Below are positions 1-64,000 of a stretch of DNA of 64,000 bases, piece by piece; position 1 is the stretch's first letter; each line of letters begins with the position of its first letter. The notes under the pieces are model-generated. The model had not been told where the DNA came from, ran no database searches, and worked only from the letters and a program-made list of their open reading frames with translations. The translations under genes and the position numbers were made by a program. The stretch comes from an uncultured cyanobacterium (GTDB taxonomy: Bacteria; Cyanobacteriota; Cyanobacteriia; PCC-9006; JAAUQQ01), in the NCBI GenBank assembly GCA_963718615.1, contig OY970368.1, positions 608,001 to 672,000 of the forward strand. The letters are read 5' to 3'.

Positions 1-772
1 CCAGCAGTGCAGAGGTCGTTGTAGGTTCAGGAACAGAGGTAGAAGGGTCAGAGCCATCATCCACCAAATTTGCAAAAGTTACTTCGGCTTTAGAACTTAC
101 AGGGCCAGTTTGATCAAAGATTGCCTCGCCCGTTTCACCGCTTTCCAATTCAACCAAAAACTTGACGCCAGCGAGGCCAAAATCTGCACCCGTATCGTTA
201 AATCCACTTGCGTCATGTCCCAGGAGAGAGGCGAGCAACACATCCAGGGAAGGAGTCAGAGGAACTTCATCATCACCCACGGAATTCGTATCAACACCAA
301 AGGTAAAGGAATCACCCCACCCAAATGAACCGGTTGCAAAACTAACTGTTAATGCTGTGGTTGTGCCATCGTGATTAACCGGACTAAAGGTGATGTCACT
401 TGGGCTAAATCCATTTGTTTGACCGCTTTCAGGACTAGCATCGTAACCAACAAAGTCAAGGTTATCAAACCAAGCATCAGAAGTTCCTAACTTCGTTTCT
501 GTTAAGTCGATCGTAATGGATTTGATGAATTGATCTACAGGTCCTTCGTCAAAAGAAATTCGAAAGAAATCGTCGTTGCCTAGGGCAGCTTGGTTTTGAG
601 CGTTTAGGTTGGGAATGTCGGCTGAAATTGCATTCAGTCCAGAATCATAACCAAAAGTTGTAGCAGAAACTTTCAGGCTTGCAGCTTGGCTGGCTGTCCC
701 CATGGCGAGGGTTAAAAGTGCAGCACCGGCAGCGGAAAGGGACACCTTCTTAGCAAAGGAAGAAATCATCAT
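1..772 (-). CDS. PEP-CTERM sorting domain-containing secreted protein (3' end runs off the window)
   Basis: Manual translation, not in the ORF track: signal peptide MMISSFAKKVSLSAAGAALLTLAMGTASQAA, an acidic Ser/Thr/Gly-rich body, ending ...DGSDPSTSVPEPTTTSALL at the window edge (VPEP motif). Confidence 0.85.
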   Translation of the reverse strand, partial: MMISSFAKKVSLSAAGAALLTLAMGTASQAASLKVSATTFGYDSGLNAISADIPNLNAQNQAALGNDDFFRISFDEGPVDQFIKSITIDLTETKLGTSDAWFDNLDFVGYDASPESGQTNGFSPSDITFSPVNHDGTTTALTVSFATGSFGWGDSFTFGVDTNSVGDDEVPLTPSLDVLLASLLGHDASGFNDTGADFGLAGVKFLVELESGETGEAIFDQTGPVSSKAEVTFANLVDDGSDPSTSVPEPTTTSALL

Positions 773-1377
773 GACCTCACTTCTCCTACGGTTGTTTGAG
801 TCGGTTAATGGGGATGAAATGGGGGCCAACAAAGACAAAGCCAAAAAGAGGGGGAGGACTAGCGATCGCGGCACAGGCTGGGGACTGCGTTGAAGATGCT
901 AGGGAGATTTAGCCTTGCCGCTAAATCTAAACTCTAAAATCTAAAGCCAAAACACGTATCGAATCAAACCAAGCAGTCAGTACTTTTACTTTCAAGAGCT
1001 AGGAGTTACCGTGGAACTTGCGACGACTCCGTGTTTCTTGTGTTTATGATGTCATTGATCGAACCTGATCGTCCAGGATTGCACGTAGAGATTCGTCAGA
1101 GCTTCATACTCGGCTGCGTTTCTACAACGCCTGATAAAGTAGGCTGCGCCTTGATGGTTTCTTTATGAAATTAATGCTTTATTCCTGGGGGTTTTGATGA
1201 AGGATTGAAGAGGTTGAAAAGCTTTTTGGAGAGCATTTTATTTTCTTTTTTGAAGAGAATGCGATCGCTCCTTCCAGACCTCAACCCAAAGACCAAAACA
1301 CCTAGGATTTATCGTTTTTAACTCACCACAAAATACTAAAGATACACTGATCGCCTCCGTATATCCCCAGCCCGCAC

Positions 1378-2730
1378 CTAAGTCGATGGACCATTCGCTA
1401 AGTTGCGGAAGCGAGTGAACTGGGGCTCAAACAGGAGTTTGACCGTGCCCACGGGACCGTTACGGTGTTTGGCAATGATCACCTCTGCAATGCCGCGATC
1501 GGGGGTATCAGGGTTATAGTATTCGTCTCGGTAGAGCATGATAATGAGGTCCGCGTCTTGTTCGATCGAGCCCGATTCTCTCAAATCTGACATCATCGGA
1601 CGCTTGTTGGTCCGAGCCTCGACGCCCCGGCTGAGCTGGGAGAGCGTCATCACGGGCACTTGCAGCTCGCGGGCCATGCCTTTGAGCGATCGCGTAATCT
1701 TAGACAGCTCCTGCACTCGGTTCTCAGAGTTACCCTCCATGAGCTGGAGATAGTCAATCAAAATGAGGCCCAGCTTGCCCCCATGTTCGGCCTGAAGTCG
1801 CCGCGCCTTAGACCGCATCTCGGTCACCGAAACATTGGGAGTATCGTCGATGTAGACCGGGAACTGGGAGAGTTGGCTAATGGCATGGCCGAGAACTTCC
1901 CATTCCTCCTGGCGCACGCGCCCCGCCCGCAGCCGACCGCTTTCGATGCTGACTTCGCTGGAGAGCATGCGGTAAACGAGTTGCTCTTTGGACATTTCCA
2001 GGCTAAAGACGCAGACGGGCAACCGGTGGAGCGCGGCAATATTACGGGCTAGGTTCAAAACGAAGCTCGTCTTTCCCATCGCCGGACGCCCCGCCACGAT
2101 GATCAGATCCGATCGCTGAAACCCCTGGGTCATAGCATCCAGATCGTAGAAGTTGCAGGGAATCCCCGCCACTGCTGTGCCCATGGAGCGGCTTTCAATT
2201 TCGTTAAATGTCGTCGTCAGGACTTCTGCCGTTGAAGCAAGGCTTGACTGGGGTCGTTCCTGGGTGAGACCAAAAATGCGCTGCTCGGATTTATCGAGGA
2301 GCGCCTCTAGGGGCATGGTGTTGTCGTAGCCCAGCCGAACGATTTCGTTGCCGGCCTGAATCAGCTCCCGACGCAGATATTTGTCCGTGACCAACTGGGC
2401 GTACTGGTCAATGTTGGCCGAACTGACGATCCGCTCCACCAGTTGCGCAATTCGCCCCTGTCCGCCAATTTTTTCTAATTTATTATTATCCTGAAGCCAA
2501 GCCGTAATCGTCGTCAGGTCCGTGGGTTTTCCCTGACCATGCAGGAGCAGCGCCGTGCGATAAATTTCCTGGTGGGCGTTGATATAAAACGCTTCAGGCC
2601 GCAAAATATCCGCCACCCGAGAGATCGCCTCCGGGTCGAGCAAAATCCCCCCGAGAATCGCTTCTTCGGCATCGACATTTTGGGGCGGGACGCGATCGCT
2701 CAAGGGTTCAAAATTCCCCTCCTCCGCCAT
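1378..2730 (-). CDS. dnaB: Replicative DNA helicase DnaB (no intein)
   Basis: PPQNVDAEEAILG, Walker A GRPAMGKT, IDYLQLM, LSQLSR, DLRESGSIEQDAD; start placed at MAEEGNF (ORF extends to 2793). Confidence 0.97.
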   Translation of the reverse strand: MAEEGNFEPLSDRVPPQNVDAEEAILGGILLDPEAISRVADILRPEAFYINAHQEIYRTALLLHGQGKPTDLTTITAWLQDNNKLEKIGGQGRIAQLVERIVSSANIDQYAQLVTDKYLRRELIQAGNEIVRLGYDNTMPLEALLDKSEQRIFGLTQERPQSSLASTAEVLTTTFNEIESRSMGTAVAGIPCNFYDLDAMTQGFQRSDLIIVAGRPAMGKTSFVLNLARNIAALHRLPVCVFSLEMSKEQLVYRMLSSEVSIESGRLRAGRVRQEEWEVLGHAISQLSQFPVYIDDTPNVSVTEMRSKARRLQAEHGGKLGLILIDYLQLMEGNSENRVQELSKITRSLKGMARELQVPVMTLSQLSRGVEARTNKRPMMSDLRESGSIEQDADLIIMLYRDEYYNPDTPDRGIAEVIIAKHRNGPVGTVKLLFEPQFTRFRNLANGPST

Positions 2731-2898
2731 GCCCCCCTTCCCCTGTCTCCAGGAGTTACGCTTCGCCTTACTCGTATCCCCTGCGTTCTCCATGCTGCCG
2801 CGATCGCCTCAATTCGTTAGCGCTCAAAGGCGCTCCATGAGCGCCATGACTATTATCGTACATTTGAACTAAGTCACCGCGCTGGACCCTTCAAATCA

Positions 2899-2924
2899 TG
2901 ACCCCTGCCCGAAGACAGGGGTCA
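2899..2924 (-). terminator. Stem-loop downstream of rplI
   Basis: Minus strand TGACCCCTGTC-TTCG-GGCAGGGGTCA, a C(UUCG)G tetraloop hairpin; weak U tract. Confidence 0.55.
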
Positions 2925-2962
2925 CAGTCCTTAAGGATTATTGATGTCCGTCACGCCAAACC

Positions 2963-3421
2963 CTAGAGCGCCGCGACACGAATATTCACATCCGCAATCA
3001 CTTCAGGGTGCAGCCGCACTTGGACGGTATAGTCACCCAATTGGCTAATTTCGGGGACTTCGATATCCCGACGATCGACTTCGATACTGGCCAGATCCTT
3101 AATCACGTCGGCGACATCAGCGTTGGTGACCGTTCCAAAGATCGCCTGTTCTTCACCGGCTTGCTTTTTGATCGTGAACCGACCAATCGTTGAGAGGGCG
3201 GTCTTTTGCTTTTCTGCATCGGCTTTCATCGCGGCCAGACGCTCTAGCTCTTTGGCGCGGCGAAATTCGACTTGTTTTAGAATTCCCGGCGTGGCGATGT
3301 TGGCCATGCCTCCCGGCAGTAAGTAATTACGAGCGTAGCCCGGTGCTACCTCAACCAAGTCGCCGTTGCGACCCAGCTTCCGAATATCCTGTGTCAAAAC
3401 GACCTGGACGCGCTTTCCCAT
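2963..3421 (-). CDS. rplI: 50S ribosomal protein L9
   Basis: LGRNGDLVEVAPGYARNYLLP, IFGTVT; 152 aa. Confidence 0.97.
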   Translation of the reverse strand: MGKRVQVVLTQDIRKLGRNGDLVEVAPGYARNYLLPGGMANIATPGILKQVEFRRAKELERLAAMKADAEKQKTALSTIGRFTIKKQAGEEQAIFGTVTNADVADVIKDLASIEVDRRDIEVPEISQLGDYTVQVRLHPEVIADVNIRVAAL

Positions 3422-3519
3422 TGCTCTGAATGTTCCTCAGCTGTATCTCCAAACGCTATATCTTAGCGAAGAATGGGGGGGTCTTGCAAACTATTTCTTA
3501 GACGACCCCTAGGCGACCC

Positions 3520-6369
3520 TTAGGCCAGCAACCCACCGGATTTACCGGTCAGCAATCCCTCCAGCTCGGCGAGGAGCGCTTGATTGCCCAGGGGTTTGGT
3601 GTAGTAGCCCGTGGCTCCGAGTTTGCGCGCTTGGCCGACGTGGCGATCGCCCTGGCGCGAAGTCAACAGGGCAACCGGCAAGGTCGCCAACGCAGCGGTT
3701 TGCCGAATCCGGCTGAGCAACTGGAAGCCATCCATCCGAGGCATTTCCACGTCCGAGACCACCGCATCACACCGGAGACCCGCCACCAGTCGATCCCAGG
3801 CTTCCTGGCCATCGCGGCATTGCACCACCTGATATCCCAAACGTTCGAGCGATCGCACCATCCAGCGCCGCACCGTCAGAGAATCATCCACCACCAAAAT
3901 CTGACGCCCTGAGGCTTGGGGTTTCGCCGCTGCCGCTGGCCTGGATTCTGGCCTGGATCCTGGCATGGATTCTGGCATGTCCCCCAGCGGAGTCCCTGAG
4001 AGGCACGACAGGGTTAGCGCTTCCGGCTTAATCACCAGCACCACCTCGCCTGAGGGCAGCACCGTGCAGCCTGCTACGTAGGGTGGCGTTGGAATCCAGT
4101 CCTCTAGGGGTTTGAGTACCATTTCCTGCTCCGAGAGCAGTTGATCCACGGCGATCGCCAAGGGGTGTCCCGCCGCTTCAATCACCATGCCGATTTGGGC
4201 CGTTGGCTTCAATCCCAGGGGAGTGGGGGAGTGGGCGATCGCCCCAGCCGCATTGGACCAAAGTTGCAGCAAAGATCGCAGCGGAATCGTTTGCTCCCGC
4301 CAGGTGAGACTCTCCCCCTGGGCCTCCACCGCAGACAGGGGCACGAAATCCAAAATTTGAATCGACGGAACCGCCAACTGGAGCGGCGGAGCCGGATCGC
4401 GACGGCTCTGACAAACCAGCAGCGGCAGAATATTAATCGAGAGGGGCAGCGTCAGACTAAACCGGGTGCCCTGTCCCGGCTGGCTTTCGACCCCAACGGT
4501 GCCGCGCCATTGCTCCACTTGAGCCTTGACCACATCTAGCCCGACGCCTCGTCCCGAGAGTTCACTCACGCTTTCTGCGGTCGAGAAACCAGGATGAAAT
4601 AACAGGTTCATCAAGGTCCGATCATCCGGTCGGTGCTCCCCCACCAGTCCCTGCTGATGGGCTTTGGCGTAGATTCGCTCTAGGTCAAGCCCCCGACCAT
4701 CATCGCTGAGCGCTATCATCACCTGGGTGCCGGTTTGCCGCGCTGCGAGCCGAATCACTGCCTGGGATGGTTTGCCGCGCCGCTGTCGCTCCAGGGGAAG
4801 CTCGATGCCGTGGTCAAAGGCATTGCGCAGCAAGTGCAGCATGGGCTCATAGAGCTGGTCCAGGAGCGCCCGATCCACCAGGGTTTCGCCTCCCATGATC
4901 TCCAGTTCGACCGTTTTGCCAAACCGTTGATTCAGGTCCCACAGGGGCCGCCGAAACCGCTCGGCCAAGGTTGAGAAAGGCCGCATCCGCGTCGCCACCA
5001 ACCCCGTTCGCAGGGACTGGATCTGGGTCTGCATCTGGTCCATCGCCTCCTGGGCACCCTGGGTAAAGAGGGAAATATCCGAGGTATTTTCTTCCAGGCG
5101 GGTGAGGAGTTCCTGGAAATCCTGAAGCACGGAGTGGAGGCCTGTGAACTGATCCATCTCCAAGGCATCGAAAGTTCCATCTAGATTTCCATCCAGATTT
5201 CCATCCAGATTCCCGCCAAGATTCTCGACCAACCCAAGATTCTCGACCAACCCATCGGCAGGGTTGCTGGGAGAAGCGGAGGTTTGTCCTGGTAACAGCC
5301 ACTGGTCGTAGAGATTCTGGATTTTTTCCCGGACCCCATAGAACTGTCGTGCTCGACGGCGCATATCTTGATTGGACTGGTCCAGGCGGCGGTGCTCCAG
5401 TTTGAGCGTTTCGTAGCCGATTAACAATTCCCCCAGAGAATCATTGAGATGGTTCAACCGCGCCACCGGCACCCGCATGGTCAGATCTGGAGAGACATGG
5501 GCCGAAGGTGAATCTGGACGGCTGAGAGCCCTTTCCGCATGCGGTTTGCAGGCTGTGGATTTGGCGATCGCGACCGATGGTACAGCCAAGGCATCACGGG
5601 GGTCCGTTGCGACCTCTCCGCCAAAAAGCGGCGGCGACTGGCCTTGCAAAACCAAGCTTCTGGCGGTTTGTAGATAGTCTAAGAGCGCCTGGGTTTGGTC
5701 CAATGTCGGCGCAGCACTGGTCCGCAGGGTTTGCATCGCCGCCACGGCATGGCGCAACCAGCTCAGATTCAGCACCTCCGCCAGCATTTGGCAGGTTTCG
5801 CCCAGGGTTTCTAGGGTGGAGGCGATCGCCCCCGCTCCCCCAATTTCCAACTGATTCGCCGCATCTTCCAACAACTGCCGAAAGTCACTTTCCAAAACCA
5901 ATTGAACCGGATCCACCCCGCCTGCTGTGACCCGAGCATCTGGCCCCAAACCCTCTGCCGGTTGTGCACAGTCTTGCAGCAATGCTTCTAGCCCCGCCGT
6001 CAGCGAAGAGACTGGATCCAGGTCGCCTGCCGCCGCCGCACTCAAGAGCCGCCGCACCTCGTCAATGCCCTCAACCAGCAGTTGCTGCGCTAACTCAGCC
6101 TCCAGAACCCGCTGATCGCGACAGGCCACCAAGACATCTTCCAGACGATGGGACAGTTGGCTGAGTCCTTGGAGCTGGGCCAATCCTGCCCCCCCCTTGA
6201 GCGTATGGGCCGCACGCAACAGATCCCGCCAGCCTCCAAACTGTTGAGGGGCAGTTCCTAAACTCAAAATTCCCGCTTCGAGTTCCGCGAGATACTCGGG
6301 TGCATCTTCGTGGATAAAGCAGTGACGAACTTCCTGCTCAATCTCGCTTAAATGGTCAAGGCTTAGCAT
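3520..6369 (-). CDS. CheA-like hybrid histidine kinase (Hpt-HATPase-CheW-REC)
   Basis: Hpt RAAHTLKG, HLLRNAFDHGIE, SGRGVGLDVV, C-terminal receiver VVDDS...SDVEMP. Confidence 0.93.
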   Translation of the reverse strand: MLSLDHLSEIEQEVRHCFIHEDAPEYLAELEAGILSLGTAPQQFGGWRDLLRAAHTLKGGAGLAQLQGLSQLSHRLEDVLVACRDQRVLEAELAQQLLVEGIDEVRRLLSAAAAGDLDPVSSLTAGLEALLQDCAQPAEGLGPDARVTAGGVDPVQLVLESDFRQLLEDAANQLEIGGAGAIASTLETLGETCQMLAEVLNLSWLRHAVAAMQTLRTSAAPTLDQTQALLDYLQTARSLVLQGQSPPLFGGEVATDPRDALAVPSVAIAKSTACKPHAERALSRPDSPSAHVSPDLTMRVPVARLNHLNDSLGELLIGYETLKLEHRRLDQSNQDMRRRARQFYGVREKIQNLYDQWLLPGQTSASPSNPADGLVENLGLVENLGGNLDGNLDGNLDGTFDALEMDQFTGLHSVLQDFQELLTRLEENTSDISLFTQGAQEAMDQMQTQIQSLRTGLVATRMRPFSTLAERFRRPLWDLNQRFGKTVELEIMGGETLVDRALLDQLYEPMLHLLRNAFDHGIELPLERQRRGKPSQAVIRLAARQTGTQVMIALSDDGRGLDLERIYAKAHQQGLVGEHRPDDRTLMNLLFHPGFSTAESVSELSGRGVGLDVVKAQVEQWRGTVGVESQPGQGTRFSLTLPLSINILPLLVCQSRRDPAPPLQLAVPSIQILDFVPLSAVEAQGESLTWREQTIPLRSLLQLWSNAAGAIAHSPTPLGLKPTAQIGMVIEAAGHPLAIAVDQLLSEQEMVLKPLEDWIPTPPYVAGCTVLPSGEVVLVIKPEALTLSCLSGTPLGDMPESMPGSRPESRPAAAAKPQASGRQILVVDDSLTVRRWMVRSLERLGYQVVQCRDGQEAWDRLVAGLRCDAVVSDVEMPRMDGFQLLSRIRQTAALATLPVALLTSRQGDRHVGQARKLGATGYYTKPLGNQALLAELEGLLTGKSGGLLA

Positions 6370-6377
6370 ATCGAACT

Positions 6378-8942
6378 CTATCCAGAATGGGAGGCGCGGA
6401 ACCGGGCGATCGACACCCGTAACTGCTCGGCCACGGTCACCAAGCGTTTGAGCGTATCGGATACGGCGTTGGACTCCGAGGCGCTATTCTCCGCCACCGC
6501 AGCGACGCTTTGCATGGTCAAACTGACGCTCTGGGAGGTTTGGGTTTGGGAGGCGGTGCTCACCGAAATCGACTGGAGCAATTCGTCGATGGTTTGATTG
6601 GTTTTGACCAAGGAAGATAGGGTGGTTCGGGTATGGGACACGAGCTGAGATCCGGTCACCACCTGCTCGGTGCCTTTTTCCATCATCGTCAGCACCTCCG
6701 CCGTTTCTAGCTGAATCCCGGTCACCAGTTGTTCGATTTCCTTCGTGGCATTCGTGACCTGTTCCGCCAAACGACGCACCTCATCGGCGACAATGCGGAA
6801 GCCTTGACCATGTTCACCGGCCCGCACCGCTTCAATGGAAGCATTGAACGCCAAGAGATTGGTTTTGGCCGAAATCTCAGAAATCAACCCAACAATTTTG
6901 GAAATTTCCTGGGAGGATTCCGTTAGGCGTTTCACTTTCTTCGAGGTTTCCGCCACGCTGCCCCGGAGTTGATTGATGCTGGTAACGGTTTGGTCCATGG
7001 CAGTTCCCCCGGCGATCGCCGCCTGGGATGCTTCCCGCGCGATCGTCGCCGCCTCCGCTGCCGAACCCGCCACCGTTTGAATCGATTGCACCATTTCATC
7101 CACCGAATCTAGGGCCTGACGGATGGATTCCGCCTGCTCAAAGGCCGCTTCGGCGAGCTGATTCATCGAAGTATCGCTACGGGTGGCATTTAGACTCACC
7201 TGCTGGGCCATATCCTGAACCTGCAGCACCAGGGTTTGCAAACTCGTCAGCGTGGCGTTAAAGGCATCGGCCACCGACCCCATTTCGTCATCCGAAACCC
7301 GAGCCCGCACGCTCAAGTCCCCCTGTCTGGCCCCATCAATTTCGATCAGTAATTGCAGAACGCGCTTTTGCAACCGTTCCGCCTCCTGCCGCTGGCGCTC
7401 TGCTTCCTGACGATGCTGGTCCATCAAGCCTTCAGACTGCTGCGTGGACTGGAGCATACTGTCCGCCATATGGTTAAAGGATTGCGCCAGTTCGCCAATT
7501 TCATCTGTTGCAAAACCCTCTGCCCGGACCTGGAGGTTGCCCTCAGCGAGTTGCTGAGCCATCCGATTCAGCCGCAAAATGGGCTGGGCGATCGCCCGTG
7601 CCAACCCCAAGGCCAGCACCACCCCCATCCCCAAAATTACTAAGGACAAGGCCCCCTGCTGTAGCAAACTGCGCTGCAAGAGCTGGCTCACGGATTCCTC
7701 AGAGGTTCCCCAAAGCAAGACTGCGATCGGTTGCCCCGCAGCATTCTGAATGGCCCGCGCCGCAACGGTATAGGGCTGACCTTCGAGCCGGATACGCTGG
7801 GTCACGGGTGTCCCCCCTGCCGCCAAAGCCCGCGCCAAAAAGGCATCATCCTTGAGCTCAACGGCTTGGGTTTGGCGCGATCCCGCTTGGAAAAATGAGG
7901 TGCTTGGCTCAAACGTCCCGTCCAGACGCGGCAGATAAATGGCGCTATAGCCCTGGCCAAAGGTATTGACCGTCGCTTCCACAATCGTCGATTTGCCATT
8001 GACCAAATCCCCGGCCACCAAGGCCCCAATGATTTTTTGGGTGTCAGGATTGCGGACCGGCGTGACCACATAGCGCACCAATAAATCCTCCTGCTCTAGA
8101 CCTTCCGGCAGGGGCGGCTCCTCCCGCTGGAGCTCCGAGGGGGCGATCGCCGTCGTGGCCTTAATCTGTTCTCCCCGCGACAAAACCGCCGTCACCAATT
8201 GATCCGGGTCAAACTTCTCCCCGCGACGATTGGCATTGGCGTTAGCCACAATTTTGCCCTGGGCATCCACCAAGGTGGCATATTCAATCTTGCGAGCCTG
8301 GGTCTCATTTTTCAAAATTGCCAACAGTTGCGCCGAAGCTTGGCCCGTCTCGGCAGCCTCAATCACCGCTGGGTTATCGGATTGCCCCCGAAACCCAAAC
8401 CCCATTTGGTCAATCTTGAGGTTGTATTGAAGTTCCGCGACCTTGAGCTCTGACTTGGCCTGTTCAAGCAGTTGCGATCGCAACCCCGCAGTCAATAGCG
8501 TTGCCCCCACCCCCACCAAACCCATCACCGAAATTACCTCTGCCGCCACCAGCCCCAGCACCTGTTTGCGGCGAATTGGCAAATTAGCCAAGGGCTGTAG
8601 CCACCCCCTAAGCCCCGCTTTCGCTCCGGTCACCTCCGCCATCAACAGCAAGCTATCCAGGGGTTCGGGAGGAATGGGAACGGGCGATTCTGCCGCCTCC
8701 GGCAGGGCCTCTAAGCCCTCTAATGCCTTACGGGCCGTGGCTCCATACTGACCATCCGGATCCGCCACCCACAGCATCCGATAGACCGCGATCGCCGCAT
8801 CCAAGTCCCCAGCCTGTTGCAGACTACTGGCCTGCACCATGGTTTCCAGCAGTTGGTCCTCCGTCATCATGGGCGTTTCCGCCAAGGGCTCAGCGGGAGC
8901 AGAAGAAAAATTGGGAGAAAAAGCAGACGTTTGAGAGGTCAT
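6378..8942 (-). CDS. Methyl-accepting chemotaxis protein (TPR-like N-terminus, two TM helices, Cache-like sensor, HAMP, MA domain)
   Basis: [33 protein letters not shown] signature; [17 protein letters not shown]. Confidence 0.93.
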
Positions 8943-8955
8943 GGTTCGGACGGTA

Positions 8956-9468
8956 TCAATGGGATAGGACTTTGAGGGGCGATCGCAGCGGCCAGCCCGT
9001 AGACGTCAGCAAGCGCTGAGTATCGAGCAACAGCAAGGGCGGTTGACGTTGAACAACGCCGCGAAAGGCCGTGTGAATTTGAGGGGGAAATTGCTCGGGA
9101 ACGGGTTGAATCAGGCGATCGCCCACCGTCACCAGCCCCTGAAGTCGGGCCACGACACAGGCCAAATGCCGGTCTTCCTGAGGATGAGCCAGCACCACCG
9201 CCGTCCAGCCCAGGGCAGAAACATCCTCCTTCAAGGGTGAGGACGCCTGCGGGTCTCGACGTAGCGATAGAAAATCACTGAGATTCACGGTCCAGAGCAA
9301 TCGACCCCGCCAGTGGATCACCCCCAGCAACCGATGATTCACCCCCGGAATGGGACAAATTTGATCGGGTTGAATCCCCAATACCTCGGCAACCTCCTGA
9401 GCCGGTAGGCCCACGGGCAACTGTTGCCGTAGCAAAACTTCTAAATATTCAGTCGATTGCGTCTCCAT
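8956..9468 (-). CDS. CheW-like coupling protein
   Basis: [27 protein letters not shown]; position in the taxis operon; start at METQ chosen to avoid overlap with the upstream gene. Confidence 0.88.
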
Positions 9469-9484
9469 GCCGTCAGTTCTAACC

Positions 9485-9862
9485 TCATTGGGCGGATGGG
9501 AAACAGGTTTTGACAGCATCTAGCAGTTCTTGGGGGGCAAAGGGTTTCACCAAATAGGCCGACCCGCCCTGACGCAGTCCCCAGAAGCGATCGAAATCTT
9601 GGTCCTTAGACGTACAGAAAATCACCGGAACTTTTTCCGTTTCCGGTTTTGCCCGCAATTGCCGACACAAATCAAACCCGCTAATACCGGGCATGACGAC
9701 ATCAATCACCAGCAGATCCGGAACTTGATGGGTTAACCATTCCAAGGCCGACTCACCGCTATCCACCGACTCCACCGATAAACCCATTTGCCCCAACAAC
9801 GCGACAATTAGGCGTTGATCCGAGCGGGAATCATCCACCACTAAGGCTTTTTTGTCCTTCAT
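9485..9862 (-). CDS. CheY/PilH-like single-domain response regulator
   Basis: VVDDS, IDVVMPGISGFDLCR, FCTSKDQDFDRFWG, KPF. Confidence 0.92.
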   Translation of the reverse strand: MKDKKALVVDDSRSDQRLIVALLGQMGLSVESVDSGESALEWLTHQVPDLLVIDVVMPGISGFDLCRQLRAKPETEKVPVIFCTSKDQDFDRFWGLRQGGSAYLVKPFAPQELLDAVKTCFPSAQ

Positions 9863-11061
9863 GCTCTGATTTCCTCTAACTGAACGTACTTAGCCACTGT
9901 GTCCATCAAGGTTTTAGCTTCAAAGGGTTTGGTGATGTAATCCGTAGACCCCGCGACCTTGGCTCGAACCTTGTCAATAAAGCCATCTCGTCCGGTCAAC
10001 ATCACAATCGGCATATGCTTGAGCATGGCGGATTGCCGTAGCAACCGACAGAGCTCGTAACCATCCAAATTCGGCATACTAATATCCATTAAAATCAGCG
10101 CTGGTTTTTCCTTTGCCAAAGAAGACAGGGCCTGCAAGGGATTGGTTAAGCCCAAAACGCGGTAGCCTGCCGCTTCCAAAATCAGCTTGACATTGCGCTG
10201 AACGGTCACACTATCGTCAATACAAACAATCGTCGCCTTCGGTTGTCTAACTTCGGTTCGACCATAGGAAATTGCCGCCAAAATTTGAGATTCAACACCC
10301 TTTGCGAGCAGGGTTGCTACCTGCAAAACATCTGCATTTAAGCGAGAGGCCAACTGATAAATACAGGGCTGATCTTCCAAAATATTGGAGAAGGACAGAT
10401 GGCTGTGTTGGCTCGTGAGCAAATCCAGTTTTGGGCTCAGCTCCTTATCAAAACGCCGCTGGTCTGCAATCCCAATCCGTTGCAACGGCGAGGTAATGTG
10501 AGGCCGAAGCTGCTGCCAGGTGCCAATTTGACCGGCGATGGGGGAGATCAAATCCCGGAGGGGCATGGTCATGAGAATGGGGTCTAGGCCGATGGTGCGA
10601 TCAAACTGAATGACCGCCTGAGGCATGGACAGCACATGCACCAAAGCCTCCTGGCTAAAGAGGCGGACAAAGGTACGTAACTGGTTGAGCGTGATTTGTC
10701 CCGTTTTCCAAGCGCGATAGAGAAACAGATAGGCAGAGCCTTCAAACTCCACCGCCACTTGCCCCAGGAGGTTCGATCGCGTCCGTTGCAGGATGTAATC
10801 CAATCGCTCCCGCTCTCCCACCGTACTATTCACAAAGTGCAGTTGTCCTTTGCCCACATAGACCGTCCAAGCGGTGGATTCTTCGCTGACACTGCGAATC
10901 ACCAGCCGACCTGAAATTTCCCGCTGCATGACGTTGTGCAGGGCTTTAGGGGGCGATGCAACAACGCCGGGGGTGTTGAGCATCGAATCTTGCGAAGCAG
11001 GGTGAGAAGCAGACATGAAGGAAGACTGCGATGGGATCTTGTGCTCAGTAGAGTTCAGCAT
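9859..11061 (-). CDS. PatA-family response regulator (PATAN + REC)
   Basis: N-terminal PATAN-like domain and C-terminal CIDDS...MDISMP...KPF; first gene of a cyanobacterial tax operon. Confidence 0.9.
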   Translation of the reverse strand: MLNSTEHKIPSQSSFMSASHPASQDSMLNTPGVVASPPKALHNVMQREISGRLVIRSVSEESTAWTVYVGKGQLHFVNSTVGERERLDYILQRTRSNLLGQVAVEFEGSAYLFLYRAWKTGQITLNQLRTFVRLFSQEALVHVLSMPQAVIQFDRTIGLDPILMTMPLRDLISPIAGQIGTWQQLRPHITSPLQRIGIADQRRFDKELSPKLDLLTSQHSHLSFSNILEDQPCIYQLASRLNADVLQVATLLAKGVESQILAAISYGRTEVRQPKATIVCIDDSVTVQRNVKLILEAAGYRVLGLTNPLQALSSLAKEKPALILMDISMPNLDGYELCRLLRQSAMLKHMPIVMLTGRDGFIDKVRAKVAGSTDYITKPFEAKTLMDTVAKYVQLEEIRA

Positions 11062-11369
11062 GGCAGCTCAATCAGGAGACGAATCAATCGGTGAGAAATG
11101 CAGGTGAAGCATGCATTGGCTTAGCTCGTCAAGGACAGCGGTATCCATGCATTTTGTCCAACCGGACCGAATCCATGAAAAGTCCTGCTCCTGCGATCGA
11201 CCGGTCTGAGGCTCAGCCTGAGACGGGGCGAGACACCATACAAATATTTGTATTTCCTACTTTCTAGGTTTCCCGCTGAGCTCAGGGATCTAAAGCCAGC
11301 GTTAGAATTGTCAGGGACTGGAAACTTGCGAATTTTGACATTATTGGGGCGATCGCCCCATCTTTTACC

Positions 11370-11606
11370 ATGTCTGTCACCCTCCGTTTTTTGCCCAACA
11401 ATCTCACGGTTCAAGCAGAACCTGGCGAAGAGTTGCTGGCGGTTGCGCAGCGAGCTGGGATTGCGATTCCTACAGGCTGCATGATGGGGTCTTGCCATGC
11501 CTGTGAGGTGGATTTGAATGGTGAACCGGTTTGTAGCTGTATTACAGCGGTGCCATCGGCGACAGAAGAAATTACGATTGATCTCTATAGCGATCCAACC
11601 TGGTAA
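11370..11606 (+). CDS. 2Fe-2S ferredoxin-like protein
   Basis: GCMMGSCHAC...C motif; cyanobacterial DPTW ending. Confidence 0.9.
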   Translation: MSVTLRFLPNNLTVQAEPGEELLAVAQRAGIAIPTGCMMGSCHACEVDLNGEPVCSCITAVPSATEEITIDLYSDPTW

Positions 11607-11663
11607 TCCGGGTCCATGCGCCTGACAATCCCTGGCAACCTCTCGTAACCGTTTGCAATATTT

Positions 11664-12947
11664 ATGAACCCTACCCTGACCCAAATTGGCGAACAGATGT
11701 CGGCCCTGACAGGGGTGCGCGCCATTATGAAGGACATCATTGAGACGCTCCGCAGCGCTCAGGCTCAGGGGGGGCAAGGCCAGGATTTTATTAATTTGAG
11801 TGCCGGGAATCCGGTGATTTTGCCAGCGGTCGAGCAGCTCTGGCGAGACTGTACGGCGGAGCTGTTGGCCAGTGAAGAGTATGGGGAGGTGGTTTGTCGG
11901 TATGGGTCGAGTCAGGGGTATCAGCCGTTGATTGAGGCGATCGCCCAGGATTTCAACCAGCGTTATGGCTTAGGGTTGAGCGATCGCAATCTCCTGATCA
12001 CCCCCGGCAGCCAGTCGCTCTATTTTCTAGCGGCCAATGCCTACGGCGGTCACACCCCCGAGGGACAGCTCAAAAATATTGTGCTTCCCCTCAGCCCAGA
12101 CTACACCGGCTATGGCGGCATTAGCCTCGTGCCAGAAGCGCTGATCGCCTATCGGCCCCACATCGATATCCTCGCGCCCCATCGGTTTAAGTACCGCCCG
12201 GACTTTAGCCAGGTGCAGATTAATGAGCAAACCGGGATGGTCCTGTTTTCGCGCCCCTGTAATCCGACGGGGAATGTCTTGAGCCAGGATGAAGTGGAAA
12301 AGCTGGCCCAGCTCGCGGCCCCCTATGACGTGCCGGTGTTTGTGGATTCGGCCTATGCGCCGCCCTATCCGGGGTTGAACTTTACGGACATGGAGCCGGT
12401 GTTTGGTCCGAATATTGTCCATTGCATCAGTTTGTCTAAGGCCGGATTACCTGGTGAGCGGCTGGGGGTGGTAATTGGGCCGGAGCGGATTATTCAGAAT
12501 CTGGAGGCGTTTCAGACGAATTTTTGTATTCATTCGTCGCGGTATGGGCAGGCGATCGCCGCCCGAGCCATTCGTTCAGGAGCCCTCGGCCACTTGGCGG
12601 AAACGGTGATTCGTCCCCATTATGGTCAAAAGTTTGAGGTGATTGAATCGAGCCTGGATGCGTTCATGCCCGAGGCGCTGCCTTGGTATTTGCACAAGGG
12701 TGAGGGGGCGATTTTTGCTTGGCTCTGGCTAGATGAGCTGCCCATGACGGATTGGGAGTTTTATCAGCAGCTCAAGCGGGTCGGGTTGATTGTGGTCCCA
12801 GGGTCTTCGTTCTTCCCTGGCTTGCGGGAGGATTGGGCTCACACACGGCAATGTTTGCGCATTAGCCTCACGGCTCCGGCGGAGGAACTGCGCGAAGGCA
12901 TGCGGCGCTTGGCTCAGGTGGTAGCGGAGGTCTATGCTCACGCTTAG
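11664..12947 (+). CDS. avtA: Valine--pyruvate aminotransferase
   Basis: INLSAGNP, SRPCNPTGNV, DSAY, SLSKAGLPGERLG, GEGAIFAWLW. Confidence 0.9.
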   Translation: MNPTLTQIGEQMSALTGVRAIMKDIIETLRSAQAQGGQGQDFINLSAGNPVILPAVEQLWRDCTAELLASEEYGEVVCRYGSSQGYQPLIEAIAQDFNQRYGLGLSDRNLLITPGSQSLYFLAANAYGGHTPEGQLKNIVLPLSPDYTGYGGISLVPEALIAYRPHIDILAPHRFKYRPDFSQVQINEQTGMVLFSRPCNPTGNVLSQDEVEKLAQLAAPYDVPVFVDSAYAPPYPGLNFTDMEPVFGPNIVHCISLSKAGLPGERLGVVIGPERIIQNLEAFQTNFCIHSSRYGQAIAARAIRSGALGHLAETVIRPHYGQKFEVIESSLDAFMPEALPWYLHKGEGAIFAWLWLDELPMTDWEFYQQLKRVGLIVVPGSSFFPGLREDWAHTRQCLRISLTAPAEELREGMRRLAQVVAEVYAHA

Positions 12948-14419
12948 GCAGATAGCTCGGCTTTGGATTCTGGACCCAATCCCCAGACAAACTCCGCTAG
13001 CCATTCCTTAACCACGTAGGTGGCGCGGCAATCGTCTTCGTTGTAGACCAAAATGCGATCGAGCTGGGCGCGATCGCCCGTTTTCAACCATTCCACATAC
13101 CAAAAAATCGCCTGCGCCCCATTGGCTTCCCCATCGCGCCAGTCAAACCCCACCCAGCGAGCAATGTGCTTGAGGGCATAGCTTTCCACGGGCATCGTCA
13201 CCGTGTGGGTCACCCAATAGTGAATATCGACAAACCGAGAAACCAACCCCTCAATCACCAGAGGTTCCGTGCCATAGAGCCGACCCAGACGCCGCATGGT
13301 GTCCGCTTCGTAGCTGCAAAAGTGGTAAACCGGTGCATTGCCGTGGACCTGGCAAACGAACGCCAGAAATTCTTCCCAACACTGCTGCTCGTCCTCGGGT
13401 TTTTCGGCCACGAACGAGTGAAACGTTTCGGTGTCCCGCCGATGGTCGACGACCAAAACCCCGTGGAGAAAGGCAATGCCCAAGTCTGGTTCCGCTTCGA
13501 TGTCAAAATAGAGCTCTACGGGCGATCGCAATACCGGGGGCATCGGCACCACCGGCGGTCGCACAGGGCGATTACTCCAAGTGGACTGGGCCTGTTCGAT
13601 CATCTTATGGGCCACCGCCGGACCAAAACCGGGCAAATTTTCCAGCACCTTGGGTTTGGTTTGCCGCAGGATCTCCAGCGTCGTAATTCCGACATGCTGC
13701 AAATAGCCATAGCGTTTGGGCGTCACCCCCGGCAATAGCGACAGATGTTGCTGCTCCACGGCAATGTCGTGGCAAAAATGCTGCCAGGCACAGAGCCCAC
13801 AACGATTGCGCGCAATAAACACTTCGGGCTCAATGGGACCACTCAGCATTTGTGTACAGCCCTCTAAGAGCTCCAGCATGGCGTCCAGTCGCTCCTGCCA
13901 GAGGACGTAGAACGGATCGCGATCGCGCAACAACAGCCAGCTCGCCTCCGGTGCCTGACCCTGAACCTCCGCCAATAGCCAAGCATGGAGCGTCGCCACC
14001 AATTGATACTCCAGCTTGGGGCGACGGCCCAGTTTAATTTGCGCCGGTTCATATTCCCAATTGCCCCAGCGGGAGCGTCCTGGTCGTTTCAAGAGCAAAT
14101 CCGGCTGAGAGGAATAGATCACATGGGCATAGGCTTCATCCCCCGGTACCCACAGGATGCCTTTATAGATACAGTCAATCCCCTCGGCCATCAGGGCTTC
14201 GGTTGCCACAGCCCCCGCTGCGCGATCGCCTTCCGGATAGTCCGGCTGGATGGAGTCATAGGTGGCCAAAACCGTTTGGCGATTCGCAATGCCATCCGCG
14301 ATGATCTTGTTGAGGTAGTCCCCCGGTGGATCGCGCTGTTCGCGATCGCCATATCTTTCTAAGTAGGCCCGCCGATGACAGCGCAGATAATGGAGGAACA
14401 GATCATCACTCAGCAGCAT
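12944..14419 (-). CDS. TM0106-family RecB-like putative nuclease
   Basis: PDLL nuclease-like segment, CxxC-W...C, RNase H-like YFDIE...YALKHIA...YNEDDC. Confidence 0.88.
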   Translation of the reverse strand: MLLSDDLFLHYLRCHRRAYLERYGDREQRDPPGDYLNKIIADGIANRQTVLATYDSIQPDYPEGDRAAGAVATEALMAEGIDCIYKGILWVPGDEAYAHVIYSSQPDLLLKRPGRSRWGNWEYEPAQIKLGRRPKLEYQLVATLHAWLLAEVQGQAPEASWLLLRDRDPFYVLWQERLDAMLELLEGCTQMLSGPIEPEVFIARNRCGLCAWQHFCHDIAVEQQHLSLLPGVTPKRYGYLQHVGITTLEILRQTKPKVLENLPGFGPAVAHKMIEQAQSTWSNRPVRPPVVPMPPVLRSPVELYFDIEAEPDLGIAFLHGVLVVDHRRDTETFHSFVAEKPEDEQQCWEEFLAFVCQVHGNAPVYHFCSYEADTMRRLGRLYGTEPLVIEGLVSRFVDIHYWVTHTVTMPVESYALKHIARWVGFDWRDGEANGAQAIFWYVEWLKTGDRAQLDRILVYNEDDCRATYVVKEWLAEFVWGLGPESKAELSA

Positions 14420-14786
14420 GGTAATCCTACGACCTCCGCCATCTGGAACTGTCAGCGGTCATGGTTCGCTTCCTCGTGACTCGATAAACAAGCTGTCGGT
14501 GAACGGAATTTTGGTGTAAATGCGCCATGGGAGCGCTGTCCAAACTCAGTAATCAACCCGCGTCAAACTAGCATCAAACCGATTGAGGCACCCCTGTGCG
14601 GGAAGTTGCCAGCATTTTCGCACACAAAACTTAAGGCCAGTTGTCTCTAGCTTAACGATCACTTAAGTTTTTTGCGGCGATTCGGAGATTTCTTTACCTT
14701 TTGCGGAGATGGGTGCAGGACTGGTCGCGGGTTGCGATCGCCTGTCAAAATGAAGAGTTGACCTGGAGCAAGCCCCCTATCTCACC

Positions 14787-15497
14787 GTGCGATTCGATAT
14801 CATTACGCTTTTTCCAGAATTTTTTACGACCCCCCTGCAATGCAGTCTGTTGGGTCGTGCCTTGGCAAACGGCATCGCCGAAGTGCAGCTCACCAATCCT
14901 CGGGATTTCACTACGGATAAACACCACAAGGTGGACGATGAACCCTATGGCGGCGGTGTGGGCATGCTGCTCAAGCCGGAGCCAATTTTCGCCGCAGTGG
15001 AAAGTTTACCCGTTTTGCCTCAGCGGTCAGTGCTGCTGATGACGCCCCAGGGTGAACCCATGCATCAGCGCATGTTTGAAGACTTTGCCACCAACTACGA
15101 CCAGCTCGTAGTGATCTGTGGCCACTATGAAGGCGTGGATGAGCGAGTCCTCAGTCTCGTAACACGGGAGGTTTCCCTGGGAGATTTTGTCCTTACCTGT
15201 GGCGAAATTCCGGCGCTGGCCCTAGTCAATGGCGTCGTGCGGCTACGACCTGGGACCGTGGGCAAAGCGGAGTCCCTCAAGTTGGAAAGCTTTGAAACCT
15301 CGCTCCTGGACTATCCGCAATACACCCGTCCAGCGGATTTTCGCGGCATGGCAGTGCCGGAGGTCTTGCGCTCTGGCAATCACCAGGCGATCGCCCAATG
15401 GCGACTCACCCAACAAATCGAAAAGACCCGACGGATGCGGCCCGATCTCTATGCCCAATACGAAAATCAGCACAACCATCAATCCAACTGGCCCTAG
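14787..15497 (+). CDS. trmD: tRNA (guanine37-N1)-methyltransferase
   Basis: VDDEPYGGGVGM, CGHYEGVDERV, LLDYPQYTRP. Confidence 0.97.
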   Translation: MRFDIITLFPEFFTTPLQCSLLGRALANGIAEVQLTNPRDFTTDKHHKVDDEPYGGGVGMLLKPEPIFAAVESLPVLPQRSVLLMTPQGEPMHQRMFEDFATNYDQLVVICGHYEGVDERVLSLVTREVSLGDFVLTCGEIPALALVNGVVRLRPGTVGKAESLKLESFETSLLDYPQYTRPADFRGMAVPEVLRSGNHQAIAQWRLTQQIEKTRRMRPDLYAQYENQHNHQSNWP

Positions 15498-15549
15498 GGG
15501 TTGCCCAGTCCTCGCCCAGGGCCCATGCTCCAAAGCCCATCTTCCAGCG

Positions 15550-16428
15550 TCAATCCAGCGTTGAACGTTCCGGCGGCGCAATATCCTTGCCCACGACCGG
15601 TTTCTGAGTGGCGAGTTGAGGGGCGAGCTGAGGAGCGATCGCCCGAGACACCGCCTCCGGCTCCCGATCCGGCACAACTCGCACACTGGCAGAACTCTGG
15701 CCTCCCCAGGCTAACCCCCCCACTGCACTCACCAGCAATGTCGCATATCCCAAATACAAATGGGTCGGTGTAATCTGACTGGACCGAGCATCCTGTCGTT
15801 GCCAAGGGGCGACCGTATTCGGCAACGGCTGGGATTGGGGCAGTTGAGCAATCAGCCCCTGGGCTTCTTCTCCCAACACGGCTCCGATGCGGCGGAGGAA
15901 CCCTCGCACAAAAATCAGCTCCGGCAGTTTGTCCCCTTGACCGGCTTCGATCGCTTGCAAATGGTACTGGGGCACCTGGGTCCGATTATGTAAAATCGCC
16001 AAGGATAGCCCTTGGGTCTGGCGAATTCGTTGCAGCTCAGGTCCAATGGAGGCCAACATCTCTTGCCAAGTAGGGGGAGACGCATCTTCCGGAGGTTCTG
16101 ACTGGGCTTCTGAAGGAGCCCCCGCAGGGGTCGCAGCAACGTGAGCCATCATCTCCGTCTGGGTGACCGTGACAACTTGATCGCACAGGGTTTGCAGCAG
16201 GGTTTGCAGCAATGCCTGCCCCTGGGAGGACTGATCACCACACAGGGTTGCTAACTGCTGTAGCGTCTGCTGATAGCTCGTTTGCTGGGCTAGTTGGGTG
16301 GCGATCGCCTGATGAATTTCTGGCAATCCCTCTGGCAATCTCTCTGGCAATCCGTCGGGCGTCAATCCCGCTTTAGACAACATCGATAGCGTTTTCCTTT
16401 GGCCCACCGTCATCAAATTGGCAGTCAT
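15550..16428 (-). CDS. RodZ-like helix-turn-helix membrane protein
   Basis: IGPELQRIRQTQGLSL...LQAIEAGQGDKLPELIFVRGFLRR, followed by one TM segment. Confidence 0.75.
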   Translation of the reverse strand: MTANLMTVGQRKTLSMLSKAGLTPDGLPERLPEGLPEIHQAIATQLAQQTSYQQTLQQLATLCGDQSSQGQALLQTLLQTLCDQVVTVTQTEMMAHVAATPAGAPSEAQSEPPEDASPPTWQEMLASIGPELQRIRQTQGLSLAILHNRTQVPQYHLQAIEAGQGDKLPELIFVRGFLRRIGAVLGEEAQGLIAQLPQSQPLPNTVAPWQRQDARSSQITPTHLYLGYATLLVSAVGGLAWGGQSSASVRVVPDREPEAVSRAIAPQLAPQLATQKPVVGKDIAPPERSTLD

Positions 16429-16543
16429 TCCTCACGTTCCCCACAGTAGATTCCGATTAGGGAATTCTTCCAATGGGATGGGCTGGAATCCGGATGGGCT
16501 ACGATGCCAGAACAGACAAATCCTGGTGCCTTCCCCGGCTTAT

Positions 16544-18577
16544 CTAAGCCGCATCGTCGATAACTTCCTGGAAGCGAATAACCTCTTCACGGGGATCGAC
16601 ATGGGTGACGCGCAGGGTGATGCGATCGCCCAACGCCACGTTGCGATCAAACCGAGTCGGCAGTTCCAAACCTAAATCTTCCAGCAAAACCAGCGCCAAA
16701 TTTTCATGCTCCCGCAACCAGCGCAGCATCAGTGCAGGCCAGGGGCAGTCGCCCTTACGACGGAGATATTCCAAGGCCCAGTAATGCTTGGTTTGCCGCT
16801 CCACCAGGACCGCTTCATAGGTAATCAGCCCCAAACTCACCAGCAGTTGTTGCAGAGCATCGCGCTCAAAGGGCAGGGGGTCGCCCCGCAAATGGGCCTT
16901 AATTTGAAAGTGGGCAATCAGATCGCTATAGCGACGAATGGGCGAAGTCACCTGGGTATAAAACTCTAGCCCCAAACTGGCATGGCGACCCGGTGTCAAA
17001 TTCACCTCACTCCGGGGCATACAGCGACGCACCGCACAGTCTCGCACCGGCCCCGCCGGTAATGCCAAGAGCTCAGCCTCCGAGGGCAATTCGGGCTGGG
17101 ACTGCTGCCGAAACGGCACGGGCAACCCATGGCTATGGCCATAGCGTCCGGCGATCTCCCCGGCCAAAATCATCATCTCAGCCACCAACTGCCGGGAGGG
17201 CGATTCTTCGAGCACATCGATCACAATCTCCCCGTCTTCTCCCACCTTGATCGAAGCTTCCGGCATACGAATCGTGACCGACCCCTGGGCTTCCCGCCAC
17301 TGCAGCCGACGCTTGGCCCAGGCGTGCAGATAGGCCAGCTCAGCCTCTTCAGTCACCCCCAGCTCTAGCATTTCGTCCACATCGCTGTAGGTGAGCCGAT
17401 AGGTAGGCCGAATCGAAGCGGGATAAATGTTAAATTCCTCTACCTCGCCCGTTTCCTTCAAGATCACGCTAAAGCTCAAGGCGCAACAGACCTGGCCTTG
17501 CACCAAACTCATTGGCCCCGTGGCCAGCTCCTTGGGAAACATGGGAATCGTCTGCTCGGGCAAATACACCGTCGTGCCCCGACGTCGAGCATCCAGATCT
17601 AACTCATCCCCCGGCTGCAGCCAACGGGTGGGATCAGCAATATGAATCCAAAGGCGCTGACGACCCTCCTCTAACAGCTCAACGCTCAACCCATCATCAA
17701 TCTCTCGCGTACTCTCATCATCAATGGTGTAGACCTTGAGGTGGGTCAGGTCTAGGCGATGGGCAGCATCGGGATCCGGCGGCGGAGAGCTGAGACGGCT
17801 GTAGGTCACATCAAGCACCTTAGAAGAAAAGAGCGTAGGAATTTGCTTACGACGGAGCTGAAGATTTTCGTGGGGCTGCCAATGCCCTAAGTTCACGAGG
17901 AGCTCGAAGGTGGCACGGCTATCGGTGGGTTGGTCTAGGGCCTTAAGCAGCTCAAGAGCCGCAGATTTTTGCTTGGTCTCCTCTGGAAATAATACAAACT
18001 GCTCAAGGGCTTCGAGATATGGGCGATCGCCCTCTTCCCAAGCCACGGCTTCTCCCCTGAGCTTTTGCTGCATTCGCTCAATCAGACTGTGCCAGCGAGT
18101 CTGCTTTTCCTGTTCAACAGCAATCTGATGTTTTAATTCTGCCACCTGAGCCGACGAGCGGGGCTCAAATTGATCTTTGCGTTGCTTGAAGTACAGCTTA
18201 TCTTCCGCAAGTAGTAAATAGGCGGCATAGCAGCAAACTGGACTTTGGTCAGAGAATAATAGCTCAGCCATCTCCGCCGGTCCGACAGGCTGTTTCTCCT
18301 CGACCAAAAATTCCCAGGCCACTTCCAGCGTCGAGGGGTCTAGATAGCTACCTAGCTCCGCTTGGAGAGATTTGAGATCCGCTAGGCTGTAGTCATTGCC
18401 AGGGAGAACATAAGTAATATCACGGGGATGAAGTGTATGGTTTTGACCGCGATCGTCCACCGCAATCCAGTGCTTCTTGCCTTCGGGGCGATCGAGGAGC
18501 CCTAGGCGGTGGTGACTGCGCGCCCCCCCGGAAGTATCGCTTCCCTGCCGAAATTCGACTAGCGTTCCCTTTTCCAC
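16544..18577 (-). CDS. RNase II/RNB-family exoribonuclease
   Basis: TIDDESTREIDDGLS, HIADP, TSPIRRYSDL. Confidence 0.93.
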   Translation of the reverse strand: MEKGTLVEFRQGSDTSGGARSHHRLGLLDRPEGKKHWIAVDDRGQNHTLHPRDITYVLPGNDYSLADLKSLQAELGSYLDPSTLEVAWEFLVEEKQPVGPAEMAELLFSDQSPVCCYAAYLLLAEDKLYFKQRKDQFEPRSSAQVAELKHQIAVEQEKQTRWHSLIERMQQKLRGEAVAWEEGDRPYLEALEQFVLFPEETKQKSAALELLKALDQPTDSRATFELLVNLGHWQPHENLQLRRKQIPTLFSSKVLDVTYSRLSSPPPDPDAAHRLDLTHLKVYTIDDESTREIDDGLSVELLEEGRQRLWIHIADPTRWLQPGDELDLDARRRGTTVYLPEQTIPMFPKELATGPMSLVQGQVCCALSFSVILKETGEVEEFNIYPASIRPTYRLTYSDVDEMLELGVTEEAELAYLHAWAKRRLQWREAQGSVTIRMPEASIKVGEDGEIVIDVLEESPSRQLVAEMMILAGEIAGRYGHSHGLPVPFRQQSQPELPSEAELLALPAGPVRDCAVRRCMPRSEVNLTPGRHASLGLEFYTQVTSPIRRYSDLIAHFQIKAHLRGDPLPFERDALQQLLVSLGLITYEAVLVERQTKHYWALEYLRRKGDCPWPALMLRWLREHENLALVLLEDLGLELPTRFDRNVALGDRITLRVTHVDPREEVIRFQEVIDDAA

Positions 18578-18688
18578 AGATTCTTCGCTGCTGTAACGAC
18601 AATGAGATGAACGGAAATGAGATGAACGGATCGGGGACCGACCAGCTTTCCCCTAGACCTATTTTGCCCTATTCAATTTTGACCCATC

Positions 18689-18743
18689 AAAACGGGGGTA
18701 GACTCGGCCCATCCGCACTGGATGACACCAAAATCTACCCCCG
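18689..18743 (-). terminator. Long hairpin plus U tract ending the rpmG-rpsR transcript
   Basis: Minus strand CGGGGGTAGA...CATCC-AGTGC-GGATG...TCTACCCCCG followed by TTTT. Confidence 0.65.
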
Positions 18744-18776
18744 CATCAGGTGGTCCGGTGGACCTGGAGTAGAGGC

Positions 18777-18992
18777 TCAGCCCTCGCGGTTGATGAAGGG
18801 GAGGAGGGCGAGAATGCGGGCGCGCTTAATGGCAACGGTCAAATCCCGCTGTTGCTTTGCCGTCAGGCCGGTGATCCGGCGAGGTAAAATTTTTCCCCGT
18901 TCGGTGATGAATTTGCGCAACAGATCGACATCTTTATAGTCGATGGGATCGCTGGGTTTAATGGGAGAGAGGCGACGACGATAAAAAGCCAT
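18777..18992 (-). CDS. rpsR: 30S ribosomal protein S18
   Basis: [26 protein letters not shown]. Confidence 0.98.
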
Positions 18993-19117
18993 AACGTTTT
19001 CTATTCAATAGTTGGACTCAGACCGATTAGTCGAGGCAACACCTGGATTGTGTTGCTAGTCGGGTGGCGTTAAGCCTCAATCAAGCCGATCGCGCAAACG
19101 CGATCGCTAGGGGAACA

Positions 19118-19312
19118 CTATTTGGTTTCCTTGTGGATCGTGTGCTTGTTGCAATGGGTGCAGAATTTCTTCAGCTCCATGCGCCCCGTGGTATTCCGAC
19201 GGTTTTTCATGGTGGTGTACCGGGACACCCCTGCGGACCGCTTGTCGGTGTTGGTGCGACACTCGGTGCATTCCAGCGTAATGATGATTCGGACGCCCTT
19301 CCCTTTGGCCAT
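19118..19312 (-). CDS. rpmG: 50S ribosomal protein L33
   Basis: [11 protein letters not shown]...[11 protein letters not shown]...LKKFC. Confidence 0.98.
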
Positions 19313-19388
19313 AACCTTCTCAAACCGATTTTCGGTTGGACTACGCGAACAATTGACACAATCGTTAATTATTTCATAGGCTCAGCGG

Positions 19389-20681
19389 ATGGGCAAGGAA
19401 ATGGAGCAGGCAATGGGGTCTATCTTGTCGGTTGCGGCAGCGGATGAAATTTTGGCGACCTTGGGGGGGCCGTTAGACGCCCAGGTGGAGAGTGAATGGG
19501 TGGATCTGTTGGATTTGGTGGGGCAGGGCGATCGCATCCTCTCCCAACCGATCACGAGCCCCTTGGATTTTCCCCACTGGGATAATTCCGCCATGGATGG
19601 CTATGGGGTGCGCTATGACGATGTGGTGGGCTGTAGCGTTGAGCATCCAGCGGTTCTAAAGATTGTCGAAGAAATTGCGGCGGGGCAAGTCCCGAAACAG
19701 GCGATCGCCCCCGGTCAAGCCGCCCGCATTTTCACCGGAGCCATGCTGCCAGAAGGGGCTGACACGATCGTCATTCAGGAAAATACCCGACGAGAGGGTG
19801 AACGAGTGGTGATTTTGGAGCCTCCCGGTGCGATCAGAGAGTTTGTCCGGGAGCAAGGGGCGTTTCATCGAGCTGGGGATTTATTGTTGCCTGCGGGGGT
19901 CTGTATCGGGCCTGCGGATCTTGCGGTCCTGGCGGCGGCCCAATGTGCCCAAGTTCAGGTCTATCGACGGCTTCAGGTGGGCATTCTCTCAACCGGGGAT
20001 GAGCTGGTGGCTCCGGATCAACCCTTGGGGCCGGGGCAAATTGTCGATTCCAATCGCTATGCCCTAGGGGCCTTGGTCCATCAAAGCGGCGCTCTGCCTC
20101 GGATGCTGGAGACCTTACCCGATCGCCCGGAATTGCTCAAAACCGCGATCCAAGGGGCCTTGGCCCAGGTGGATCTGGACGTCGTTTTATCCTCCGGCGG
20201 GGTTTCCGTTGGGGACCATGACCATGTGGATCAAGTGTTGGAAGCTTTGGGCGCAACGTTGCAAATTCGGGCGATCGCGGTCAAACCGGGCAAACCCCTC
20301 ACCGTGGCGACGATTCCTCGGGATTCGGGGCGATCGCTTCTCTATTTCGGTCTACCGGGCAATCCGGTTTCAGCGCTGGTGAGTTTTTGGCGGTTTGTGC
20401 AGCCGACGCTCCTGCGCCTATCGGGGCGGAGGGACTGGCAGCCGCGATTTGTCACCGCCATTGCAGACCAAACCCTCAAGGGCGGAGGGCAGCGGGAGAC
20501 CTATCTTTGGGGCAATTTGACTTGGACGGAGGACAGGGGGCGGTTTGCGATCGCCGGAGGCAGTCACAGCTCTGGCAATTTGGTCAACCTCGCCCAAACC
20601 AACGCCCTGGCGAAACTTCCCATCGGTGTGAAAACCATTCCAGCGGGAAGTCCCGTTGAGGTTTTGTTACGCCAAAGATAA
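19389..20681 (+). CDS. moeA: Molybdopterin molybdenumtransferase
   Basis: NSAMDGYG, RIFTGAMLPEGAD, STGDEL, SSGGVSVGD, KPGKP, GLPGNPVS. Confidence 0.95.
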   Translation: MGKEMEQAMGSILSVAAADEILATLGGPLDAQVESEWVDLLDLVGQGDRILSQPITSPLDFPHWDNSAMDGYGVRYDDVVGCSVEHPAVLKIVEEIAAGQVPKQAIAPGQAARIFTGAMLPEGADTIVIQENTRREGERVVILEPPGAIREFVREQGAFHRAGDLLLPAGVCIGPADLAVLAAAQCAQVQVYRRLQVGILSTGDELVAPDQPLGPGQIVDSNRYALGALVHQSGALPRMLETLPDRPELLKTAIQGALAQVDLDVVLSSGGVSVGDHDHVDQVLEALGATLQIRAIAVKPGKPLTVATIPRDSGRSLLYFGLPGNPVSALVSFWRFVQPTLLRLSGRRDWQPRFVTAIADQTLKGGGQRETYLWGNLTWTEDRGRFAIAGGSHSSGNLVNLAQTNALAKLPIGVKTIPAGSPVEVLLRQR

Positions 20682-20700
20682 CCGCCGTCGAATTGCTGGC

Positions 20701-22335
20701 CTACCAAAGCCCCCCCCGGCGACCATTGGGAAACACCGTATTCCAGTTGAGCTTTGCGAGGGCGAGCTGCTCGTCCGTGACCTTAGCGCCCGTCAGATTT
20801 GCGCCACAGAGATTTGCACCCCGCAAATTGGCATTGCTGAGATAGGCATGGGTCAAATCCGCACCCCGTAGATCCGCTTCCTGGAGATTGGCATGACTGA
20901 GATAGGCCTTGATTAACCTCGCCCCTCGCAGCCGAGCCTGATTCAGCCCCGCATGGCCAAAATCCGTATTGGATAAATCGGCACTTTGCAGATTGGCCCC
21001 GGTCAAATTCGCCTCGTGGAAATTACCCCCCGCTAACACCAGTCGCTGGAGATTGAGCGAGCGAAAATCAAACCCGGTAAAGTCGCGATCGCCCCGGTCA
21101 TAGCGCTTTTGCAGCTCGATCGGGTGGAGACGCTGTTTCACACGGGGATTATTCAAGCGATTGCCTGCGGTCATGCCGCCGTTGAGCGATCGCGGTCCGT
21201 TCCCCGCCGTACTGTTGCCAGAAGTCATCCCCAAATTACCGTTCGACCGAACCTGAGTTTGCTCAGGCCGTCCACCCGCCGTTCGCCGCTGCTGCCCTGT
21301 CGCCCGTTTACGAGCCCGAATCGCTTCGGCCATGCGCGAGGACGGCGAAGACACCTCCCCATTCAAATTTCCGGAGGTAGGCGACCCCTGGTTATGGATG
21401 GGTTGAGACATCATGCCCTGCACCAAACTGTCCATGTAGGGCTCCAAGCTCAGGGCCTGCAAAACCTCCCGCGATGACTGATAGCGATGCTTGACCGACA
21501 CCTCTAGCATTTTGCGCAGGACTTCAGCGAAATGGCTGCTGACATTGACATAGTCCTGCCACATGATTTCTCCCGTGGCGGGATTGTAGTTCAGGTCCTT
21601 GGGAGACTTGCCCGTGAGTAGGTAGATACAGGTCACCCCAACTGCGTAAATATCGCTGCTGTAAACCGGTCGCATCGCCATCTGCTCCGGCGGCGCATAC
21701 CCTGGGGTACCAATGGCATAGGACGTCAAGGCCGTTTGCTCCGAGAGGGATGTGGCAGCGGGATTGACTTTATCCTTGACTGCGCCAAAGTCAATCATCA
21801 CCAGCTTGCGGTCCTGCTGGCGACGAATAATATTAGCCGGTTTGATATCTCGATGAATCACCTGCTGGCCATGGATATACTCCAGCATCGGCAGCAATTC
21901 GCTCAGGGTTTGGCGCACCCCCTCCTCTGTAAAAGGTCCGTTTTTTTTAATTTCTTGGTGCAGGGTAAGACCCTTGATAAATTCTTGGACCAGATAAAAT
22001 TCTGTGCGGTCCTCGAAATAATCCATCAATGTCGGGATTTGCGGATGGCTACCGATCTTGCCAAGGGTGGCCGCCTCGCGCTGAAACAAATCCCGCGCCA
22101 TTCTCAAAACATTGGGTGCCGTTGACGTTGGGCGCAACTGCTTAATGACACAGTAGGGCTGACCCGGCAGACTCCGATTGCGAGACAGAAAAGTCGCACC
22201 AAAGCCGCCTTGCCCTAGCGCTCGTACAATTTCATAGCGACCATTTAAGAGGAGTTCTGCACCACAACTCTCACAGATAGTTGCCCCGGTAGGATTCTCC
22301 GGGTGTTGACAATCGGGATTGACGCAGTGGGCCAT
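20701..22335 (-). CDS. Ser/Thr protein kinase with C-terminal pentapeptide repeats (SpkB-like)
   Basis: N-terminal C-x-N-P-x-C zinc ribbon, LGQGGFG, HRDIKPAN, DFG, ANLxGA repeats. Confidence 0.92.
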   Translation of the reverse strand: MAHCVNPDCQHPENPTGATICESCGAELLLNGRYEIVRALGQGGFGATFLSRNRSLPGQPYCVIKQLRPTSTAPNVLRMARDLFQREAATLGKIGSHPQIPTLMDYFEDRTEFYLVQEFIKGLTLHQEIKKNGPFTEEGVRQTLSELLPMLEYIHGQQVIHRDIKPANIIRRQQDRKLVMIDFGAVKDKVNPAATSLSEQTALTSYAIGTPGYAPPEQMAMRPVYSSDIYAVGVTCIYLLTGKSPKDLNYNPATGEIMWQDYVNVSSHFAEVLRKMLEVSVKHRYQSSREVLQALSLEPYMDSLVQGMMSQPIHNQGSPTSGNLNGEVSSPSSRMAEAIRARKRATGQQRRTAGGRPEQTQVRSNGNLGMTSGNSTAGNGPRSLNGGMTAGNRLNNPRVKQRLHPIELQKRYDRGDRDFTGFDFRSLNLQRLVLAGGNFHEANLTGANLQSADLSNTDFGHAGLNQARLRGARLIKAYLSHANLQEADLRGADLTHAYLSNANLRGANLCGANLTGAKVTDEQLALAKLNWNTVFPNGRRGGLW

Positions 22336-22723
22336 GCAACCGTTCACTCGCCGCAAGGGTTTGCTTATTGGCTAGCATTCACGGAAACAGCAAAACCTGA
22401 TCCGGAAGGGGGGGCGACGCAGTCGAGTTCTAAGTTCACACGAAAGCGGAATGCTACCAGGGTAAACCTATTCTTCCCTGAGAAGTGCAAAACTACACCG
22501 TAGCTTAGGCAACGTTTTGGGAGACAGGAAGGTATAGGGTTTGATTCCCAGTGTAATGGCTCGTTTCCGGTGTATCCAGCAGTTTCTCGGTAAAATATGA
22601 CGGACCTGGGGGCGATCGCCTCCGAGTTCTCCTCCCAATCCTAGCCTGAGTGCCCCATGTACACTGGGTTCCTGGGATTTAACGACCCAATTCCATCGCC
22701 TGAGATTTACCCGTTCCGATCCC

Positions 22724-25162
22724 ATGCATATTTCTCTCCATTGGCTGCAAGAGCTTGTTCAGTACGAATTATCCCCCGAGGAACTGGCCCATCAGCTCAC
22801 CATGGCCGGGTTTGAGGTAGAAGATATCGAAGACCGTCGTGCCTGGGCCGATGGGGTTGTGGTCGGCCAGGTTTTGACCTGTGAGCCCCATCCCGATGCC
22901 GATCGCCTGCGGGTTTGCACGGTGGAGGTTGGAGCGGAGAAACCGCTGAATATCGTCTGTGGCGCAGCCAATGTACGGGCAGAAGCCTTTGTGCCTGTGG
23001 CAACGATTGGGACCTATTTGGCCAAAATTGATCTGAAGCTCAAGCCCAGCAAACTGCGGGGGGTACCCTCGGAGGGCATGATTTGTTCCCTGACGGAGCT
23101 CGGTCTGGAGAAGGACTCAGACGGAATTCATCTCTTCGAGCAGCCAGTGACGCCGGGGCAGGATGTGCGGCCCTTGCTGGGGTTGGAAGATGTGATTTTG
23201 GATTTGACCTCGACGGCGAACCGGGCCGATGCCCTGAGCATGGTGGGTGTGGCACGGGAGGTGCGGGCCTTGACCAGCGGCACGCTGACACTGCCGGAGA
23301 TTGCTCTCCAGGATTACAAAACTGTACCCCAGCGGCTCCAGGTGGAGATTCGGGAAACTCAGGCTTGCCCGACCTACATCGGGACGGTGATTGAAGGGGT
23401 CAAAATTGGTCCGTCGCCGGATTGGCTCCAGCAGCGACTCCAGGCCGCAGGCACCCGCCCCATTAACAATGTCGTCGATATCACCAACTACGTCCTGCTG
23501 GAATGGGGCCAGCCGCTCCATGCCTTTGATGCGGATAAGCTCCAGCAGGTGACCGGAGAGAAGGCACTGAGCGTGGGGGTGCGGTTTGCCCAGGAGGGTG
23601 AAACCCTAACCACGCTGGATAGCCAGGAGCGCAAGCTTCAAGCCCAAACGCTACTGATTACCGCCAATGACAACCCTGTGGCGCTGGCCGGGGTGATGGG
23701 GGGCGAAGCGACAGAAGTGGGGGCGGAGACCACGAATCTAATGCTAGAGGCTGCTTGGTTTGAACCGGTGGCCATTCGGCGATCGGCTCGCACCCAAGGA
23801 TTGCGCACGGAAGCCTCGTCTCGCTATGAACGGGGTGTGAACCAAGCTGAGCTGAAGTTAGCCTGTCAGCGGGCGATCGACCTGATTCTCGAATTAGCGG
23901 GCGGAACCGTTGTCGCTCAAGCAGCTCAGTCTGAAATCAGCGATGCCACCCCGTGGAGCAATCAGATTGAACTCAGACTCGATCGCCTCCAAACCGTTCT
24001 CGGCCCCGTTTCAATCAACGGACAGCCAACGCCCCTCCCTGCCAATCGCGTCGAAGAAATTCTGACCGCCCTCGGTTGCGAACTGAGCCCCTTGTCTAAA
24101 GCAGGCACCTGGACCGTCACTGTGCCCCCCTACCGCTACCGGGATTTGGAGCGGGAAATTGACCTGATCGAGGAAGTCGCACGACTCCATGGCTACGACA
24201 ATTTCTGCGACACCTTGCCCCAAGCGGCTGGCATTGGCAAACTCTCCAGCGAACAGCGGCTCCTGCGCCAGCTCCGCGAGAGTTTCCGGGGCCTAGGGTT
24301 AACGGAAGTGCTGCACTATTCCCTCGGCAAGCCCGATCAGGATCACCAAATTAAACTCGCTAATCCGCTGTTGGCGGAGTATTCTGCCCTCCGCACGGAA
24401 ATGTTTCAGGGGCTGCTAGAGGCGTTTGAATACAACCTGTCCCAGGGGAATGGACCGCTGTGGGCGTTTGAATTGGGACGGATTTTTTGGCAAGCGGGGG
24501 AGAGCTTGAAAGAGGGCGATCGCCTCGCCGGTATCCTCGGGGGCGACCCAGAACTCGGCACCTGGAACCGCAGCGGACGGCCTCAGCCCCTGACCTGGTA
24601 CGAAGCCAAAGGCGTTCTCGAAACCGTTTTTGAACGCCTCGGCTTAGACGTTGCTTGGCGCACGGACTCCAGCCAAACACAACTCCATCCGGGCCGAACA
24701 GCGGCGCTCTGGCTGCGAGGTCGGGCCTACGGTACGTTTGGTCAGCTTCACCCGGTGATTGCGCGGGAGCGGGATTTACCTGGCGAAGTCTATTTGTTTG
24801 AGATGGATCTGGCGGCGTTGCTCCTGGCCCTGGCCGATGAAGAGGGTCGCAAAGTCCCTGTGTTCAAAGCCTATTCCACCTATCCCCTGGCCGATCGCGA
24901 TTTAGCGTTCTTCGTCGATAGCACCGTTTCCGTGGCAGACCTAGCTCGGCTGATGGAAAAGACCGGCGGCAAGTTGTTAGAGAAAGTCGAGTTGTTCGAT
25001 GAATATCGCGGCGAAAACGTCCCCGAAGGCCAGCGGAGTTTGGCGTTCCGGCTGAAGTATCGGGCGGGCGATCGCACCCTCACAGACCAGGACATCGACC
25101 CGATCCAGCAGAAGGTGCGTGACAAACTCGTTAAGCAGTACAAGGTGGAACTGCGCAGCTAG
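22724..25162 (+). CDS. pheT: Phenylalanine--tRNA ligase beta subunit
   Basis: [55 protein letters not shown]-terminus. Confidence 0.97.
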
Positions 25163-25180
25163 AGCTCAAACCCGCTAAAA

Positions 25181-25768
25181 TTACCGTCCCACCCGCAATA
25201 CCTCTGCCACTGTCAGTTTGAGACTGGGGAATAGGGGAGAGAGAATAGTCTCAATCCCCTGGAAGGTCGCAAACTCATAGGCTCCAGCGATCAGTCTGCC
25301 AACCTTCACCCAGGCGTAATCGGGGTCAATGATCCAATATTCTGGAATGCCTCGCTCTGCGTACTCTATGGGTTTCTCAAGATAATCGCGTTCATGGGAT
25401 TTTCTGTCTGTCTTGCTATTGGAAACAACTTCTATGACTAGCCAGGGAGCCGGCAAGCCCTCTCGTAGCAGCTTGCCATCTTCTAAAATCGCCTTGCTGG
25501 ATTCCGGAGAATGAACGATTAAATCAGGCTGTCGAGCCGTTGCCTTGGTGCTGTCTACGGCAATTTGATGGCCGATCGCTAAGTCGTTTTCCGTCAACCC
25601 CAAACGGACAAAGGCGATCACGAGAAACATGGCAATGCGACAGTTCGCCGGATTTTCAGCACCCATTTCGACTAATATCCCATCGACCAACTCATAGCGG
25701 TTATCAGAGCCGTCGTCATAGGTTAGATACTCCTCTAGGGTCATTCGTCTTTGAGCCGCGACTGCCAT
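25181..25768 (-). CDS. Uma2-family endonuclease-like protein
   Basis: MTLEEYL...YELVDG, PDL, LVIEVVS, YAERGIPEYWIIDP. Confidence 0.92.
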   Translation of the reverse strand: MAVAAQRRMTLEEYLTYDDGSDNRYELVDGILVEMGAENPANCRIAMFLVIAFVRLGLTENDLAIGHQIAVDSTKATARQPDLIVHSPESSKAILEDGKLLREGLPAPWLVIEVVSNSKTDRKSHERDYLEKPIEYAERGIPEYWIIDPDYAWVKVGRLIAGAYEFATFQGIETILSPLFPSLKLTVAEVLRVGR

Positions 25769-25821
25769 GGGTAACCCTCCTTTTCCTTCACCTCGGTATT
25801 TTTACTTTAGCGATTTTCTAG

Positions 25822-27222
25822 CTAAGACCGCTCCAAAACCGCTAGGGACTCCACATGGGCCGTTTGGGGGAAGAAATCAGCCGGTTGAACCGGCTTGAGC
25901 TGGTACAACCCCCCTTCGCAAAGGATCTGGAGATCCCGTGCTAGGGTGGCGGGATTGCAACTCATGTAGGCAATGCGCTGGGGTTTTTGCTCCCTTAGGG
26001 TATCGAGAACGCGGCGATCGCATCCCTTCCGAGGGGGATCCAACACCACCACATCCGGCACCACTTCCAACGTCGGTAAAACCAATTCCACCGGCCCCAC
26101 CCGAAACTCCACATTACTAATGCCATTGAGCCGAGCATTGCGTTCCGCCTGCTGCACCGCCTGGGCCTGGGCCTCTAGGCCGATCACCTGGGCCACCTGC
26201 CGCGCCAGGGGCAACGACAGCGTTCCAACCCCGCAATAGGCATCAACGATCCGTTCGGACCCTTGCAGATTCAATGTCTCCACCAAAGCCGCGAGCAGCG
26301 CTTCCGCTTGCTCGGTATAGATTTGGAAAAAGGTTTCTGGGCCAATCTGAAACCGTAACCCTGCAAATTCCTCTTCCAGATAGGGCTGTCCGGCGACGCA
26401 ATGGGTGCGGGGACCGAGGATAACGTTGGTTTGGGAGGCGTTTTCATTGAGGCAAACGCCCACCAGATCTGGATAGCGATCGAGCCACACCTGGGCCTGG
26501 GCTTCAATGCCCGTCAAATCCGCATGGGTCGAGACCAAAGTCAGCAGCATCTGCCCCGTTCGTCGTCCAATGCGCAGACTCAAATGGCGCAACTCGCCCG
26601 AATGCTTTTTCTCACTGTAAATACTCCAGCCCCGGTCCTGGATATCCGCCTTGATGTCTGCCAGCAACGGATTGAGGCGATCGTCCTGCACCGGACAGCG
26701 ATTCAGATTAATCAACTGGTGGCTACCCTTGCGATAGTAGCCTGCCTTCACCTGACCCGTGCCCGACTCCCGCAGGGGATAGGTCGCCTTGTTGCGATAG
26801 CCCAACGACGCAGCGTTCGATAGCAACGGTAAAACATCCACGGCTTCAAACTTGCCAATCCGCTGCAGCGCATTCACCACCATCTGGCGCTTGGCCTCTC
26901 GCTGATACTCATAGTCCACATGCTGCCACTGACAGCCGCCGCAGCGATCGGCCACAATGCAATTGGGGCGCGTGCGGTAGGACGACGGCTGCAACAACGT
27001 CACCAATTGACCATAGCCATATTGAGGCTTGACCCGCACGAGGCGAACCAAGGCGCGATCGCCCGTTACCGTATCCGGCACAAACACCGCCCGCTGGGCA
27101 TAGCGTCCGACACCATCGCCGCGATCGCTCAAATCCGTAATCGTGACTTCGACCAACTGACCTTGCTGCCAGCCGTCCGCTCGTCCCTCTGTCCGTCCTT
27201 CCGTCCGTTCACTCACGTTCAT
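25822..27222 (-). CDS. rlmD: 23S rRNA (uracil1939-C5)-methyltransferase
   Basis: TRAM domain, CGGCQWQH, DAYCGVG, LDPPRKG, YMSCNPATLARD, DFFPQTAHVE; start uncertain (ORF extends to 27324). Confidence 0.93.
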   Translation of the reverse strand: MNVSERTEGRTEGRADGWQQGQLVEVTITDLSDRGDGVGRYAQRAVFVPDTVTGDRALVRLVRVKPQYGYGQLVTLLQPSSYRTRPNCIVADRCGGCQWQHVDYEYQREAKRQMVVNALQRIGKFEAVDVLPLLSNAASLGYRNKATYPLRESGTGQVKAGYYRKGSHQLINLNRCPVQDDRLNPLLADIKADIQDRGWSIYSEKKHSGELRHLSLRIGRRTGQMLLTLVSTHADLTGIEAQAQVWLDRYPDLVGVCLNENASQTNVILGPRTHCVAGQPYLEEEFAGLRFQIGPETFFQIYTEQAEALLAALVETLNLQGSERIVDAYCGVGTLSLPLARQVAQVIGLEAQAQAVQQAERNARLNGISNVEFRVGPVELVLPTLEVVPDVVVLDPPRKGCDRRVLDTLREQKPQRIAYMSCNPATLARDLQILCEGGLYQLKPVQPADFFPQTAHVESLAVLERS

Positions 27223-27510
27223 TGCTTGCCCCAGAACCCAGCGGACTTCAACCTGACCGTCACGCCGCTGGAATGCGCTTAAAGATTGACTTGATTCAGT
27301 GTCGCACGTTTCAGGAGAGGGCAAGCAGGGGCGAATTTCCTAGGGAATTTACAGGGGCTTCGCCCTCCAGCGAGGGCGATCGCGTCGTGAAGCTTAATAA
27401 CTTCCGTAACAGATTGTTTCGCTCGTGCCGCCCAACTCGCTAAACTACAGGGAATAAGACCGCGATCCGCTGCGATCAAAATCATCTTCCTTAAAAAACT
27501 TGTCATAGAT

Positions 27511-28005
27511 ATGACTGTAGTAAGCCAAGTAATTCTGAAAGCTGATGACGAGCTGCGCTATCCCAGTAATGGCGAGCTGAGAAGCATTACCGACTTCTTC
27601 AAGACTGGCGAAATGCGGGTTCGCATTGCAGAAACGCTCACCGAGAGCGAGAAGAAAATTGTTGAGCAATCCAGCCGGAAACTCTGGCAAAAGCGCCCGG
27701 ACTTTATCTCTCCGGGGGGCAATGCCTATGGCCAAAAGCAGCGGGCCCAATGCCTGCGGGACTATGGCTGGTATCTGCGCCTGGTCACCTATGGGATTTT
27801 GGCCGGGGACAAGGATCCGATCGAGTCCATTGGTTTGCTCGGTGCGCGGGAAATGTATAACTCCCTAGGGGTACCGATGCCCGGAATGGTGGAAGCCATG
27901 CGCTGCATGAAAGAAGTGTCTCTGTCGCTCCTGAGCAGAGAGGAAGCCGCGATCGCCGAGCCTTACTTCGACTTCCTGATTCAAGGGATGGACACTGCTA
28001 TCTAG
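27511..28005 (+). CDS. apcD: Allophycocyanin-B alpha subunit
   Basis: [43 protein letters not shown]. Confidence 0.95.
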
Positions 28006-28027
28006 ATCGCTCCTCGGAGGCGAGCCC

Positions 28028-28276
28028 ATGTGTATTTGCGTAAACTGTCAGTATGTCGATCGCTGTACCACCTACCATGCGGTCGAAACCCAACATCAAC
28101 AGCCTCACTTAACGGAATCTCCGGATTTTGAAGCAGTGGAGCCCACCATTAATGTCAATATTCGTCAAGACGGCGAAATTATTGAAATGGAGTGGGATGT
28201 GGTCGGGTGTGAAAGTTTTACGGCGGATACAGGGCGCTGGGCTAAGCTCAGACCGGGGGAATTGGTCCCGACGTAG
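28028..28276 (+). CDS. ycf34: Ycf34 family Fe-S protein
   Basis: MCICVNC..VDRC..YHAVE...EWDVVGC. Confidence 0.92.
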   Translation: MCICVNCQYVDRCTTYHAVETQHQQPHLTESPDFEAVEPTINVNIRQDGEIIEMEWDVVGCESFTADTGRWAKLRPGELVPT

Positions 28277-28360
28277 CGATCGGAATTCCATCTGTGGGGA
28301 CATGGCATTGCCATGTCCCTACACTTTTGTTGCTCCTAATTTTCATGTTTTGACCTGCCC

Positions 28361-29080
28361 GTGACTGTTTCTTGGCGCTATGGTTTGGCGCTCCACACCA
28401 CGACCCCAGAGCTGGGGCTGGCGATCGCCCCGATCTCCCTCCCCCAACCTCAAGATCCAATTCCCGACTCAAGTCCTACCGCAAGTCCCGATCCGGCCCC
28501 GACGCCCCCCCGTTTCCAGGTCCTCGACTTAGGTCGCGATCTGGGGAATCAACTGCACCTGCGGCTGCAAGCGTTTCTCCAACCTCAAACCTGGCAGGAC
28601 CTCGGCTATGTGGCGATCGCCGCCGGCCCCGGTGGCTTTACCGGTACGCGCATGGGCATCGTCGTCGCTCGGACCTTAGCCCAGCAGCTCGATCTGCCGT
28701 TGTTTGCAGTGTCTACCCTAGCCGCCTATGCCGTTGCCCAGTGGGCGGGGGAAACCGTGGCGCGATCGCAAGCCATCGCCCTCTCCATGCGCGCCCAGCG
28801 GGGAGAACTTTTTACTGCCCTTTATCAACAACCAGACCCCCACCAGCTGCCCCAGGCAATCTGGCCTGACCAGGTGATGACACCAGAGGCTTGGGCAGCG
28901 CAGCAGGCAACCTGGAGTATGCCTAGGACGGTGATGACCGTTGAAGGAGGGATTGCGGCTTCGGTGACCCAGGTGTTGGCGATCGCCCAATGTCGCTATT
29001 ACATCGGAGAACGCCCCCACTGGAGCGAGGCCAGTCCTTTCTATGGTCAGCATCCTGTGGTCTTGGTCCCCACCCCCTAG
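28361..29080 (+). CDS. tsaB: tRNA threonylcarbamoyladenosine biosynthesis protein TsaB
   Basis: LALHTT, GPGGFTGTRMG, AQRGELF, PFYGQHPV. Confidence 0.9.
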   Translation: MTVSWRYGLALHTTTPELGLAIAPISLPQPQDPIPDSSPTASPDPAPTPPRFQVLDLGRDLGNQLHLRLQAFLQPQTWQDLGYVAIAAGPGGFTGTRMGIVVARTLAQQLDLPLFAVSTLAAYAVAQWAGETVARSQAIALSMRAQRGELFTALYQQPDPHQLPQAIWPDQVMTPEAWAAQQATWSMPRTVMTVEGGIAASVTQVLAIAQCRYYIGERPHWSEASPFYGQHPVVLVPTP

Positions 29081-29394
29081 GGGAGGCGGCTGCCCCCCAC
29101 TGATTTTGGGTTATCCGTGCAAAAATAGAAACATTCGGGTCGGGTCACTGACGAAGCGCCTAGAGAAACGCATCTATCAGGTTTTATTCTGGGAATTCTC
29201 TAACTATACGAAACCCTAAAATTGCTTTCGCTCGTCGTTTCTCATCTAATCCTCCGAGAGACCCCTGGCTTTAGCCATGGGGAGGGATAGGAGCGCGACC
29301 GTGAGGGAGCAATTTGTGTTTCGCCCCAGAAGCTAAGACCTAAATCTACAAGATCTTTATGGAGCACAGCTTTCAACTATTCTAGAGTGGGTAT

Positions 29395-29435
29395 GGAAAG
29401 CAAAAACCAAGCTTTCCCTTGCACCTTGAAAACTG
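29395..29435 (+). promoter_or_regulatory. boxB-like hairpin plus boxA-like element
   Basis: GGAAAGC-9 nt-GCTTTCC hairpin, then GCACCTTGAAAACTG, close to the cyanobacterial rrn ITS boxA GAACCTTGAAAA; candidate -10 TATTCT at 29378-29383. Confidence 0.55.
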
Positions 29436-29510
29436 AAGTTATGGGGTTCTGGTCAGGAATGCTTGGCCAGGTAAAAACTTCAAGCAACAAGTAGATGTCT
29501 TAGAGACACC

Positions 29511-29679
29511 GTACCGTGGGGCTCACGGAATCGGACCTCTGCAAAGGGGTGAAAGCCTGTGGACTTGAGTAAGACGGGAACATAGCAACGTTTGTTGTCG
29601 TGTACGCATCGTGAATGAAGCAGGAAATCTTTGGAGCAATCCGGAGAATCCCCCGGTTTCAACCGTGGGGAGTAGTCAA
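29511..29679 (+). ncRNA. TnpB-type omegaRNA (reRNA) scaffold
   Basis: Motif order typical of IS605 right ends: ACCGTGGGGCTCACGG, GCCTGTGGA, GTAAGAC, TGAAGCAGGAA, GAATCCCC hairpin, TCAA; extra GCAA-capped hairpins. Confidence 0.7.
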
Positions 29680-29721
29680 CGGGCCATGACTGCCTGAGCA
29701 GTCACATCTACGCAACCCCCT

Positions 29722-30345
29722 ATGCAGCTCAAGCTTCCCCCCTATCCCCATAAAATTCGTCGTACTCGCCGCACCAAACGCCGCCTGTCTTGGCGGCGGC
29801 TGGTGGTGGGTAGCTTGGCCGTTTCCGTCGTGTTTTTTGGGGCCCAGCGTCAATTCAAGCTGTGGACGCTTCCGGCCCAAGCCATTGTGGTTCTGGGTGG
29901 CGAGGTCAATCGCGAAAACTTTGCAGCCCGCATGGCCCAGCAGTATCCCGATTTACCGGTTTGGGTTTCCTCGGGCACCAATCCTGAATACGCCGAATGG
30001 GTTTTCCTAGAACAGGGAGGCATTGAACGCGATCGCCTCCATCTCGACTACCGGGCGGTCGATACTGTCACCAATTTCACAACCCTCGTGGGTGACCTGG
30101 AAGCCTCAGGCATCCACAAGATCTATCTCGTGACCTCCCGTTCCCACATGCGTCGCGCTCGCATCATTGGGGAAATTGTTCTCGGCAGCCGGGGCATTGT
30201 GATGGCTCCCGTGACCGTTCCCTCGGAGATGGCCCAAGAACCTCTAAAAAAATCTATCCGCGATGGCGTAAGAGCCTTTCTCTGGCTAGTGACCGGCTAT
30301 ACCGGAGCCGATCTACGAGATATTCTTCGCACTAACCATTTTTGA
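29722..30345 (+). CDS. YdcF/DUF218 family protein
   Basis: AIVVLGG, AVDTVTNF, LVTSRSHMRRA. Confidence 0.88.
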   Translation: MQLKLPPYPHKIRRTRRTKRRLSWRRLVVGSLAVSVVFFGAQRQFKLWTLPAQAIVVLGGEVNRENFAARMAQQYPDLPVWVSSGTNPEYAEWVFLEQGGIERDRLHLDYRAVDTVTNFTTLVGDLEASGIHKIYLVTSRSHMRRARIIGEIVLGSRGIVMAPVTVPSEMAQEPLKKSIRDGVRAFLWLVTGYTGADLRDILRTNHF

Positions 30346-30352
30346 AGAATCC

Positions 30353-31528
30353 TTATAAAGAACCCGCCACAGAGCTTAAAGAACCTGCTACAGAACCCGC
30401 ATTTGAAGCATCACCGTTTGCAGAAACCGTTGTTGCAATCGCACTTCGCAGAACCTGTTCCCGCTCAATCGCTTCAAATAAGGCGCGGAAATTACCTTCA
30501 CCAAATCCCTGGGCCTTGCGATCGCCCTGCACCGAATAGCGCTCGATCAGTTCAAGAAAAAATGTTGGCTGGGAAAATAAAGGATGGGTAAAAATCTGCA
30601 ATAGCGGGCTGCGGGGAGATTCCGGTTGCCAATCCACCAAAATTTGTTGTCTGGCGATCGCCTCCCAGTCCAGCCGCTGCGCTCCCCAATCGGCGCGCTG
30701 GCGAAGCTGCTGATAATAGGTGACCGGCGCATCCAAAAACGCAATGCCCTCCTGTCGGAGTTGGGCAATGGTTTGGGGCAAGTTTTCACAGCCCAGCGCT
30801 AGATGTTGAATCCCTGCGCCTCGATTCAAATCAATAAATTCCTGAATTTGCGAAGTCCTAGACGTGGGTTCATTAATGGGAAATTGAACCCGAGATTGGA
30901 CTGGATCAGTCGGTAGCGGCCCCAGCAATACTCGGCTCCGCAATCCCGACCAGGGCGTTTCGATCTGAAACTGCTGCTGAGGCTCAAAGGCAAACAGCCG
31001 ACTGTACCACTGCAACGCCTGGTCTAGCTCCCCCTTGGCAACATTGAGAACCACATGATCGACGTACCAGTCACGCTTAGATTGACTCGGTCCCGTCATG
31101 GACTCCACCGCTGAACGTTCCCCTTGAAACACCGTATGCTTCAGCGGCCCCCAGCCCGGTAGCTGCGCCCAAGCCTGGAGCCCAGGTCCATAGGGTAATA
31201 GGCCAGTGGTATCTGTGGTATCTGTAGTGAAAGGCAGCAGGGTCTGAATGCCTAACCCTTCGGCCCGACTCAGGAGCTGTTGCAAATCTGACACCACAAA
31301 GGCAACATCCACCACACCCGCCGGGTGCTGCTGAAGGTATCGAGCCACAGGACCGTCATGGCCTAAGGGCGAAGAAAAGACAAAACAGACCGAGCCCCGC
31401 ACCACGCGCTCATGCCGAGTGGTTGCGTCCTGTCCGCTGTAACGGCTCTCAAATCCCCAAACCTGGCAAAATTGCGATCGCCAAGCCCGAGCATCTTCAA
31501 CCCCAAAGTGGATATAGGCGATTTTCAT
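30353..31528 (-). CDS. hppD: 4-hydroxyphenylpyruvate dioxygenase
   Basis: DHVVLNV, PINEP, SQIQEF, GIQHLAL, LLQIFT, GFGEGNFRALFEAIE. Confidence 0.93.
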   Translation of the reverse strand: MKIAYIHFGVEDARAWRSQFCQVWGFESRYSGQDATTRHERVVRGSVCFVFSSPLGHDGPVARYLQQHPAGVVDVAFVVSDLQQLLSRAEGLGIQTLLPFTTDTTDTTGLLPYGPGLQAWAQLPGWGPLKHTVFQGERSAVESMTGPSQSKRDWYVDHVVLNVAKGELDQALQWYSRLFAFEPQQQFQIETPWSGLRSRVLLGPLPTDPVQSRVQFPINEPTSRTSQIQEFIDLNRGAGIQHLALGCENLPQTIAQLRQEGIAFLDAPVTYYQQLRQRADWGAQRLDWEAIARQQILVDWQPESPRSPLLQIFTHPLFSQPTFFLELIERYSVQGDRKAQGFGEGNFRALFEAIEREQVLRSAIATTVSANGDASNAGSVAGSLSSVAGSL

Positions 31529-31667
31529 GCCTGATATTTCAAACCCAAACCATACAACAGAGAGACCTTCGGTGGACCCTCCCTCACCATAGCGCGGGGG
31601 TTAGAGTTATCAGGAATTTAGGACAGGAAATCATCCAACAGAGAGAGTTAGACGGAATCCATAACGC

Positions 31668-32663
31668 TCAAAGGGTTAGATTCTTTAAATCACTACGAGG
31701 ATCCGTTGTTCGTGCCTCTTTGAGCGCTTCGTAAGCAGCTCGTTCTGGAGCCCCTAGGGTTTTGGGCACTGCAATCAAGACCTTGACCAACTGGTCCCCC
31801 CGACCATTACGTGTGGGCCAACCCTTGCCCCGCAACCGCAACGATTGGCCGGAACGGATTCCCGCTGGAATATTGACCGTTACTTTGCCATCAGGCGTCG
31901 GCACTTCAATCTGGGTTCCCAGCGCGGCCTCATCGGGGGCAATGGGGATTTCACAAACCAGATTTTCCCCTTCTAGCTGAAAAAAGCGATGGCTTTGCAA
32001 ATCAATCAGCAGATATAAATCGCCTCGCTGGCCATAGGCACTGGCCATGCCCTTGCCCCGCAACCGCACTTTGCTACCGCTTTTGACCCCCGCTGGGATA
32101 TTGACGTCAATCGATTCACCATTCACCTTAATCGACTTGCGGACGCCCCGAAAGGCTTCTCCCAACGTCAACACCAGCTTAGCCTCTTGGTCTAAATTGG
32201 TCGCTGTGGCGCGCCCGCCTCCCCCAAAACCTCCATTAAAACCGCCATAACCCGCCGCCGATGGCCCCGTCGACGAACCATAGGATGAGTAGCTACCACC
32301 GCCACCACTGGGCGTGTTAAACCGTCCCAGCAGATCGTTAATAAAGTCTTCAAAATTATTGAAGCGGCCAAAGTCTACATCTCCGAAGCCAACTCCACCA
32401 CCGCCAAAACCGGGGCCACCCGCCGCCGCCTGTTTCCAATATTGGCCAAATTGATCGTATTTCTTGCGTTTATCGGGGTCGGAGAGAACCTCGTAGGCTT
32501 CATTGATTTCCTTGAACTTAGTTTCGGCAGCCTGATCACCCGGATTCAAATCTGGATGATACTTTCGCGCAAGACGACGAAAGGCCTGCTTGATTTCATC
32601 CGCGTCCGCTGAACGCTGCACACCCAAAATAGAGTAATAGTCTTTGAAATCCGTCGCCGCCAT
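31668..32663 (-). CDS. Type II J-domain protein (DnaJ/CbpA-like, no zinc finger)
   Basis: [11 protein letters not shown] motif, G/F-rich region, DnaJ C-terminal domain. Confidence 0.92.
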
Positions 32664-32849
32664 TCGCCTTCAAACTCCTTGCTCTGCGAAGTTTTGCCTC
32701 AGCCTGGAATAAGAGGCAGGTAAAAACCTGCCCCCAGGCCCATATCTATTGTGACAATCCGCAGAGTTAGACGCGAGTGCGTTTAACCGTAAGCTCCAGG
32801 ATTCGGTTTGCTCCAGCCAAAACTAACGTTCATCAGGCTAGAGCTCCGG

Positions 32850-34142
32850 CTAGATAATCGTGTCGTCCGGAATCGTGGCATTTTTCACAACCACCACAAT
32901 GCCGCTGCGAATATAGAAACCGAGATCTTCCCGTTCTGCCTCTTCGATGCGATCGCGATTGATAATCTGCACATTCTTACCAATACGCGCATTTTTATCT
33001 ACGATCGCCCCTCGAATCGTCGTGTTCGCCCCAATCCCCATAGGGATCACAAGATCGGTCGGGTCCGGATTACGTTCGGCATGGGGCTGATAATAATCAC
33101 AGCCCATAATCAGTGAGTCTTGAATCACACTTCCCGATCCCACCCGAGAGCGGACGCCCAGAACTGAGTGATGAACGCGACATTCCTTGAGAATACAGCC
33201 CTCACCCACGATCGATTCGGTGACCTGACAATCGAGCAGCTTGGTCGGCGGCAGGAAACGGCTGCGGGTGTAGATCGGAGCCTCGTCGTTGTAGAAACTA
33301 AAGGGAGGTTCTGGTTGGATCGTCAGCGCCAAATTGGCCTCGTAGAATGCCTTGATGGTTCCAATATCTTCCCAATAGCCATCAAACAAATAGGCCTGAA
33401 GATTGTAGTGGTCTGCCGCTGCGGGAATGATCTCCTTACCAAAGTCCGTTTGGTCAGGGTACTTCGCCAGCAAGTCAATCAGAGCCTGTTTTTTAAAGAC
33501 ATAGATCCCCATCGAAGCGATGTAGGGCTTCTCCTGGGCAGAGGCTGCATCTAACCCTAAGACCGTTGTATCCACCTGCATGGTCTTGAGGGCTTCCCCT
33601 TTGGGCTTCTCGCTAAAATCAATCACTCGGCCTTCGTCGTCAATCTTCATTAGACCAAAATCAGAAGCACGGTCTTCGTCGATAGGCACGACAGACAGGG
33701 TAACATCAGCCCCGGTTTTGCGATGGTGTTCCACAAACTTGGAATAATCCATGCGGTAGAGATGATCGCCGGACAGAATGAGATATTCTTCCACATCCCA
33801 TTCTTCAAACATCCACATGTATTGGCGAACCGCATCTGCGGTGCCCTGGAACCAACTCGGGTTTTGGGGAGTTTGCTGGGCAGCCAAAACTTCCACAAAT
33901 CCATCACTAAATCCGCCCAGATTGTTATAACTCCGGGAAATGTGGCGATTGAGGGAGGCCGAGTTAAATTGCGTTAAAACGTAAATTTTGTAGATGTCAG
34001 AATTGATACAATTACTGACAGGAATATCAATGAGGCGATACTTACCCGCCAAGGACACAGCAGGCTTGGCCCTCACTTTGGTTAAGGGATACAGCCGCGT
34101 TCCAGCCCCGCCTCCCAAAATGATGCTTAAAACTTTTTGCAC
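32850..34142 (-). CDS. glgC: Glucose-1-phosphate adenylyltransferase
   Basis: [41 protein letters not shown]. Confidence 0.98.
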
Positions 34143-34413
34143 AATCAGACTCCCGAAGATCCGCGCGTTTAACGATGCTTTGCTGTATCTTATAAAATCG
34201 CTCGAGCACCCGAAGATTGCCTTTCTTTTCTCTCAATTCGTGATTAATAGTCAAGAAGGCAAAGCAGTTTAGGTTCACGAACATCCTCAGTGTCGGCCTG
34301 TCCTGTCTCCTTGGCAAGAGGGATCAATTACAAAATGCAAAAAATCTGCTTACAGATAGATCTCAAATCAGAACAAGGTTAGATCCTGAGGGACTCCCGG
34401 TTAAAATTTTTCC

Positions 34414-35505
34414 TCAATCCTTAGACTGAGGCGATCGCCCCTCCAAGGTTGTTTGGTGCTGCACCATGAGCCCCTGACGACAATAGTTCCAGGTACTCGG
34501 ATCCTCTCCGGTCACCCACTGGCAATGGTGATCGCGAAATCGGGTCCAAGTTTGTTGCATTTGTCGTAGGAGCGGCTGTTCAACGGGGAGAAGGGTGATG
34601 GCGATCGCATCATAGCGTTGCTGAAGGGCTGCATCGACCTGTTCATAAACCACCTGGGTACAGCGAAACAGCAGATCTCGCTGGGGCGGTGCCCCGAGGA
34701 TCGGCCCATCAACCCGCTCACAGTGCAGGGGCTGACCTTGGTAATACAAAACCCCTAAACGATGGACAGCCGCCAGCATCTCCGCAGTCTGGGGAGATGG
34801 GGTGATCGAATCGCCAGCCGTGGGGCGTACCCAACGCCGCAGCTGACCGGTGCGGGTTTCTGTGAGTGCTGTGAGACAGGTCGTCACAAAGGTTTCGTAG
34901 GTGGGTTGCTGGGCGCGATCGCGGTTGAGGTATTCACAGGCCGCTTGGCGATAGGCGTCCCAGCTAGACTGGGCCTGGTCCAGCAAGGCCACGGAGGTCG
35001 TTGGGGAAGCCGTAGCGGCTTGGGCTGGCTGCTTTTGAAGCTGCTTTTGAATTTGCTGAATCACCTGCTCCTGAAGGCGTTCCGAGGCTTCTAGGGTTTG
35101 TCTTGCACATTGATTGAGCTGGGCTTGACTAACGGGGTCTGCACAGATGAGGGGGGAGAGGGAGGAGAGGGGCGTTGGGGAATTGGGGGAACTGGATGCT
35201 CGGGGAAGGGGCGTTGGGGAAATAGGCGTTGAAGGAATCGGTGTTGAAGGAATCGGTGTTGAAGGAATCGGCGTTGGAGCGGTTGGCGAGCCTAAGCTGG
35301 GGACGGAGGCGGGTTGCTGAGGCGGGGCCGTAGGGCTCGCAAACTCATCGGGGGCCGGCGGCAGCAGCGGACGCGATGTAGGGGAGAGCGTCGGAGTCTC
35401 GGGGGTAGGCGCAAAAGAACCACAGGCGACCATCAAGCCCATCATCCCCCCCAGAAAGCCCAGTGGATATAACCAGTCAACCAGATGATTCCGGGGGTCG
35501 GACAC
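34414..35505 (-). CDS. Putative lipoprotein with Pro-rich linker and two LprI/DUF1311-like domains
   Basis: Lipobox-like MVAC, TPIPS repeats, two C...AQxxW.xYR..xC-like modules. Confidence 0.65.
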   Translation of the reverse strand: MSDPRNHLVDWLYPLGFLGGMMGLMVACGSFAPTPETPTLSPTSRPLLPPAPDEFASPTAPPQQPASVPSLGSPTAPTPIPSTPIPSTPIPSTPISPTPLPRASSSPNSPTPLSSLSPLICADPVSQAQLNQCARQTLEASERLQEQVIQQIQKQLQKQPAQAATASPTTSVALLDQAQSSWDAYRQAACEYLNRDRAQQPTYETFVTTCLTALTETRTGQLRRWVRPTAGDSITPSPQTAEMLAAVHRLGVLYYQGQPLHCERVDGPILGAPPQRDLLFRCTQVVYEQVDAALQQRYDAIAITLLPVEQPLLRQMQQTWTRFRDHHCQWVTGEDPSTWNYCRQGLMVQHQTTLEGRSPQSKD

Positions 35506-35520
35506 GAACGTTCAAGGCTC

Positions 35521-36924
35521 CTAGACAGACGAGGGGGAAAAGGACGAGAGACAAATCTGGCGGAAATGATCACCCCGCTGCTCAAAGTTCTCGTACTGGT
35601 CAAAACTGGCACAGGCTGGGGAGAGCAAGACCGTTTTAGCCCCCTGGGCTGCGGCGAGGGCTGCCGCTTGGGGAACCGCTTGGTCGAGGGTGTCGCAGCA
35701 TTCGATGGCGGTGTAGCCGCGCGATCGCAACCGTTCTGCAAATTGTGCCGCCGCCGCCCCAAACAACACTACCGCAACGGCCTTGGCTTCGATTTGGGCT
35801 AACCAGCCCTGATCTTCTCCAGCCTTCGACTCCCCTCCAGCCAGCAAGACCGCTGGGGCCTCCACCGATCGTAGGCCAACTTCGGCAGCGTCGTAGTTGG
35901 TTGCCTTACTATCGTTGATAAATTTAATACCTTTCCATTGGCAAATAGACTCCAAGCGATGGGGCACCCCAGGAAAAGCATCCATGGCAGCGGCGATCGC
36001 TTCCGGTTCAATTCCGGCTAAATGCGCCGCCGCCACGGCCATGAGCAGATTTTGCTGGTTATGGGCTCCCTGCATCTTGAGTCGATCCGCCGCGAGGAGC
36101 CGCTGTCCGGCGATCGTCACCCATCCCGCGTCAAGATAGACTCCCGGCGTCGTACCTGCGGGTAAACCGGCCTGACCCTGGGTGCTGGTCCAGCAGGCAT
36201 CGGGCCAACGATCCTGATAATGCTGACGGATATAGGGATCATCCCCATTGAGAATGCGAAATTGGGCCTGGTCAATCAAATGGGCCTTAATGCTGGCGTA
36301 ATTTTCTACGGTGTAGTGGCGGCTGAGATGGTCCGGGGTGAGCGTCGTCCAAATAGCAATTTGCGGCTTCACTGAGCGTCCGGCCTCAATTTGATAACTG
36401 CTCATTTCCGCGATTACCCAGTCCAAGGGCTGACCCTGGTGTCGCCAGTCCGCCACCCCATCGCAAGCCGCATAGCCAATATTGCCGCAGGCAGGAGCTT
36501 GTTTTCCCGCTGCCTTAAAAATGGCCTCGACCAACGCCGTCGTCGTCGTTTTGCCATTGGTCCCCGTAATCGCTAACCAAGGAATTTCCTGAGAAAATCG
36601 CCAGGCCAGCTCCAGTTCCCCAACCATATCCCACCCCAGGCTGCGGGCCTGCTCTAACCCCGACAGATCCCAAGGTACCCCTGGACTCACCACCACGAGA
36701 TCGGGTTTGGGTCGCAATCGCCCAGTCTTAAACGCCCAGGCCGCAGGATCAAACGTTTCCCCCAGCGAGACCGTGATTCCAGCTTGGGCCAATTGCTGTT
36801 GTTGCTCTGGCGGTGCTGCGTTGGGGTTGCGATCGCTCAGCGTCACCTCAAACCCTTCCCCCTTAAGCAATCGCGCTGCTGCCAAACCCGACCGACCCAG
36901 CCCAATCACATATGCACTGCCCAT
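35521..36924 (-). CDS. murD: UDP-N-acetylmuramoyl-L-alanine--D-glutamate ligase
   Basis: IGLGRSG, SPGVP, TGTNGKTTTT, NDSKATN, LLSPACASFDQY. Confidence 0.97.
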   Translation of the reverse strand: MGSAYVIGLGRSGLAAARLLKGEGFEVTLSDRNPNAAPPEQQQQLAQAGITVSLGETFDPAAWAFKTGRLRPKPDLVVVSPGVPWDLSGLEQARSLGWDMVGELELAWRFSQEIPWLAITGTNGKTTTTALVEAIFKAAGKQAPACGNIGYAACDGVADWRHQGQPLDWVIAEMSSYQIEAGRSVKPQIAIWTTLTPDHLSRHYTVENYASIKAHLIDQAQFRILNGDDPYIRQHYQDRWPDACWTSTQGQAGLPAGTTPGVYLDAGWVTIAGQRLLAADRLKMQGAHNQQNLLMAVAAAHLAGIEPEAIAAAMDAFPGVPHRLESICQWKGIKFINDSKATNYDAAEVGLRSVEAPAVLLAGGESKAGEDQGWLAQIEAKAVAVVLFGAAAAQFAERLRSRGYTAIECCDTLDQAVPQAAALAAAQGAKTVLLSPACASFDQYENFEQRGDHFRQICLSSFSPSSV

Positions 36925-37029
36925 GTTGTCTTCTGCCTTGATTCCGCATCCTCGAAGCCACAAATCATCCTACAAGGGTGCTGCTCTTTCGCGGTAATGG
37001 GCATCGCTTAACCAAGCGAAAGCGGTACA

Positions 37030-37959
37030 GTGGTGAGAAGCATTTTGATCCCTACCATTTCATTGATTCCTTCGACTATCGCTGTGTCATCTCATGTCTC
37101 TATTCTTGGGTTTCTGAGTTCAGGCGAACTGCTGGAGCGTCTGGGACCCTACCTGCAACAGCGCTATGTCCTGAATCTTTGCCGCCATCGCGATGAGTTC
37201 CTTCAGCTCATCCGCACCCAAACCATCACCGCCGACTGTCTACTGGTCGAAGAGAGCCCTGAGCTGGAAACGCTGCTCTCGGAGCTCCGGCAATGCGCCA
37301 TCCTGCTCCCCATCGTCATCCTAACGCCGACTCGCTCCCTCAAGGATGAGGTTGGGGCTAATAATCCTCCCCATCGCTATCATCCAGCAGAGATCAGGCT
37401 GAGCCAAGATGATGGAATCGAGCAGCTAGGTCATTGGGTAGATGAGGCGATCGCCCAATTTCTAAAACTACCGGCCTCCGCGCCCATTCCAAAAGCCTCA
37501 CAGTTTCCAGACCCAACCTTCGATCGTCCCCACCAAGGGTTCGCCCTTTTACAGGACCAACAAAAACGCTTAGCGGAAAAACTTCGAGAACGCTTGGGGT
37601 ATCTAGGGGTGTACTACAAACGAGACTCCCGACTCTTTTTGCGCAACCTCTCCCCGGAGGAAGTGGGAGAAGTCCTCGGAAACCTAAAAACACAGTATCA
37701 AGAAATTGTCTTAAAGTACTTCTATGACAATCAGGATATCAATCTTGCCATTGATGCCTTTGTAAACTTAGCTTTTTTTGCAGATGTTTCTGTGACTCAA
37801 ATTGTTGAGATTCATATGGAACTTATGGATGAGTATTCCAAACAGTTAAAATTGGAAGGCAGAAGCGAAGAAATCTTGGTTGATTATCGCCTAACGCTGC
37901 TGGATATCGTGGCTCACCTCTGCGAGATGTACCGGCGATCTATCCCACGAGAGTCCTAA
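37030..37959 (+). CDS. kaiA: Circadian clock protein KaiA
   Basis: KLRERLGYLGVYYKR, HMELMDE, DYRLTLLDIVAHLCEMYRRSIPR. Confidence 0.96.
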   Translation: MVRSILIPTISLIPSTIAVSSHVSILGFLSSGELLERLGPYLQQRYVLNLCRHRDEFLQLIRTQTITADCLLVEESPELETLLSELRQCAILLPIVILTPTRSLKDEVGANNPPHRYHPAEIRLSQDDGIEQLGHWVDEAIAQFLKLPASAPIPKASQFPDPTFDRPHQGFALLQDQQKRLAEKLRERLGYLGVYYKRDSRLFLRNLSPEEVGEVLGNLKTQYQEIVLKYFYDNQDINLAIDAFVNLAFFADVSVTQIVEIHMELMDEYSKQLKLEGRSEEILVDYRLTLLDIVAHLCEMYRRSIPRES

Positions 37960-37962
37960 ACC

Positions 37963-38289
37963 ATGAGTATCATATCTCTCAAAAAAACCTATGTTTTGAA
38001 ACTGTATGTTGCAGGGAATACGCCAAATTCTGTGCGCGCGTTAAAAACATTAAAAAATATTTTAGAGCAGGAGTTTCAAGGGGTTTATGCGCTAAAGGTT
38101 ATCGATGTTCTGAAGAATCCACAACTGGCAGAAGAAGACAAGATCCTGGCTACTCCAACGCTGGCCAAAATCTTGCCACCGCCGGTTCGTCGCATTATCG
38201 GCGATCTATCGGATCGAGAGCGGGTGCTGATCGGTTTAGACTTGCTCTACGAAGAACTTCAGGACGATAGCGAATATTCGACGACCTAG
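37963..38289 (+). CDS. kaiB: Circadian clock protein KaiB
   Basis: [21 protein letters not shown]...ILATPTL. Confidence 0.97.
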
Positions 38290-38439
38290 GGCGATCGCCC
38301 GCAGCCATCCAATCGCCATCCAGTATAGGGGGAGCCATCAGACTGTCGCAGAATCGCGGTAAGGTATTGTTCGTGCGAAATCCCGGCATATAATGGCCTC
38401 TGCGTTTAGTTTTTGCTTCGTCAGCTCGCCCCTAAACCT

Positions 38440-39999
38440 ATGAGTCAATCCGATCAGGCCATGAACTCTCCGCTGCGAGGCGTTCAGAAGATCAGAACCA
38501 TGATCGAAGGGTTCGATGACATTTGTCACGGTGGCTTGCCCTGCGGTCGGACCACACTCATGAGTGGAACCTCAGGCACCGGCAAAACCCTGTACTCGGT
38601 CCAGTTCCTCTACAACGGCATTCAGTTTTTTAATGAGCCTGGGGTTTTTGTCACCTTCGAGGAATCCCCTGCGGACATTATCAAAAACGCCGAAAGCTTT
38701 GGCTGGGATCTGCAACAACTGATAGATGATGGCAAGCTTTTTATTCTGGATGCTTCACCGGATCCCGATGGCCAGGACATTGTGGGCAACTTTGATCTTT
38801 CAGCATTGATTGAGCGCATTCAGTATGCCATTCGCAAATACAAGGCCAAGCGGGTGGTGATTGACTCGATTACGGCAGTATTTCAGCAGTATGACGCCGC
38901 GTCCGTCGTCCGTCGAGAAATTTTTCGGCTCGTGGCCCGCCTCAAGCAAATTGGTGTGACAACGGTGATGACCACGGAACGGGTGGAAGAATACGGGCCG
39001 ATCGCTCGTTTTGGTGTCGAAGAATTTGTCTCAGATAACGTGGTGGTAGTGCGCAACGTCCTGGAAGGAGAACGACGGCGACGCACGATCGAAATTCTCA
39101 AGCTGCGCGGAACCACCCACATGAAAGGAGAATATCCTTTCACGATGACCAGCAATGGTATCAATATCTTTCCCCTGGGAGCGATGCGCTTAACCCAGCG
39201 ATCTTCCAATGTGCGGGTATCCTCCGGGGTCACGAAGCTGGACGAAATGTGCGGCGGTGGCTTCTTTAAAGATTCGATTATTTTGGCCACTGGGGCCACG
39301 GGAACAGGCAAGACGCTGCTGGTTAGCAAATTTGTCGAAAATGCCTGCAAGAGCGAGGAGCGGGCGATCCTGTTTGCCTACGAAGAATCGCGAGCTCAGC
39401 TCCTGCGCAATGCCTATTCCTGGGGGATCGATTTTGAAGAATTCGAGCGGCAGGGTCTCCTCAAAATTATCTGCGCCTACCCGGAATCTGCCGGACTAGA
39501 GGACCATCTGCAAATTATTAAAACGGAAATCGAGCAATATAAACCGTCTCGCATCGCGATCGATTCCTTATCAGCCCTCGATCGAGGCGTCAGCAGTACT
39601 GCCTTTCGACAATTTGTGATTGGTGTTACGGGCTACGCCAAACAGGAGGAAATCACGGGTTTCTTCACCAACACAACGGATCAGTTTATGGGCTCTCAAT
39701 CGATTACCGATTCCCATATCTCAACGATTACAGATTCGATCCTTTTGTTACAGTACGTTGAGATTCGGGGAGAGATGGCCCGTGCTATCAACGTCTTTAA
39801 AATGCGTGGATCTTGGCATGATAAGGGGATTCGAGAGTTTACCATTAGCGAGAACGGTCCTGATATTAAGGATTCTTTCCGTAACTTTGAAGGCATCATT
39901 AGCGGTGCCCCCAGCCGGATTTCGTTCAATGAAAAGAGCGAACTTTCCCGGATTGTGCGAGGGGTACAGGAAAAGAGTAGCGATCGCCCCGATCTCTGA
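38440..39999 (+). CDS. kaiC: Circadian clock protein KaiC
   Basis: Two RecA-like domains (GTSGTGKT, GATGTGKT), SHISTITD phosphorylation sites. Confidence 0.98.
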   Translation: MSQSDQAMNSPLRGVQKIRTMIEGFDDICHGGLPCGRTTLMSGTSGTGKTLYSVQFLYNGIQFFNEPGVFVTFEESPADIIKNAESFGWDLQQLIDDGKLFILDASPDPDGQDIVGNFDLSALIERIQYAIRKYKAKRVVIDSITAVFQQYDAASVVRREIFRLVARLKQIGVTTVMTTERVEEYGPIARFGVEEFVSDNVVVVRNVLEGERRRRTIEILKLRGTTHMKGEYPFTMTSNGINIFPLGAMRLTQRSSNVRVSSGVTKLDEMCGGGFFKDSIILATGATGTGKTLLVSKFVENACKSEERAILFAYEESRAQLLRNAYSWGIDFEEFERQGLLKIICAYPESAGLEDHLQIIKTEIEQYKPSRIAIDSLSALDRGVSSTAFRQFVIGVTGYAKQEEITGFFTNTTDQFMGSQSITDSHISTITDSILLLQYVEIRGEMARAINVFKMRGSWHDKGIREFTISENGPDIKDSFRNFEGIISGAPSRISFNEKSELSRIVRGVQEKSSDRPDL

Positions 40000-40258
40000 T
40001 CCCTCATAGGATTTTGATTGGATGCTCCCATGGGACCTTGAACGGGACCTTGAGGGGATAGAGTTCAGTAGGCGGCTTAAATTTATACTTAAAGATTTAT
40101 AGAAAAGTGTTCTCGCCAATCATTTTTGTTGAATAATCTATGCAAAATATCGCATGACAAAATTTTTCTGAGAACGGTATAATCTCACCCTGCTTACAAC
40201 CGGCATCCCTCAGAAGCCGGATTGCAACACGACCGCTGTCCTAATGTGTTAGAGACCT

Positions 40259-41398
40259 ATGCTACTATTCGGGCTTGCTTGGGTTGCATCTTGGATGAGT
40301 AGCTGCTTTGCCCAAAGCAGTTGCAATCTTCAGTTTTACCTTCAAGGGAGTCTTTTGGCCCAACAGCAAGTGCAGAGTACCCTGGCTACTGTTGCCGCCC
40401 AGACCCACCCTCACCCCCCCCTTGCACCAACCCTCCGTTCACCCCAGGTTCAGACCGCCGCTACTTTGCCACCAGTGGCCTCCGCTTCACTCTTGCCGAA
40501 CTGGCTGGCCTCCCAAGGCAGTATTTTAGAACTGGCCCAGCCCTTAGCCCGCTGGTTAACGGCTTGGCGTCCTTTTCAGGGCGATCGCCCCGATCCTTTA
40601 CCGGATGTTCGAAATACCTGGGCAGTCGGAGACCTTAGCTGTCTGTCCGGCACCCATGGGCTACGTCCTCACCACACCACCCAGTATCCGGGGTTTTCAA
40701 CCTGGCTGCGGTCTTGTTTGCTGGTAGACATAGCGGAAACGGACCCAGCCGCCTCGGAAAGTCTGGCTCGCCGCATGGAGGAAGCCCTGCGAGCAGCCCA
40801 GTGGCAAGGGGATTCGATTCAGCCGACCTTGGCGGAAAATTTGCCTGCGGCGAAGGTGGGCGATCGCCTCCTGTTTATCATCACCCCAGAAATGGCCACG
40901 GCTCTCCATATCAATGGCGAAATCCTAGCTACCCAATGGGTCAACCAACTGCGCATCGCCCTAGGGGCTGAACCCCTGACTCTGGTCGATAGTCAAATGC
41001 TGATGCATGGCCTGAAGCGAACTGGCGACTACCTCGAAGGGGACGCGTCCTGGTATGGCCCCTATTTCCACGGCAAGCTCACGGCCACGGGCGAAATCTT
41101 TGATAAACAATTATTTACGGCGGCCCACAAGGAATTGCCCCTAGACACCTATCTCAAGGTCACCAACCTGAAAACTGGGGATACCTTGATTGTGCGGGTG
41201 AACGACCGAGGACCCTATGTGGGCGATCGCATGCTAGACCTCTCCCAAGGCGCGGCCCAATACCTGGGCAGCGAAAATAATGGCGTTGTCCCGATCCGGG
41301 CGGAGGTGCTAGAGCCAGCGGATCGGCTCCAGGCCTCCCTCCCCTATCGGGCGATCAAACCCCTTCAGGATCCCTTGATTACGATGTGGCGTCCGTGA
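40259..41398 (+). CDS. rlpA: RlpA-family septal lytic transglycosylase
   Basis: ASWYGPYFHGKLTATGE, TAAHKELP, VRVNDRGPY. Confidence 0.88.
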   Translation: MLLFGLAWVASWMSSCFAQSSCNLQFYLQGSLLAQQQVQSTLATVAAQTHPHPPLAPTLRSPQVQTAATLPPVASASLLPNWLASQGSILELAQPLARWLTAWRPFQGDRPDPLPDVRNTWAVGDLSCLSGTHGLRPHHTTQYPGFSTWLRSCLLVDIAETDPAASESLARRMEEALRAAQWQGDSIQPTLAENLPAAKVGDRLLFIITPEMATALHINGEILATQWVNQLRIALGAEPLTLVDSQMLMHGLKRTGDYLEGDASWYGPYFHGKLTATGEIFDKQLFTAAHKELPLDTYLKVTNLKTGDTLIVRVNDRGPYVGDRMLDLSQGAAQYLGSENNGVVPIRAEVLEPADRLQASLPYRAIKPLQDPLITMWRP

Positions 41399-41997
41399 TC
41401 CAAACTGAGCCAGCCCGTATCGCGGAGCTGGTTCAAAATTCGGGTAACGGTCACTCGGGTGGTGCCAAGGGCATTGGCCAAATGTTGGTGCGTCAGCCGC
41501 AGCTCGAGGCGCGTTCCCGCTTCAACGGGCTGACCCACCTCTAGGGCGAGGAGCTGCAAAAACTGCTTGAGCCGCTCTTCCACCCGGCGTTGTCCCAAGA
41601 GCGCCACCATGGTCTCCGCTTGCTGCAAGCGACGGCAGAGGCTGCGCGAGACTTCCTGTAGCAGCACTGGAGATTGTTCAACCTCAACCATCGAAAACTT
41701 TGTGGCCTCCACATCCGAAAAGGCCACGGCTTGATAGGGATCCACCATGCTTAGGGGACTGCCAAAGGGCATCGAAGGACCTGCCAAACCTAGCAAGGCT
41801 TCATCCCCGGTGGGATACAGGGTGTTGAGCAAGACTACCCCCGATTTGACGATCCAGACTTGATGCTCTTGGAGCGGAATGACCTGACCCCGCCGAAACC
41901 CGTGGACGGGCCGGGGCAGAGACCGTAGATCAAGGGTCGAGTTCAAGCGGACCGGCCTGTGGTCTACCGCCTGAAGATTTAAAGTTGCCATAGCCAA
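41365..41997 (-). CDS. Crp/Fnr-family transcriptional regulator (PtrA-like)
   Basis: GDEALLGLAGP, HTH LTHQHLANALGTTRVTVTRIL. Confidence 0.88.
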   Translation of the reverse strand: MAMATLNLQAVDHRPVRLNSTLDLRSLPRPVHGFRRGQVIPLQEHQVWIVKSGVVLLNTLYPTGDEALLGLAGPSMPFGSPLSMVDPYQAVAFSDVEATKFSMVEVEQSPVLLQEVSRSLCRRLQQAETMVALLGQRRVEERLKQFLQLLALEVGQPVEAGTRLELRLTHQHLANALGTTRVTVTRILNQLRDTGWLSLDHGRHIVIKGS

Positions 41998-42044
41998 ACA
42001 CTTAAACCTTGCGTGATGGGGTCAGTGCTCAGTGTAGGGGCGGT

Positions 42045-42085
42045 AAATCAAGGGGAGGTAAGGGAAAGGTTGTGGCGAGTTTAAG
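42045..42085 (-). promoter_or_regulatory. Candidate Pho box (SphR/PhoB site)
   Basis: Four 8-mers at exact 11-bp period (CTTAAACT, CACAACCT, CCTTACCT, CTTGATTT) versus consensus CTTAACCT; TACACT -10 at 42031-42036. Confidence 0.55.
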
Positions 42086-42220
42086 CTTTTAAGCCTTGAG
42101 CTAGACGATTGAAGAGAGGACGAGGCGATCGCCAGCACTACTCTTGCCCAATAGCCTAGGCGGTCGCTTTAGGAAAAACAAGCTATCTAGAACACAATGC
42201 CAGAACAGGCTAAAACCCAG

Positions 42221-42712
42221 CTAAAACACGATCGTTCCAGGGCCACTTTTGAAGGGACCCACCACGGTTGAAGTGATCCAACCCCCATAAAAATGACCCG
42301 GTTGGGGCCTCACCCGTTCGCCATCGACGCGACATTCGTCCATGGATTCAGGGTAAAAGGCTATGAAGTCACGAATGGGACCAAAGGGTTCTGTGGGATT
42401 GGGATAAAACCAGGCCGTGGATTCCGCTTGGCGATCGCCCACCGTCACGGTGTAATATCCCGCCAACCCCTTCCACTCGCAAAATGAATGACGCGGCGTT
42501 AGGGTGAGATACTGCATCTGAATGTCCTCCGGCGGAATGTAATAGACCGGCGGATGGCTGGTTTCGAGCACCCGCTGGGACCGTTGGCTGGTGGCAATCA
42601 AGACGCCATTGAAAACGACTTCGAGCAGCGCGGTACAAGCTTCTAGGCGGGGGGGCCGGGGATAATCCCAAACGGATTCTTGGCCGGGACCCGGTTCGAT
42701 CCGTTGCATCAT
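42221..42712 (-). CDS. DUF427 domain protein
   Basis: ESVWDYPRPP, VLETSHPPVYYIP, SFCEWKG, FYGGWIT. Confidence 0.9.
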   Translation of the reverse strand: MMQRIEPGPGQESVWDYPRPPRLEACTALLEVVFNGVLIATSQRSQRVLETSHPPVYYIPPEDIQMQYLTLTPRHSFCEWKGLAGYYTVTVGDRQAESTAWFYPNPTEPFGPIRDFIAFYPESMDECRVDGERVRPQPGHFYGGWITSTVVGPFKSGPGTIVF

Positions 42713-42737
42713 CAGGTTTATCAGAAGAGGTCTCTCG

Positions 42738-43334
42738 ATGATAACGTCTCAGAATCTGCCGCTCAAGCTGGCGCTCAAGGAATGGGCGATCGCCCTCGAT
42801 GCCCTCTACCAAGGCGAACAAATTCTCTTGCTCCGCAAGGGTGGAATTCGAGAGCAGGGACGAGGGTTTACCTTAGAGGCAGAAGCCTTTGGGCTCTATC
42901 CCACCTACGAACACCAAAAGCCCGAATTGCTCAAACCCGCCTATGCCCACCGAGTGGAGCCGGTGCCATCCGGCTGGCATCCTGCCCAGGTGACGATTCG
43001 GGCTTGGGCAGCGGTGACGGAGAAGCTCGAACTGGACCGGGCGGAGCAGATTGAAGCGCTGTTGCCGCTGCATGTGTGGAATGAACGGTTTGTGCGCGAT
43101 CGCCTCCGTTGGCAGCCCAAGATGCCGCTGAGCCTTCTGCTGCTGCGGGTTTATCACTTAGCCACGCCCCAGATTCTAGACTATTGCCCAGCATTCGGTG
43201 GCTGTCGCTCTTGGCTAGAACTGCCGAAGGCTATCACCGTTGAAAATAGCCATCCTGTGCTGTCGGATGAGGGGTATGGCAGTCAGGTTGCTCACCTCAA
43301 AACCCTTGTGGGAGTCGGGCCGATCCACCCCTAG
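42738..43334 (+). CDS. DUF1802 family protein
   Basis: [29 protein letters not shown]. Confidence 0.9.
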
Positions 43335-44071
43335 GGCTGATTGACGCTGCGGTAATTGACGATGCGGGCAAAGCTTTCGGGCTTGAGGCTTGCGCCACCG
43401 ACCAGTGCCCCATCAATTTCGGATTGGGCCATGATTTCATCGACGTTGCCGGGATTGACGGACCCACCATACTGAATGGGCACATCGCCATGGGTGAGCT
43501 TGCTGCGAATGAGGCCAATGACGCGGTTGGCTTCCGCCGCTGCGCAGGTATCCCCCGTGCCGATCGCCCAGATCGGTTCGTAGGCAATCACCAGATTGGT
43601 TTGGTCCACTTCTTCAAGGCCAATCTTGAGCTGCTCAAAAATCACGGCTTCGGTGTCGCCGTCGTCGCGCTCTTCCTTGCTTTCACCCACACAGAGAATC
43701 GGGGTTAAACCGGCGTCCTGGGCCGCTTTGAGCCGCTGATTCACCGTATCGTCTGTTTCCCCAAAATACTGTCGCCGTTCGCTGTGTCCGACCACCACAT
43801 AGCGCACGCCAATTTCGCTCAGCATTGCCCCAGAGATTTCCCCAGTGAAGGCTCCCTCGCTGGCCCAATGAACATTCTGTGCACCTACCCTGACTCGGCT
43901 GCCGTGGAGGCTCTTGGAGAGTACCGCCAAATCCGTAAACGGCACACAGAGAATCACCTCGCGATCGTCTGGGGTTGTTTCCAAAGTAGGCAGAAACCCA
44001 TGGAGAAACTCGGTCGTTTCCGCCTGGGTCTTGTACATTTTCCAGTTGCCAGCGATGACGATTTTGCGCAC
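43331..44071 (-). CDS. tpiA: Triosephosphate isomerase
   Basis: [36 protein letters not shown]. Confidence 0.98.
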
Positions 44072-44115
44072 AGCTCTTGCGTAGTTTCAAAAGGGCAATG
44101 TTCAGTTTAGACCGA

Positions 44116-44415
44116 TTAGGCCTCTACCGTGAACGTGTAGCCGCTAAAGGTGACGCGATCGCCTACCTCTAGTTTCCGCCCCCGCCGGGTTTCGATTTCT
44201 CCATTCACCTGGACTTGGCCAGTTTGAATGGCCCCCTTGGCTTCTCCGCCGCTACCGACGAGGTTTTTGAGCTTGAGGAACTGATCCAGTTTGATTTTGG
44301 GGCGATCGCCCACCGCTGGCTCAAGGGTCCCTTGGACCCCTGGCAAGGTAGAGGGAATTTCGTCTAGTGGTTCGTCTAGTGGTTTGTCGAAAGGTTCGTC
44401 GAGATGCTCGTTCAT
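44116..44415 (-). CDS. S4-domain RNA-binding protein (YaaA/YbcJ-like)
   Basis: IKLDQFLK...GSGGEAK...VNGEIETRRGRKL. Confidence 0.9.
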   Translation of the reverse strand: MNEHLDEPFDKPLDEPLDEIPSTLPGVQGTLEPAVGDRPKIKLDQFLKLKNLVGSGGEAKGAIQTGQVQVNGEIETRRGRKLEVGDRVTFSGYTFTVEA

Positions 44416-44487
44416 GGGAGTCCTGGACTGATACCCGTGAAGGAAGAAACTTGGGGTCAGTCCTTACGATCCTAAGGGCAAATCAGG

Positions 44488-44862
44488 TCACCCATTCAAA
44501 ACATCTTTTTTGTGCTGGGGAGCCGCCGCGATCGCCGCCACTTCAGCCAAGAGTGCCTCCGAAACCCCCATTGCTTTGAGCGTGATCATCAAATTTTCCG
44601 CAACCGCATCAAAATGCTCGCTGTTTAAGCCTTGCTGTTCGACCAATTCTTTATGAGCTTCACGCATATAGCGACCGTCGTATTTATCTGTCCCCCCAAA
44701 GGCATAGGTCAGAAACGCTTTTTGGTGCGCCCGCTGCTTGACCATATCGGTATTTGCAAAAAAGTGATTGATACGCTCGTCTTGCAAGACCCGCTCATAA
44801 AACTGATCAACGGCTAAATCAACGGCTGCCGCACCACCCAATCGATCAAATAAAGTCGCCAT
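44488..44862 (-). CDS. glbN: Group I truncated hemoglobin (cyanoglobin)
   Basis: TLFDRLGGAAAVDLAVDQFYERVLQDERINHFF...HQKAFLTYAFGG...MREAH. Confidence 0.93.
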   Translation of the reverse strand: MATLFDRLGGAAAVDLAVDQFYERVLQDERINHFFANTDMVKQRAHQKAFLTYAFGGTDKYDGRYMREAHKELVEQQGLNSEHFDAVAENLMITLKAMGVSEALLAEVAAIAAAPQHKKDVLNG

Positions 44863-45008
44863 AGTTTTCTTAAATGCTATTCAAACGCTTCGGAATCGGT
44901 TTACACTCGGGGGCCGGTTTGACCAGCCCCCGCAGAGCCGATGTCTATTAGATTTAGAACACTTCCCGCGATAATGCTTTGACTTAAGTCAAGTCTGGTC
45001 AATCATCC

Positions 45009-46892
45009 TTGTCTGACAGGGATCCTTCAAATCCAAACCCTGAAGCCCAGTTCCCTGAAGCCCAGTTCCCTGAAGCCCAATCGACTCCTGACGCAATACA
45101 CCAGGCGTCTGGAACAATGGAGCTGAGGATTGACCAACATTCTATGAAAAAACACCGGGTGTCCCCCACTGACCGCTCCAGCTATTGGCAACTGCTTCCC
45201 TTCCTGCGCCCCCAAACCGGGACGATTGTCAGGGCGCTGCTGTGTACGCTGGTGTTTATTGCCTTTTGGCCATTGCTGGCGCGATTGGCGGGAACGGCGG
45301 CAGAGTATTTGAGCAAGGGACAGGTGCGGGCAATGGCGCGACTGTCGGCACTGCTGGCCGTTGCCTTTTTGGTCCATAAAACCGCCCAATATGGTCAAGA
45401 TTCGCTAATGGCACGGGCTGCCCTCAAGATTGCGCTGGATCTGCGGCGGGCAGTCTATGTTCATCTGCAAAAGCTAGATCTGGGCTATTTTGAATCGGCT
45501 AAAACCGGTGACCTCACCTATCGGCTGACAGAAGATGTCGATCGCGTGGGGGAGGTGATCAAAAAGATCTTCCATGACTTTGTCCCCTGTGTCTTACAGC
45601 TCATTGTTGTGTTGATCTATATGGTCTATCTTAACTGGCAACTGACGCTGGCGACGTTTATCATTGCGCCACTGATGGCCGTGTTGGTGGGATGGTTTGG
45701 GGAGTTGCTCCTGAAGTTTTCGCGCCGCAGCCAAAACCGTATTTCAGATTTATCTTCGCTGCTGACCGAGGTGTTTTCGGGCATTCGGCTCATCCGGGCT
45801 TTTGCGGCGGAGGAATATGAGATCGATCGCTTTGCCCGCATTGCCGAACAAAACCGCCAAGCCAACTATTCCGCCGCCTGGTTGCAAGCTATCCAGCATC
45901 CGATCATTGGTTTTCTCTATGCCATGAGTTTGTTGCTGTTGCTACTGCTGGGAACCTGGCAGATTTCGGAGCGTAATCTCACCGGGAGTCAGTTTGTCAG
46001 CTATATTGCGGCGGTGATTATGCTGGTGGATCCGATCGCCCACCTCACCGAAAACTACAACACGTTCAAACAGGCCGAAGCCTCCGTGGATCGGGTGTTT
46101 GAAATTATGAATGTACAACCGGCGGTACTAGAGCGCCCCGAGGCCAAGCGACTGCCCACCGTCAGCGGCAAGGTTGAATTTAAGCAGGTAAGTTTTGCCT
46201 ATCAGCCGGAGCAGCCAGTCTTGCGGGAGATTGGGCTGTTGGCATTTCCGGGGGAGGCGATCGCCCTCGTCGGTGCCTCCGGCGCGGGCAAAACCACGCT
46301 GGTCAACCTCATTCCCCGCTTCTACGACCCCCAAGGGGGCCAAATTCTCATTGATGGCGTGGATATTCGCGATGTCACGCTGCGCAGCCTCCGCCGCCAG
46401 ATCGGCATTGTCCCCCAGGAGACGATTTTGTTCTCGGGGACCGTGGCGCAAAATATTGCCTTTGGTCAGCGGGAAATTGACCTAGAGGCCGTCCAGGAAG
46501 CGGCCAAGGTGGCCAATGCCCATCAGTTTATTCAGCAACTGTCTGACGGGTATCACACTTGGGTGGGCGAGCGGGGGGTGAATTTATCGGGGGGACAACG
46601 GCAGCGCATTGCGATCGCCCGCGCCGTCCTGCTCAACCCTCGGATTTTGATTTTAGATGAAGCCACATCAGCCTTGGATTCGGAGTCGGAAGCTTTAGTG
46701 CAAGAAGCCCTGGAACGACTGATGAAAAACCGCACGGTGTTTATTATTGCCCATCGGTTGGCAACGGTACGTCGAGCCGATCGCATTCTCGTGGTCGAAA
46801 AAGGGCAACTGGTCGAATCTGGAACCCACGAGGAATTGCTGGAGCAAGGCGGGCGTTATGCGGGGTACTATGCACAGCAGTTCAGTGCTTAG
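45009..46892 (+). CDS. ABC transporter, fused permease/ATPase (MsbA-like exporter)
   Basis: TM domain, GASGAGKT, LSGGQRQR, LILDEATSALD; start uncertain. Confidence 0.92.
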   Translation: MSDRDPSNPNPEAQFPEAQFPEAQSTPDAIHQASGTMELRIDQHSMKKHRVSPTDRSSYWQLLPFLRPQTGTIVRALLCTLVFIAFWPLLARLAGTAAEYLSKGQVRAMARLSALLAVAFLVHKTAQYGQDSLMARAALKIALDLRRAVYVHLQKLDLGYFESAKTGDLTYRLTEDVDRVGEVIKKIFHDFVPCVLQLIVVLIYMVYLNWQLTLATFIIAPLMAVLVGWFGELLLKFSRRSQNRISDLSSLLTEVFSGIRLIRAFAAEEYEIDRFARIAEQNRQANYSAAWLQAIQHPIIGFLYAMSLLLLLLLGTWQISERNLTGSQFVSYIAAVIMLVDPIAHLTENYNTFKQAEASVDRVFEIMNVQPAVLERPEAKRLPTVSGKVEFKQVSFAYQPEQPVLREIGLLAFPGEAIALVGASGAGKTTLVNLIPRFYDPQGGQILIDGVDIRDVTLRSLRRQIGIVPQETILFSGTVAQNIAFGQREIDLEAVQEAAKVANAHQFIQQLSDGYHTWVGERGVNLSGGQRQRIAIARAVLLNPRILILDEATSALDSESEALVQEALERLMKNRTVFIIAHRLATVRRADRILVVEKGQLVESGTHEELLEQGGRYAGYYAQQFSA

Positions 46893-47024
46893 TTTTCTCT
46901 CTTTTCTTAAGGTAAGATTTCAAACACTCTCAAGTGTTCCCCTGTCTCTCCATGGCGCAACGCAACCTGTACTGATCAGCCAGGGTATCGCTGTTTTATT
47001 CCCTTAGCTCTCAAGTTAAAAACT

Positions 47025-48131
47025 GTGGCACTCAAGAAATCCGAACTCTATAGCTCGCTTTGGGCAAGCTGCGACGAACTCCGGGGCGGCATGGATGCCA
47101 GCCAGTACAAGGATTATGTGCTGGTTCGGAATTTGATTCAGCGGGGCTATCTCAAGGGGATTATTGGGTTGCCTGCGAACTTGTTTTATGGGACAGGGAT
47201 TCCGGCTTGCATTGTGGTGATTGATAAAGCGAATGCTGGGCAGCGGGATGGCATTTTCATGATTGATGCCAGTGCGGGGTTCATGAAGGATGGCAATAAA
47301 AATCGGTTGGGGGATCGGGATATTCACAAGATTGTGGATGTGTTTACGAATCAGTTAGAAATTGCTGGATACTCGCGGATGGTGCCGCTGGAAGAGATTG
47401 AGCGCTATGACGTGTATCAGCATCTGATGGATTACTGGGCTGAGGTGATGCAGGATGATTGCTATTTGATTGCGGCGGAGGGTTGGCAGGCGCAGACGTA
47501 TCGGATGATTGAGGTGAACAAAAAGGGGAAGGAGGTGGATAAGGGTTGGGCCTGTGATTTGGTGCCGAAGGCGCTGATTGTGGCGCGGTATTTTGCGGCG
47601 GAGCAGGGGGAAATTGCGACGCAGCAGGCGGAACTGGAGGGGGCGAACGCTCAGATGGCGGAGCTAGAAGAGGAGCAGGTTGGGGAAGAGGGGGCTTTTG
47701 CGGAGCTGGAGAAGGTGAATGGGGCGGCGGTCAAGGCGCGGTTGAAGGAGGCGAAGGCTTCTATGGGGAGCGATCCAGGGTTGAAGGCGGAGGTGCAGGT
47801 TTTGCAGGAATGGGTGAAGTTGTCTGATCGACAGACGAAGCTGAAGAAGGCGGTGAAGGAGGCGGAGGATGAGCTGGATCGGTTGGCCTATGGGAAGTAT
47901 CCTGAGCTGACGGTGGAGGAGATTCAGCGGTTGGTGGTGGAGGATAAGTGGTTGGCGCGGATTGGGGCGGAGATTGCGGGGGAGATGGAGCGGGTGAGTC
48001 AGGGGCTGGCGGCGCGGGTGAAGGTTTTGGCGGGGCGGTATGGGGTGGCGTTGCCGGAGCTGACGCAGCGGGTGGTGGCGCTGGAGGCCAGGGTGGCGGG
48101 GCATTTGGCGAAGATGGGGTTCGGAATGTGA
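47025..48131 (+). pseudogene. hsdM: Type I RM modification subunit HsdM, internally deleted (open frame, no methyltransferase motifs)
   Basis: Family N-terminus MALKKSELYSSLWASCDELRGGMDASQYKDYVL joined directly to GIIGLPANLFYGTGIPAC; no DPxCGSG or NPPF; C-terminal coiled region present. Confidence 0.85.
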
Positions 48132-48406
48132 ATCGTTATAAGCTAAACTTATGTGTAAAGTCAGGGTTGTGTCTGCAAAAGTGGATTTAGTGTACATAAG
48201 ACAATCTTATGTATGAATATTGCTAATTCTCGTTCATATGGCGGCGCGATCTGAAGCAGCTGTTTAGGCCAAGGTGGCTGATGCATAAGTTTTCCTGCTG
48301 TCTGCTCAAGGTGTGGGCGCTCACTCTCTCGGTAGCGTTTCGCTTTTAAGGTTTACACTAGGGTTCATTCTTATTAACGAAAAGAGCGGCTTATTGATAA
48401 TATAGA

Positions 48407-49591
48407 TTGGCGAACTATTCAGTATTAACGGAACCGATAATAGTGGTGAAGACTTCTAGATCTGGTCAATACGTGCGGCAGATCGAGGGTTATGGGGCGT
48501 TTATCCCGAATGATCTGCCACCGATTCCTGAGATTGCGATCGATCAGGAGATGTGGAATCTGCTATCACAGGCAGATCGGGCTTTGGGGCGTTTAGATGG
48601 TTCGACGGATGCACTACCCAATCCGGATTTGTTCGTGTTTATGTATGTCCGAAAGGAAGCTGTGCTGTCTAGTCAGATTGAGGGCACACAGGCGTCATTG
48701 ATTGATGTTTTGGAATTTGAATCTCAGGCATTGGAACCAGATAACCCTCAGGATGTTGAGGAGGTTGTTAATTATATTACGGCGATTAATCATGGGTTAG
48801 AACGGCTTCAGACAATGCCTGTCTCTTTACGGTTGATTCGCGAGATTCACCAAGCGTTGATGAAGGGTGTGAGGGGTGCTGAGCGCAGTCCAGGGGAGTT
48901 TCGACGCTCCCAGAATTGGATTGGGCCAGGGGGTTGTACGTTGGCTAGTGCGACATATGTGCCGCCGCCGCCCCATGAGATGCTGCGGGCTTTGGATAAC
49001 TTGGAGCGGTTTTTGCATAGTCCGCAGCCAATGCCGACGCTGATCAAAGTGGGATTGGCCCATGCCCAGTTTGAAACGATTCACCCTTTCTTGGATGGGA
49101 ATGGCAGGACGGGGCGGCTGTTGATTACGTTCTTACTGTGTGAACAAAATATTTTGCAACGACCCCTGCTGTATATCTCATATTATTTCAAACTGTACCG
49201 GGCTAAATATTATGATCGACTACAGGCCGTTCGCGATCGCGGGGACTGGGAAGGATGGTTGAAGTTCTTTCTGCGTGGCGTTTATGAGGTGGCCCAGGAG
49301 GCAGCGCTGACCGCGCGACAAATCGTCAATTTGAAAGAGGAGCATCGTCAATTGGTGCTGAGTCGAATGGGACGGAAAGCGGGGAATTCGATCGCGGTGC
49401 TTGAGAGTCTTTATTTCAAGCCGATTTTTACAGTTGAACATGTTGCGAATATTACGAATCTCTCGTATCCAAATGCGAATGCCTTGATTAAGCAGTTGAT
49501 TGATATTGGTTTGTTTCAGGAGATTACCGGGCAGAAGCGCAATCGGGCATTTTCCTATGCGCCTTATTTAGCGGTTTTTCAGGATAATTAG
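48407..49591 (+). CDS. Fic family protein (class II, N-terminal inhibitory motif)
   Basis: HPFLDGNGRTGR catalytic motif, SSQIEG motif, C-terminal winged helix EITGQKRNR. Confidence 0.93.
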   Translation: MANYSVLTEPIIVVKTSRSGQYVRQIEGYGAFIPNDLPPIPEIAIDQEMWNLLSQADRALGRLDGSTDALPNPDLFVFMYVRKEAVLSSQIEGTQASLIDVLEFESQALEPDNPQDVEEVVNYITAINHGLERLQTMPVSLRLIREIHQALMKGVRGAERSPGEFRRSQNWIGPGGCTLASATYVPPPPHEMLRALDNLERFLHSPQPMPTLIKVGLAHAQFETIHPFLDGNGRTGRLLITFLLCEQNILQRPLLYISYYFKLYRAKYYDRLQAVRDRGDWEGWLKFFLRGVYEVAQEAALTARQIVNLKEEHRQLVLSRMGRKAGNSIAVLESLYFKPIFTVEHVANITNLSYPNANALIKQLIDIGLFQEITGQKRNRAFSYAPYLAVFQDN

Positions 49592-49699
49592 AGGAGGAGT
49601 TGGTATGAGGAATTTTAATCTGCGGCATTATGCCGATCGATATCGACTATTTTTTGCTACCAGTGCGGCGGCGTTTTCGTGGATTTTGGAGGGTGAGGG

Positions 49700-50547
49700 G
49701 TGAGTAGTCAGAAGGTGCCGAAGGGGTATAAGCAGACTGAGGTTGGGGTGATTCCTGAGGATTGGGAGGTTACTAAAGTAAGTGGAATCGCATCACCTGT
49801 AAAAAATGCTATCGTTGGTGGCCCATTTGGCTCAGATCTCGTTTCTAGCGACTACGTTGAAGAGGGGATTCCCGTCATTCGTGGGCAAAATATGGGTGAG
49901 CGATATATCTCGGGAAATTTTGTATTTGTAACTCAAGAGAAAGCTAAATCATTAGAATCTAACCTCGCTCAATCAGAGGATTTATTGTTTACACAACGAG
50001 GAACCCTTGGTCAGGTGAGCCTTGTTCCTGCTAATTCATTTCCGCGCTACTTGATATCGCAAAGTCAAATGAAGCTCACGGTCAGCAGAAGGATAGCTGA
50101 TCCGCTCTTTTTTTATTATGTTTTCAGTTCTTCTGCGCAGCAAAAATATGTTCAACTAAATACTATTCAGACAGGAGTTCCACACGTTAATCTCGGGATT
50201 CTTCGAAGCACTCCTGTACAATTGCCTCAGATCGCCGAGCAAGAAGCCATCGCCCAAGCCCTCAGCGACACCGATGCCCTGCTCGAATCCCTAGAGCAAC
50301 TCCTCGCCAAAAAGCGCCAGATTAAGCAAGGGGCGATGCAGGAGCTGCTGACTCCTCAGGCAAGCTGGAAAGATGAAAAATTAAAAGAAGTTGCACCTTT
50401 ACAAAGAGGATTTGATCTCCCTAACAGTCAATTGAAGCAGGGTCTATATCCTGTTGTATATTCTAATGGAATTCAAAATCATCATAGTCAATTTATGGTT
50501 AAGGCACCTGGTGTTGTTACGGGACGTTCTGGAACACTAGGCGTTAT
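49700..50547 (+). pseudogene. hsdS: Type I RM specificity subunit HsdS, truncated by IS1 in the second TRD
   Basis: PKGYKQTEVGVIPEDW, TRD1, central EQEAIAQALSD...KQGAMQELL, start of TRD2 up to GRSGTLG, then the IS end. Confidence 0.88.
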
Positions 50548-51452
50548 GGTAGTGCTTTTATGTAAAGGATAAAGAAAAACAGAGTGAAGCAGTTGTAGTC
50601 AATAGGAGCTGAAGATAAAGGGAAAGAAGGGAAAACTGTTGTAGAAACGAGGAGCGGTTGTAGGAGAAAGGAAAAGATGACCATAGAACGTACTTGCCCG
50701 ACCTGTGGCTCCCACGACATTTCCAAGAACGGCACAACCCGCCGAGGCAAACAAAACTACAAATGCCGAGACTGCAACCGACAGTTTGTCGAAGACCCCC
50801 AGTGGAAGCCGAAAGACAAAGACACCCAGAGTTTGATAGACCTGCTGCTGCTAGAGAAAATTCCCCTGGCAGGGATTGCTAGAGCAACGGGCGTTTCGAG
50901 TAGCTGGCTGCAAGATTACGTCAATGAACACTATAAGGCGGTGCCCCAAAAGGCAGAGGTACTGCCCAAAGCGAAAGGAAGGCTGAGGGTGCAAATGGAT
51001 GAGCTATGGTCCTTTGTGGACCATAAGGGCAACAAGCAATGGGTCTGGATAGCTTTGGATGCGAACACCCGAGAGGTGATTGGCTGCCACATCGGCGACC
51101 GCTCCCGAGCATCAGCCGTGGCGTTATGGCAATCCTTACCGTCGGTGTATCGGCAATGCGCCACGGTCTATACGGATTTTTGGGAAGCCTACGAGAGTGT
51201 GATTCCAGCGCAGCGTCATCGTGCCGTCAGCAAAGACAGTGGGTTGACGAGCTACATCGAAAGGTTCAACAACACCCTGAGGCAGAGGGTTTCGCGCCTA
51301 GTGAGAAAAACCTTGTCTTTCTCCAAGAAGCTGGACAACCATATCGGTGCAATTTGGAATTTCATTCATGAGTACAACCGTCTAATCAGAGAAAAGATGC
51401 TGAACAACCAGCCCAGTGCTATTTTCTCCATCCTTTACTAAAGGGGACTACC
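50548..51452 (+). mobile_element. IS1-family insertion sequence (905 bp)
   Basis: Imperfect terminal IRs GGTAGTGCTTTTATGTAAAGGAT and (reverse complement) GGTAGTCCCCTTTAGTAAAGGAT; no target duplication. Confidence 0.9.
50677..51441 (+). CDS. IS1-family transposase (single fused InsA-InsB ORF)
   Basis: CPTCGS...KNG...QNYKCRDC zinc finger, MDELWSFV, YTDFW, IERFNNTLRQR. Confidence 0.93.
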   Translation: MTIERTCPTCGSHDISKNGTTRRGKQNYKCRDCNRQFVEDPQWKPKDKDTQSLIDLLLLEKIPLAGIARATGVSSSWLQDYVNEHYKAVPQKAEVLPKAKGRLRVQMDELWSFVDHKGNKQWVWIALDANTREVIGCHIGDRSRASAVALWQSLPSVYRQCATVYTDFWEAYESVIPAQRHRAVSKDSGLTSYIERFNNTLRQRVSRLVRKTLSFSKKLDNHIGAIWNFIHEYNRLIREKMLNNQPSAIFSILY

Positions 51453-52059
51453 CCGTAATGCAGATATCCAAAGATACTTGGGGAATCATCCTCAAGACAT
51501 CGGGCAACGGTTGAGGCAACTCACAGCCTCAGGCTGGTTGAACAAAGATGGTCATGGCAGAGGTACGAGATACCGCCTGTGCAAGGTGAACTCCTCTCCT
51601 GCCAAGGCTTTCTCTCCTGGATCAACTTCTAGCTCCGAGCATTTGCCCTCAAGCTCCGAGCATTTGCCCTCAAGCTCCGAGCATTTGCCCTCAAGCTCCG
51701 AGCATTTGCCCTCAAGCTCCGAGCATTTGCCCTCAAGCTCCGAGCATTTGCCCTCTCATGATGCAGTCATGCTTTCTTCAGAGATAAGTCATCCAGAAGC
51801 TGAGACCGTTGCTCGGCTTCTGGAAATAGCTGCCCCCATTCGTAATACGCGCAAAATCAATAAAACAATCATGGAGAATGCAATATTGGCACTATGCGAG
51901 GATAAGTGGCTAACATTACGCACCCTTACAGAGCTACTGAATCGTCATTCAGACACCTTAAGAACGCACTATATCAATTCCATGCTGAAGGATGGTCGTC
52001 TAGAAGCTCGTGTTCCTGGTAGCCCCAATCACCCGGCGCAGGCTTATCGCAAAAAATAG
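51453..52059 (+). pseudogene. 3' remnant of an ATP-binding/AlbA-type regulator with winged-helix domains, 5' part lost at the IS1
   Basis: Frame is open from the IS end: RNADIQRYLGNHPQDIGQRL...GHGRGTRYRL, and C-terminal HTH ...PNHPAQAY. Confidence 0.6.
51631..51756 (+). repeat. Tandem repeat, 6 x 21 bp AGCTCCGAGCATTTGCCCTCA (SSEHLPS)
   Basis: Five identical units and a sixth differing at its last base; no spacers. Confidence 0.97.
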
Positions 52060-52271
52060 GAAAATCGCCACCATCCTCTCCGACATGGACAGCGAAATCG
52101 CCAGCCCCGAAACCAAACTCGCCAAGCCCCACTCAAACAAGGCATGATGCACCTCGTTTTGCCGTTAAGTCGCTGTGTCCATTTAAATTCGCCAGACAGT
52201 GCCTGGCGAATTCCCAAAATTCCCCCATAATAAGACTCACGGCCAAAAGCTCCCCCTCCCCCCGCCCCGCC

Positions 52272-53606
52272 ATGAGCAACATCGGACACTCCGAACGCGT
52301 CACCCAAAACCGTGTGATCACCCTCTTCAAAGATCAACTCGGCTACGACTACCTCGGCAACTGGCAAGATCGCCCCAAAACCACAGGCCAGCCCAACAGC
52401 AACATCGAAGCAATCGACCTCACCCGCCACCTCACCGCCCAAGGCTACAGCCCCGCCCAAATCAGCCAAGCCCTCTACCAACTCCGCACCGAAGCCGACA
52501 AACCCACCCGCAGCCTCTACGACAACAACAAAGCCGTATACAGCCTCCTCTACTACGGCATCCAAATCAAAACCAGCGCCAGCGAACCCACCGAAACCCT
52601 CCAACTAATCAACTGGCAAAACCCCGAACAAAACCACTTCGCGATCGCCGAAGAAGTCACCCTCCAAGGCCAAAAAGAAAAACGCCCCGACCTCGTTTTG
52701 TATCTAAACGGCATCGCGATCGCCCTCATCGAACTCAAAAACAGCCGCGAAGACATCGGCAAAGGCATCCGCCAAAGCCTCACCAACCAACAACCCGAAT
52801 TCATCGGCGCATTCTTCAGCACCATCCAACTGATCTTCGCCGGAAACGATTCCGAAGGACTGCGCTACGGCACCATCGGCACCCCCGAAAAATACTTCCT
52901 CACCTGGAAAGAAGACGAAACCGAAAACAGCACCTACAAACTCGACAAATACCTGCTCAAACTCTGCGAACCACACCGCCTCCTCGACCTCATCCAAAAC
53001 TTCATCCTCTTCGACGCTGGCGTCAAAAAACTCTCCCGCTGCCACCAATACTTCGGAGTCAAAGCCGCCCAGAAACATATCCGCAACCACGAAGGCGGCA
53101 TCATCTGGCACACCACCCAAAGCGGCAAACTCCACCGCACCATGAAAGCCCTCATGCCCAAAGCCACCTTCATCGGTTTCACCGGCACCCCCCTACTCAA
53201 AAAAGACGCCCAAACCAGCCTCGAAGTCTTCGGCAAATACATCCACACCTACAAATTCAGCGAAGCCGTCGAAGACAACATCGTCCTCGACCTGATCTAC
53301 GAAGCCCGTGACATCGACCAAACCCTCGGCTCCGAAACCAAAATCGACGCCTGGTTCGACGCCAAAACCCAAGGACTCAACGACTGGCAAAAAGCCACCC
53401 TACGGGAAAAATGGGGCACCCTGCAAACCGTCCTCAGCCTCGACGGTGAGGACAAAGACTTCGGCTACATCGTCGATTACAAAGACCTGTTCAAAAAAGT
53501 CGAAAACGCGATCGCCGTCTACACCGCTCATTATCTTCATGGATCAATTTATGCCTGCTTGGCGGTTTTACCGAGAAACTCTCGATCAACTGCCTATATG
53601 ACATGA
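52272..53606 (+). pseudogene. hsdR: Type I RM restriction subunit HsdR, internally deleted and truncated
   Basis: RPDLVLYLNGIAIALIELK nuclease motif and GFTGTP retained; QGSGKS, DECH and helicase motifs V-VI absent. Confidence 0.88.
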
Positions 53607-53622
53607 AACATGGCTACATTAA
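53526..53622 (+). pseudogene. C-terminal remnant of a YgjP/M48-like metallopeptidase gene
   Basis: Alternate frame reads IIFMDQFMPAWRFYRETLDQLPI*HETWLH*, resembling the end of the M48-like genes that usually follow hsdR. Confidence 0.55.
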
Positions 53623-53751
53623 GGGGCATAATACGGGCACAGAACGCGTAAGAAACAGCCATTTCAGTTCCTAGAGGACTAAAGAATCGGAACGTTTGCG
53701 ATCGCCCCTGGGAACCTTAAAACCATCCATCCTGCTTTACAGGGAACTACC

Positions 53752-54366
53752 ATGGCCACTCTCCCATTTCTCCCGTTTCTTCTCCTTTTCCTCGTCGGTC
53801 TTCTCCTCTCCACCATTTTCGGCATTACGAACATCGTTCTCGCCTTCCAAGAGAGCGCCCTGTGGGGAATTTTGGCCTTGCTGGTTCCCTTTGCCGCCTT
53901 GGTTTTTAGCATCAAATTTTGGAGCCGCAAATGGGTGCGGCGGTCGTTCCTGGGAAATATTGGCGGGGCGGTGCTGATGATTGCCGGTATGATCGGTCTC
54001 AGCGTAGCCATGCCAGGGCTGATGAATCAGTTCGAAGGAGCCATGACGATGCCCATGGAGGATCGTCCCTTTGCAAACGGGGAACCGGGAGAACTCGGGG
54101 ATTTACCCCCAGGAACGCTCCCCGAAGGGGTTCTGCCTGAAAATGGAGATGCCTTTGCCGCCGGGGTCAACTATGCCACCGCTGCAGCAGAGCTCACCCA
54201 AACCGCTAAAACCCCAGAAGAATGGGAAAAAGTTGCAACCCAGTGGGAATATGCGGTGGCGATGATGGCGGCGGTGCCCGCAGACCATCCCAAATCCGCC
54301 TTGGCCCAGACAAAAGTGGGAGAATATAAAAAGAACTTGGCCTACGCTCAGCAGAATTCCCAGTAA
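53752..54366 (+). CDS. Hypothetical membrane protein with cyanobacterial helical C-terminal domain
   Basis: Three hydrophobic helices; C-terminus TQTAKTPEEW...AQTKVGEYKKNLAYAQQ. Confidence 0.75.
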   Translation: MATLPFLPFLLLFLVGLLLSTIFGITNIVLAFQESALWGILALLVPFAALVFSIKFWSRKWVRRSFLGNIGGAVLMIAGMIGLSVAMPGLMNQFEGAMTMPMEDRPFANGEPGELGDLPPGTLPEGVLPENGDAFAAGVNYATAAAELTQTAKTPEEWEKVATQWEYAVAMMAAVPADHPKSALAQTKVGEYKKNLAYAQQNSQ

Positions 54367-54399
54367 AATCCCCAGCCAAAACGCACCATTAATAGATCT

Positions 54400-55401
54400 A
54401 TGGCCCCTGCACCGTTATCGCCCTCTCCCTTAATTGAAGACATCCTTGGCGTTTCTCCTGCCGAGAGCTGGGTGTCGGTTTGCGATCGCACCTCCTGGGG
54501 CCGAATTTTGGTGGGGGATGGCGATCGCATCAAATTTCTCCACAACCAAAGCACCAACGATTTCCAAAACCTCACAGCGGGCCAAGGCTGCGAAACCGTA
54601 TTTGTCACCTCCACCGCCCGAACGCTGGATTTGGCGACAGCCTACGTTTTGGAAAATGAAATTCTGCTCCTCGTCTCACCCCAGCGCACGGAATTATTGC
54701 TGAAGCAATTCGATCGCTACATTTTCTTTGACGACGCAGTGAAGCTCACCAACGTCACCCAGACCCTAGCCTGTTTCACCCTATTTGGCCCTGGCAGCTA
54801 CGCCTTGCTTCAGCAGCTCACCGCCAAGGATTTTTCAAGACAACCGTTGTATCACCATCAACAGATCAACCTAGAAAGTATCGAGATCCGCATTGCCAGC
54901 GGCAGCGACCTAGGTTTACCAGGCTATACTCTTTTCTGCTCGATCGACCAAGCGGCTTCGCTCAAACAGTTGCTAGAAGAACTCAATACTAAGCCCTGCA
55001 CCTTAGACACCTGGGAAGCGCTCCGCATCGTGCAAGGGCGACCCGCCCCCGACCATGAATTAACAGAAGACTACAATCCCCTGGAAGCAGGGCTATGGCA
55101 AACGATTTCCTTTGATAAGGGCTGCTACATCGGTCAGGAAACCATCGCCCGACTCAATACCTACAATGGCGTCAAACAAAGACTTTGGGGTCTAGAGCTA
55201 GATCAATGGGCGTCACCGGGTCCCGTCATCACCCCAGCAGGCGAGAAAGTGGGTCAACTGACCAGCATTGTGCCGACCCCAACCGGAGCTTTTGGCCTCG
55301 CCTATATCCGCACCAAAGCAGGCGGGGCAGGACTCTCCATTCAGGTTGGTGATGCATCTGGTACAGTCGTACCCTTGGGCTACGTTAGTCACCCGTGTTA
55401 G
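54400..55401 (+). CDS. ygfZ: YgfZ/GcvT-like folate-binding protein
   Basis: KFLHNQSTND, KGCYIGQETIARL signature. Confidence 0.9.
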   Translation: MAPAPLSPSPLIEDILGVSPAESWVSVCDRTSWGRILVGDGDRIKFLHNQSTNDFQNLTAGQGCETVFVTSTARTLDLATAYVLENEILLLVSPQRTELLLKQFDRYIFFDDAVKLTNVTQTLACFTLFGPGSYALLQQLTAKDFSRQPLYHHQQINLESIEIRIASGSDLGLPGYTLFCSIDQAASLKQLLEELNTKPCTLDTWEALRIVQGRPAPDHELTEDYNPLEAGLWQTISFDKGCYIGQETIARLNTYNGVKQRLWGLELDQWASPGPVITPAGEKVGQLTSIVPTPTGAFGLAYIRTKAGGAGLSIQVGDASGTVVPLGYVSHPC

Positions 55402-55457
55402 TCACCCGCCTGAATCGCCCAGTAAAGCGCCCCCATTCAATTGTCAAGTCCTAAGGT

Positions 55458-55739
55458 TTAATAAATCCGATGACCCCGATGGCGCGTCGAGGCAGAGGAT
55501 GAACTCGACGATCGGCTTGCGGGCAGAATCTTGAGCGCCGGTTCCGAGGGTTGCTTCAAAATTAAAGGCCGCTGTTGTGCCAGTCGAGCCCAGCGAATCA
55601 ACAGACCCACTCCCGCAGTGGCTAACCCCAATAAGAAGAGGGAGGCGCGATCGCCCACGCCGCCAATCACCATATCAGCGGCACCCACCGTCAAAATAAA
55701 ACTGGATAGCGGTTCGCGACTGCGGGGGGATCGGGTCAT
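55458..55739 (-). CDS. Small cyanobacterial membrane protein
   Basis: REPLSSFILTVGAADMVIGG plus a second hydrophobic helix. Confidence 0.65.
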   Translation of the reverse strand: MTRSPRSREPLSSFILTVGAADMVIGGVGDRASLFLLGLATAGVGLLIRWARLAQQRPLILKQPSEPALKILPASRSSSSSSASTRHRGHRIY

Positions 55740-55776
55740 GGGGATTCATCCAACAATTGATTTAACGCAGACCCAC

Positions 55777-55947
55777 TTAATGCAGGCCCAGCCAGCTTAA
55801 CAGTCCACGTCCCGTAAAATACTCCAGCGCCACTACCACGGCAAAGCCCAACATGGCCGCACGACCATTGAGACGTTCGGCGTAATCATGAAAGCCGTAC
55901 CGGGGCGCGTTGAGATTGGGAGTTTGAGTTGGTTCTAGCTTAGCCAT
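55777..55947 (-). CDS. High light-inducible protein (HliP/SCP), 56 aa
   Basis: Manual translation, below the ORF-track cutoff: MAKLEPTQTPNLNAPRYGFHDYAERLNGRAAMLGFAVVVALEYFTGRGLLSWLGLH, with the ExxNGRxAM chlorophyll-binding motif. Confidence 0.93.
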   Translation of the reverse strand: MAKLEPTQTPNLNAPRYGFHDYAERLNGRAAMLGFAVVVALEYFTGRGLLSWLGLH

Positions 55948-56203
55948 GGAAATAATGACAATCTTGCGCCTAAAGGGTCTCTGCTTCTATTTTAAGCGTC
56001 AGGGCAACACCTGTAGAGTACGGCTCTCCAGACCTAGGATGCCCTCCCCAGAATAGGACTTCCTCCCAGAAACTGGGGAGAAAAGTTCTGTCTACCGGTG
56101 TGTAAAGATGTACCTTTTAAGACATACAGACGCATCCAAGCCAGGGTAATGGTTCTAGAGACCCTGGGTCAGGTTTCAGCATACGCATTAGGAGGCGATC
56201 GCC

Positions 56204-57301
56204 ATGAACATTGGAGTCCCCAAAGAAATCAAAGACCAAGAATTTCGGGTCGGATTAACCCCCAGCAGCGTCCAGGCGCTGACCGAGCGAGGGCACAACG
56301 TCGCCGTCGAGACCCAAGCCGGTGATGGAGCAGGATTTACGGACGAAGACTATCGTCGGGCGGGCGCTGAGATTGTCGCGACGGCCAAAGCCGCCTGGGA
56401 TCAAGCCCTGGTCATCAAAGTCAAGGAGCCCCTGGCGGCGGAATATGAGTTTCTGCAAAAGGAACAGATTCTTTTCACTTACCTACACCTAGCCGCCGGT
56501 CGGGGATTGACCGAAGCCCTGCTCAATAGCGGCGTTACGGCGATCGCCTACGAAACTGTCGAGTTGGGCGATCGCCGTCTGCCCCTACTGACCCCCATGA
56601 GTATCATTGCCGGACGACTCTCGGTCCAGTTTGGGGCGCGCTTTCTCGAACGACAGCAAGGTGGTCGCGGGGTATTGCTGGGGGGCGTACCAGGGGTGCG
56701 CCCAGGTCGGGTGACGATTTTAGGGGGCGGTGTGGTGGGCACCGAGGCGGCCAAAATGGCCGTGGGACTGGGGGCTCAGGTGCAGATGATTGATATTAAT
56801 GTCGATCGCCTGGGAGAACTCGAAGCCCTGTTTGGCTCTCGCGTAGAGTTGCTCCACAGCAGCTCGGCCCAAATCGCAGCCACGGTCCCGGAGGCTGATC
56901 TGCTTATTGGGGCGGTGCTGGTGCCGGGGCGACGACCGCCGACGCTGGTGTCGCGATCGCTCGTGGCCCAAATGCGTCCCGGCTCAGTCATCGTCGATGT
57001 GGCAGTGGACCAAGGGGGCTGCATCGAAACCCTGCGGCCCACCTCCCACTCCCAGCCGGTTTATCTAGAAGAAGGCGTGGTGCACTATGGCGTCCCCAAT
57101 ATGCCGGGGGCTGTGCCCTGGACCGCCGCCCAAGCGCTCAATAACAGTACGTTGCCCTATGTGCTTAGGCTGGCTGACCAGGGCCTCGGCAGTTTGGCCA
57201 AGGATCCCGCCCTGGCCAAGGGCCTGAATGTGCAGCGACACGAATTAATCCATCCCGCCGTTCGCGAGAGTTTCCCGGATTTGACGGCGGCTGTAGCTTA
57301 A
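56204..57301 (+). CDS. ald: Alanine dehydrogenase
   Basis: IGVPKEIKDQEFRV, FTYLHLAA, GGGVVG, DVAVDQGGC, VPNMPGAV. Confidence 0.96.
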   Translation: MNIGVPKEIKDQEFRVGLTPSSVQALTERGHNVAVETQAGDGAGFTDEDYRRAGAEIVATAKAAWDQALVIKVKEPLAAEYEFLQKEQILFTYLHLAAGRGLTEALLNSGVTAIAYETVELGDRRLPLLTPMSIIAGRLSVQFGARFLERQQGGRGVLLGGVPGVRPGRVTILGGGVVGTEAAKMAVGLGAQVQMIDINVDRLGELEALFGSRVELLHSSSAQIAATVPEADLLIGAVLVPGRRPPTLVSRSLVAQMRPGSVIVDVAVDQGGCIETLRPTSHSQPVYLEEGVVHYGVPNMPGAVPWTAAQALNNSTLPYVLRLADQGLGSLAKDPALAKGLNVQRHELIHPAVRESFPDLTAAVA

Positions 57302-58110
57302 GCTTGCCCGAGGGCTTGGGATCGCGCAGTCGCAGCCTTGACGGCCTCGATCAAGGCCGAGCGAAACCCTGCCTGTTCCAAGGCGGAGACCCCGGCAATC
57401 GTTGTACCGCCGGGGCTGGTGACTTGATCCTTGAGCTGAGCGGGGTGCTGGCCGGTTTCCTGGAGTAACGTGGCTGTCCCCAACACCGTTTGGAGGGCGA
57501 GCTGCTGGGCGATCGCCCTCGGCAACCCTGCAGCCACCCCCCCATCGGACAAGGCTTCAACCATAAGCGCCACATAGGCTGGCCCCGATCCCGATAGACC
57601 CGTCACCGCATCCATCAGCGCCTCGGCCACTTCGACAACCGTGCCAATCGCCGAAAACAGGGTTTTTGCCTGGGTGAGTTGCTCCGGTTGGACGAGGGAA
57701 TTGGGGGCGATCGCCGTACAACCGGCCCCCACCAACGCCGGGGTATTGGGCATCGCCCGAATAATCGGCTGATCTGGGAACCCCGCATTCAAGCGACTCA
57801 GCGGAACCCCCGCCAAAATCGAGAGGACCAATTGCTGAGATTGGACCTGAGATCGTTGACTTCGCAACCGCGTGACCACCGATTCAAAGACCTGAGGCTT
57901 AATCGCCAGCAGCAGCACTTCTGCCTCCGCCGCTGCCCCATTTTCTGTCGTCGTTTGTACACCCAATTGAGCCTGCAACTGCTCTCGCCGCTCCGCCGTA
58001 GGTTCACTCACCAACACATCCCCCGGTGCATATATCCCTCGCGCCAGCAGCCGCGACAAAATCGCCGTCCCCATGACGCCACCACCAATCAAACCCAGTT
58101 TGGGAGCCAT
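57298..58110 (-). CDS. proC: Pyrroline-5-carboxylate reductase
   Basis: IGGGVMG, RAMPNTP, GLSGSGPAY, VTSPGGTT. Confidence 0.97.
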   Translation of the reverse strand: MAPKLGLIGGGVMGTAILSRLLARGIYAPGDVLVSEPTAERREQLQAQLGVQTTTENGAAAEAEVLLLAIKPQVFESVVTRLRSQRSQVQSQQLVLSILAGVPLSRLNAGFPDQPIIRAMPNTPALVGAGCTAIAPNSLVQPEQLTQAKTLFSAIGTVVEVAEALMDAVTGLSGSGPAYVALMVEALSDGGVAAGLPRAIAQQLALQTVLGTATLLQETGQHPAQLKDQVTSPGGTTIAGVSALEQAGFRSALIEAVKAATARSQALGQA

Positions 58111-58153
58111 CGCGCTTTGCCTCTCAGCTCAAAAAACAGTCAAAAAAACAGCC

Positions 58154-58189
58154 AAAAAAATGGGTAAGTAGCCTCTGCCCTTACCCATT
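58154..58189 (-). terminator. Intrinsic terminator after sepF
   Basis: TGGGTAAG...CTTACCCA stem followed by a T7 tract on the minus strand. Confidence 0.7.
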
Positions 58190-58262
58190 GATCGCTCTGA
58201 TCAAAACTTACTAACGCGAGTAAAACGAGTTAACCGCATCATCCAATTAACCGACCCTGTAC

Positions 58263-58847
58263 TTACTGAGCCATGGGGATATGCTCACTGGCCCAAGCGG
58301 GAGCTCCCGTTGCGGGGCGCACATGGGGTTGAGGAGCTTCCATCGGATTGTGGTTTGCAGCATCCTGCTGGGTGACCACTTGGACACAATTCGGAGTAAA
58401 GAGGAAAATGCTTTCGCCCACGCGCTCTTGGTGGCCATCAATGGCGTAGGTGCCGCCTGCAACGAAGTCCACTGCACGCTGAGCCTGGTCGGGATCCATC
58501 ATCGTCAGGTTCAGAACCACAGACTTGCGCTCACGCATGGCCTGGATGGCTTGGGGCATTTCTTCAAAGGAGCGGGGCTCCATCACTACCACTTCAGACA
58601 AACCGTTGATGGCACCGGGCATGCCGATGACGTTGCTAGTGGAACCAATGCTGGTGGTCATAATACTAGGGCGCTGCTCACGAACACGACGACGGGCGGG
58701 GACTTCTTCTTGGACCACGGGCGCAGGAGGATTCTCTTCCTGGTAAAGGTTTTGATACTCCTCACCATCCATCTCGTCGTATTCGTAGTCGTACTCCATT
58801 CCTTCATTCAGTCCGACGAAGTCGCGCAGCTTGTTGAAAATAGACAC
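58263..58847 (-). CDS. sepF: Cell division protein SepF
   Basis: [29 protein letters not shown]. Confidence 0.95.
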
Positions 58848-59332
58848 GGTTCACACTCCAGTAAAACTCAGTAAAAGCTTTCAGAATCTTGAAAGTCGCT
58901 CATCGAAACCAGCATTGGTCGAGACCAGCACCCAGAAGGTGAAGAGACTAGAGACGCTAGACTTGCAGCTAAAGATGCACCTAATCTTGAAATCAGAAAA
59001 GTCTCTTTAACAAAACTTTACGATAGAGGGTAGCACCGATCTCTTATGCGTGGGACACACCTTATCCCAATTCGCTAAAAATCTCTAGTTTTTTCTTGGA
59101 CCTTGCTCTACCCGCTAAAAACCTCGGGGCCTCCGGGATGAACCAGGAGATGACCAGGATTCTTAGACCCAATTTGGGTTGAAACAAGCGAACACCCCGT
59201 GGGAGTTGTAATGGGGACTTCTGGAACGGCTTGACTTAAGGAACAGCACTCACTGAATCAAATTTCACTGAGCCTATTCATCCAGGTGCGAGACTATGCT
59301 ATCTACGCCCCAAATAGATGACAAGAAGGGAA

Positions 59333-60025
59333 CTAACCCCTCGTTCCGAAGATGGTTGTGCCCAATCGGACCATCGTAGCGCCAGCTTGAACCGCTAGCG
59401 GATAATCCCCAGACATTCCCATTGACAGTTGCTCCATGGATATATTAAACCATCCTTGCTGTTTTGCTTCACTCCCGATTTGATCCGCCAAATGTCGTGC
59501 ATCTTCAAATAAATTAAGGGTTTCTGCGGCTTCGAGCTGGAGCGGCGGAATGACCATCAAGCCAGAAATACGTAGTTGATTATACTGACAAACTTGGGGT
59601 AATTGCTGAAGGAGCAATTGGGGTTCCCAGCCGGTTTTGTTCGGGTCCGGTCGTAACTTGACCTGGAGACAGACCTGGGGGGACTTTTGGAGTTCAGCGG
59701 CGATGCGATCGATCCGTTGCAGCAGCTTCAAGCTGTCGACGGAATGGATCCAATCAAAATGCTCGATGGCTTTCCGAACCTTATTGCTTTGGAGGGGACC
59801 AATTAGATGCCAGGTAATATCGGGCAGATCCTGGAGATCAGCTTGTTTGTCGATCGCTTCCTGGACTCGATTTTCGCCAAAATCCCGTAATCCTGCCCCG
59901 TAGGCAGCTCTCACATGCTCGGCGCTGAGGGTTTTGCTGACCCCAATGAGACGGACCTGGGGCGGCAACGTTGCCCGAATGGCATGAATGCGTGCGGCGA
60001 TCTGCTCCGCGTCGACCATCTTCAT
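59333..60025 (-). CDS. pipY: YggS-family PLP-binding protein PipY
   Basis: IGVSKT, FGENRVQE, WHLIGPLQSNK, LSMGMSGDY; directly downstream of pipX. Confidence 0.93.
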   Translation of the reverse strand: MKMVDAEQIAARIHAIRATLPPQVRLIGVSKTLSAEHVRAAYGAGLRDFGENRVQEAIDKQADLQDLPDITWHLIGPLQSNKVRKAIEHFDWIHSVDSLKLLQRIDRIAAELQKSPQVCLQVKLRPDPNKTGWEPQLLLQQLPQVCQYNQLRISGLMVIPPLQLEAAETLNLFEDARHLADQIGSEAKQQGWFNISMEQLSMGMSGDYPLAVQAGATMVRLGTTIFGTRG

Positions 60026-60034
60026 GGGGTTGGG

Positions 60035-60304
60035 TTAAAACAGAATTTTGAAGGTGCCCTGCAGGGTTTGGAATTCGGGGGTGTTACCCTTTTGTCGTAA
60101 TAACCGCATTCGGGTCTCAACGAGCGATCGCGCCTCACTCCGGTTCATCGATTGGAATTCGCGGGGACCTTTGGTGGGCGTTAGCACTAGAAAAAACAGC
60201 CGATGGGCATAGAGTGTCGTAAATATTTCTTTACCTTCGTCGATCACACAGACCCGAAAGAGAAGGCCAAAGGTGGGGTGGTTGAGGTAGGTTTCGGTAT
60301 TCAT
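60035..60304 (-). CDS. pipX: PII-interacting protein PipX
   Basis: ETYLNHPTFGLLFRVC, FTTLYAHRLFFLV. Confidence 0.94.
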   Translation of the reverse strand: MNTETYLNHPTFGLLFRVCVIDEGKEIFTTLYAHRLFFLVLTPTKGPREFQSMNRSEARSLVETRMRLLRQKGNTPEFQTLQGTFKILF

Positions 60305-60328
60305 GCACAGCGGTTCAATACCTCAAAA

Positions 60329-61384
60329 CTATAGCTCACCACCGACCCAGACCCGTAGGCCACAAAAGCAGCAGAGGATGGCGATCGCCACCCAATCCCG
60401 CCGCTTCAGCCGCAGGTCATGCCACTGAACCCGATGGCGATCGGCACCGACAAAGCCTCGCACTTGCATGGCGCTAGCGGCTTGGGAGGCGCGCAGGAGG
60501 AGGTTTTCGAGGAGCCGCTCGGCAACGATCAGCCAGACGCGAATGCTACGCCGCAGTCCGAGTTTTTTCCAGTTGATGGCACGGGTCCAGACGGAGCGGC
60601 CTAGGTTTTGGATTTCTTCGAGGACGAGGGGAATATAGCGCAGGGAGAGGGTGAGGGTGAGGGCGAGTTCGGTGACGGGGAAGCCCAGCTTGCGCAGGGG
60701 CAACATCAGGTCTTCAAGGCCAGCGGTAATTTCTTCGGGGGCTGTGGTGAGGAGGTAGAGGTTGGTGCTGTAGATCAGCGTGAAAATTAGGGTGCTGACG
60801 CGGATAGCGAGGGTGAGCGATCGCTGGGTAATTGTAAAAAAACCTTCATCCACCAGGACATAACGATAGCCGCTGGCGGTGGGCAGGTCTTCCGCTGGAA
60901 CAACTGTTGGGGGTTGGGATTTGCCAAAGGGCCAGAGGCGGAGGGGCTGTTGCTCTCCACCGGACTGTTTTTGTCCATTGCTATTGGGTACAGCACCATT
61001 TTGTACAGCACCATTTTGTAAGTCCCCCTTTTGTAGATCTCCAGGGGGGGGAGCGCCATCAAGCTGGAGGCTGTTTTCGGGCCGATGGGCCGTGTGTTGC
61101 GCCAACAGCCCATCCGGGGTAATCGCCGTCATCACAAAAATCAGCAGGCAGAGCATTGTGAGCCAGCCCATCTGCTGCCGCCACACCCGCAGCGGCACCC
61201 GCGCAATCAGCGTCAGCAGCATTAACAGTCCGACCAAAACAATCCGCCAAATATCGCTGGCCAAAACTGGCGTGAGCAAAAAACCCATCAGCCAGAAGAG
61301 TTTGACACGGGGATCAAGGCGATGCAGCCAAGTGACGGGTTGTTCGAGATAAAGACCGAGGGGCAGCGATCGCAGAATATCCAT
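60329..61384 (-). CDS. ECF transporter transmembrane component (EcfT/CbiQ-like)
   Basis: MDILRSLPLGLYLEQP, LHRLDPRVK, TTAPEEIT, LSLRYIP. Confidence 0.88.
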   Translation of the reverse strand: MDILRSLPLGLYLEQPVTWLHRLDPRVKLFWLMGFLLTPVLASDIWRIVLVGLLMLLTLIARVPLRVWRQQMGWLTMLCLLIFVMTAITPDGLLAQHTAHRPENSLQLDGAPPPGDLQKGDLQNGAVQNGAVPNSNGQKQSGGEQQPLRLWPFGKSQPPTVVPAEDLPTASGYRYVLVDEGFFTITQRSLTLAIRVSTLIFTLIYSTNLYLLTTAPEEITAGLEDLMLPLRKLGFPVTELALTLTLSLRYIPLVLEEIQNLGRSVWTRAINWKKLGLRRSIRVWLIVAERLLENLLLRASQAASAMQVRGFVGADRHRVQWHDLRLKRRDWVAIAILCCFCGLRVWVGGEL

Positions 61385-61393
61385 GAATCAAAC

Positions 61394-62752
61394 TTAAACT
61401 TTGGTGGCGCGATTGACCGTGCGTTCGGCTTCCCGCTGGCGTTTGCCCCGCCAGATTAACCGTAGGGGGGTAGCGTTAAATCCAAGACTTTCCCGGAACT
61501 GACGCTCGATATAACGCCGATAGGTATCGCCAAACAGCTTGGGATCATTGACAAACAAGGCAATGGTGGGCGGTTGGCTGGTCACCTGGGTGCCATAGTA
61601 AATTTTGCCCTGTTTTCCCTGGCGTGTCGTCGGGGGGGACTTCCACCCCACCGCTTCTTCCAAAACTTCGTTGATCACAGAGGTGGTGACTCGCCGCTGG
61701 TGCTCCTCCGTGGCGGTGTTGACCAATTCCAGAATTTTTTCGACCCGCTGTCCCGTCTTGGCACTGATAAAGATCATCGGAGCCCAGTTAAGGAAATAGA
61801 GACGCGATCGCAAGGTTCGCTCGTAGTCGTAGATTGTGCTGGAATCCTTGTAAACGGCATCCCATTTATTCACCACAATGACGCAGGCTCGCCCATCATC
61901 TTCAATGCGTCCCGCTAGCTTTTGGTCCTGTTCAGTCACGCCATCCAGGGCATCAATCACCAACAGCACCACATCGGCCCGACGAATCGCCTTAAAGGCC
62001 CGGTTGATCCCGAAGAACTCAGGGCCATAGTCAATGCTGCGTTTGCGACGGATGCCGGCGGTGTCGATCAGCTTATAGGTTTTCCCCTCGCGCTCCACCA
62101 GGCTATCGATGGCGTCCCGCGTCGTTCCGGCCACAGGGCTGACAATGGCTCGGCCTTCGCCCACAAAGGCATTGAGCAAACTCGATTTGCCCACATTGGG
62201 ACGACCGATGATGGCGATATTGGCGATCGCCTCCGCTTCAATATTTTCCTGCGCGGGCAAATACCCAATAATCAGATCGAGCAAGTCCCCCGTCCCGTTG
62301 CCGTGAATGCTGGAAATGGCCAAGGGCTCGCCAATGCCCAAGGACCAAAACTCAGCGGCCTGAGAGGCACCTAGCGCGTCAGACTCGCACTTATTCACCG
62401 CCAGCAACACCGGCACCGGCTGCTGGCGCAGCCATTCCGCAATACTTTCATCGGCAGCCGTCAATCCCGCTTGGCCATCCACCACCATCACGGCCACACT
62501 GGCCTCGGTCAGGGCTAACATCGCCTGCTCACGGATCAGGGGTAAAAATTCTGTCTCGTCTTCAAAGACTAATCCCCCGGTATCCACCACCTGGAAATCT
62601 CGATGTCCCCAAAAGGCTGGACGATAGGTGCGATCGCGCGTTACACCCGGCTCATCATGAACGATCGCATCTCGCCCCCCCGCGAGCCGGTTTACAAGGG
62701 TAGACTTGCCCACGTTGGGGCGACCAATAATGGCAACAATGGGCAGCGGCAT
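61394..62752 (-). CDS. der: Ribosome biogenesis GTPase Der (EngA)
   Basis: Two G domains [24 protein letters not shown]; KH-like C-terminus. Confidence 0.98.
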
Positions 62753-63058
62753 GGCAAAAACTATGGGGAGACTGAAACAAAAGAAAGCAAAAACTTAGGC
62801 AAAAAATTAAATTTCGGACCTTCTATCTATTCTAATGCGTTGTTGGGATAAGGATTCTTACTCCTCACCAGAAGAACGAGCCGGAGACCGTATACTGTCA
62901 GGGGCAAATTTTACTTTTTTAGAAAAATTTCCCACTCAGGGGCAGATCTGCTGACCGCAGAGTCAAACAAGTTCATGAAGAAGCGATCGAAGACAGGGCG
63001 TTAGGCAGGCCATCTGCTAGTGCTTTATTTTCGTCAGCGATCGCTGAGGTATCGTCTA

Positions 63059-64000
63059 GTGTTTGCCAACGGGTTGAAGTTTACGCCTTTTCCACTCAAG
63101 CCTATCCCCAAGCTCCCCCCCAACCCCCGCCCCCAAACTCCGGTGGGATTCCGATTGCAGCTCTGGCTGCTGGTGAGTCTCGGCGGTGCGCTGGTCTGGG
63201 CCTTGATGCTCTATGGGCTCTACGACTTTCTCTGTCGGGAGTTGCCGCTAGGGCCAGAGGCTAGGGCCGTTGTGACCCAGTTGTTGGGCGATCGCCTCGG
63301 GTTAACCTTCTGCCTGTCTGCACCGCTGCTGGGGGTTTTGGCCTATTTTGCAATTTTGCTGATCGCCAATCAGCAGGCCCAGATCAATGAGCTAAGTCAT
63401 GACCTGAGGGCAGCATTGCAGCGTCAGCCCCCCGCTGATGAACTCCCTGCCGATGAACCTCCCACGGATGAGCCAGCTTGTGCGCCCCAGGGAAACGCTA
63501 GTTTAGCCATGCAGTCTCGGCTGGTGGCGCTGCTGTCCCACGAATACCGCACGCCGCTGACGACGATCCTGTCCTCAGCCGAACTGATTGAAAACTATGG
63601 CGAGTGCTGGAACCAGGACCGCATCCACCGGCATCTGCGGCGGATTCGCGAATCAGTTTATGGAATGACGCGGCTGTTGGACGATATTGCGGTCCTCGGA
63701 GAATCAGACACTGGCCTACTGCGGTTTAATCCGGTGGCGCTGAACCTGCCCCAATTTGTTGCGGATTTGGTGGAGAGTCTGAACCTGTCCCAGGGGGGGG
63801 AAGCGGCGATTGCCTGCACCTTCCCCGAACAGTTGCCTTCCCTAGAGGCGGATCCGAAACTCTTGCGCTCGATTCTCTACAATTTGCTCAGCAACGCGAT
63901 CAAATACGGCGAAGATCAGCCCATTCAACTCAGCCTTCGCTACGAGGACCGACAGGTCATTTTTGTCATCGCAGACCAAGGGATGGGGATTCCGGAGGGG
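63059..64000 (+). CDS. Membrane sensor histidine kinase (partial, runs off the window)
   Basis: Manual translation from GTG at 63059: two TM helices, H-box SHEYRTPL, N-box NLLSNAIKY, DQGMGIP. Confidence 0.88.
   Translation, partial: MFANGLKFTPFPLKPIPKLPPNPRPQTPVGFRLQLWLLVSLGGALVWALMLYGLYDFLCRELPLGPEARAVVTQLLGDRLGLTFCLSAPLLGVLAYFAILLIANQQAQINELSHDLRAALQRQPPADELPADEPPTDEPACAPQGNASLAMQSRLVALLSHEYRTPLTTILSSAELIENYGECWNQDRIHRHLRRIRESVYGMTRLLDDIAVLGESDTGLLRFNPVALNLPQFVADLVESLNLSQGGEAAIACTFPEQLPSLEADPKLLRSILYNLLSNAIKYGEDQPIQLSLRYEDRQVIFVIADQGMGIPEG

Follow-up and report, generated by a model that had tools for sequence, protein, structure and literature searches.

Window 29242-29679, where the window is the whole 64,000-nt stretch of cyanobacterial DNA analysed here, is a non-autonomous IS200/IS605 element (PATE). 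We posit, with a probability of about 0.6, that this PATE combines the ends of an insertion sequence (IS) with a full omega-RNA scaffold, that a conserved leader has replaced tnpB in it, and that it gives rise to a boxA-led guide RNA that is used in trans. Its borders, the homology of its ends and scaffold to tnpB-bearing elements, the covariation of its RNA, the conservation of its boxA block and the restriction of that block to PATEs are established, as is the presence of TnpB, TnpA and NusB genes in the same genome. Protein-less IS605 carriers of guides are already known, but not how their RNAs arise without a tnpB gene, its promoter and its translation; one answer, conserved across cyanobacteria, would be a dedicated leader with the core of the rRNA-operon boxA.

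Extent, copies and ends of the element

Comparison with a second copy in the same genome (G000:C1:4958515-4958952), which has flanks unlike those of the window copy, fixes the shared unit at 438 bp. The first-pass annotation had proposed an IS200/IS605 element without a protein gene, about 430 bp long and starting at 29248: both the class and the approximate size hold, with two copies standing at unrelated sites between differing flanks, and the left border moves 6 nt further left. Every sequence feature that it named is present at the locus, and its statement that the element lacks an ORF agrees with the longest mechanical ORF within it being one of 60 aa on the minus strand. The copy count by BLAST that it had suggested gives two copies in the genome, 98% identical to each other, a number that counts against our preferred explanation. 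The flanks read GTTTC up to the left border and CGGGCC from the right border, the borders being compared between the copies, and a target duplication is absent. Near-identical copies with other flanks also occur in RNA-library contigs of two further studies.

As for the interior, blastn and tblastx comparisons with the 12 tnpB loci of the same genome in search of a tnpB protein remnant matched only the two ends. A zinc-ribbon coding relic read by eye at 29427-29475 was unconvincing, and neither motif search nor covariance model revealed a counterpart in tnpB loci. No Rfam family reaches its gathering score anywhere in the window; when 29000-29900 was searched with an E cutoff of 10, the sole match was to mir-198 (minus strand, E 2.8), whose 17.1 bits fall short of the gathering score of 70 and which was dismissed as chance. 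Covariation among the relatives, taken together with their non-triplet indels, points to RNA and not protein in the interior of the element.

The opening TCATC recurs in all five related copies in the window's genome, the DNA upstream of them being unrelated, and also forms the left border of three distinct tnpB elements of genome G031 and three PATEs of genome G139. By analogy with the CTAC and TTAC flanks of other IS605 elements in the window's genome, the opening TCAT probably represents the target motif (TCAT or TCATC) and does not belong to the element proper. Over the first 72 nt (29242-29313) there is 88% identity to the left end (LE) of two tnpB-only ISs (G000:C1:4763340 and 1853359); over the last 65 nt the identity to the same two is 77-79%, and they are thus the tnpB loci with matching ends that the first-pass annotation had anticipated. 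All copies compared terminate in GTCAA. The end hairpins fold as DNA, with an energy no better than that of shuffled sequences (LE z 0.22, RE z -1.45); we accept them because of compensatory differences from the sister tnpB elements, seen in five of the nine pairs of the right-end helix, and not on folding energy. Subterminal imperfect hairpins at both ends in the absence of terminal inverted repeats, a fixed target motif and ends shared with tnpB elements, features by which PATEs are recognised, are all found here (Table 1).

Table 1. Features of the element and its right flank, in window coordinates.
Feature	Position	Strand	Basis
TCAT, target or transposon-adjacent motif (TAM), directly 5′ of the left end	29242-29245	+	probable; shared by related copies
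Left end (LE), with subterminal hairpin CCCCTGGC-TTTA-GCCATGGGG at 29262-29282	29246-29313	+	88% identity to LE of tnpB ISs
-10-like hexamer TATTCT, candidate internal promoter	29379-29384	+	4/6 to TATAAT
Leader hairpin GGAAAGC-AAAAACCAA-GCTTTCC, boxB-like position, A-rich loop	29395-29417	+	arms 29395-29401 / 29411-29417
boxA-like motif GCACCTTGAAAACTG	29421-29435	+	likeness to rRNA-spacer boxA
Covarying hairpin: outer helix 29434-29440/29476-29482, inner helix 29448-29452/29467-29471	29434-29482	+	structure of model R1
Omega-RNA scaffold region	29503-29679	+	homologous to tnpB 3′ end and right end of A-type tnpB ISs
Extra hairpin ACCTCT-GCAA-AGGGGT, PATE-specific	29535-29550	+	within an insertion of ~22 nt relative to tnpB ISs
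GNRA-capped stem TCTTTGGA-GCAA-TCCGGAGA	29628-29647	+	stem sequence wholly different in relatives (by eye)
Right-end hairpin CCCCCGG-TTTCAA-CCGTGGGG at 29650-29670, and terminal TCAA at 29676-29679	29650-29679	+	comparison with tnpB ISs
Putative guide CGGGCCATGACTGCCTGAGC, copy-specific flanking DNA	29680-29699	+	role by the TnpB mechanism

The omega-RNA scaffold, its putative guide and candidate factors in trans

The scaffold region is colinear with the 3′ ~165 nt of seven tnpB ISs from four genomes. In the corresponding alignment (A6; four PATEs and seven tnpB ISs, 19 pairs) it is 96.2% paired, as against 37-51% when the partners are slid, and nine pairs show compensatory change. The helices held in common with the tnpB ISs include the hairpin 29514-29518/29524-29528; in the long-range helix 29556-29560/29620-29624 the window copy has a compensatory C-G. 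The extra hairpin of Table 1 is seen in all four PATE rows of this alignment and in none of the seven tnpB IS rows. The first-pass claim of a full TnpB-type scaffold is thus borne out by homology to tnpB 3′ ends from four genomes and by shared helices. Derivation of the interior from tnpB coding sequence, which that annotation had set against its own reading, applies to one part of the element: the final 175 nt can be aligned with the 3′ portion of tnpB coding sequence, which is where omega-RNA scaffolds lie and hence supports that reading, and the 5′ module described below is without a tnpB counterpart. Characterised TnpB scaffolds are about as long as the 150-175-nt scaffold shared here with the tnpB ISs.

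TnpB takes as its guide the DNA that flanks the right end, and it is on this basis that a guide role is assigned to CGGGCCATGACTGCCTGAGC. At 0 mismatches its first 16 nt match no other site in the genome, and the second copy is flanked by TCCCATTCTCCAAACATGTC, unlike the window copy. Since the flanks differ between the copies, the guides would differ as well, in keeping with the earlier expectation that each copy carries a putative guide of its own. A search of the window's genome for off-targets of four guides found none with fewer than 1-2 mismatches.

The candidate partners are the two tnpB-only ISs that share the ends of the element (G000:C1:4763340-4764664 and 1852035-1853359), each of which encodes an intact 389-aa TnpB with HTH, OrfB_IS605 and TNB domains and the motifs GIDLG, IAIEDL and HDRD. 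With these catalytic motifs, this TnpB is a candidate to be loaded with the PATE-borne RNA; beyond the last 65 nt the identity between the scaffold and those of the two ISs is lower, and the 22-nt insertion intervenes, differences that count against our preferred explanation. Nine Y1_Tnp matches are found in the genome, seven of them strong and six of those nearly alike (137.6-135.1 bits). The ISs of these Y1 TnpAs have a CTAC flank and a different LE, and have in common with the element only a block of the GCGCGACCG..GGGAGCAA type; the TnpA of the genome has 140 aa. A NusB domain is encoded in the genome, and Rho is absent from it, an absence that is also recorded in passages of PMC12642595.

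The 5′ module and its boxA-like motif

Ahead of the scaffold stands a 5′ module comprising the boxA-like motif and a covarying hairpin, the latter described in the first-pass annotation as GAAGTT..CTGGTCAGG-AATG-CTTGGCCAG..AACTTC, a sequence that lies at 29435-29481. Across 25 distinct sequences, 95.0% of the cells of the module are paired, compared with 26-48% when the partners are slid; compensatory change is seen in 19 of the 21 pairs (model R1), a U-G pair that is invariant in 25/25 marks the + strand as the RNA, and the internal-loop blocks GGGGTTC and GGTAAAA of the hairpin are conserved. A covariance model of the module has matches in 17 of 151 sampled cyanobacterial genomes, with 15 copies each in G105 and G031, nine in G017 and six in G139. 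In none of the 30 module loci that were fetched is the module preceded by a tnpB in the same orientation, and the model, run with filters off on 25 tnpB loci, did not find the module there (best E 0.14, to the shared scaffold hairpin only). Between genera the interior of the element retains identities down to ~69%, and compensatory changes are among the differences. The first-pass view that this is not a simple tnpB deletion gains accordingly: the module is without counterpart in 42 tnpB loci by motif and in 25 by model, yet is found across genera.

The module is not confined to a single type of element. A second PATE family in the window's genome is headed by the same module, and its 3′ end matches a 7-copy tnpA+tnpB IS, and a PATE family of G031 with the same module matches an IS with a 410-aa TnpB. 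Those TnpBs share no more than 30-31% identity with the A type, and the leader is common to PATEs of at least three TnpB lineages. Two further associations were set aside. A match of positions 196-246 of the element to a reverse-transcriptase ORF (L018, E 8e-4), which hinted at a group II intron link, was missed by the model search and is put down to chance. A group I intron lying ~300 nt past a related small element (L060), which had suggested an IStron, is judged an unrelated neighbour because its host sequence reads as a tRNA-Leu gene.

The boxA likeness extends to both published and local comparators. The 12-mer GCACCTTGAAAA matches the boxA of the cyanobacterial 16S-23S spacer, given in part of PMC8461337 as GAACCTTGAAAA, at 11/12 positions, and GCACCTTGAAAACTG matches the boxA of the genome's own rRNA spacers, GAACCTAGAAAACTG (three copies), at 13/15; position 2 is C here and A in the rRNA boxA, and other family members have the rRNA 12-mer exactly. 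The family consensus is G[A/C]ACCTTGA[A/C]AAC, with ACC in 25/25 distinct sequences, so that the motif is kept among copies, a point that the first-pass annotation had proposed to check. No other unpaired block of the family is as well conserved (mean 1.52 bits for the motif versus 1.02 across all unpaired columns); the motif is unpaired in the consensus structure and has a hairpin 3 nt upstream in the window copy; by eye, the relatives have a hairpin of other sequence at the same spot just 5′ of boxA, plus an AAAAACC-type motif. A motif search of the tnpB 3′ ends in 42 tnpB loci found no match to it. The only two 3-mismatch matches in those loci fall outside an IS. Pairing of GAACC in boxA with the invariant GGTTC was considered and rejected, as position 2 varies (A, C or T) and no compensating change accompanies it.

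The arrangement is akin to the boxB-boxA of rRNA operons in the sequence of the motif, in the hairpin a few nucleotides upstream (the genome's own rRNA spacer has a hairpin, then 5 nt, then boxA) and in its placement near the 5′ end, here a predicted one, of a long untranslated structured RNA. It differs in residing on a mobile element and in having no D4-like CTGCATA after boxA. Further upstream, a consensus scan called no sigma-70 promoter. Of 26 family members, 14 have a -10 hexamer that scores 5/6 or better in the interval 25-95 nt ahead of boxA, as against 6.6 expected from shuffles. This enrichment is modest and, like the 4/6 score of TATTCT and the outcome of the promoter scan, counts against our preferred explanation.

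A different account of the same block is that boxA and the hairpin form a TnpB-bound structural part of the guide RNA, which replaces the omega-RNA segment that, where a tnpB gene is present, coincides with its zinc-ribbon coding region, the resemblance to boxA being convergent or fortuitous. The near-invariance of the boxA block, GGGGTTC and GGTAAAA is of the kind often seen at protein-binding sites, the module lies directly 5′ of the scaffold, and in a host without Rho the need for classical antitermination is not obvious. Nevertheless, this one module precedes scaffolds that belong to TnpB lineages with only 30-31% identity, which is unexpected for a TnpB-specific part, and it is missing from the tnpB loci by either search. 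Moreover, the shared scaffold already has about the length of characterised ones, and the match to the rRNA boxA, from 11/12 to 13/15 and exact in other members, comes with a hairpin just upstream as in the rRNA spacer. We therefore regard this account as unlikely, while giving it serious weight, and retain the boxA-led guide RNA as our reading. A more far-reaching version of the latter, which we advance tentatively and at less than even odds, is that the hairpin-boxA-hairpin unit is a portable Nus-dependent guide-RNA cassette that has been spread or exchanged among PATEs of at least three TnpB lineages.

Predicted action in trans, parallels and other readings

We propose that the element is mobilised in single-stranded form by a Y1 TnpA from another locus of the genome, with insertion 3′ of TCAT. 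An internal promoter, marked by the -10-like TATTCT, would start a transcript of ~300 nt that runs through the leader hairpin, boxA, the covarying hairpin and the scaffold into the flank as guide. As it does in rRNA operons, boxA would most likely bring NusB/S10 to RNA polymerase, whereby an untranslated and heavily structured RNA could be transcribed to its end and folded correctly. The 389-aa TnpB of the two sister ISs would then bind the scaffold in trans and, after excision, cut the empty site TCAT + CGGGCCATGACTGCCT, upon which recombination would restore the element. Promoter use and the 5′ end, the binding of Nus factors and the loading of TnpB are what we infer from this layout. In a genome that lacks Rho, boxA cannot act in its classical capacity against this factor, and any role that it has would lie in processivity or folding.

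PATEs were named in Haloquadratum walsbyi (in part of PMC3119063), and those of Geobacillus stearothermophilus have been found to carry omega-RNAs for which use in trans was proposed (Meers et al. 2023, in passages of PMC10055086). The present element resembles the latter in lacking a protein gene, in sharing its ends with tnpB elements of the same genome, and in having an omega-RNA at the right end, a guide from the flank and an expected supply of TnpA and TnpB in trans; relative to the passages of PMC10055086 compared, it differs in that a conserved leader replaces tnpB. Since omega-RNAs acting in trans on PATEs are already published, that part is less new than the first-pass annotation implied; the conserved boxA leader on PATEs was not found in print and appears to be new. 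Compared to the canonical tnpB-encoded omega-RNA (reRNA), of which ISDra2 of the IS200/IS605 group is an example (parts of PMC8612924 and PMC10097598), the element shares a right-end scaffold that is homologous to tnpB 3′ ends and terminates at a TCAA-type cleavage motif followed by the guide. In contrast to it, there is no overlap or co-transcription with tnpB here, and the RNA has a leader of its own upstream and a 22-nt extra hairpin in the scaffold.

A further parallel lies in CRISPR systems. Stringer et al. 2020 reportedly described boxA elements in the leaders of CRISPR arrays of enterobacteria. Common to both would be a Nus-factor signal ahead of the untranslated guide-RNA precursor of an RNA-guided nuclease; unlike those leaders, the one described here would serve TnpB and not Cas, with a single guide per transcript, on a mobile element and in a Rho-less host. 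If the boxA works as boxA, the guide RNA of a transposon would be coupled to the host Nus machinery in parallel to the CRISPR-leader boxA, offering a concrete intermediate toward guide RNAs as genes apart from their nuclease. If the portable-cassette version were also true, transposon guides would have become transcription units in their own right, headed by an rRNA-type leader, long before CRISPR arrays. The step from omega-RNAs embedded in tnpB to guide and tracr RNAs with transcripts of their own would then have a natural intermediate, and a selfish element would, in a phylum that lacks Rho, have borrowed the machinery that transcribes rRNA. For expressing TnpB guides in cyanobacteria the module might also serve as a small, naturally occurring cassette, and it raises the question of what boxA does in a phylum without Rho.

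The genomic settings of the two copies bring up another reading. Both are intergenic and directly upstream of co-directional genes: the window copy ends 42 nt ahead of the start of a DUF218 gene, and copy 2 stands ahead of a GNAT acetyltransferase gene. This may reflect read-through from outside or an outward-promoter role for the element. Accordingly, the element might be a mobile outward promoter or antiterminator that offsets its polar effect on the downstream gene, its guide role being vestigial, and read-through is indeed what is expected of a boxA-modified polymerase. We hold this to be improbable: in other genomes the neighbours of the module lie on either strand and are unrelated, the helices of the scaffold are maintained by compensatory change that a promoter does not need, and two copies are too few to support a rule of orientation.

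We consider two further readings very unlikely. One views the element as a decaying, functionless internal-deletion remnant of a tnpB element, kept because it is mobile by TnpA; a 161-bp relative (G000:C1:4121375-4121525) has indeed lost the entire RNA part between two GTGGG repeats, and the element itself has only two copies in the genome, but its interior is conserved across genera to ~69% with compensatory changes, and the module is found in no tnpB element and forms families of up to 15 copies per genome. The other, that the host has adopted the RNA as the fixed guide of a nuclease-dead TnpB relative (TldR-like) or as some other regulatory small RNA, draws on the closest relative from another genus (G031, L010:1500-1756), which lacks a recognisable left end and has a terminator ~40 nt past GTCAA; it is at odds with both ends being intact, with two copies between different flanks in the window's genome, and with the catalytic motifs retained by the partner TnpB. 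A fixed guide was also discounted for the G031 relative itself, the flank of which is without a second target in its genome (one exact match, itself, and one with two mismatches, against 3+1 for the reversed control).

Finally, short RNA-library contigs from three studies are 95-99% identical to the element and cover 29408-29680, 29441-29679, 29503-29680 and 29325-29547. They carry no information on starts, strand or ends and do not imply transcription itself, making them weak evidence of expression; the uncovered parts (29100-29324 and beyond 29697) have no meaning either way. One of the contigs (X1) begins at 29325, upstream of the proposed start, which counts against our preferred reading of a boxA-led transcript. 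The contigs extend 6, 9 and 70 nt into flanks, and two of them continue into flanks other than those of the window copy.

Extent, relatives and distribution of the protein-less element

All the motifs that the first-pass annotation had listed were found in the window where it had placed them. A search of the genome's own 6.1 Mb with window 29230-29700 as the query recovered a second copy, 98% identical, whose match spans exactly window 29242-29679 with unrelated DNA on both sides; hence, the mobile unit is 438 bp, running TCATCTAATCC...GAGTAGTCAA. Its longest mechanically called ORF is 60 aa, and it matches no Rfam family. In the window it lies between a TsaD/TsaB-family gene (28361-29080) and a DUF218 gene (29722-30345), all on the + strand, with DUF218 starting 42 nt past its end; the second copy likewise precedes a gene, for a GNAT acetyltransferase. 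HIP1 palindromes (GCGATCGC) are seen on the flanks of the insertion site in the window. The protein-less IS200/IS605 element (PATE) in the window is real, and comparative evidence supports its earlier reading as an expression cassette for a guide RNA loaded in trans by a TnpB encoded elsewhere.

The ends are common to two tnpB elements of the same genome: the first 72 nt are 88% identical to both and the last 65 nt 77-79%. Each codes for an intact 389-aa TnpB with HTH_OrfB_IS605, OrfB_IS605 and Cas12f1-like TNB domains and the motifs GIDLG, IAIEDL and HDRD. Genome-wide, there are 12 TNB-domain and 9 Y1-transposase matches. A shorter relative still has the left-hand 150 nt, but of the right end only GGGGAGCAGTCAA remains; its RNA part looks as if removed by deletion between two GTGGG repeats. 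All five copies in the genome have TCATC at the start, after unrelated DNA, and GTCAA at the end, and the TCATC border recurs at three distinct tnpB elements of G031 and three small elements of G139 (both other cyanobacterial genomes); therefore, TCAT or TCATC is likely the target and transposon-adjacent motif (TAM). A solo right-end-like sequence at G000:C1:2238587-2238617, with no left end nearby, sits within a longer near-perfect palindrome, TTGACTACTCCCCCGG-TTTCAA-CCGGGGGGAGTAGTCAA.

Coordinates of the element, its relatives and matching RNA-library contigs (G000:C1, the window's own genome and contig; contigs are in window numbering)
Feature	Location	Strand	Remarks
Small element, window copy	29242-29679	+	438 bp
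Small element, second copy	G000:C1:4958515-4958952		
tnpB element	G000:C1:4763340-4764664	+	1325 bp; ends common to small element
tnpB element	G000:C1:1852035-1853359	-	1325 bp; ends common to small element
Internal-deletion relative (loci L003/L019)	G000:C1:4121375-4121525		161 bp; whole RNA part gone
Second small-element family	G000:C1:43513-43943 and 389875-390306		two copies
Third small element (locus L060, about 1330-1755)	G000:C1 about 4259910-4260335		single copy; TTAC flank, GCACCTTGACAAGTG, end GTGTCAA
RNA-library contig X1	29325-29547		
RNA-library contig X2	29408-29680		plus 6 nt
RNA-library contig X3	29441-29679		plus 9 nt of different flank
RNA-library contig X5	29503-29680		plus 70 nt of different flank

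Across 40 relatives searched, weak BLAST matches to element positions ~178-385 occur in other genera, and alignments of these keep the hairpins by compensatory change. R1, a covariance model of the 5' RNA module built from four sequences spanning window 29419-29540, finds matches in 17 of 151 sampled genomes of the class (15 of the 132 of good quality) and 17 of 81 genera, with 15 copies each in G105 and G031, nine in G017, six in G139 and five in the own genome. Among 25 distinct sequences, 95.0% of cells pair versus 67.6% in shuffles and 26-48% with slid partners; the alignment was fitted to R1 and is hence biased towards structure, a bias shared by the slid controls, which score far lower. 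Compensatory change is seen at 19 of the 21 pairs, and the U-G at one pair never varies, which marks + as the RNA strand. Four copies in G105 define an element of ~380 bp with, in order, TTAC, the left-end hairpin, TATAAT/TATAAG, a hairpin, GAACCTTGAAAACTA, the RNA and GTATGTCAA. The closest other-genus relative of the RNA (L010:1500-1800; G031:C1:2899632-2899930), lacking a recognisable left end, comes after a phycobiliprotein-like ORF and has a terminator about 40 nt beyond GTCAA; within G031, its flank matches nowhere else.

When 30 fetched loci were searched by tblastn with three TnpBs of the own genome, the one match was weak, a TnpB-like ORF downstream of the RNA module on the opposite strand (L055). 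The neighbouring genes vary between loci. Of eight ORFs of 367-449 aa upstream on the same strand, five are unrelated host proteins and three lack a Pfam match. At one locus (L018:1485-2438; G033:C125) there is an ORF bearing a YADD reverse-transcriptase motif, with a 339-aa ORF ahead of it in a different frame; it resembles a reverse transcriptase of the group II intron type, perhaps frameshifted or interrupted.

A predicted TnpB scaffold behind a boxA-like leader

Omega-RNA scaffolds are located at the 3' end of the tnpB ORF plus the adjoining right end. In an alignment of four small and seven tnpB elements from four genomes, window 29503-29679 is colinear with the tnpB elements, where it corresponds to the final ~130 nt of the ORF and a further ~46 nt. 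Common to the alignment are a hairpin CCGNG..CNCGG, the block GTCTGTGGA..GTAAGAC..GAACA, a long-range helix with a compensatory C-G in the window copy, a GNRA-capped stem whose stem sequences are wholly different, and the right-end hairpin; in the three helices tested, 96.2% of cells pair versus 37-51% when slid. The small elements have an extra ~22-nt hairpin (window 29535-29550), found in none of the seven tnpB elements, and in several genomes their right end is closest to that of a tnpB element of the same genome. By this alignment, the 3' part is predicted to be a TnpB guide scaffold.

In the tnpB elements, the zinc ribbon is encoded ahead of 29503. In its place the small elements display, in order, a hexamer resembling a -10, a hairpin or two with a motif of the AAAAACC type, G[A/C]ACCTTGA[A/C]AAC, and a covarying hairpin holding conserved blocks GGGGTTC and GGTAAAA. 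The boxA of cyanobacterial 16S-23S spacers, a Nus-factor antitermination signal of rRNA operons, is described as GAACCTTGAAAA (PMC8461337). In each of the own genome's three rRNA spacers, a hairpin is followed after five nt by GAACCTAGAAAACTGCATAG; comparably, in the small element a hairpin is followed after three nt by GCACCTTGAAAACTG. Among unpaired stretches, the boxA-like block is conserved best (ACC in 25/25; mean 1.52 bits versus 1.02), a count somewhat biased in that R1 itself includes the block. The 5' part of the small elements appears to begin with an rRNA-type boxA.

A scan of 42 tnpB loci (113.5 kb) for the boxA-like 15-mer with up to three mismatches found only two instances, both at L072 (G139:C429) and both outside the insertion sequence. 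These are inverted copies of GGAACCTCGAAAAATTG, at about 643 (+) and 1305-1319 (-), one being 21 nt past the right end of a tnpB element; this may be another repeat, the insertion site of that element. R1, with filters off, gave a best E of 0.14 in 25 tnpB loci, the match being limited to the shared scaffold hairpin. The hairpin-boxA-hairpin 5' part is, on these comparisons, specific to protein-less elements.

One leader with different TnpB lineages

The second protein-less IS605 family of the genome is 432 bp long, its copies being 98.6% identical. Its last ~116 nt are 72-76% like the 3' ends of a seven-copy tnpA+tnpB element, which its left end also resembles, and it bears the hairpin together with GAACCTAGATAACAG, which has the same CCTAG variant as the own genome's rRNA-spacer boxA. 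In G031, a 13-copy family is 83-87% like the 3' end of a 410-aa TnpB element over 112-125 nt. The TnpBs matched by these two families are 30-31% identical to the 389-aa type. With a module that does not change when the scaffold changes along with the resident nuclease, a host-directed expression signal fits better than a part that binds the nuclease. The third small element lies about 70 nt ahead of an apparent tRNA-Leu gene split by a group I intron (RF00028, 60.2 bits, L060:1909-2167).

Prior descriptions, host factors and expression

PATEs often encode omega-RNAs, whose use would have to be in trans, by the TnpB of other elements (Meers et al. 2023, PMC10055086), and one with IStron ends has been illustrated (10.1101/2023.11.20.567912). 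Literature on TnpB together with boxA held unrelated genome papers only (judged by title and abstract start); with antitermination added, the leading results were Nus papers without TnpB, and that on orphan or stand-alone guide RNAs held nothing relevant. We therefore take the boxA leader on PATEs to have no published description in the literature covered, subscription journals and supplements aside.

The genome encodes a NusB domain, and no Rho RNA-binding domain was found in its complete sequence, which agrees with a published description of cyanobacteria as lacking Rho (PMC12642595). With no Rho, any role of the boxA would bear on how processive the polymerase is, on its passage through the scaffold hairpins into the guide, or on folding of the RNA during transcription.

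One short contig, 95-99% identical to the element, came from each of four RNA-library runs belonging to three studies, X1 extending upstream of the proposed transcript start; no run covered half of the stretch searched. These contigs, which give no starts, strand or proof of transcription, show that the element occurs in RNA libraries and, in environmental relatives, stands at different sites.

A consensus scan called no promoter in the small element, its candidate -10, TATTCT, being 4/6 to consensus. Across the family, a -10-like hexamer of at least 5/6 stands 25-95 nt before the boxA in 14 of 26 distinct sequences, versus 6.6 expected. The tnpB element at C1:4763340 (L004:1573-1615) has a perfect TATAAT only 7 nt ahead of the tnpB ATG, so that the mRNA of this tnpB may be leaderless. 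Its stretch CACAG..TCAA..CTAT..ATG, judged by eye, looks like window 29364-29394 around TATTCT, by which likeness the -10 of the small element would be the former tnpB promoter.

Follow-up and report, generated by a model that had tools for sequence, protein, structure and literature searches.

Mirror-image strand skew at silent sites occurs throughout the genome, and across cyanobacteria, in many conflict genes. The preliminary description had treated it as a property of one restriction-modification (RM) island; the same mirror is found at dozens of other loci, and the hsdM and hsdR remnants of the island would be the two arms of a single mirror-skew domain in a decayed operon.

The island lies in the window (the whole stretch of 64,000 nucleotides that was analysed, whose numbering is used here). 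To judge from its sequence, what remains here is a type I RM operon in decay, originally hsdM-(cargo)-hsdS-hsdR, with the following parts:

47025..47126, + strand: 5' remnant of hsdM, first 34 codons, unskewed (Pfam HsdM_N, profile positions 3-26)
47127..48131, + strand: left G/T-rich arm, the 3' part of hsdM (N6_Mtase, profile positions 199-303)
48407..49591, + strand: Fic/DOC cargo gene, moderately G/T-rich (Pfam Fic_N and Fic)
49700..50572, + strand: truncated hsdS, first recognition domain and central conserved region (Pfam Methylase_S)
50677..51441, + strand: IS1-family transposase inserted in the centre (Pfam DDE_Tnp_IS1 and Zn_ribbon_InsA)
51478..52059, + strand: unskewed ORF with six tandem SSSEHLP heptads (translation) and a Fic-like C-terminal domain (Pfam Fic-like_C)
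52061..52144, + strand: distal conserved region of hsdS, a 28-aa tail remnant, where the C/A-rich arm begins (BLASTP)
52272..53525, + strand: right C/A-rich arm, an hsdR remnant with nuclease domain and motor parts (Pfam HSDR_N and two SWI2_SNF2 stretches)

Decay is evident throughout. The 5' remnant of hsdM shares 100% amino-acid identity with the start of the intact hsdM of L226, another cyanobacterium, and ends at an internal deletion junction where the next ~300 codons are missing and the skewed part starts, at 47127; the latter lacks ~100 further codons and aligns to L226 hsdM in two blocks of 70-75% amino-acid identity. The HsdM relic matches both Pfam profiles, HsdM_N and N6_Mtase, only at the positions given above, and with such internal deletions it cannot be active. 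Instead of two recognition domains, HsdS retains a single Methylase_S stretch in a truncated ORF of 290 aa; 11 of 21 residues of the tail remnant are identical to the central conserved region of that ORF (E 0.001 in a single BLASTP comparison). Between these two pieces of hsdS sits the IS1 element, over whose transposase gene depth is 170-440 versus ~10-40 in neighbouring bins (runs X1 and X11). The hsdR remnant has suffered two internal deletions and a 3' truncation: its alignment to L226 hsdR falls into three blocks, between which ~100 and 163 codons are absent, and ~340 are absent at the end, so that instead of a full-length HsdR there is HSDR_N with a partial SWI2_SNF2, and 424 of ~1048 residues can be aligned to L226. 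The island is accessory: the relative G003 has no RM genes at the same site, where its ABC-transporter gene, orf204 and the next core gene lie side by side.

The base counts first reported for the two arms proved exact on recount (32 G and 6 C at 47941-48000; 30 C, 9 G and 4 T at 52381-52440), as did the claim that the sign flips across the central cargo. GC skew is +0.51 in the left arm (47127-48131), nearly neutral at +0.10 in the stretch between the arms (48132-52060) and -0.38 in the right arm (52061-53525), where A is well above T. Only 0.06% of 1-kb genome windows match the left-arm GC skew in extremeness, and only 0.07% the keto-amino skew of the right arm.

The skew resides at synonymous positions, as had been proposed. 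Fourfold sites of the hsdM arm are G.79, T.11, C.07 and A.04, and those of the hsdR arm (hsdS tail plus hsdR remnant, 52061-53525) are C.83, A.08, G.06 and T.03, against a genome average of G.30, T.19, C.36 and A.15; at twofold sites the favoured pyrimidine and purine are T (.76) and G (.88) in the former, C (.95) and A (.95) in the latter. Third-position keto-amino skew is +0.68 for the hsdM ORF and -0.77 for the hsdR fragment, the minimum among the 4869 ORFs of the genome. The two arms therefore have complementary silent-site spectra even though both genes are co-oriented on the + strand, and on both sides it is the strand whose 3' end points towards the centre that is G/T-rich. Codon positions 1 and 2 shift only mildly in either arm, which leads us to reject amino-acid composition, named at the outset as a possible undoing of the claim, as the cause. 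The opposition of the two genes thus stands with its bounds corrected: the first 34 codons of hsdM are unskewed (fourfold G.31, C.44), and the right arm starts at ~52061 in the hsdS tail, not at the start of hsdR. The Fic/DOC gene (third-position skew +0.45, fourfold G.46) is an inner, weaker part of the left arm, and the truncated hsdS forms the AT-rich unskewed centre (fourfold G.16, T.38, C.19, A.26).

The same polarity recurs across the 6.1-Mb genome. After merging, 56 domains consist of a G-rich arm followed by a C-rich arm; reverse neighbours number 24, and 4 of these are junctions between tandem domains. With gaps of up to 3 kb allowed between arms, G-rich-then-C-rich pairs outnumber the reverse by 54:16, 28:7 and 20:3 at |GC skew| above 0.3, 0.35 and 0.4, respectively, and about 4-5 strong pairs of reverse polarity are present. 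Read along the top strand, C is scarce to the left of the centre and G to its right, rarely the reverse, which is the polarity expected of resection. Arms extend 0.5-4 kb on each side of the centre (median 1.2-1.3 kb). Twelve domains are contained in single ORFs, on either strand, whose third positions pass from ~90% G/T through a neutral middle to ~90% C/A. In the operon at genome positions 5014388-5022827 the roles are exchanged, with an hsdR that becomes G/T-rich towards its 3' end and a C/A-rich hsdM; the sign of the skew is accordingly set by position and not by gene identity.

Pooled spectra, taken only from arms within confident ORFs, bear out the strand-complement symmetry. On the keto strand, fourfold sites are G.66, T.14, C.13 and A.08 in the 116 arms whose coding strand is keto, and G.77, T.08, C.07 and A.07 in the 43 complemented arms; dependence on the neighbouring base is the same in both sets (r=0.88, 9 shared contexts). 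Arm silent sites are also raised in GC, with G+C at.78-.85 of fourfold sites versus.66 genome-wide.

The centres are hsdS or PglX recognition modules, or the tandem repeats of STAND, CHAT and TPS genes, and are AT-richer and unskewed: GC is.476 in centres,.544 in arms and.523 in the genome. Tandem repeats make up 18.3% of centres, 1.3% of arms and 0.3% of random segments. Among hand-picked large ORFs from skewed regions, 39 of 45 contain conflict-type domains (RM, BREX, MmeI, STAND, CHAT, caspase, TIR, TPS or similar), versus 3 of 10 random unskewed ORFs of at least 700 aa.

Decay of the skew with distance from the centre, which had been predicted, is seen in individual operons. In three other type I RM operons (RM-2, RM-3 and RM-4), in a BREX operon and in the orthologous operon of L226 the skew peaks beside the centre and fades outward. 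Among pooled arms of at least 1.5 kb, 31 of 50 are more skewed in their inner than in their outer third (p=0.02), a weak gradient that is partly built in by the alignment of arms; some arms are plateaus with sharp edges.

The skew of HsdM and HsdR is restricted to cyanobacterial copies: loci of HsdM homologues are skewed in 4 of 6 cyanobacterial cases versus 0 of 74 others, those of HsdR homologues in 2 of 2 HIP1-rich cases versus 0 of 78 others, and L226 has an intact orthologous operon with the full mirror. The finding that was to count against the preliminary description, the same skew in unrelated taxa or at non-variable loci, did not materialize; unrelated homologues are unskewed, and the island is absent from G003. 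Nor is the mirror universal among cyanobacterial homologues. Of the 60 relatives' genomes searched, G046 and G057 have the closest HsdR homologues, and these are neutral, as are most of the best 30 CHAT loci of other cyanobacteria (3 below -0.3, 3 above +0.3). The sequence HIP1 (GCGATCGC) occurs ~1.0 times per kb in arms and centres versus 1.45 per kb genome-wide, and its enrichment in the arms over synonymous shuffles (105 observed versus 16) indicates that these have long been resident in cyanobacteria.

What might generate such a pattern? We favor, tentatively and at a little short of an even chance, a strand-asymmetric mutation or repair bias that acts at the level of DNA on 3'-ended single strands flanking a recombination-prone centre. 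Breaks would arise in or near the unstable variable centre, be it a recognition-domain gene or a tandem-repeat sensor module; 5'-to-3' resection would expose 3'-ended single strands on both sides, and homologous recombination, possibly with exchange of cassettes, would repair the damage. An asymmetric bias, whose chemistry we infer only in outline, would act on the exposed strands repeatedly over long evolutionary time and drive silent sites towards G, above T, on the strand that runs 5'-to-3' towards the centre, with GC-favouring repair in the recombining arms pushing the outcome to G rather than T. Deamination alone (C>T and A>G), the chemistry first suggested, does not give the observed spectrum, in which G (.79) stands to T (.11), and in the other arm C (.83) to A (.08), such that fourfold G is eight times T and either transversions or a GC-favouring force is needed. 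Spacers, too, speak against the proposal: a pure mutational equilibrium should skew them like fourfold sites, yet they are far less skewed, as intergenic spacers track the third-position skew of their flanks weakly (slope 0.21, r=0.31), and uncalled stretches of arms have skews of +0.19 and -0.17. The weak pooled gradient, the plateau-like arms, the strong pairs of reverse polarity, the neutral homologues in other cyanobacteria and an excess of convergent flanking ORFs likewise count against it. The complete genome has RecJ, and RecC was not found in it, a gene content that is compatible with RecJ-type 5' resection.

A precedent for the polarity exists in yeast. In experiments there, single-switch mutation clusters at resected double-strand breaks lose C from the top strand on the left and G on the right, and are attributed to 5'-to-3' resection in both directions, the exposed 3' tails then suffering damage specific to single-stranded DNA (PMC6786661). 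The polarity is identical to that of the cyanobacterial domains, but the yeast clusters are single somatic events made by an added deaminase or alkylating agent (PMC6786661). The cyanobacterial signal, by comparison, is a fixed and near-saturating silent-site composition on an evolutionary scale, in a bacterium, with G far above T and with a break that is only postulated.

Other systems resemble it in part. Bacterial replication GC skew is likewise an asymmetry of G over C and T over A that changes sign at defined points, although the sign change here is local, of terminus type and repeated dozens of times. In vertebrate mitochondrial DNA and in linear viral genomes replicated from both ends, the strand that is single-stranded for longer turns G/T-rich, as a gradient and mostly at silent sites, and replication from both ends places a change of sign in the middle. 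Those skews depend on replication and cover whole replicons, whereas here one chromosome carries ~56 units of 3-10 kb, each with a variable gene module at its centre. GC-biased gene conversion is symmetric between strands and gives no skew by itself; the likeness lies in arms that are GC-raised at silent sites around heterologous centres that are AT-rich.

We rejected an origin/terminus switch in this genome. Whole-genome skew is weak and irregular (100-kb windows are mostly within 0.02, with a maximum of 0.053, against 0.5 in local arms), the cumulative skew follows an irregular course, and there are 56 local domains in place of one or two switches with megabase arms. Replication could nonetheless act locally if forks arriving from either side stalled at a hard-to-copy centre (repeats, bound proteins), in which case neither recombination nor cassette exchange is needed: the lagging-strand template behind a stalled fork stays single-stranded and would gather the same asymmetric damage. 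Stalling predicts the same polarity and kilobase length scale, the centres are rich in tandem repeats, and in the absence of a clear global skew forks may arrive from both sides. We nevertheless consider it distinctly unlikely, because it leaves unexplained the raised silent-site GC of arms against AT-rich centres, the like behaviour of repeat-free recognition-domain centres (hsdS, PglX) and, given that other repeats exist, the restriction to accessory conflict genes.

Selection on codons or RNA is very improbable. It would require that long, rarely expressed conflict genes and operons favor G/U-ending codons in their 5' parts and C/A-ending codons in their 3' parts, possibly as a very long translation ramp or for control of mRNA folding. 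Third codon positions are indeed far more skewed than spacers; the coding-sense order is always G/T first and C/A later, in single ORFs and co-oriented domains alike; and coding-sense G/T arms outnumber C/A arms by 116 to 43. That excess, however, is what a baseline of +0.09 adds to symmetric tails, and the two spectra complement each other exactly and depend alike on neighbouring bases. Upstream genes are wholly G/T-rich, with skew rising toward the 3' end, and downstream genes wholly C/A-rich; codon positions 1 and 2 also shift, and flanks and spacers have the same sign. Usual translational codon bias was rejected outright, in line with the preliminary description, as highly expressed genes use neither codon set: in phycobiliprotein genes fourfold C is.40, fourfold T.34 and twofold purine G.53, and psbA and psbD are similar.

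R-loops might instead form where sense transcripts entering from the left converge with antisense transcripts from the right, and G-rich RNA and an exposed non-template strand would reinforce the skew. Antisense transcription is frequent in cyanobacteria, and a non-template strand so exposed would acquire a skew of the observed sign, but the arms are least skewed at their outer ends, where such promoters would lie, and most skewed next to the centre; G runs are depleted compared to synonymous shuffles (G8, 9 versus 38), and photosystem and phycobilisome genes are without such skew. We regard it as very improbable. We give as little credence to the suggestion, made in the preliminary description, that arms are selected as GT-rich 3' tails, for RecA loading or as Chi-like signals, such that flanked cassettes recombine or spread better. 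RecA prefers GT-rich DNA and the G/T-rich strand is placed where the 3' tail would be, yet the motifs lend no support: against synonymous-codon shuffles HIP1 is the sole strongly enriched word, and the best G/T-rich words are weak (e.g., GCTGGAG, 87 versus 49). RecC was not found, and any one silent site would be under minute selection, which is hard to square with sites 80-95% saturated. Least credible of all is a mosaic of horizontally acquired pieces from differently skewed donors, its mirror an accident of assembly, which fits an accessory island and an operon full of deletions and interrupted by an IS but not a genome-wide polarity, switches within intact ORFs, an intact ortholog with the same mirror, HIP1 in arms and centres alike, or the finding that 0 of 74 non-cyanobacterial HsdM loci and 0 of 78 HIP1-poor HsdR loci are skewed enough to serve as donor.

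Returning to a bias on resected strands, a bolder and unlikely extension is that photosynthetic cyanobacteria undergo recurrent break-and-repair focused on the specificity modules of immune and conflict genes (the recognition domains of hsdS and PglX; the TPR, WD40 and FHA repeat sensors of STAND, CHAT and TPS proteins), of which silent-site skew would be the genomic footprint. The cassette switching of mating-type or antigen genes would then have a bacterial counterpart, with a possible role in diversification. The hsdS recognition domains of type I RM systems and the repeats of NLR-like STAND proteins are exchanged or reshuffled by recombination, and the unskewed centres here are exactly such modules; the literature searched yielded no report of a compositional footprint flanking them. 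Should the favoured reading hold, silent-site composition alone marks sites of recurrent breakage and recombination, which would be the specificity modules of defence and conflict genes, and the rapid diversification of bacterial immune receptors and restriction specificities would become directly testable. If the extension is true, such hotspots could be found from sequence alone, and the lineage-specific repair or mutator enzyme responsible by phylogenetic profiling.

As these domains show, strand asymmetry may be local, mirror-symmetric and close to saturation, which is relevant to methods for codon usage, horizontal transfer and gene finding, the last because antisense frames in the arms stay open and can be miscalled as genes. 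Domains flanked by convergent ORFs number 18 versus 3 flanked by divergent ORFs, counts to be read with the knowledge that ORF scoring favours G-rich frames, and 2 versus 1 where ORFs of at least 400 aa lie on both sides; the convergent excess hints at a role for gene direction.

The genome that carries the window is cyanobacterial and complete, a single contig of 6.10 Mb with a GC-content of 52.3%, in which phycobiliprotein and photosystem II genes are present. Between conserved flanking genes the window holds a heavily degraded type I restriction-modification (RM) island:

45009-46892, conserved ABC-transporter gene, left flank of the island
47025-48131 (+ strand), hsdM, with most of the N-terminal and catalytic part deleted
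48407-49591, Fic/DOC gene
49700-50572, hsdS, truncated
50677-51441, IS1 transposase
51478-52059, ORF with a Fic-like C-terminus
52061-52144, 28-residue remnant of the distal conserved region of hsdS
52272-53606 (+ strand), hsdR fragment
53752-54366 and 54400-55401, two conserved genes, right flank of the island

An intact ortholog of this operon, with the full mirror skew (a G/T-rich arm, an AT-richer unskewed centre and a C/A-rich arm), is found at locus L226 (positions 2288-17302 of a record titled Cyanobacteriota MAG). Measured against it, hsdM lacks approximately 300 and then approximately 100 codons, while hsdR lacks approximately 100 and 163 codons together with the last 340 or so. In G003, a genome of the same family, the ABC-transporter gene, a 204-aa ORF and the next core gene adjoin one another with no RM genes between them, which marks the island as accessory; the comparison rests on G003, the flanks being on separate contigs in six other relatives.

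The preliminary description had reported 32 G and 6 C at 47941-48000, and 30 C, 9 G and 4 T at 52381-52440, and had placed the skew mostly at synonymous positions. The counts for both 60-nt stretches are exact on recount, and silent sites do carry the skew; the hsdM arm (47127-48131) and the hsdR arm (52061-53525) are mutually complementary.

Silent-site composition of the two arms.
Fourfold sites: hsdM arm G.79, T.11, C.07, A.04; hsdR arm C.83, A.08, G.06, T.03
Twofold pyrimidine sites: hsdM arm T.76; hsdR arm C.95
Twofold purine sites: hsdM arm G.88; hsdR arm A.95

Fourfold sites across the genome average G.30, T.19, C.36 and A.15. Across 4,869 non-overlapping long ORFs the third-position skew (keto minus amino bases, that is G+T versus A+C) has a mean of +0.09 and a standard deviation of 0.15; the hsdR fragment, at -0.77, is the minimum of this set, and the hsdM fragment reaches +0.68 (the maximum is +0.71). 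No skew is present in codons 1-34 of hsdM, which precede the deletion junction at 47127, or in the AT-rich hsdS in the middle of the island.

The skew is real and extends further than the preliminary description had supposed. Sliding windows over the whole genome revealed hundreds of strongly skewed segments with a marked polarity: within 3 kb, G-rich followed by C-rich outnumbers the reverse order by 54 to 16 at an absolute skew above 0.3, by 28 to 7 above 0.35 and by 20 to 3 above 0.4. Merging of segments gave 56 G-then-C domains, 24 reverse neighbours (four of them junctions of tandem domains) and 170 unpaired arms. Median lengths are 1.2-1.3 kb for arms and 1.7 kb for centres, and copies of arms were found at 66-99% identity by paralogue search. 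Twelve domains lie wholly within one ORF, on either strand; in the three of these that were profiled, third positions pass from approximately 90% G/T through a neutral middle to approximately 90% C/A. The pattern is identical on reverse complementation and therefore says nothing about the direction of a gene. Chromosome-wide skew is weak and irregular, and the domains are therefore not inverted pieces of a skewed replichore.

Two rare, strong pairs have the reverse polarity, C-rich then G-rich (whole-genome positions 3702601-3705000 and 1502551-1508500); neither is a junction of tandem domains, which makes them exceptions to the rule. A 28-kb run of G/T-rich glycosyltransferase and TPR genes on the + strand (2101600-2129300; GT2/GT4, including a GT4-conflict match), with internal duplicates 85-99% identical, is a long arm of a single sign and has no evident partner. 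An apparent bias in gene orientation (18 convergent versus 3 divergent domains) was discounted, many of the ORFs being short and the amino-acid score favouring G-rich frames.

The sign of the skew is set by position and not by gene identity. In two other type I operons hsdM is G/T-rich and hsdR C/A-rich, the skew rising along hsdM towards hsdS and dropping off along hsdR. In a third, where the order is hsdR ... hsdM, it is hsdR that turns G/T-rich near its 3' end and hsdM that is C/A-rich. The BREX operon switches sign inside pglX, and along pglZ the skew weakens with distance, starting at -0.7 or -0.8 and ending at -0.2; the same outward fading is seen at L226, where an upstream 1134-aa ORF goes from +0.1 to +0.6 in the direction of hsdM. 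A meta-profile aligned on inner boundaries is partly circular, and for this reason only inner and outer thirds were compared: of 50 pooled arms of at least 1.5 kb, 31 have a stronger skew in the inner third than in the outer one (p = 0.02). The drop from arm to centre is abrupt, with a small residual skew beyond the arms, and some arms look like sharp-edged plateaus.

A Pfam scan of 45 large ORFs, a non-exhaustive set of the largest picked from skewed regions, assigned 39 to RM, BREX, STAND, CHAT, TPS and similar kinds. These include RM, MmeI and BREX proteins (four type I operons, PglX, PglZ, BrxC/D); STAND NTPases (NACHT, NB-ARC and nSTAND), which have TPR, WD40 or HEAT repeats; CHAT, caspase, TIR, trypsin or FGE-sulfatase fusions; Roc-COR-LRR proteins; and TPS/filamentous-haemagglutinin-like proteins and the like. 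Among ten random unskewed ORFs of at least 700 aa there were three such proteins, two of them TPR-CHAT. The conflict-type class is thus enriched in skewed regions, yet some of its members are unskewed. Skew domains also contain caspase/FGE-sulfatase and FGE-sulfatase proteins (whole-genome positions 5504311-5506386, 3273021-3274976 and 6032761-6034341); diversity-generating retroelements commonly target the FGE-sulfatase fold.

The unskewed centres comprise hsdS genes, the region of PglX after the methyltransferase domain, and repeat arrays. Tandem repeats make up 18.3% of centre bases, compared to 1.3% in arms and 0.3% in random segments; a total of at least 100 nt of tandem repeat occurs in 19 of 56 centres, 4 of 112 arms and 3 of 280 random segments. 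GC-content is.476 in centres,.544 in arms and.523 in the genome, and is lower in the centre than in both of its own arms in 41 of the 56 domains.

The best-supported reading is repeated recombinational repair of breaks at the centre: breaks would arise there, and their repair, many times over, would leave the skew in the arms. We infer this from the unstable or exchangeable centres, the raised GC-content of the arms, the centre-out trend, and RecJ without detectable RecC (a search of the complete genome for RecC, PF04257, and RecJ_OB, PF17768, gave no match to the former and two to the latter). The domains have the polarity of break-resection clusters in yeast, where bidirectional 5'-to-3' resection from a break, together with damage to single-stranded DNA, is experimentally shown to yield that polarity (PMC6786661). 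A stalled replication fork predicts the same strands as resection. Convergent transcription predicts a gradient opposite to the one observed. The core of the preliminary description, namely that the strand whose 3' end points to the variable centre is driven G/T-rich, has support at the level of pattern; that recombination drives it is plausible rather than demonstrated. Literature searches, mostly at the level of abstracts, turned up no account of local mirror skew around RM, BREX or STAND genes.

The force appears to act on DNA rather than on codons. The dependence of the fourfold base on its neighbours is alike in coding-strand and complement arms (r = 0.88, nine contexts), an agreement to which general strand-symmetric dinucleotide biases could contribute. 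Codon positions 1 and 2 shift in the same direction as the third, flanks and uncalled stretches carry the same sign as the arms, and phycobiliprotein, psbA and psbD genes use neither codon set. Selection among codons predicts neither the complementarity of the arms nor a sign that is operon-wide. The skew of inter-gene spacers depends only weakly on that of the flanking third positions (slope 0.21), which counts against a simple mutational equilibrium; this weak spacer skew, and the roughly eightfold excess of G over T at fourfold sites, find no explanation in any version of the account.

It had also been proposed that the arms are selected as GT-rich RecA-loading sequences. A search of arms against synonymous shuffles for Chi-like and RecA-type motifs found no G/T-rich Chi-like word to be prominent, leaving selection for RecA or Chi sites without motif support. 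The only strongly enriched word was the short palindrome HIP1 (105 occurrences versus 16 in shuffles); long G runs were depleted, and known palindrome avoidance was evident.

HIP1 is linked to cyanobacteria and has 8,832 copies in this genome (1.45 per kb). Its density of approximately one per kb in arms and centres alike shows long residence in cyanobacteria. Among the homologues examined the pattern is restricted to cyanobacteria, and it is patchy within the class. Of 80 metagenomic HsdR loci (61-73% identity), a skew of -0.4 or below occurs only in two, both of them HIP1-rich with a value of -0.73; values for the other 78 lie between -0.37 and +0.25. For HsdM, four of 80 titled genome loci reach at least +0.4, all cyanobacterial by title, two more with cyanobacterial titles stand at +0.30 and +0.19, and the remaining 74 range from -0.35 to +0.20. 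HsdR loci of relatives have a window of -0.5 or below in 5 of 19 cases, the two closest homologues being neutral. PglX homologues change from plus to minus along the gene in five of five same-class genomes (25-30% identity; 65-69% in genome G089), three passing +0.4 and then -0.5; no such change is seen in the 11 genomes that represent the phylum's other classes. The best 30 CHAT-family loci in other cyanobacteria are mostly unskewed, which indicates dependence on both gene and lineage, and not a general trait of CHAT genes. Mosaic transfer as a source of the arms lacks donors.

Contigs over the two focal arms comprise pieces 85-97% similar and, in two metagenomes, near-identical short pieces. 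Ten right-arm differences, among 40 of 652 variants, give an anecdotal tally: six with T or G in the reference and C or A in the relative, three C/A interchanges and one A>G. In one sample (runs X1 and X11), contigs connect 47127, the hsdM deletion junction and start of the skew, straight to 52076, omitting 4,948 bases; this joint has just 27 letters on its shorter side and may be spurious. In the same runs contig depth over the IS1 element (50677-51441) is 170-440, compared to approximately 10-40 in neighbouring bins, which makes the element multi-copy or widespread there. The adjoining ORF (51478-52059) has six perfect tandem SSSEHLP heptads, encoded by 21-nt repeats, before its Fic-like C-terminal domain.

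Genome-wide, stop codons are few in the off-frames and antisense frames of arms, and long spurious ORFs appear as a result. Examples are 52044-52604 (- strand, 186 aa) and 52199-53311 (+ strand, 370 aa) in the window; such ORFs could be mistakenly annotated as genes.
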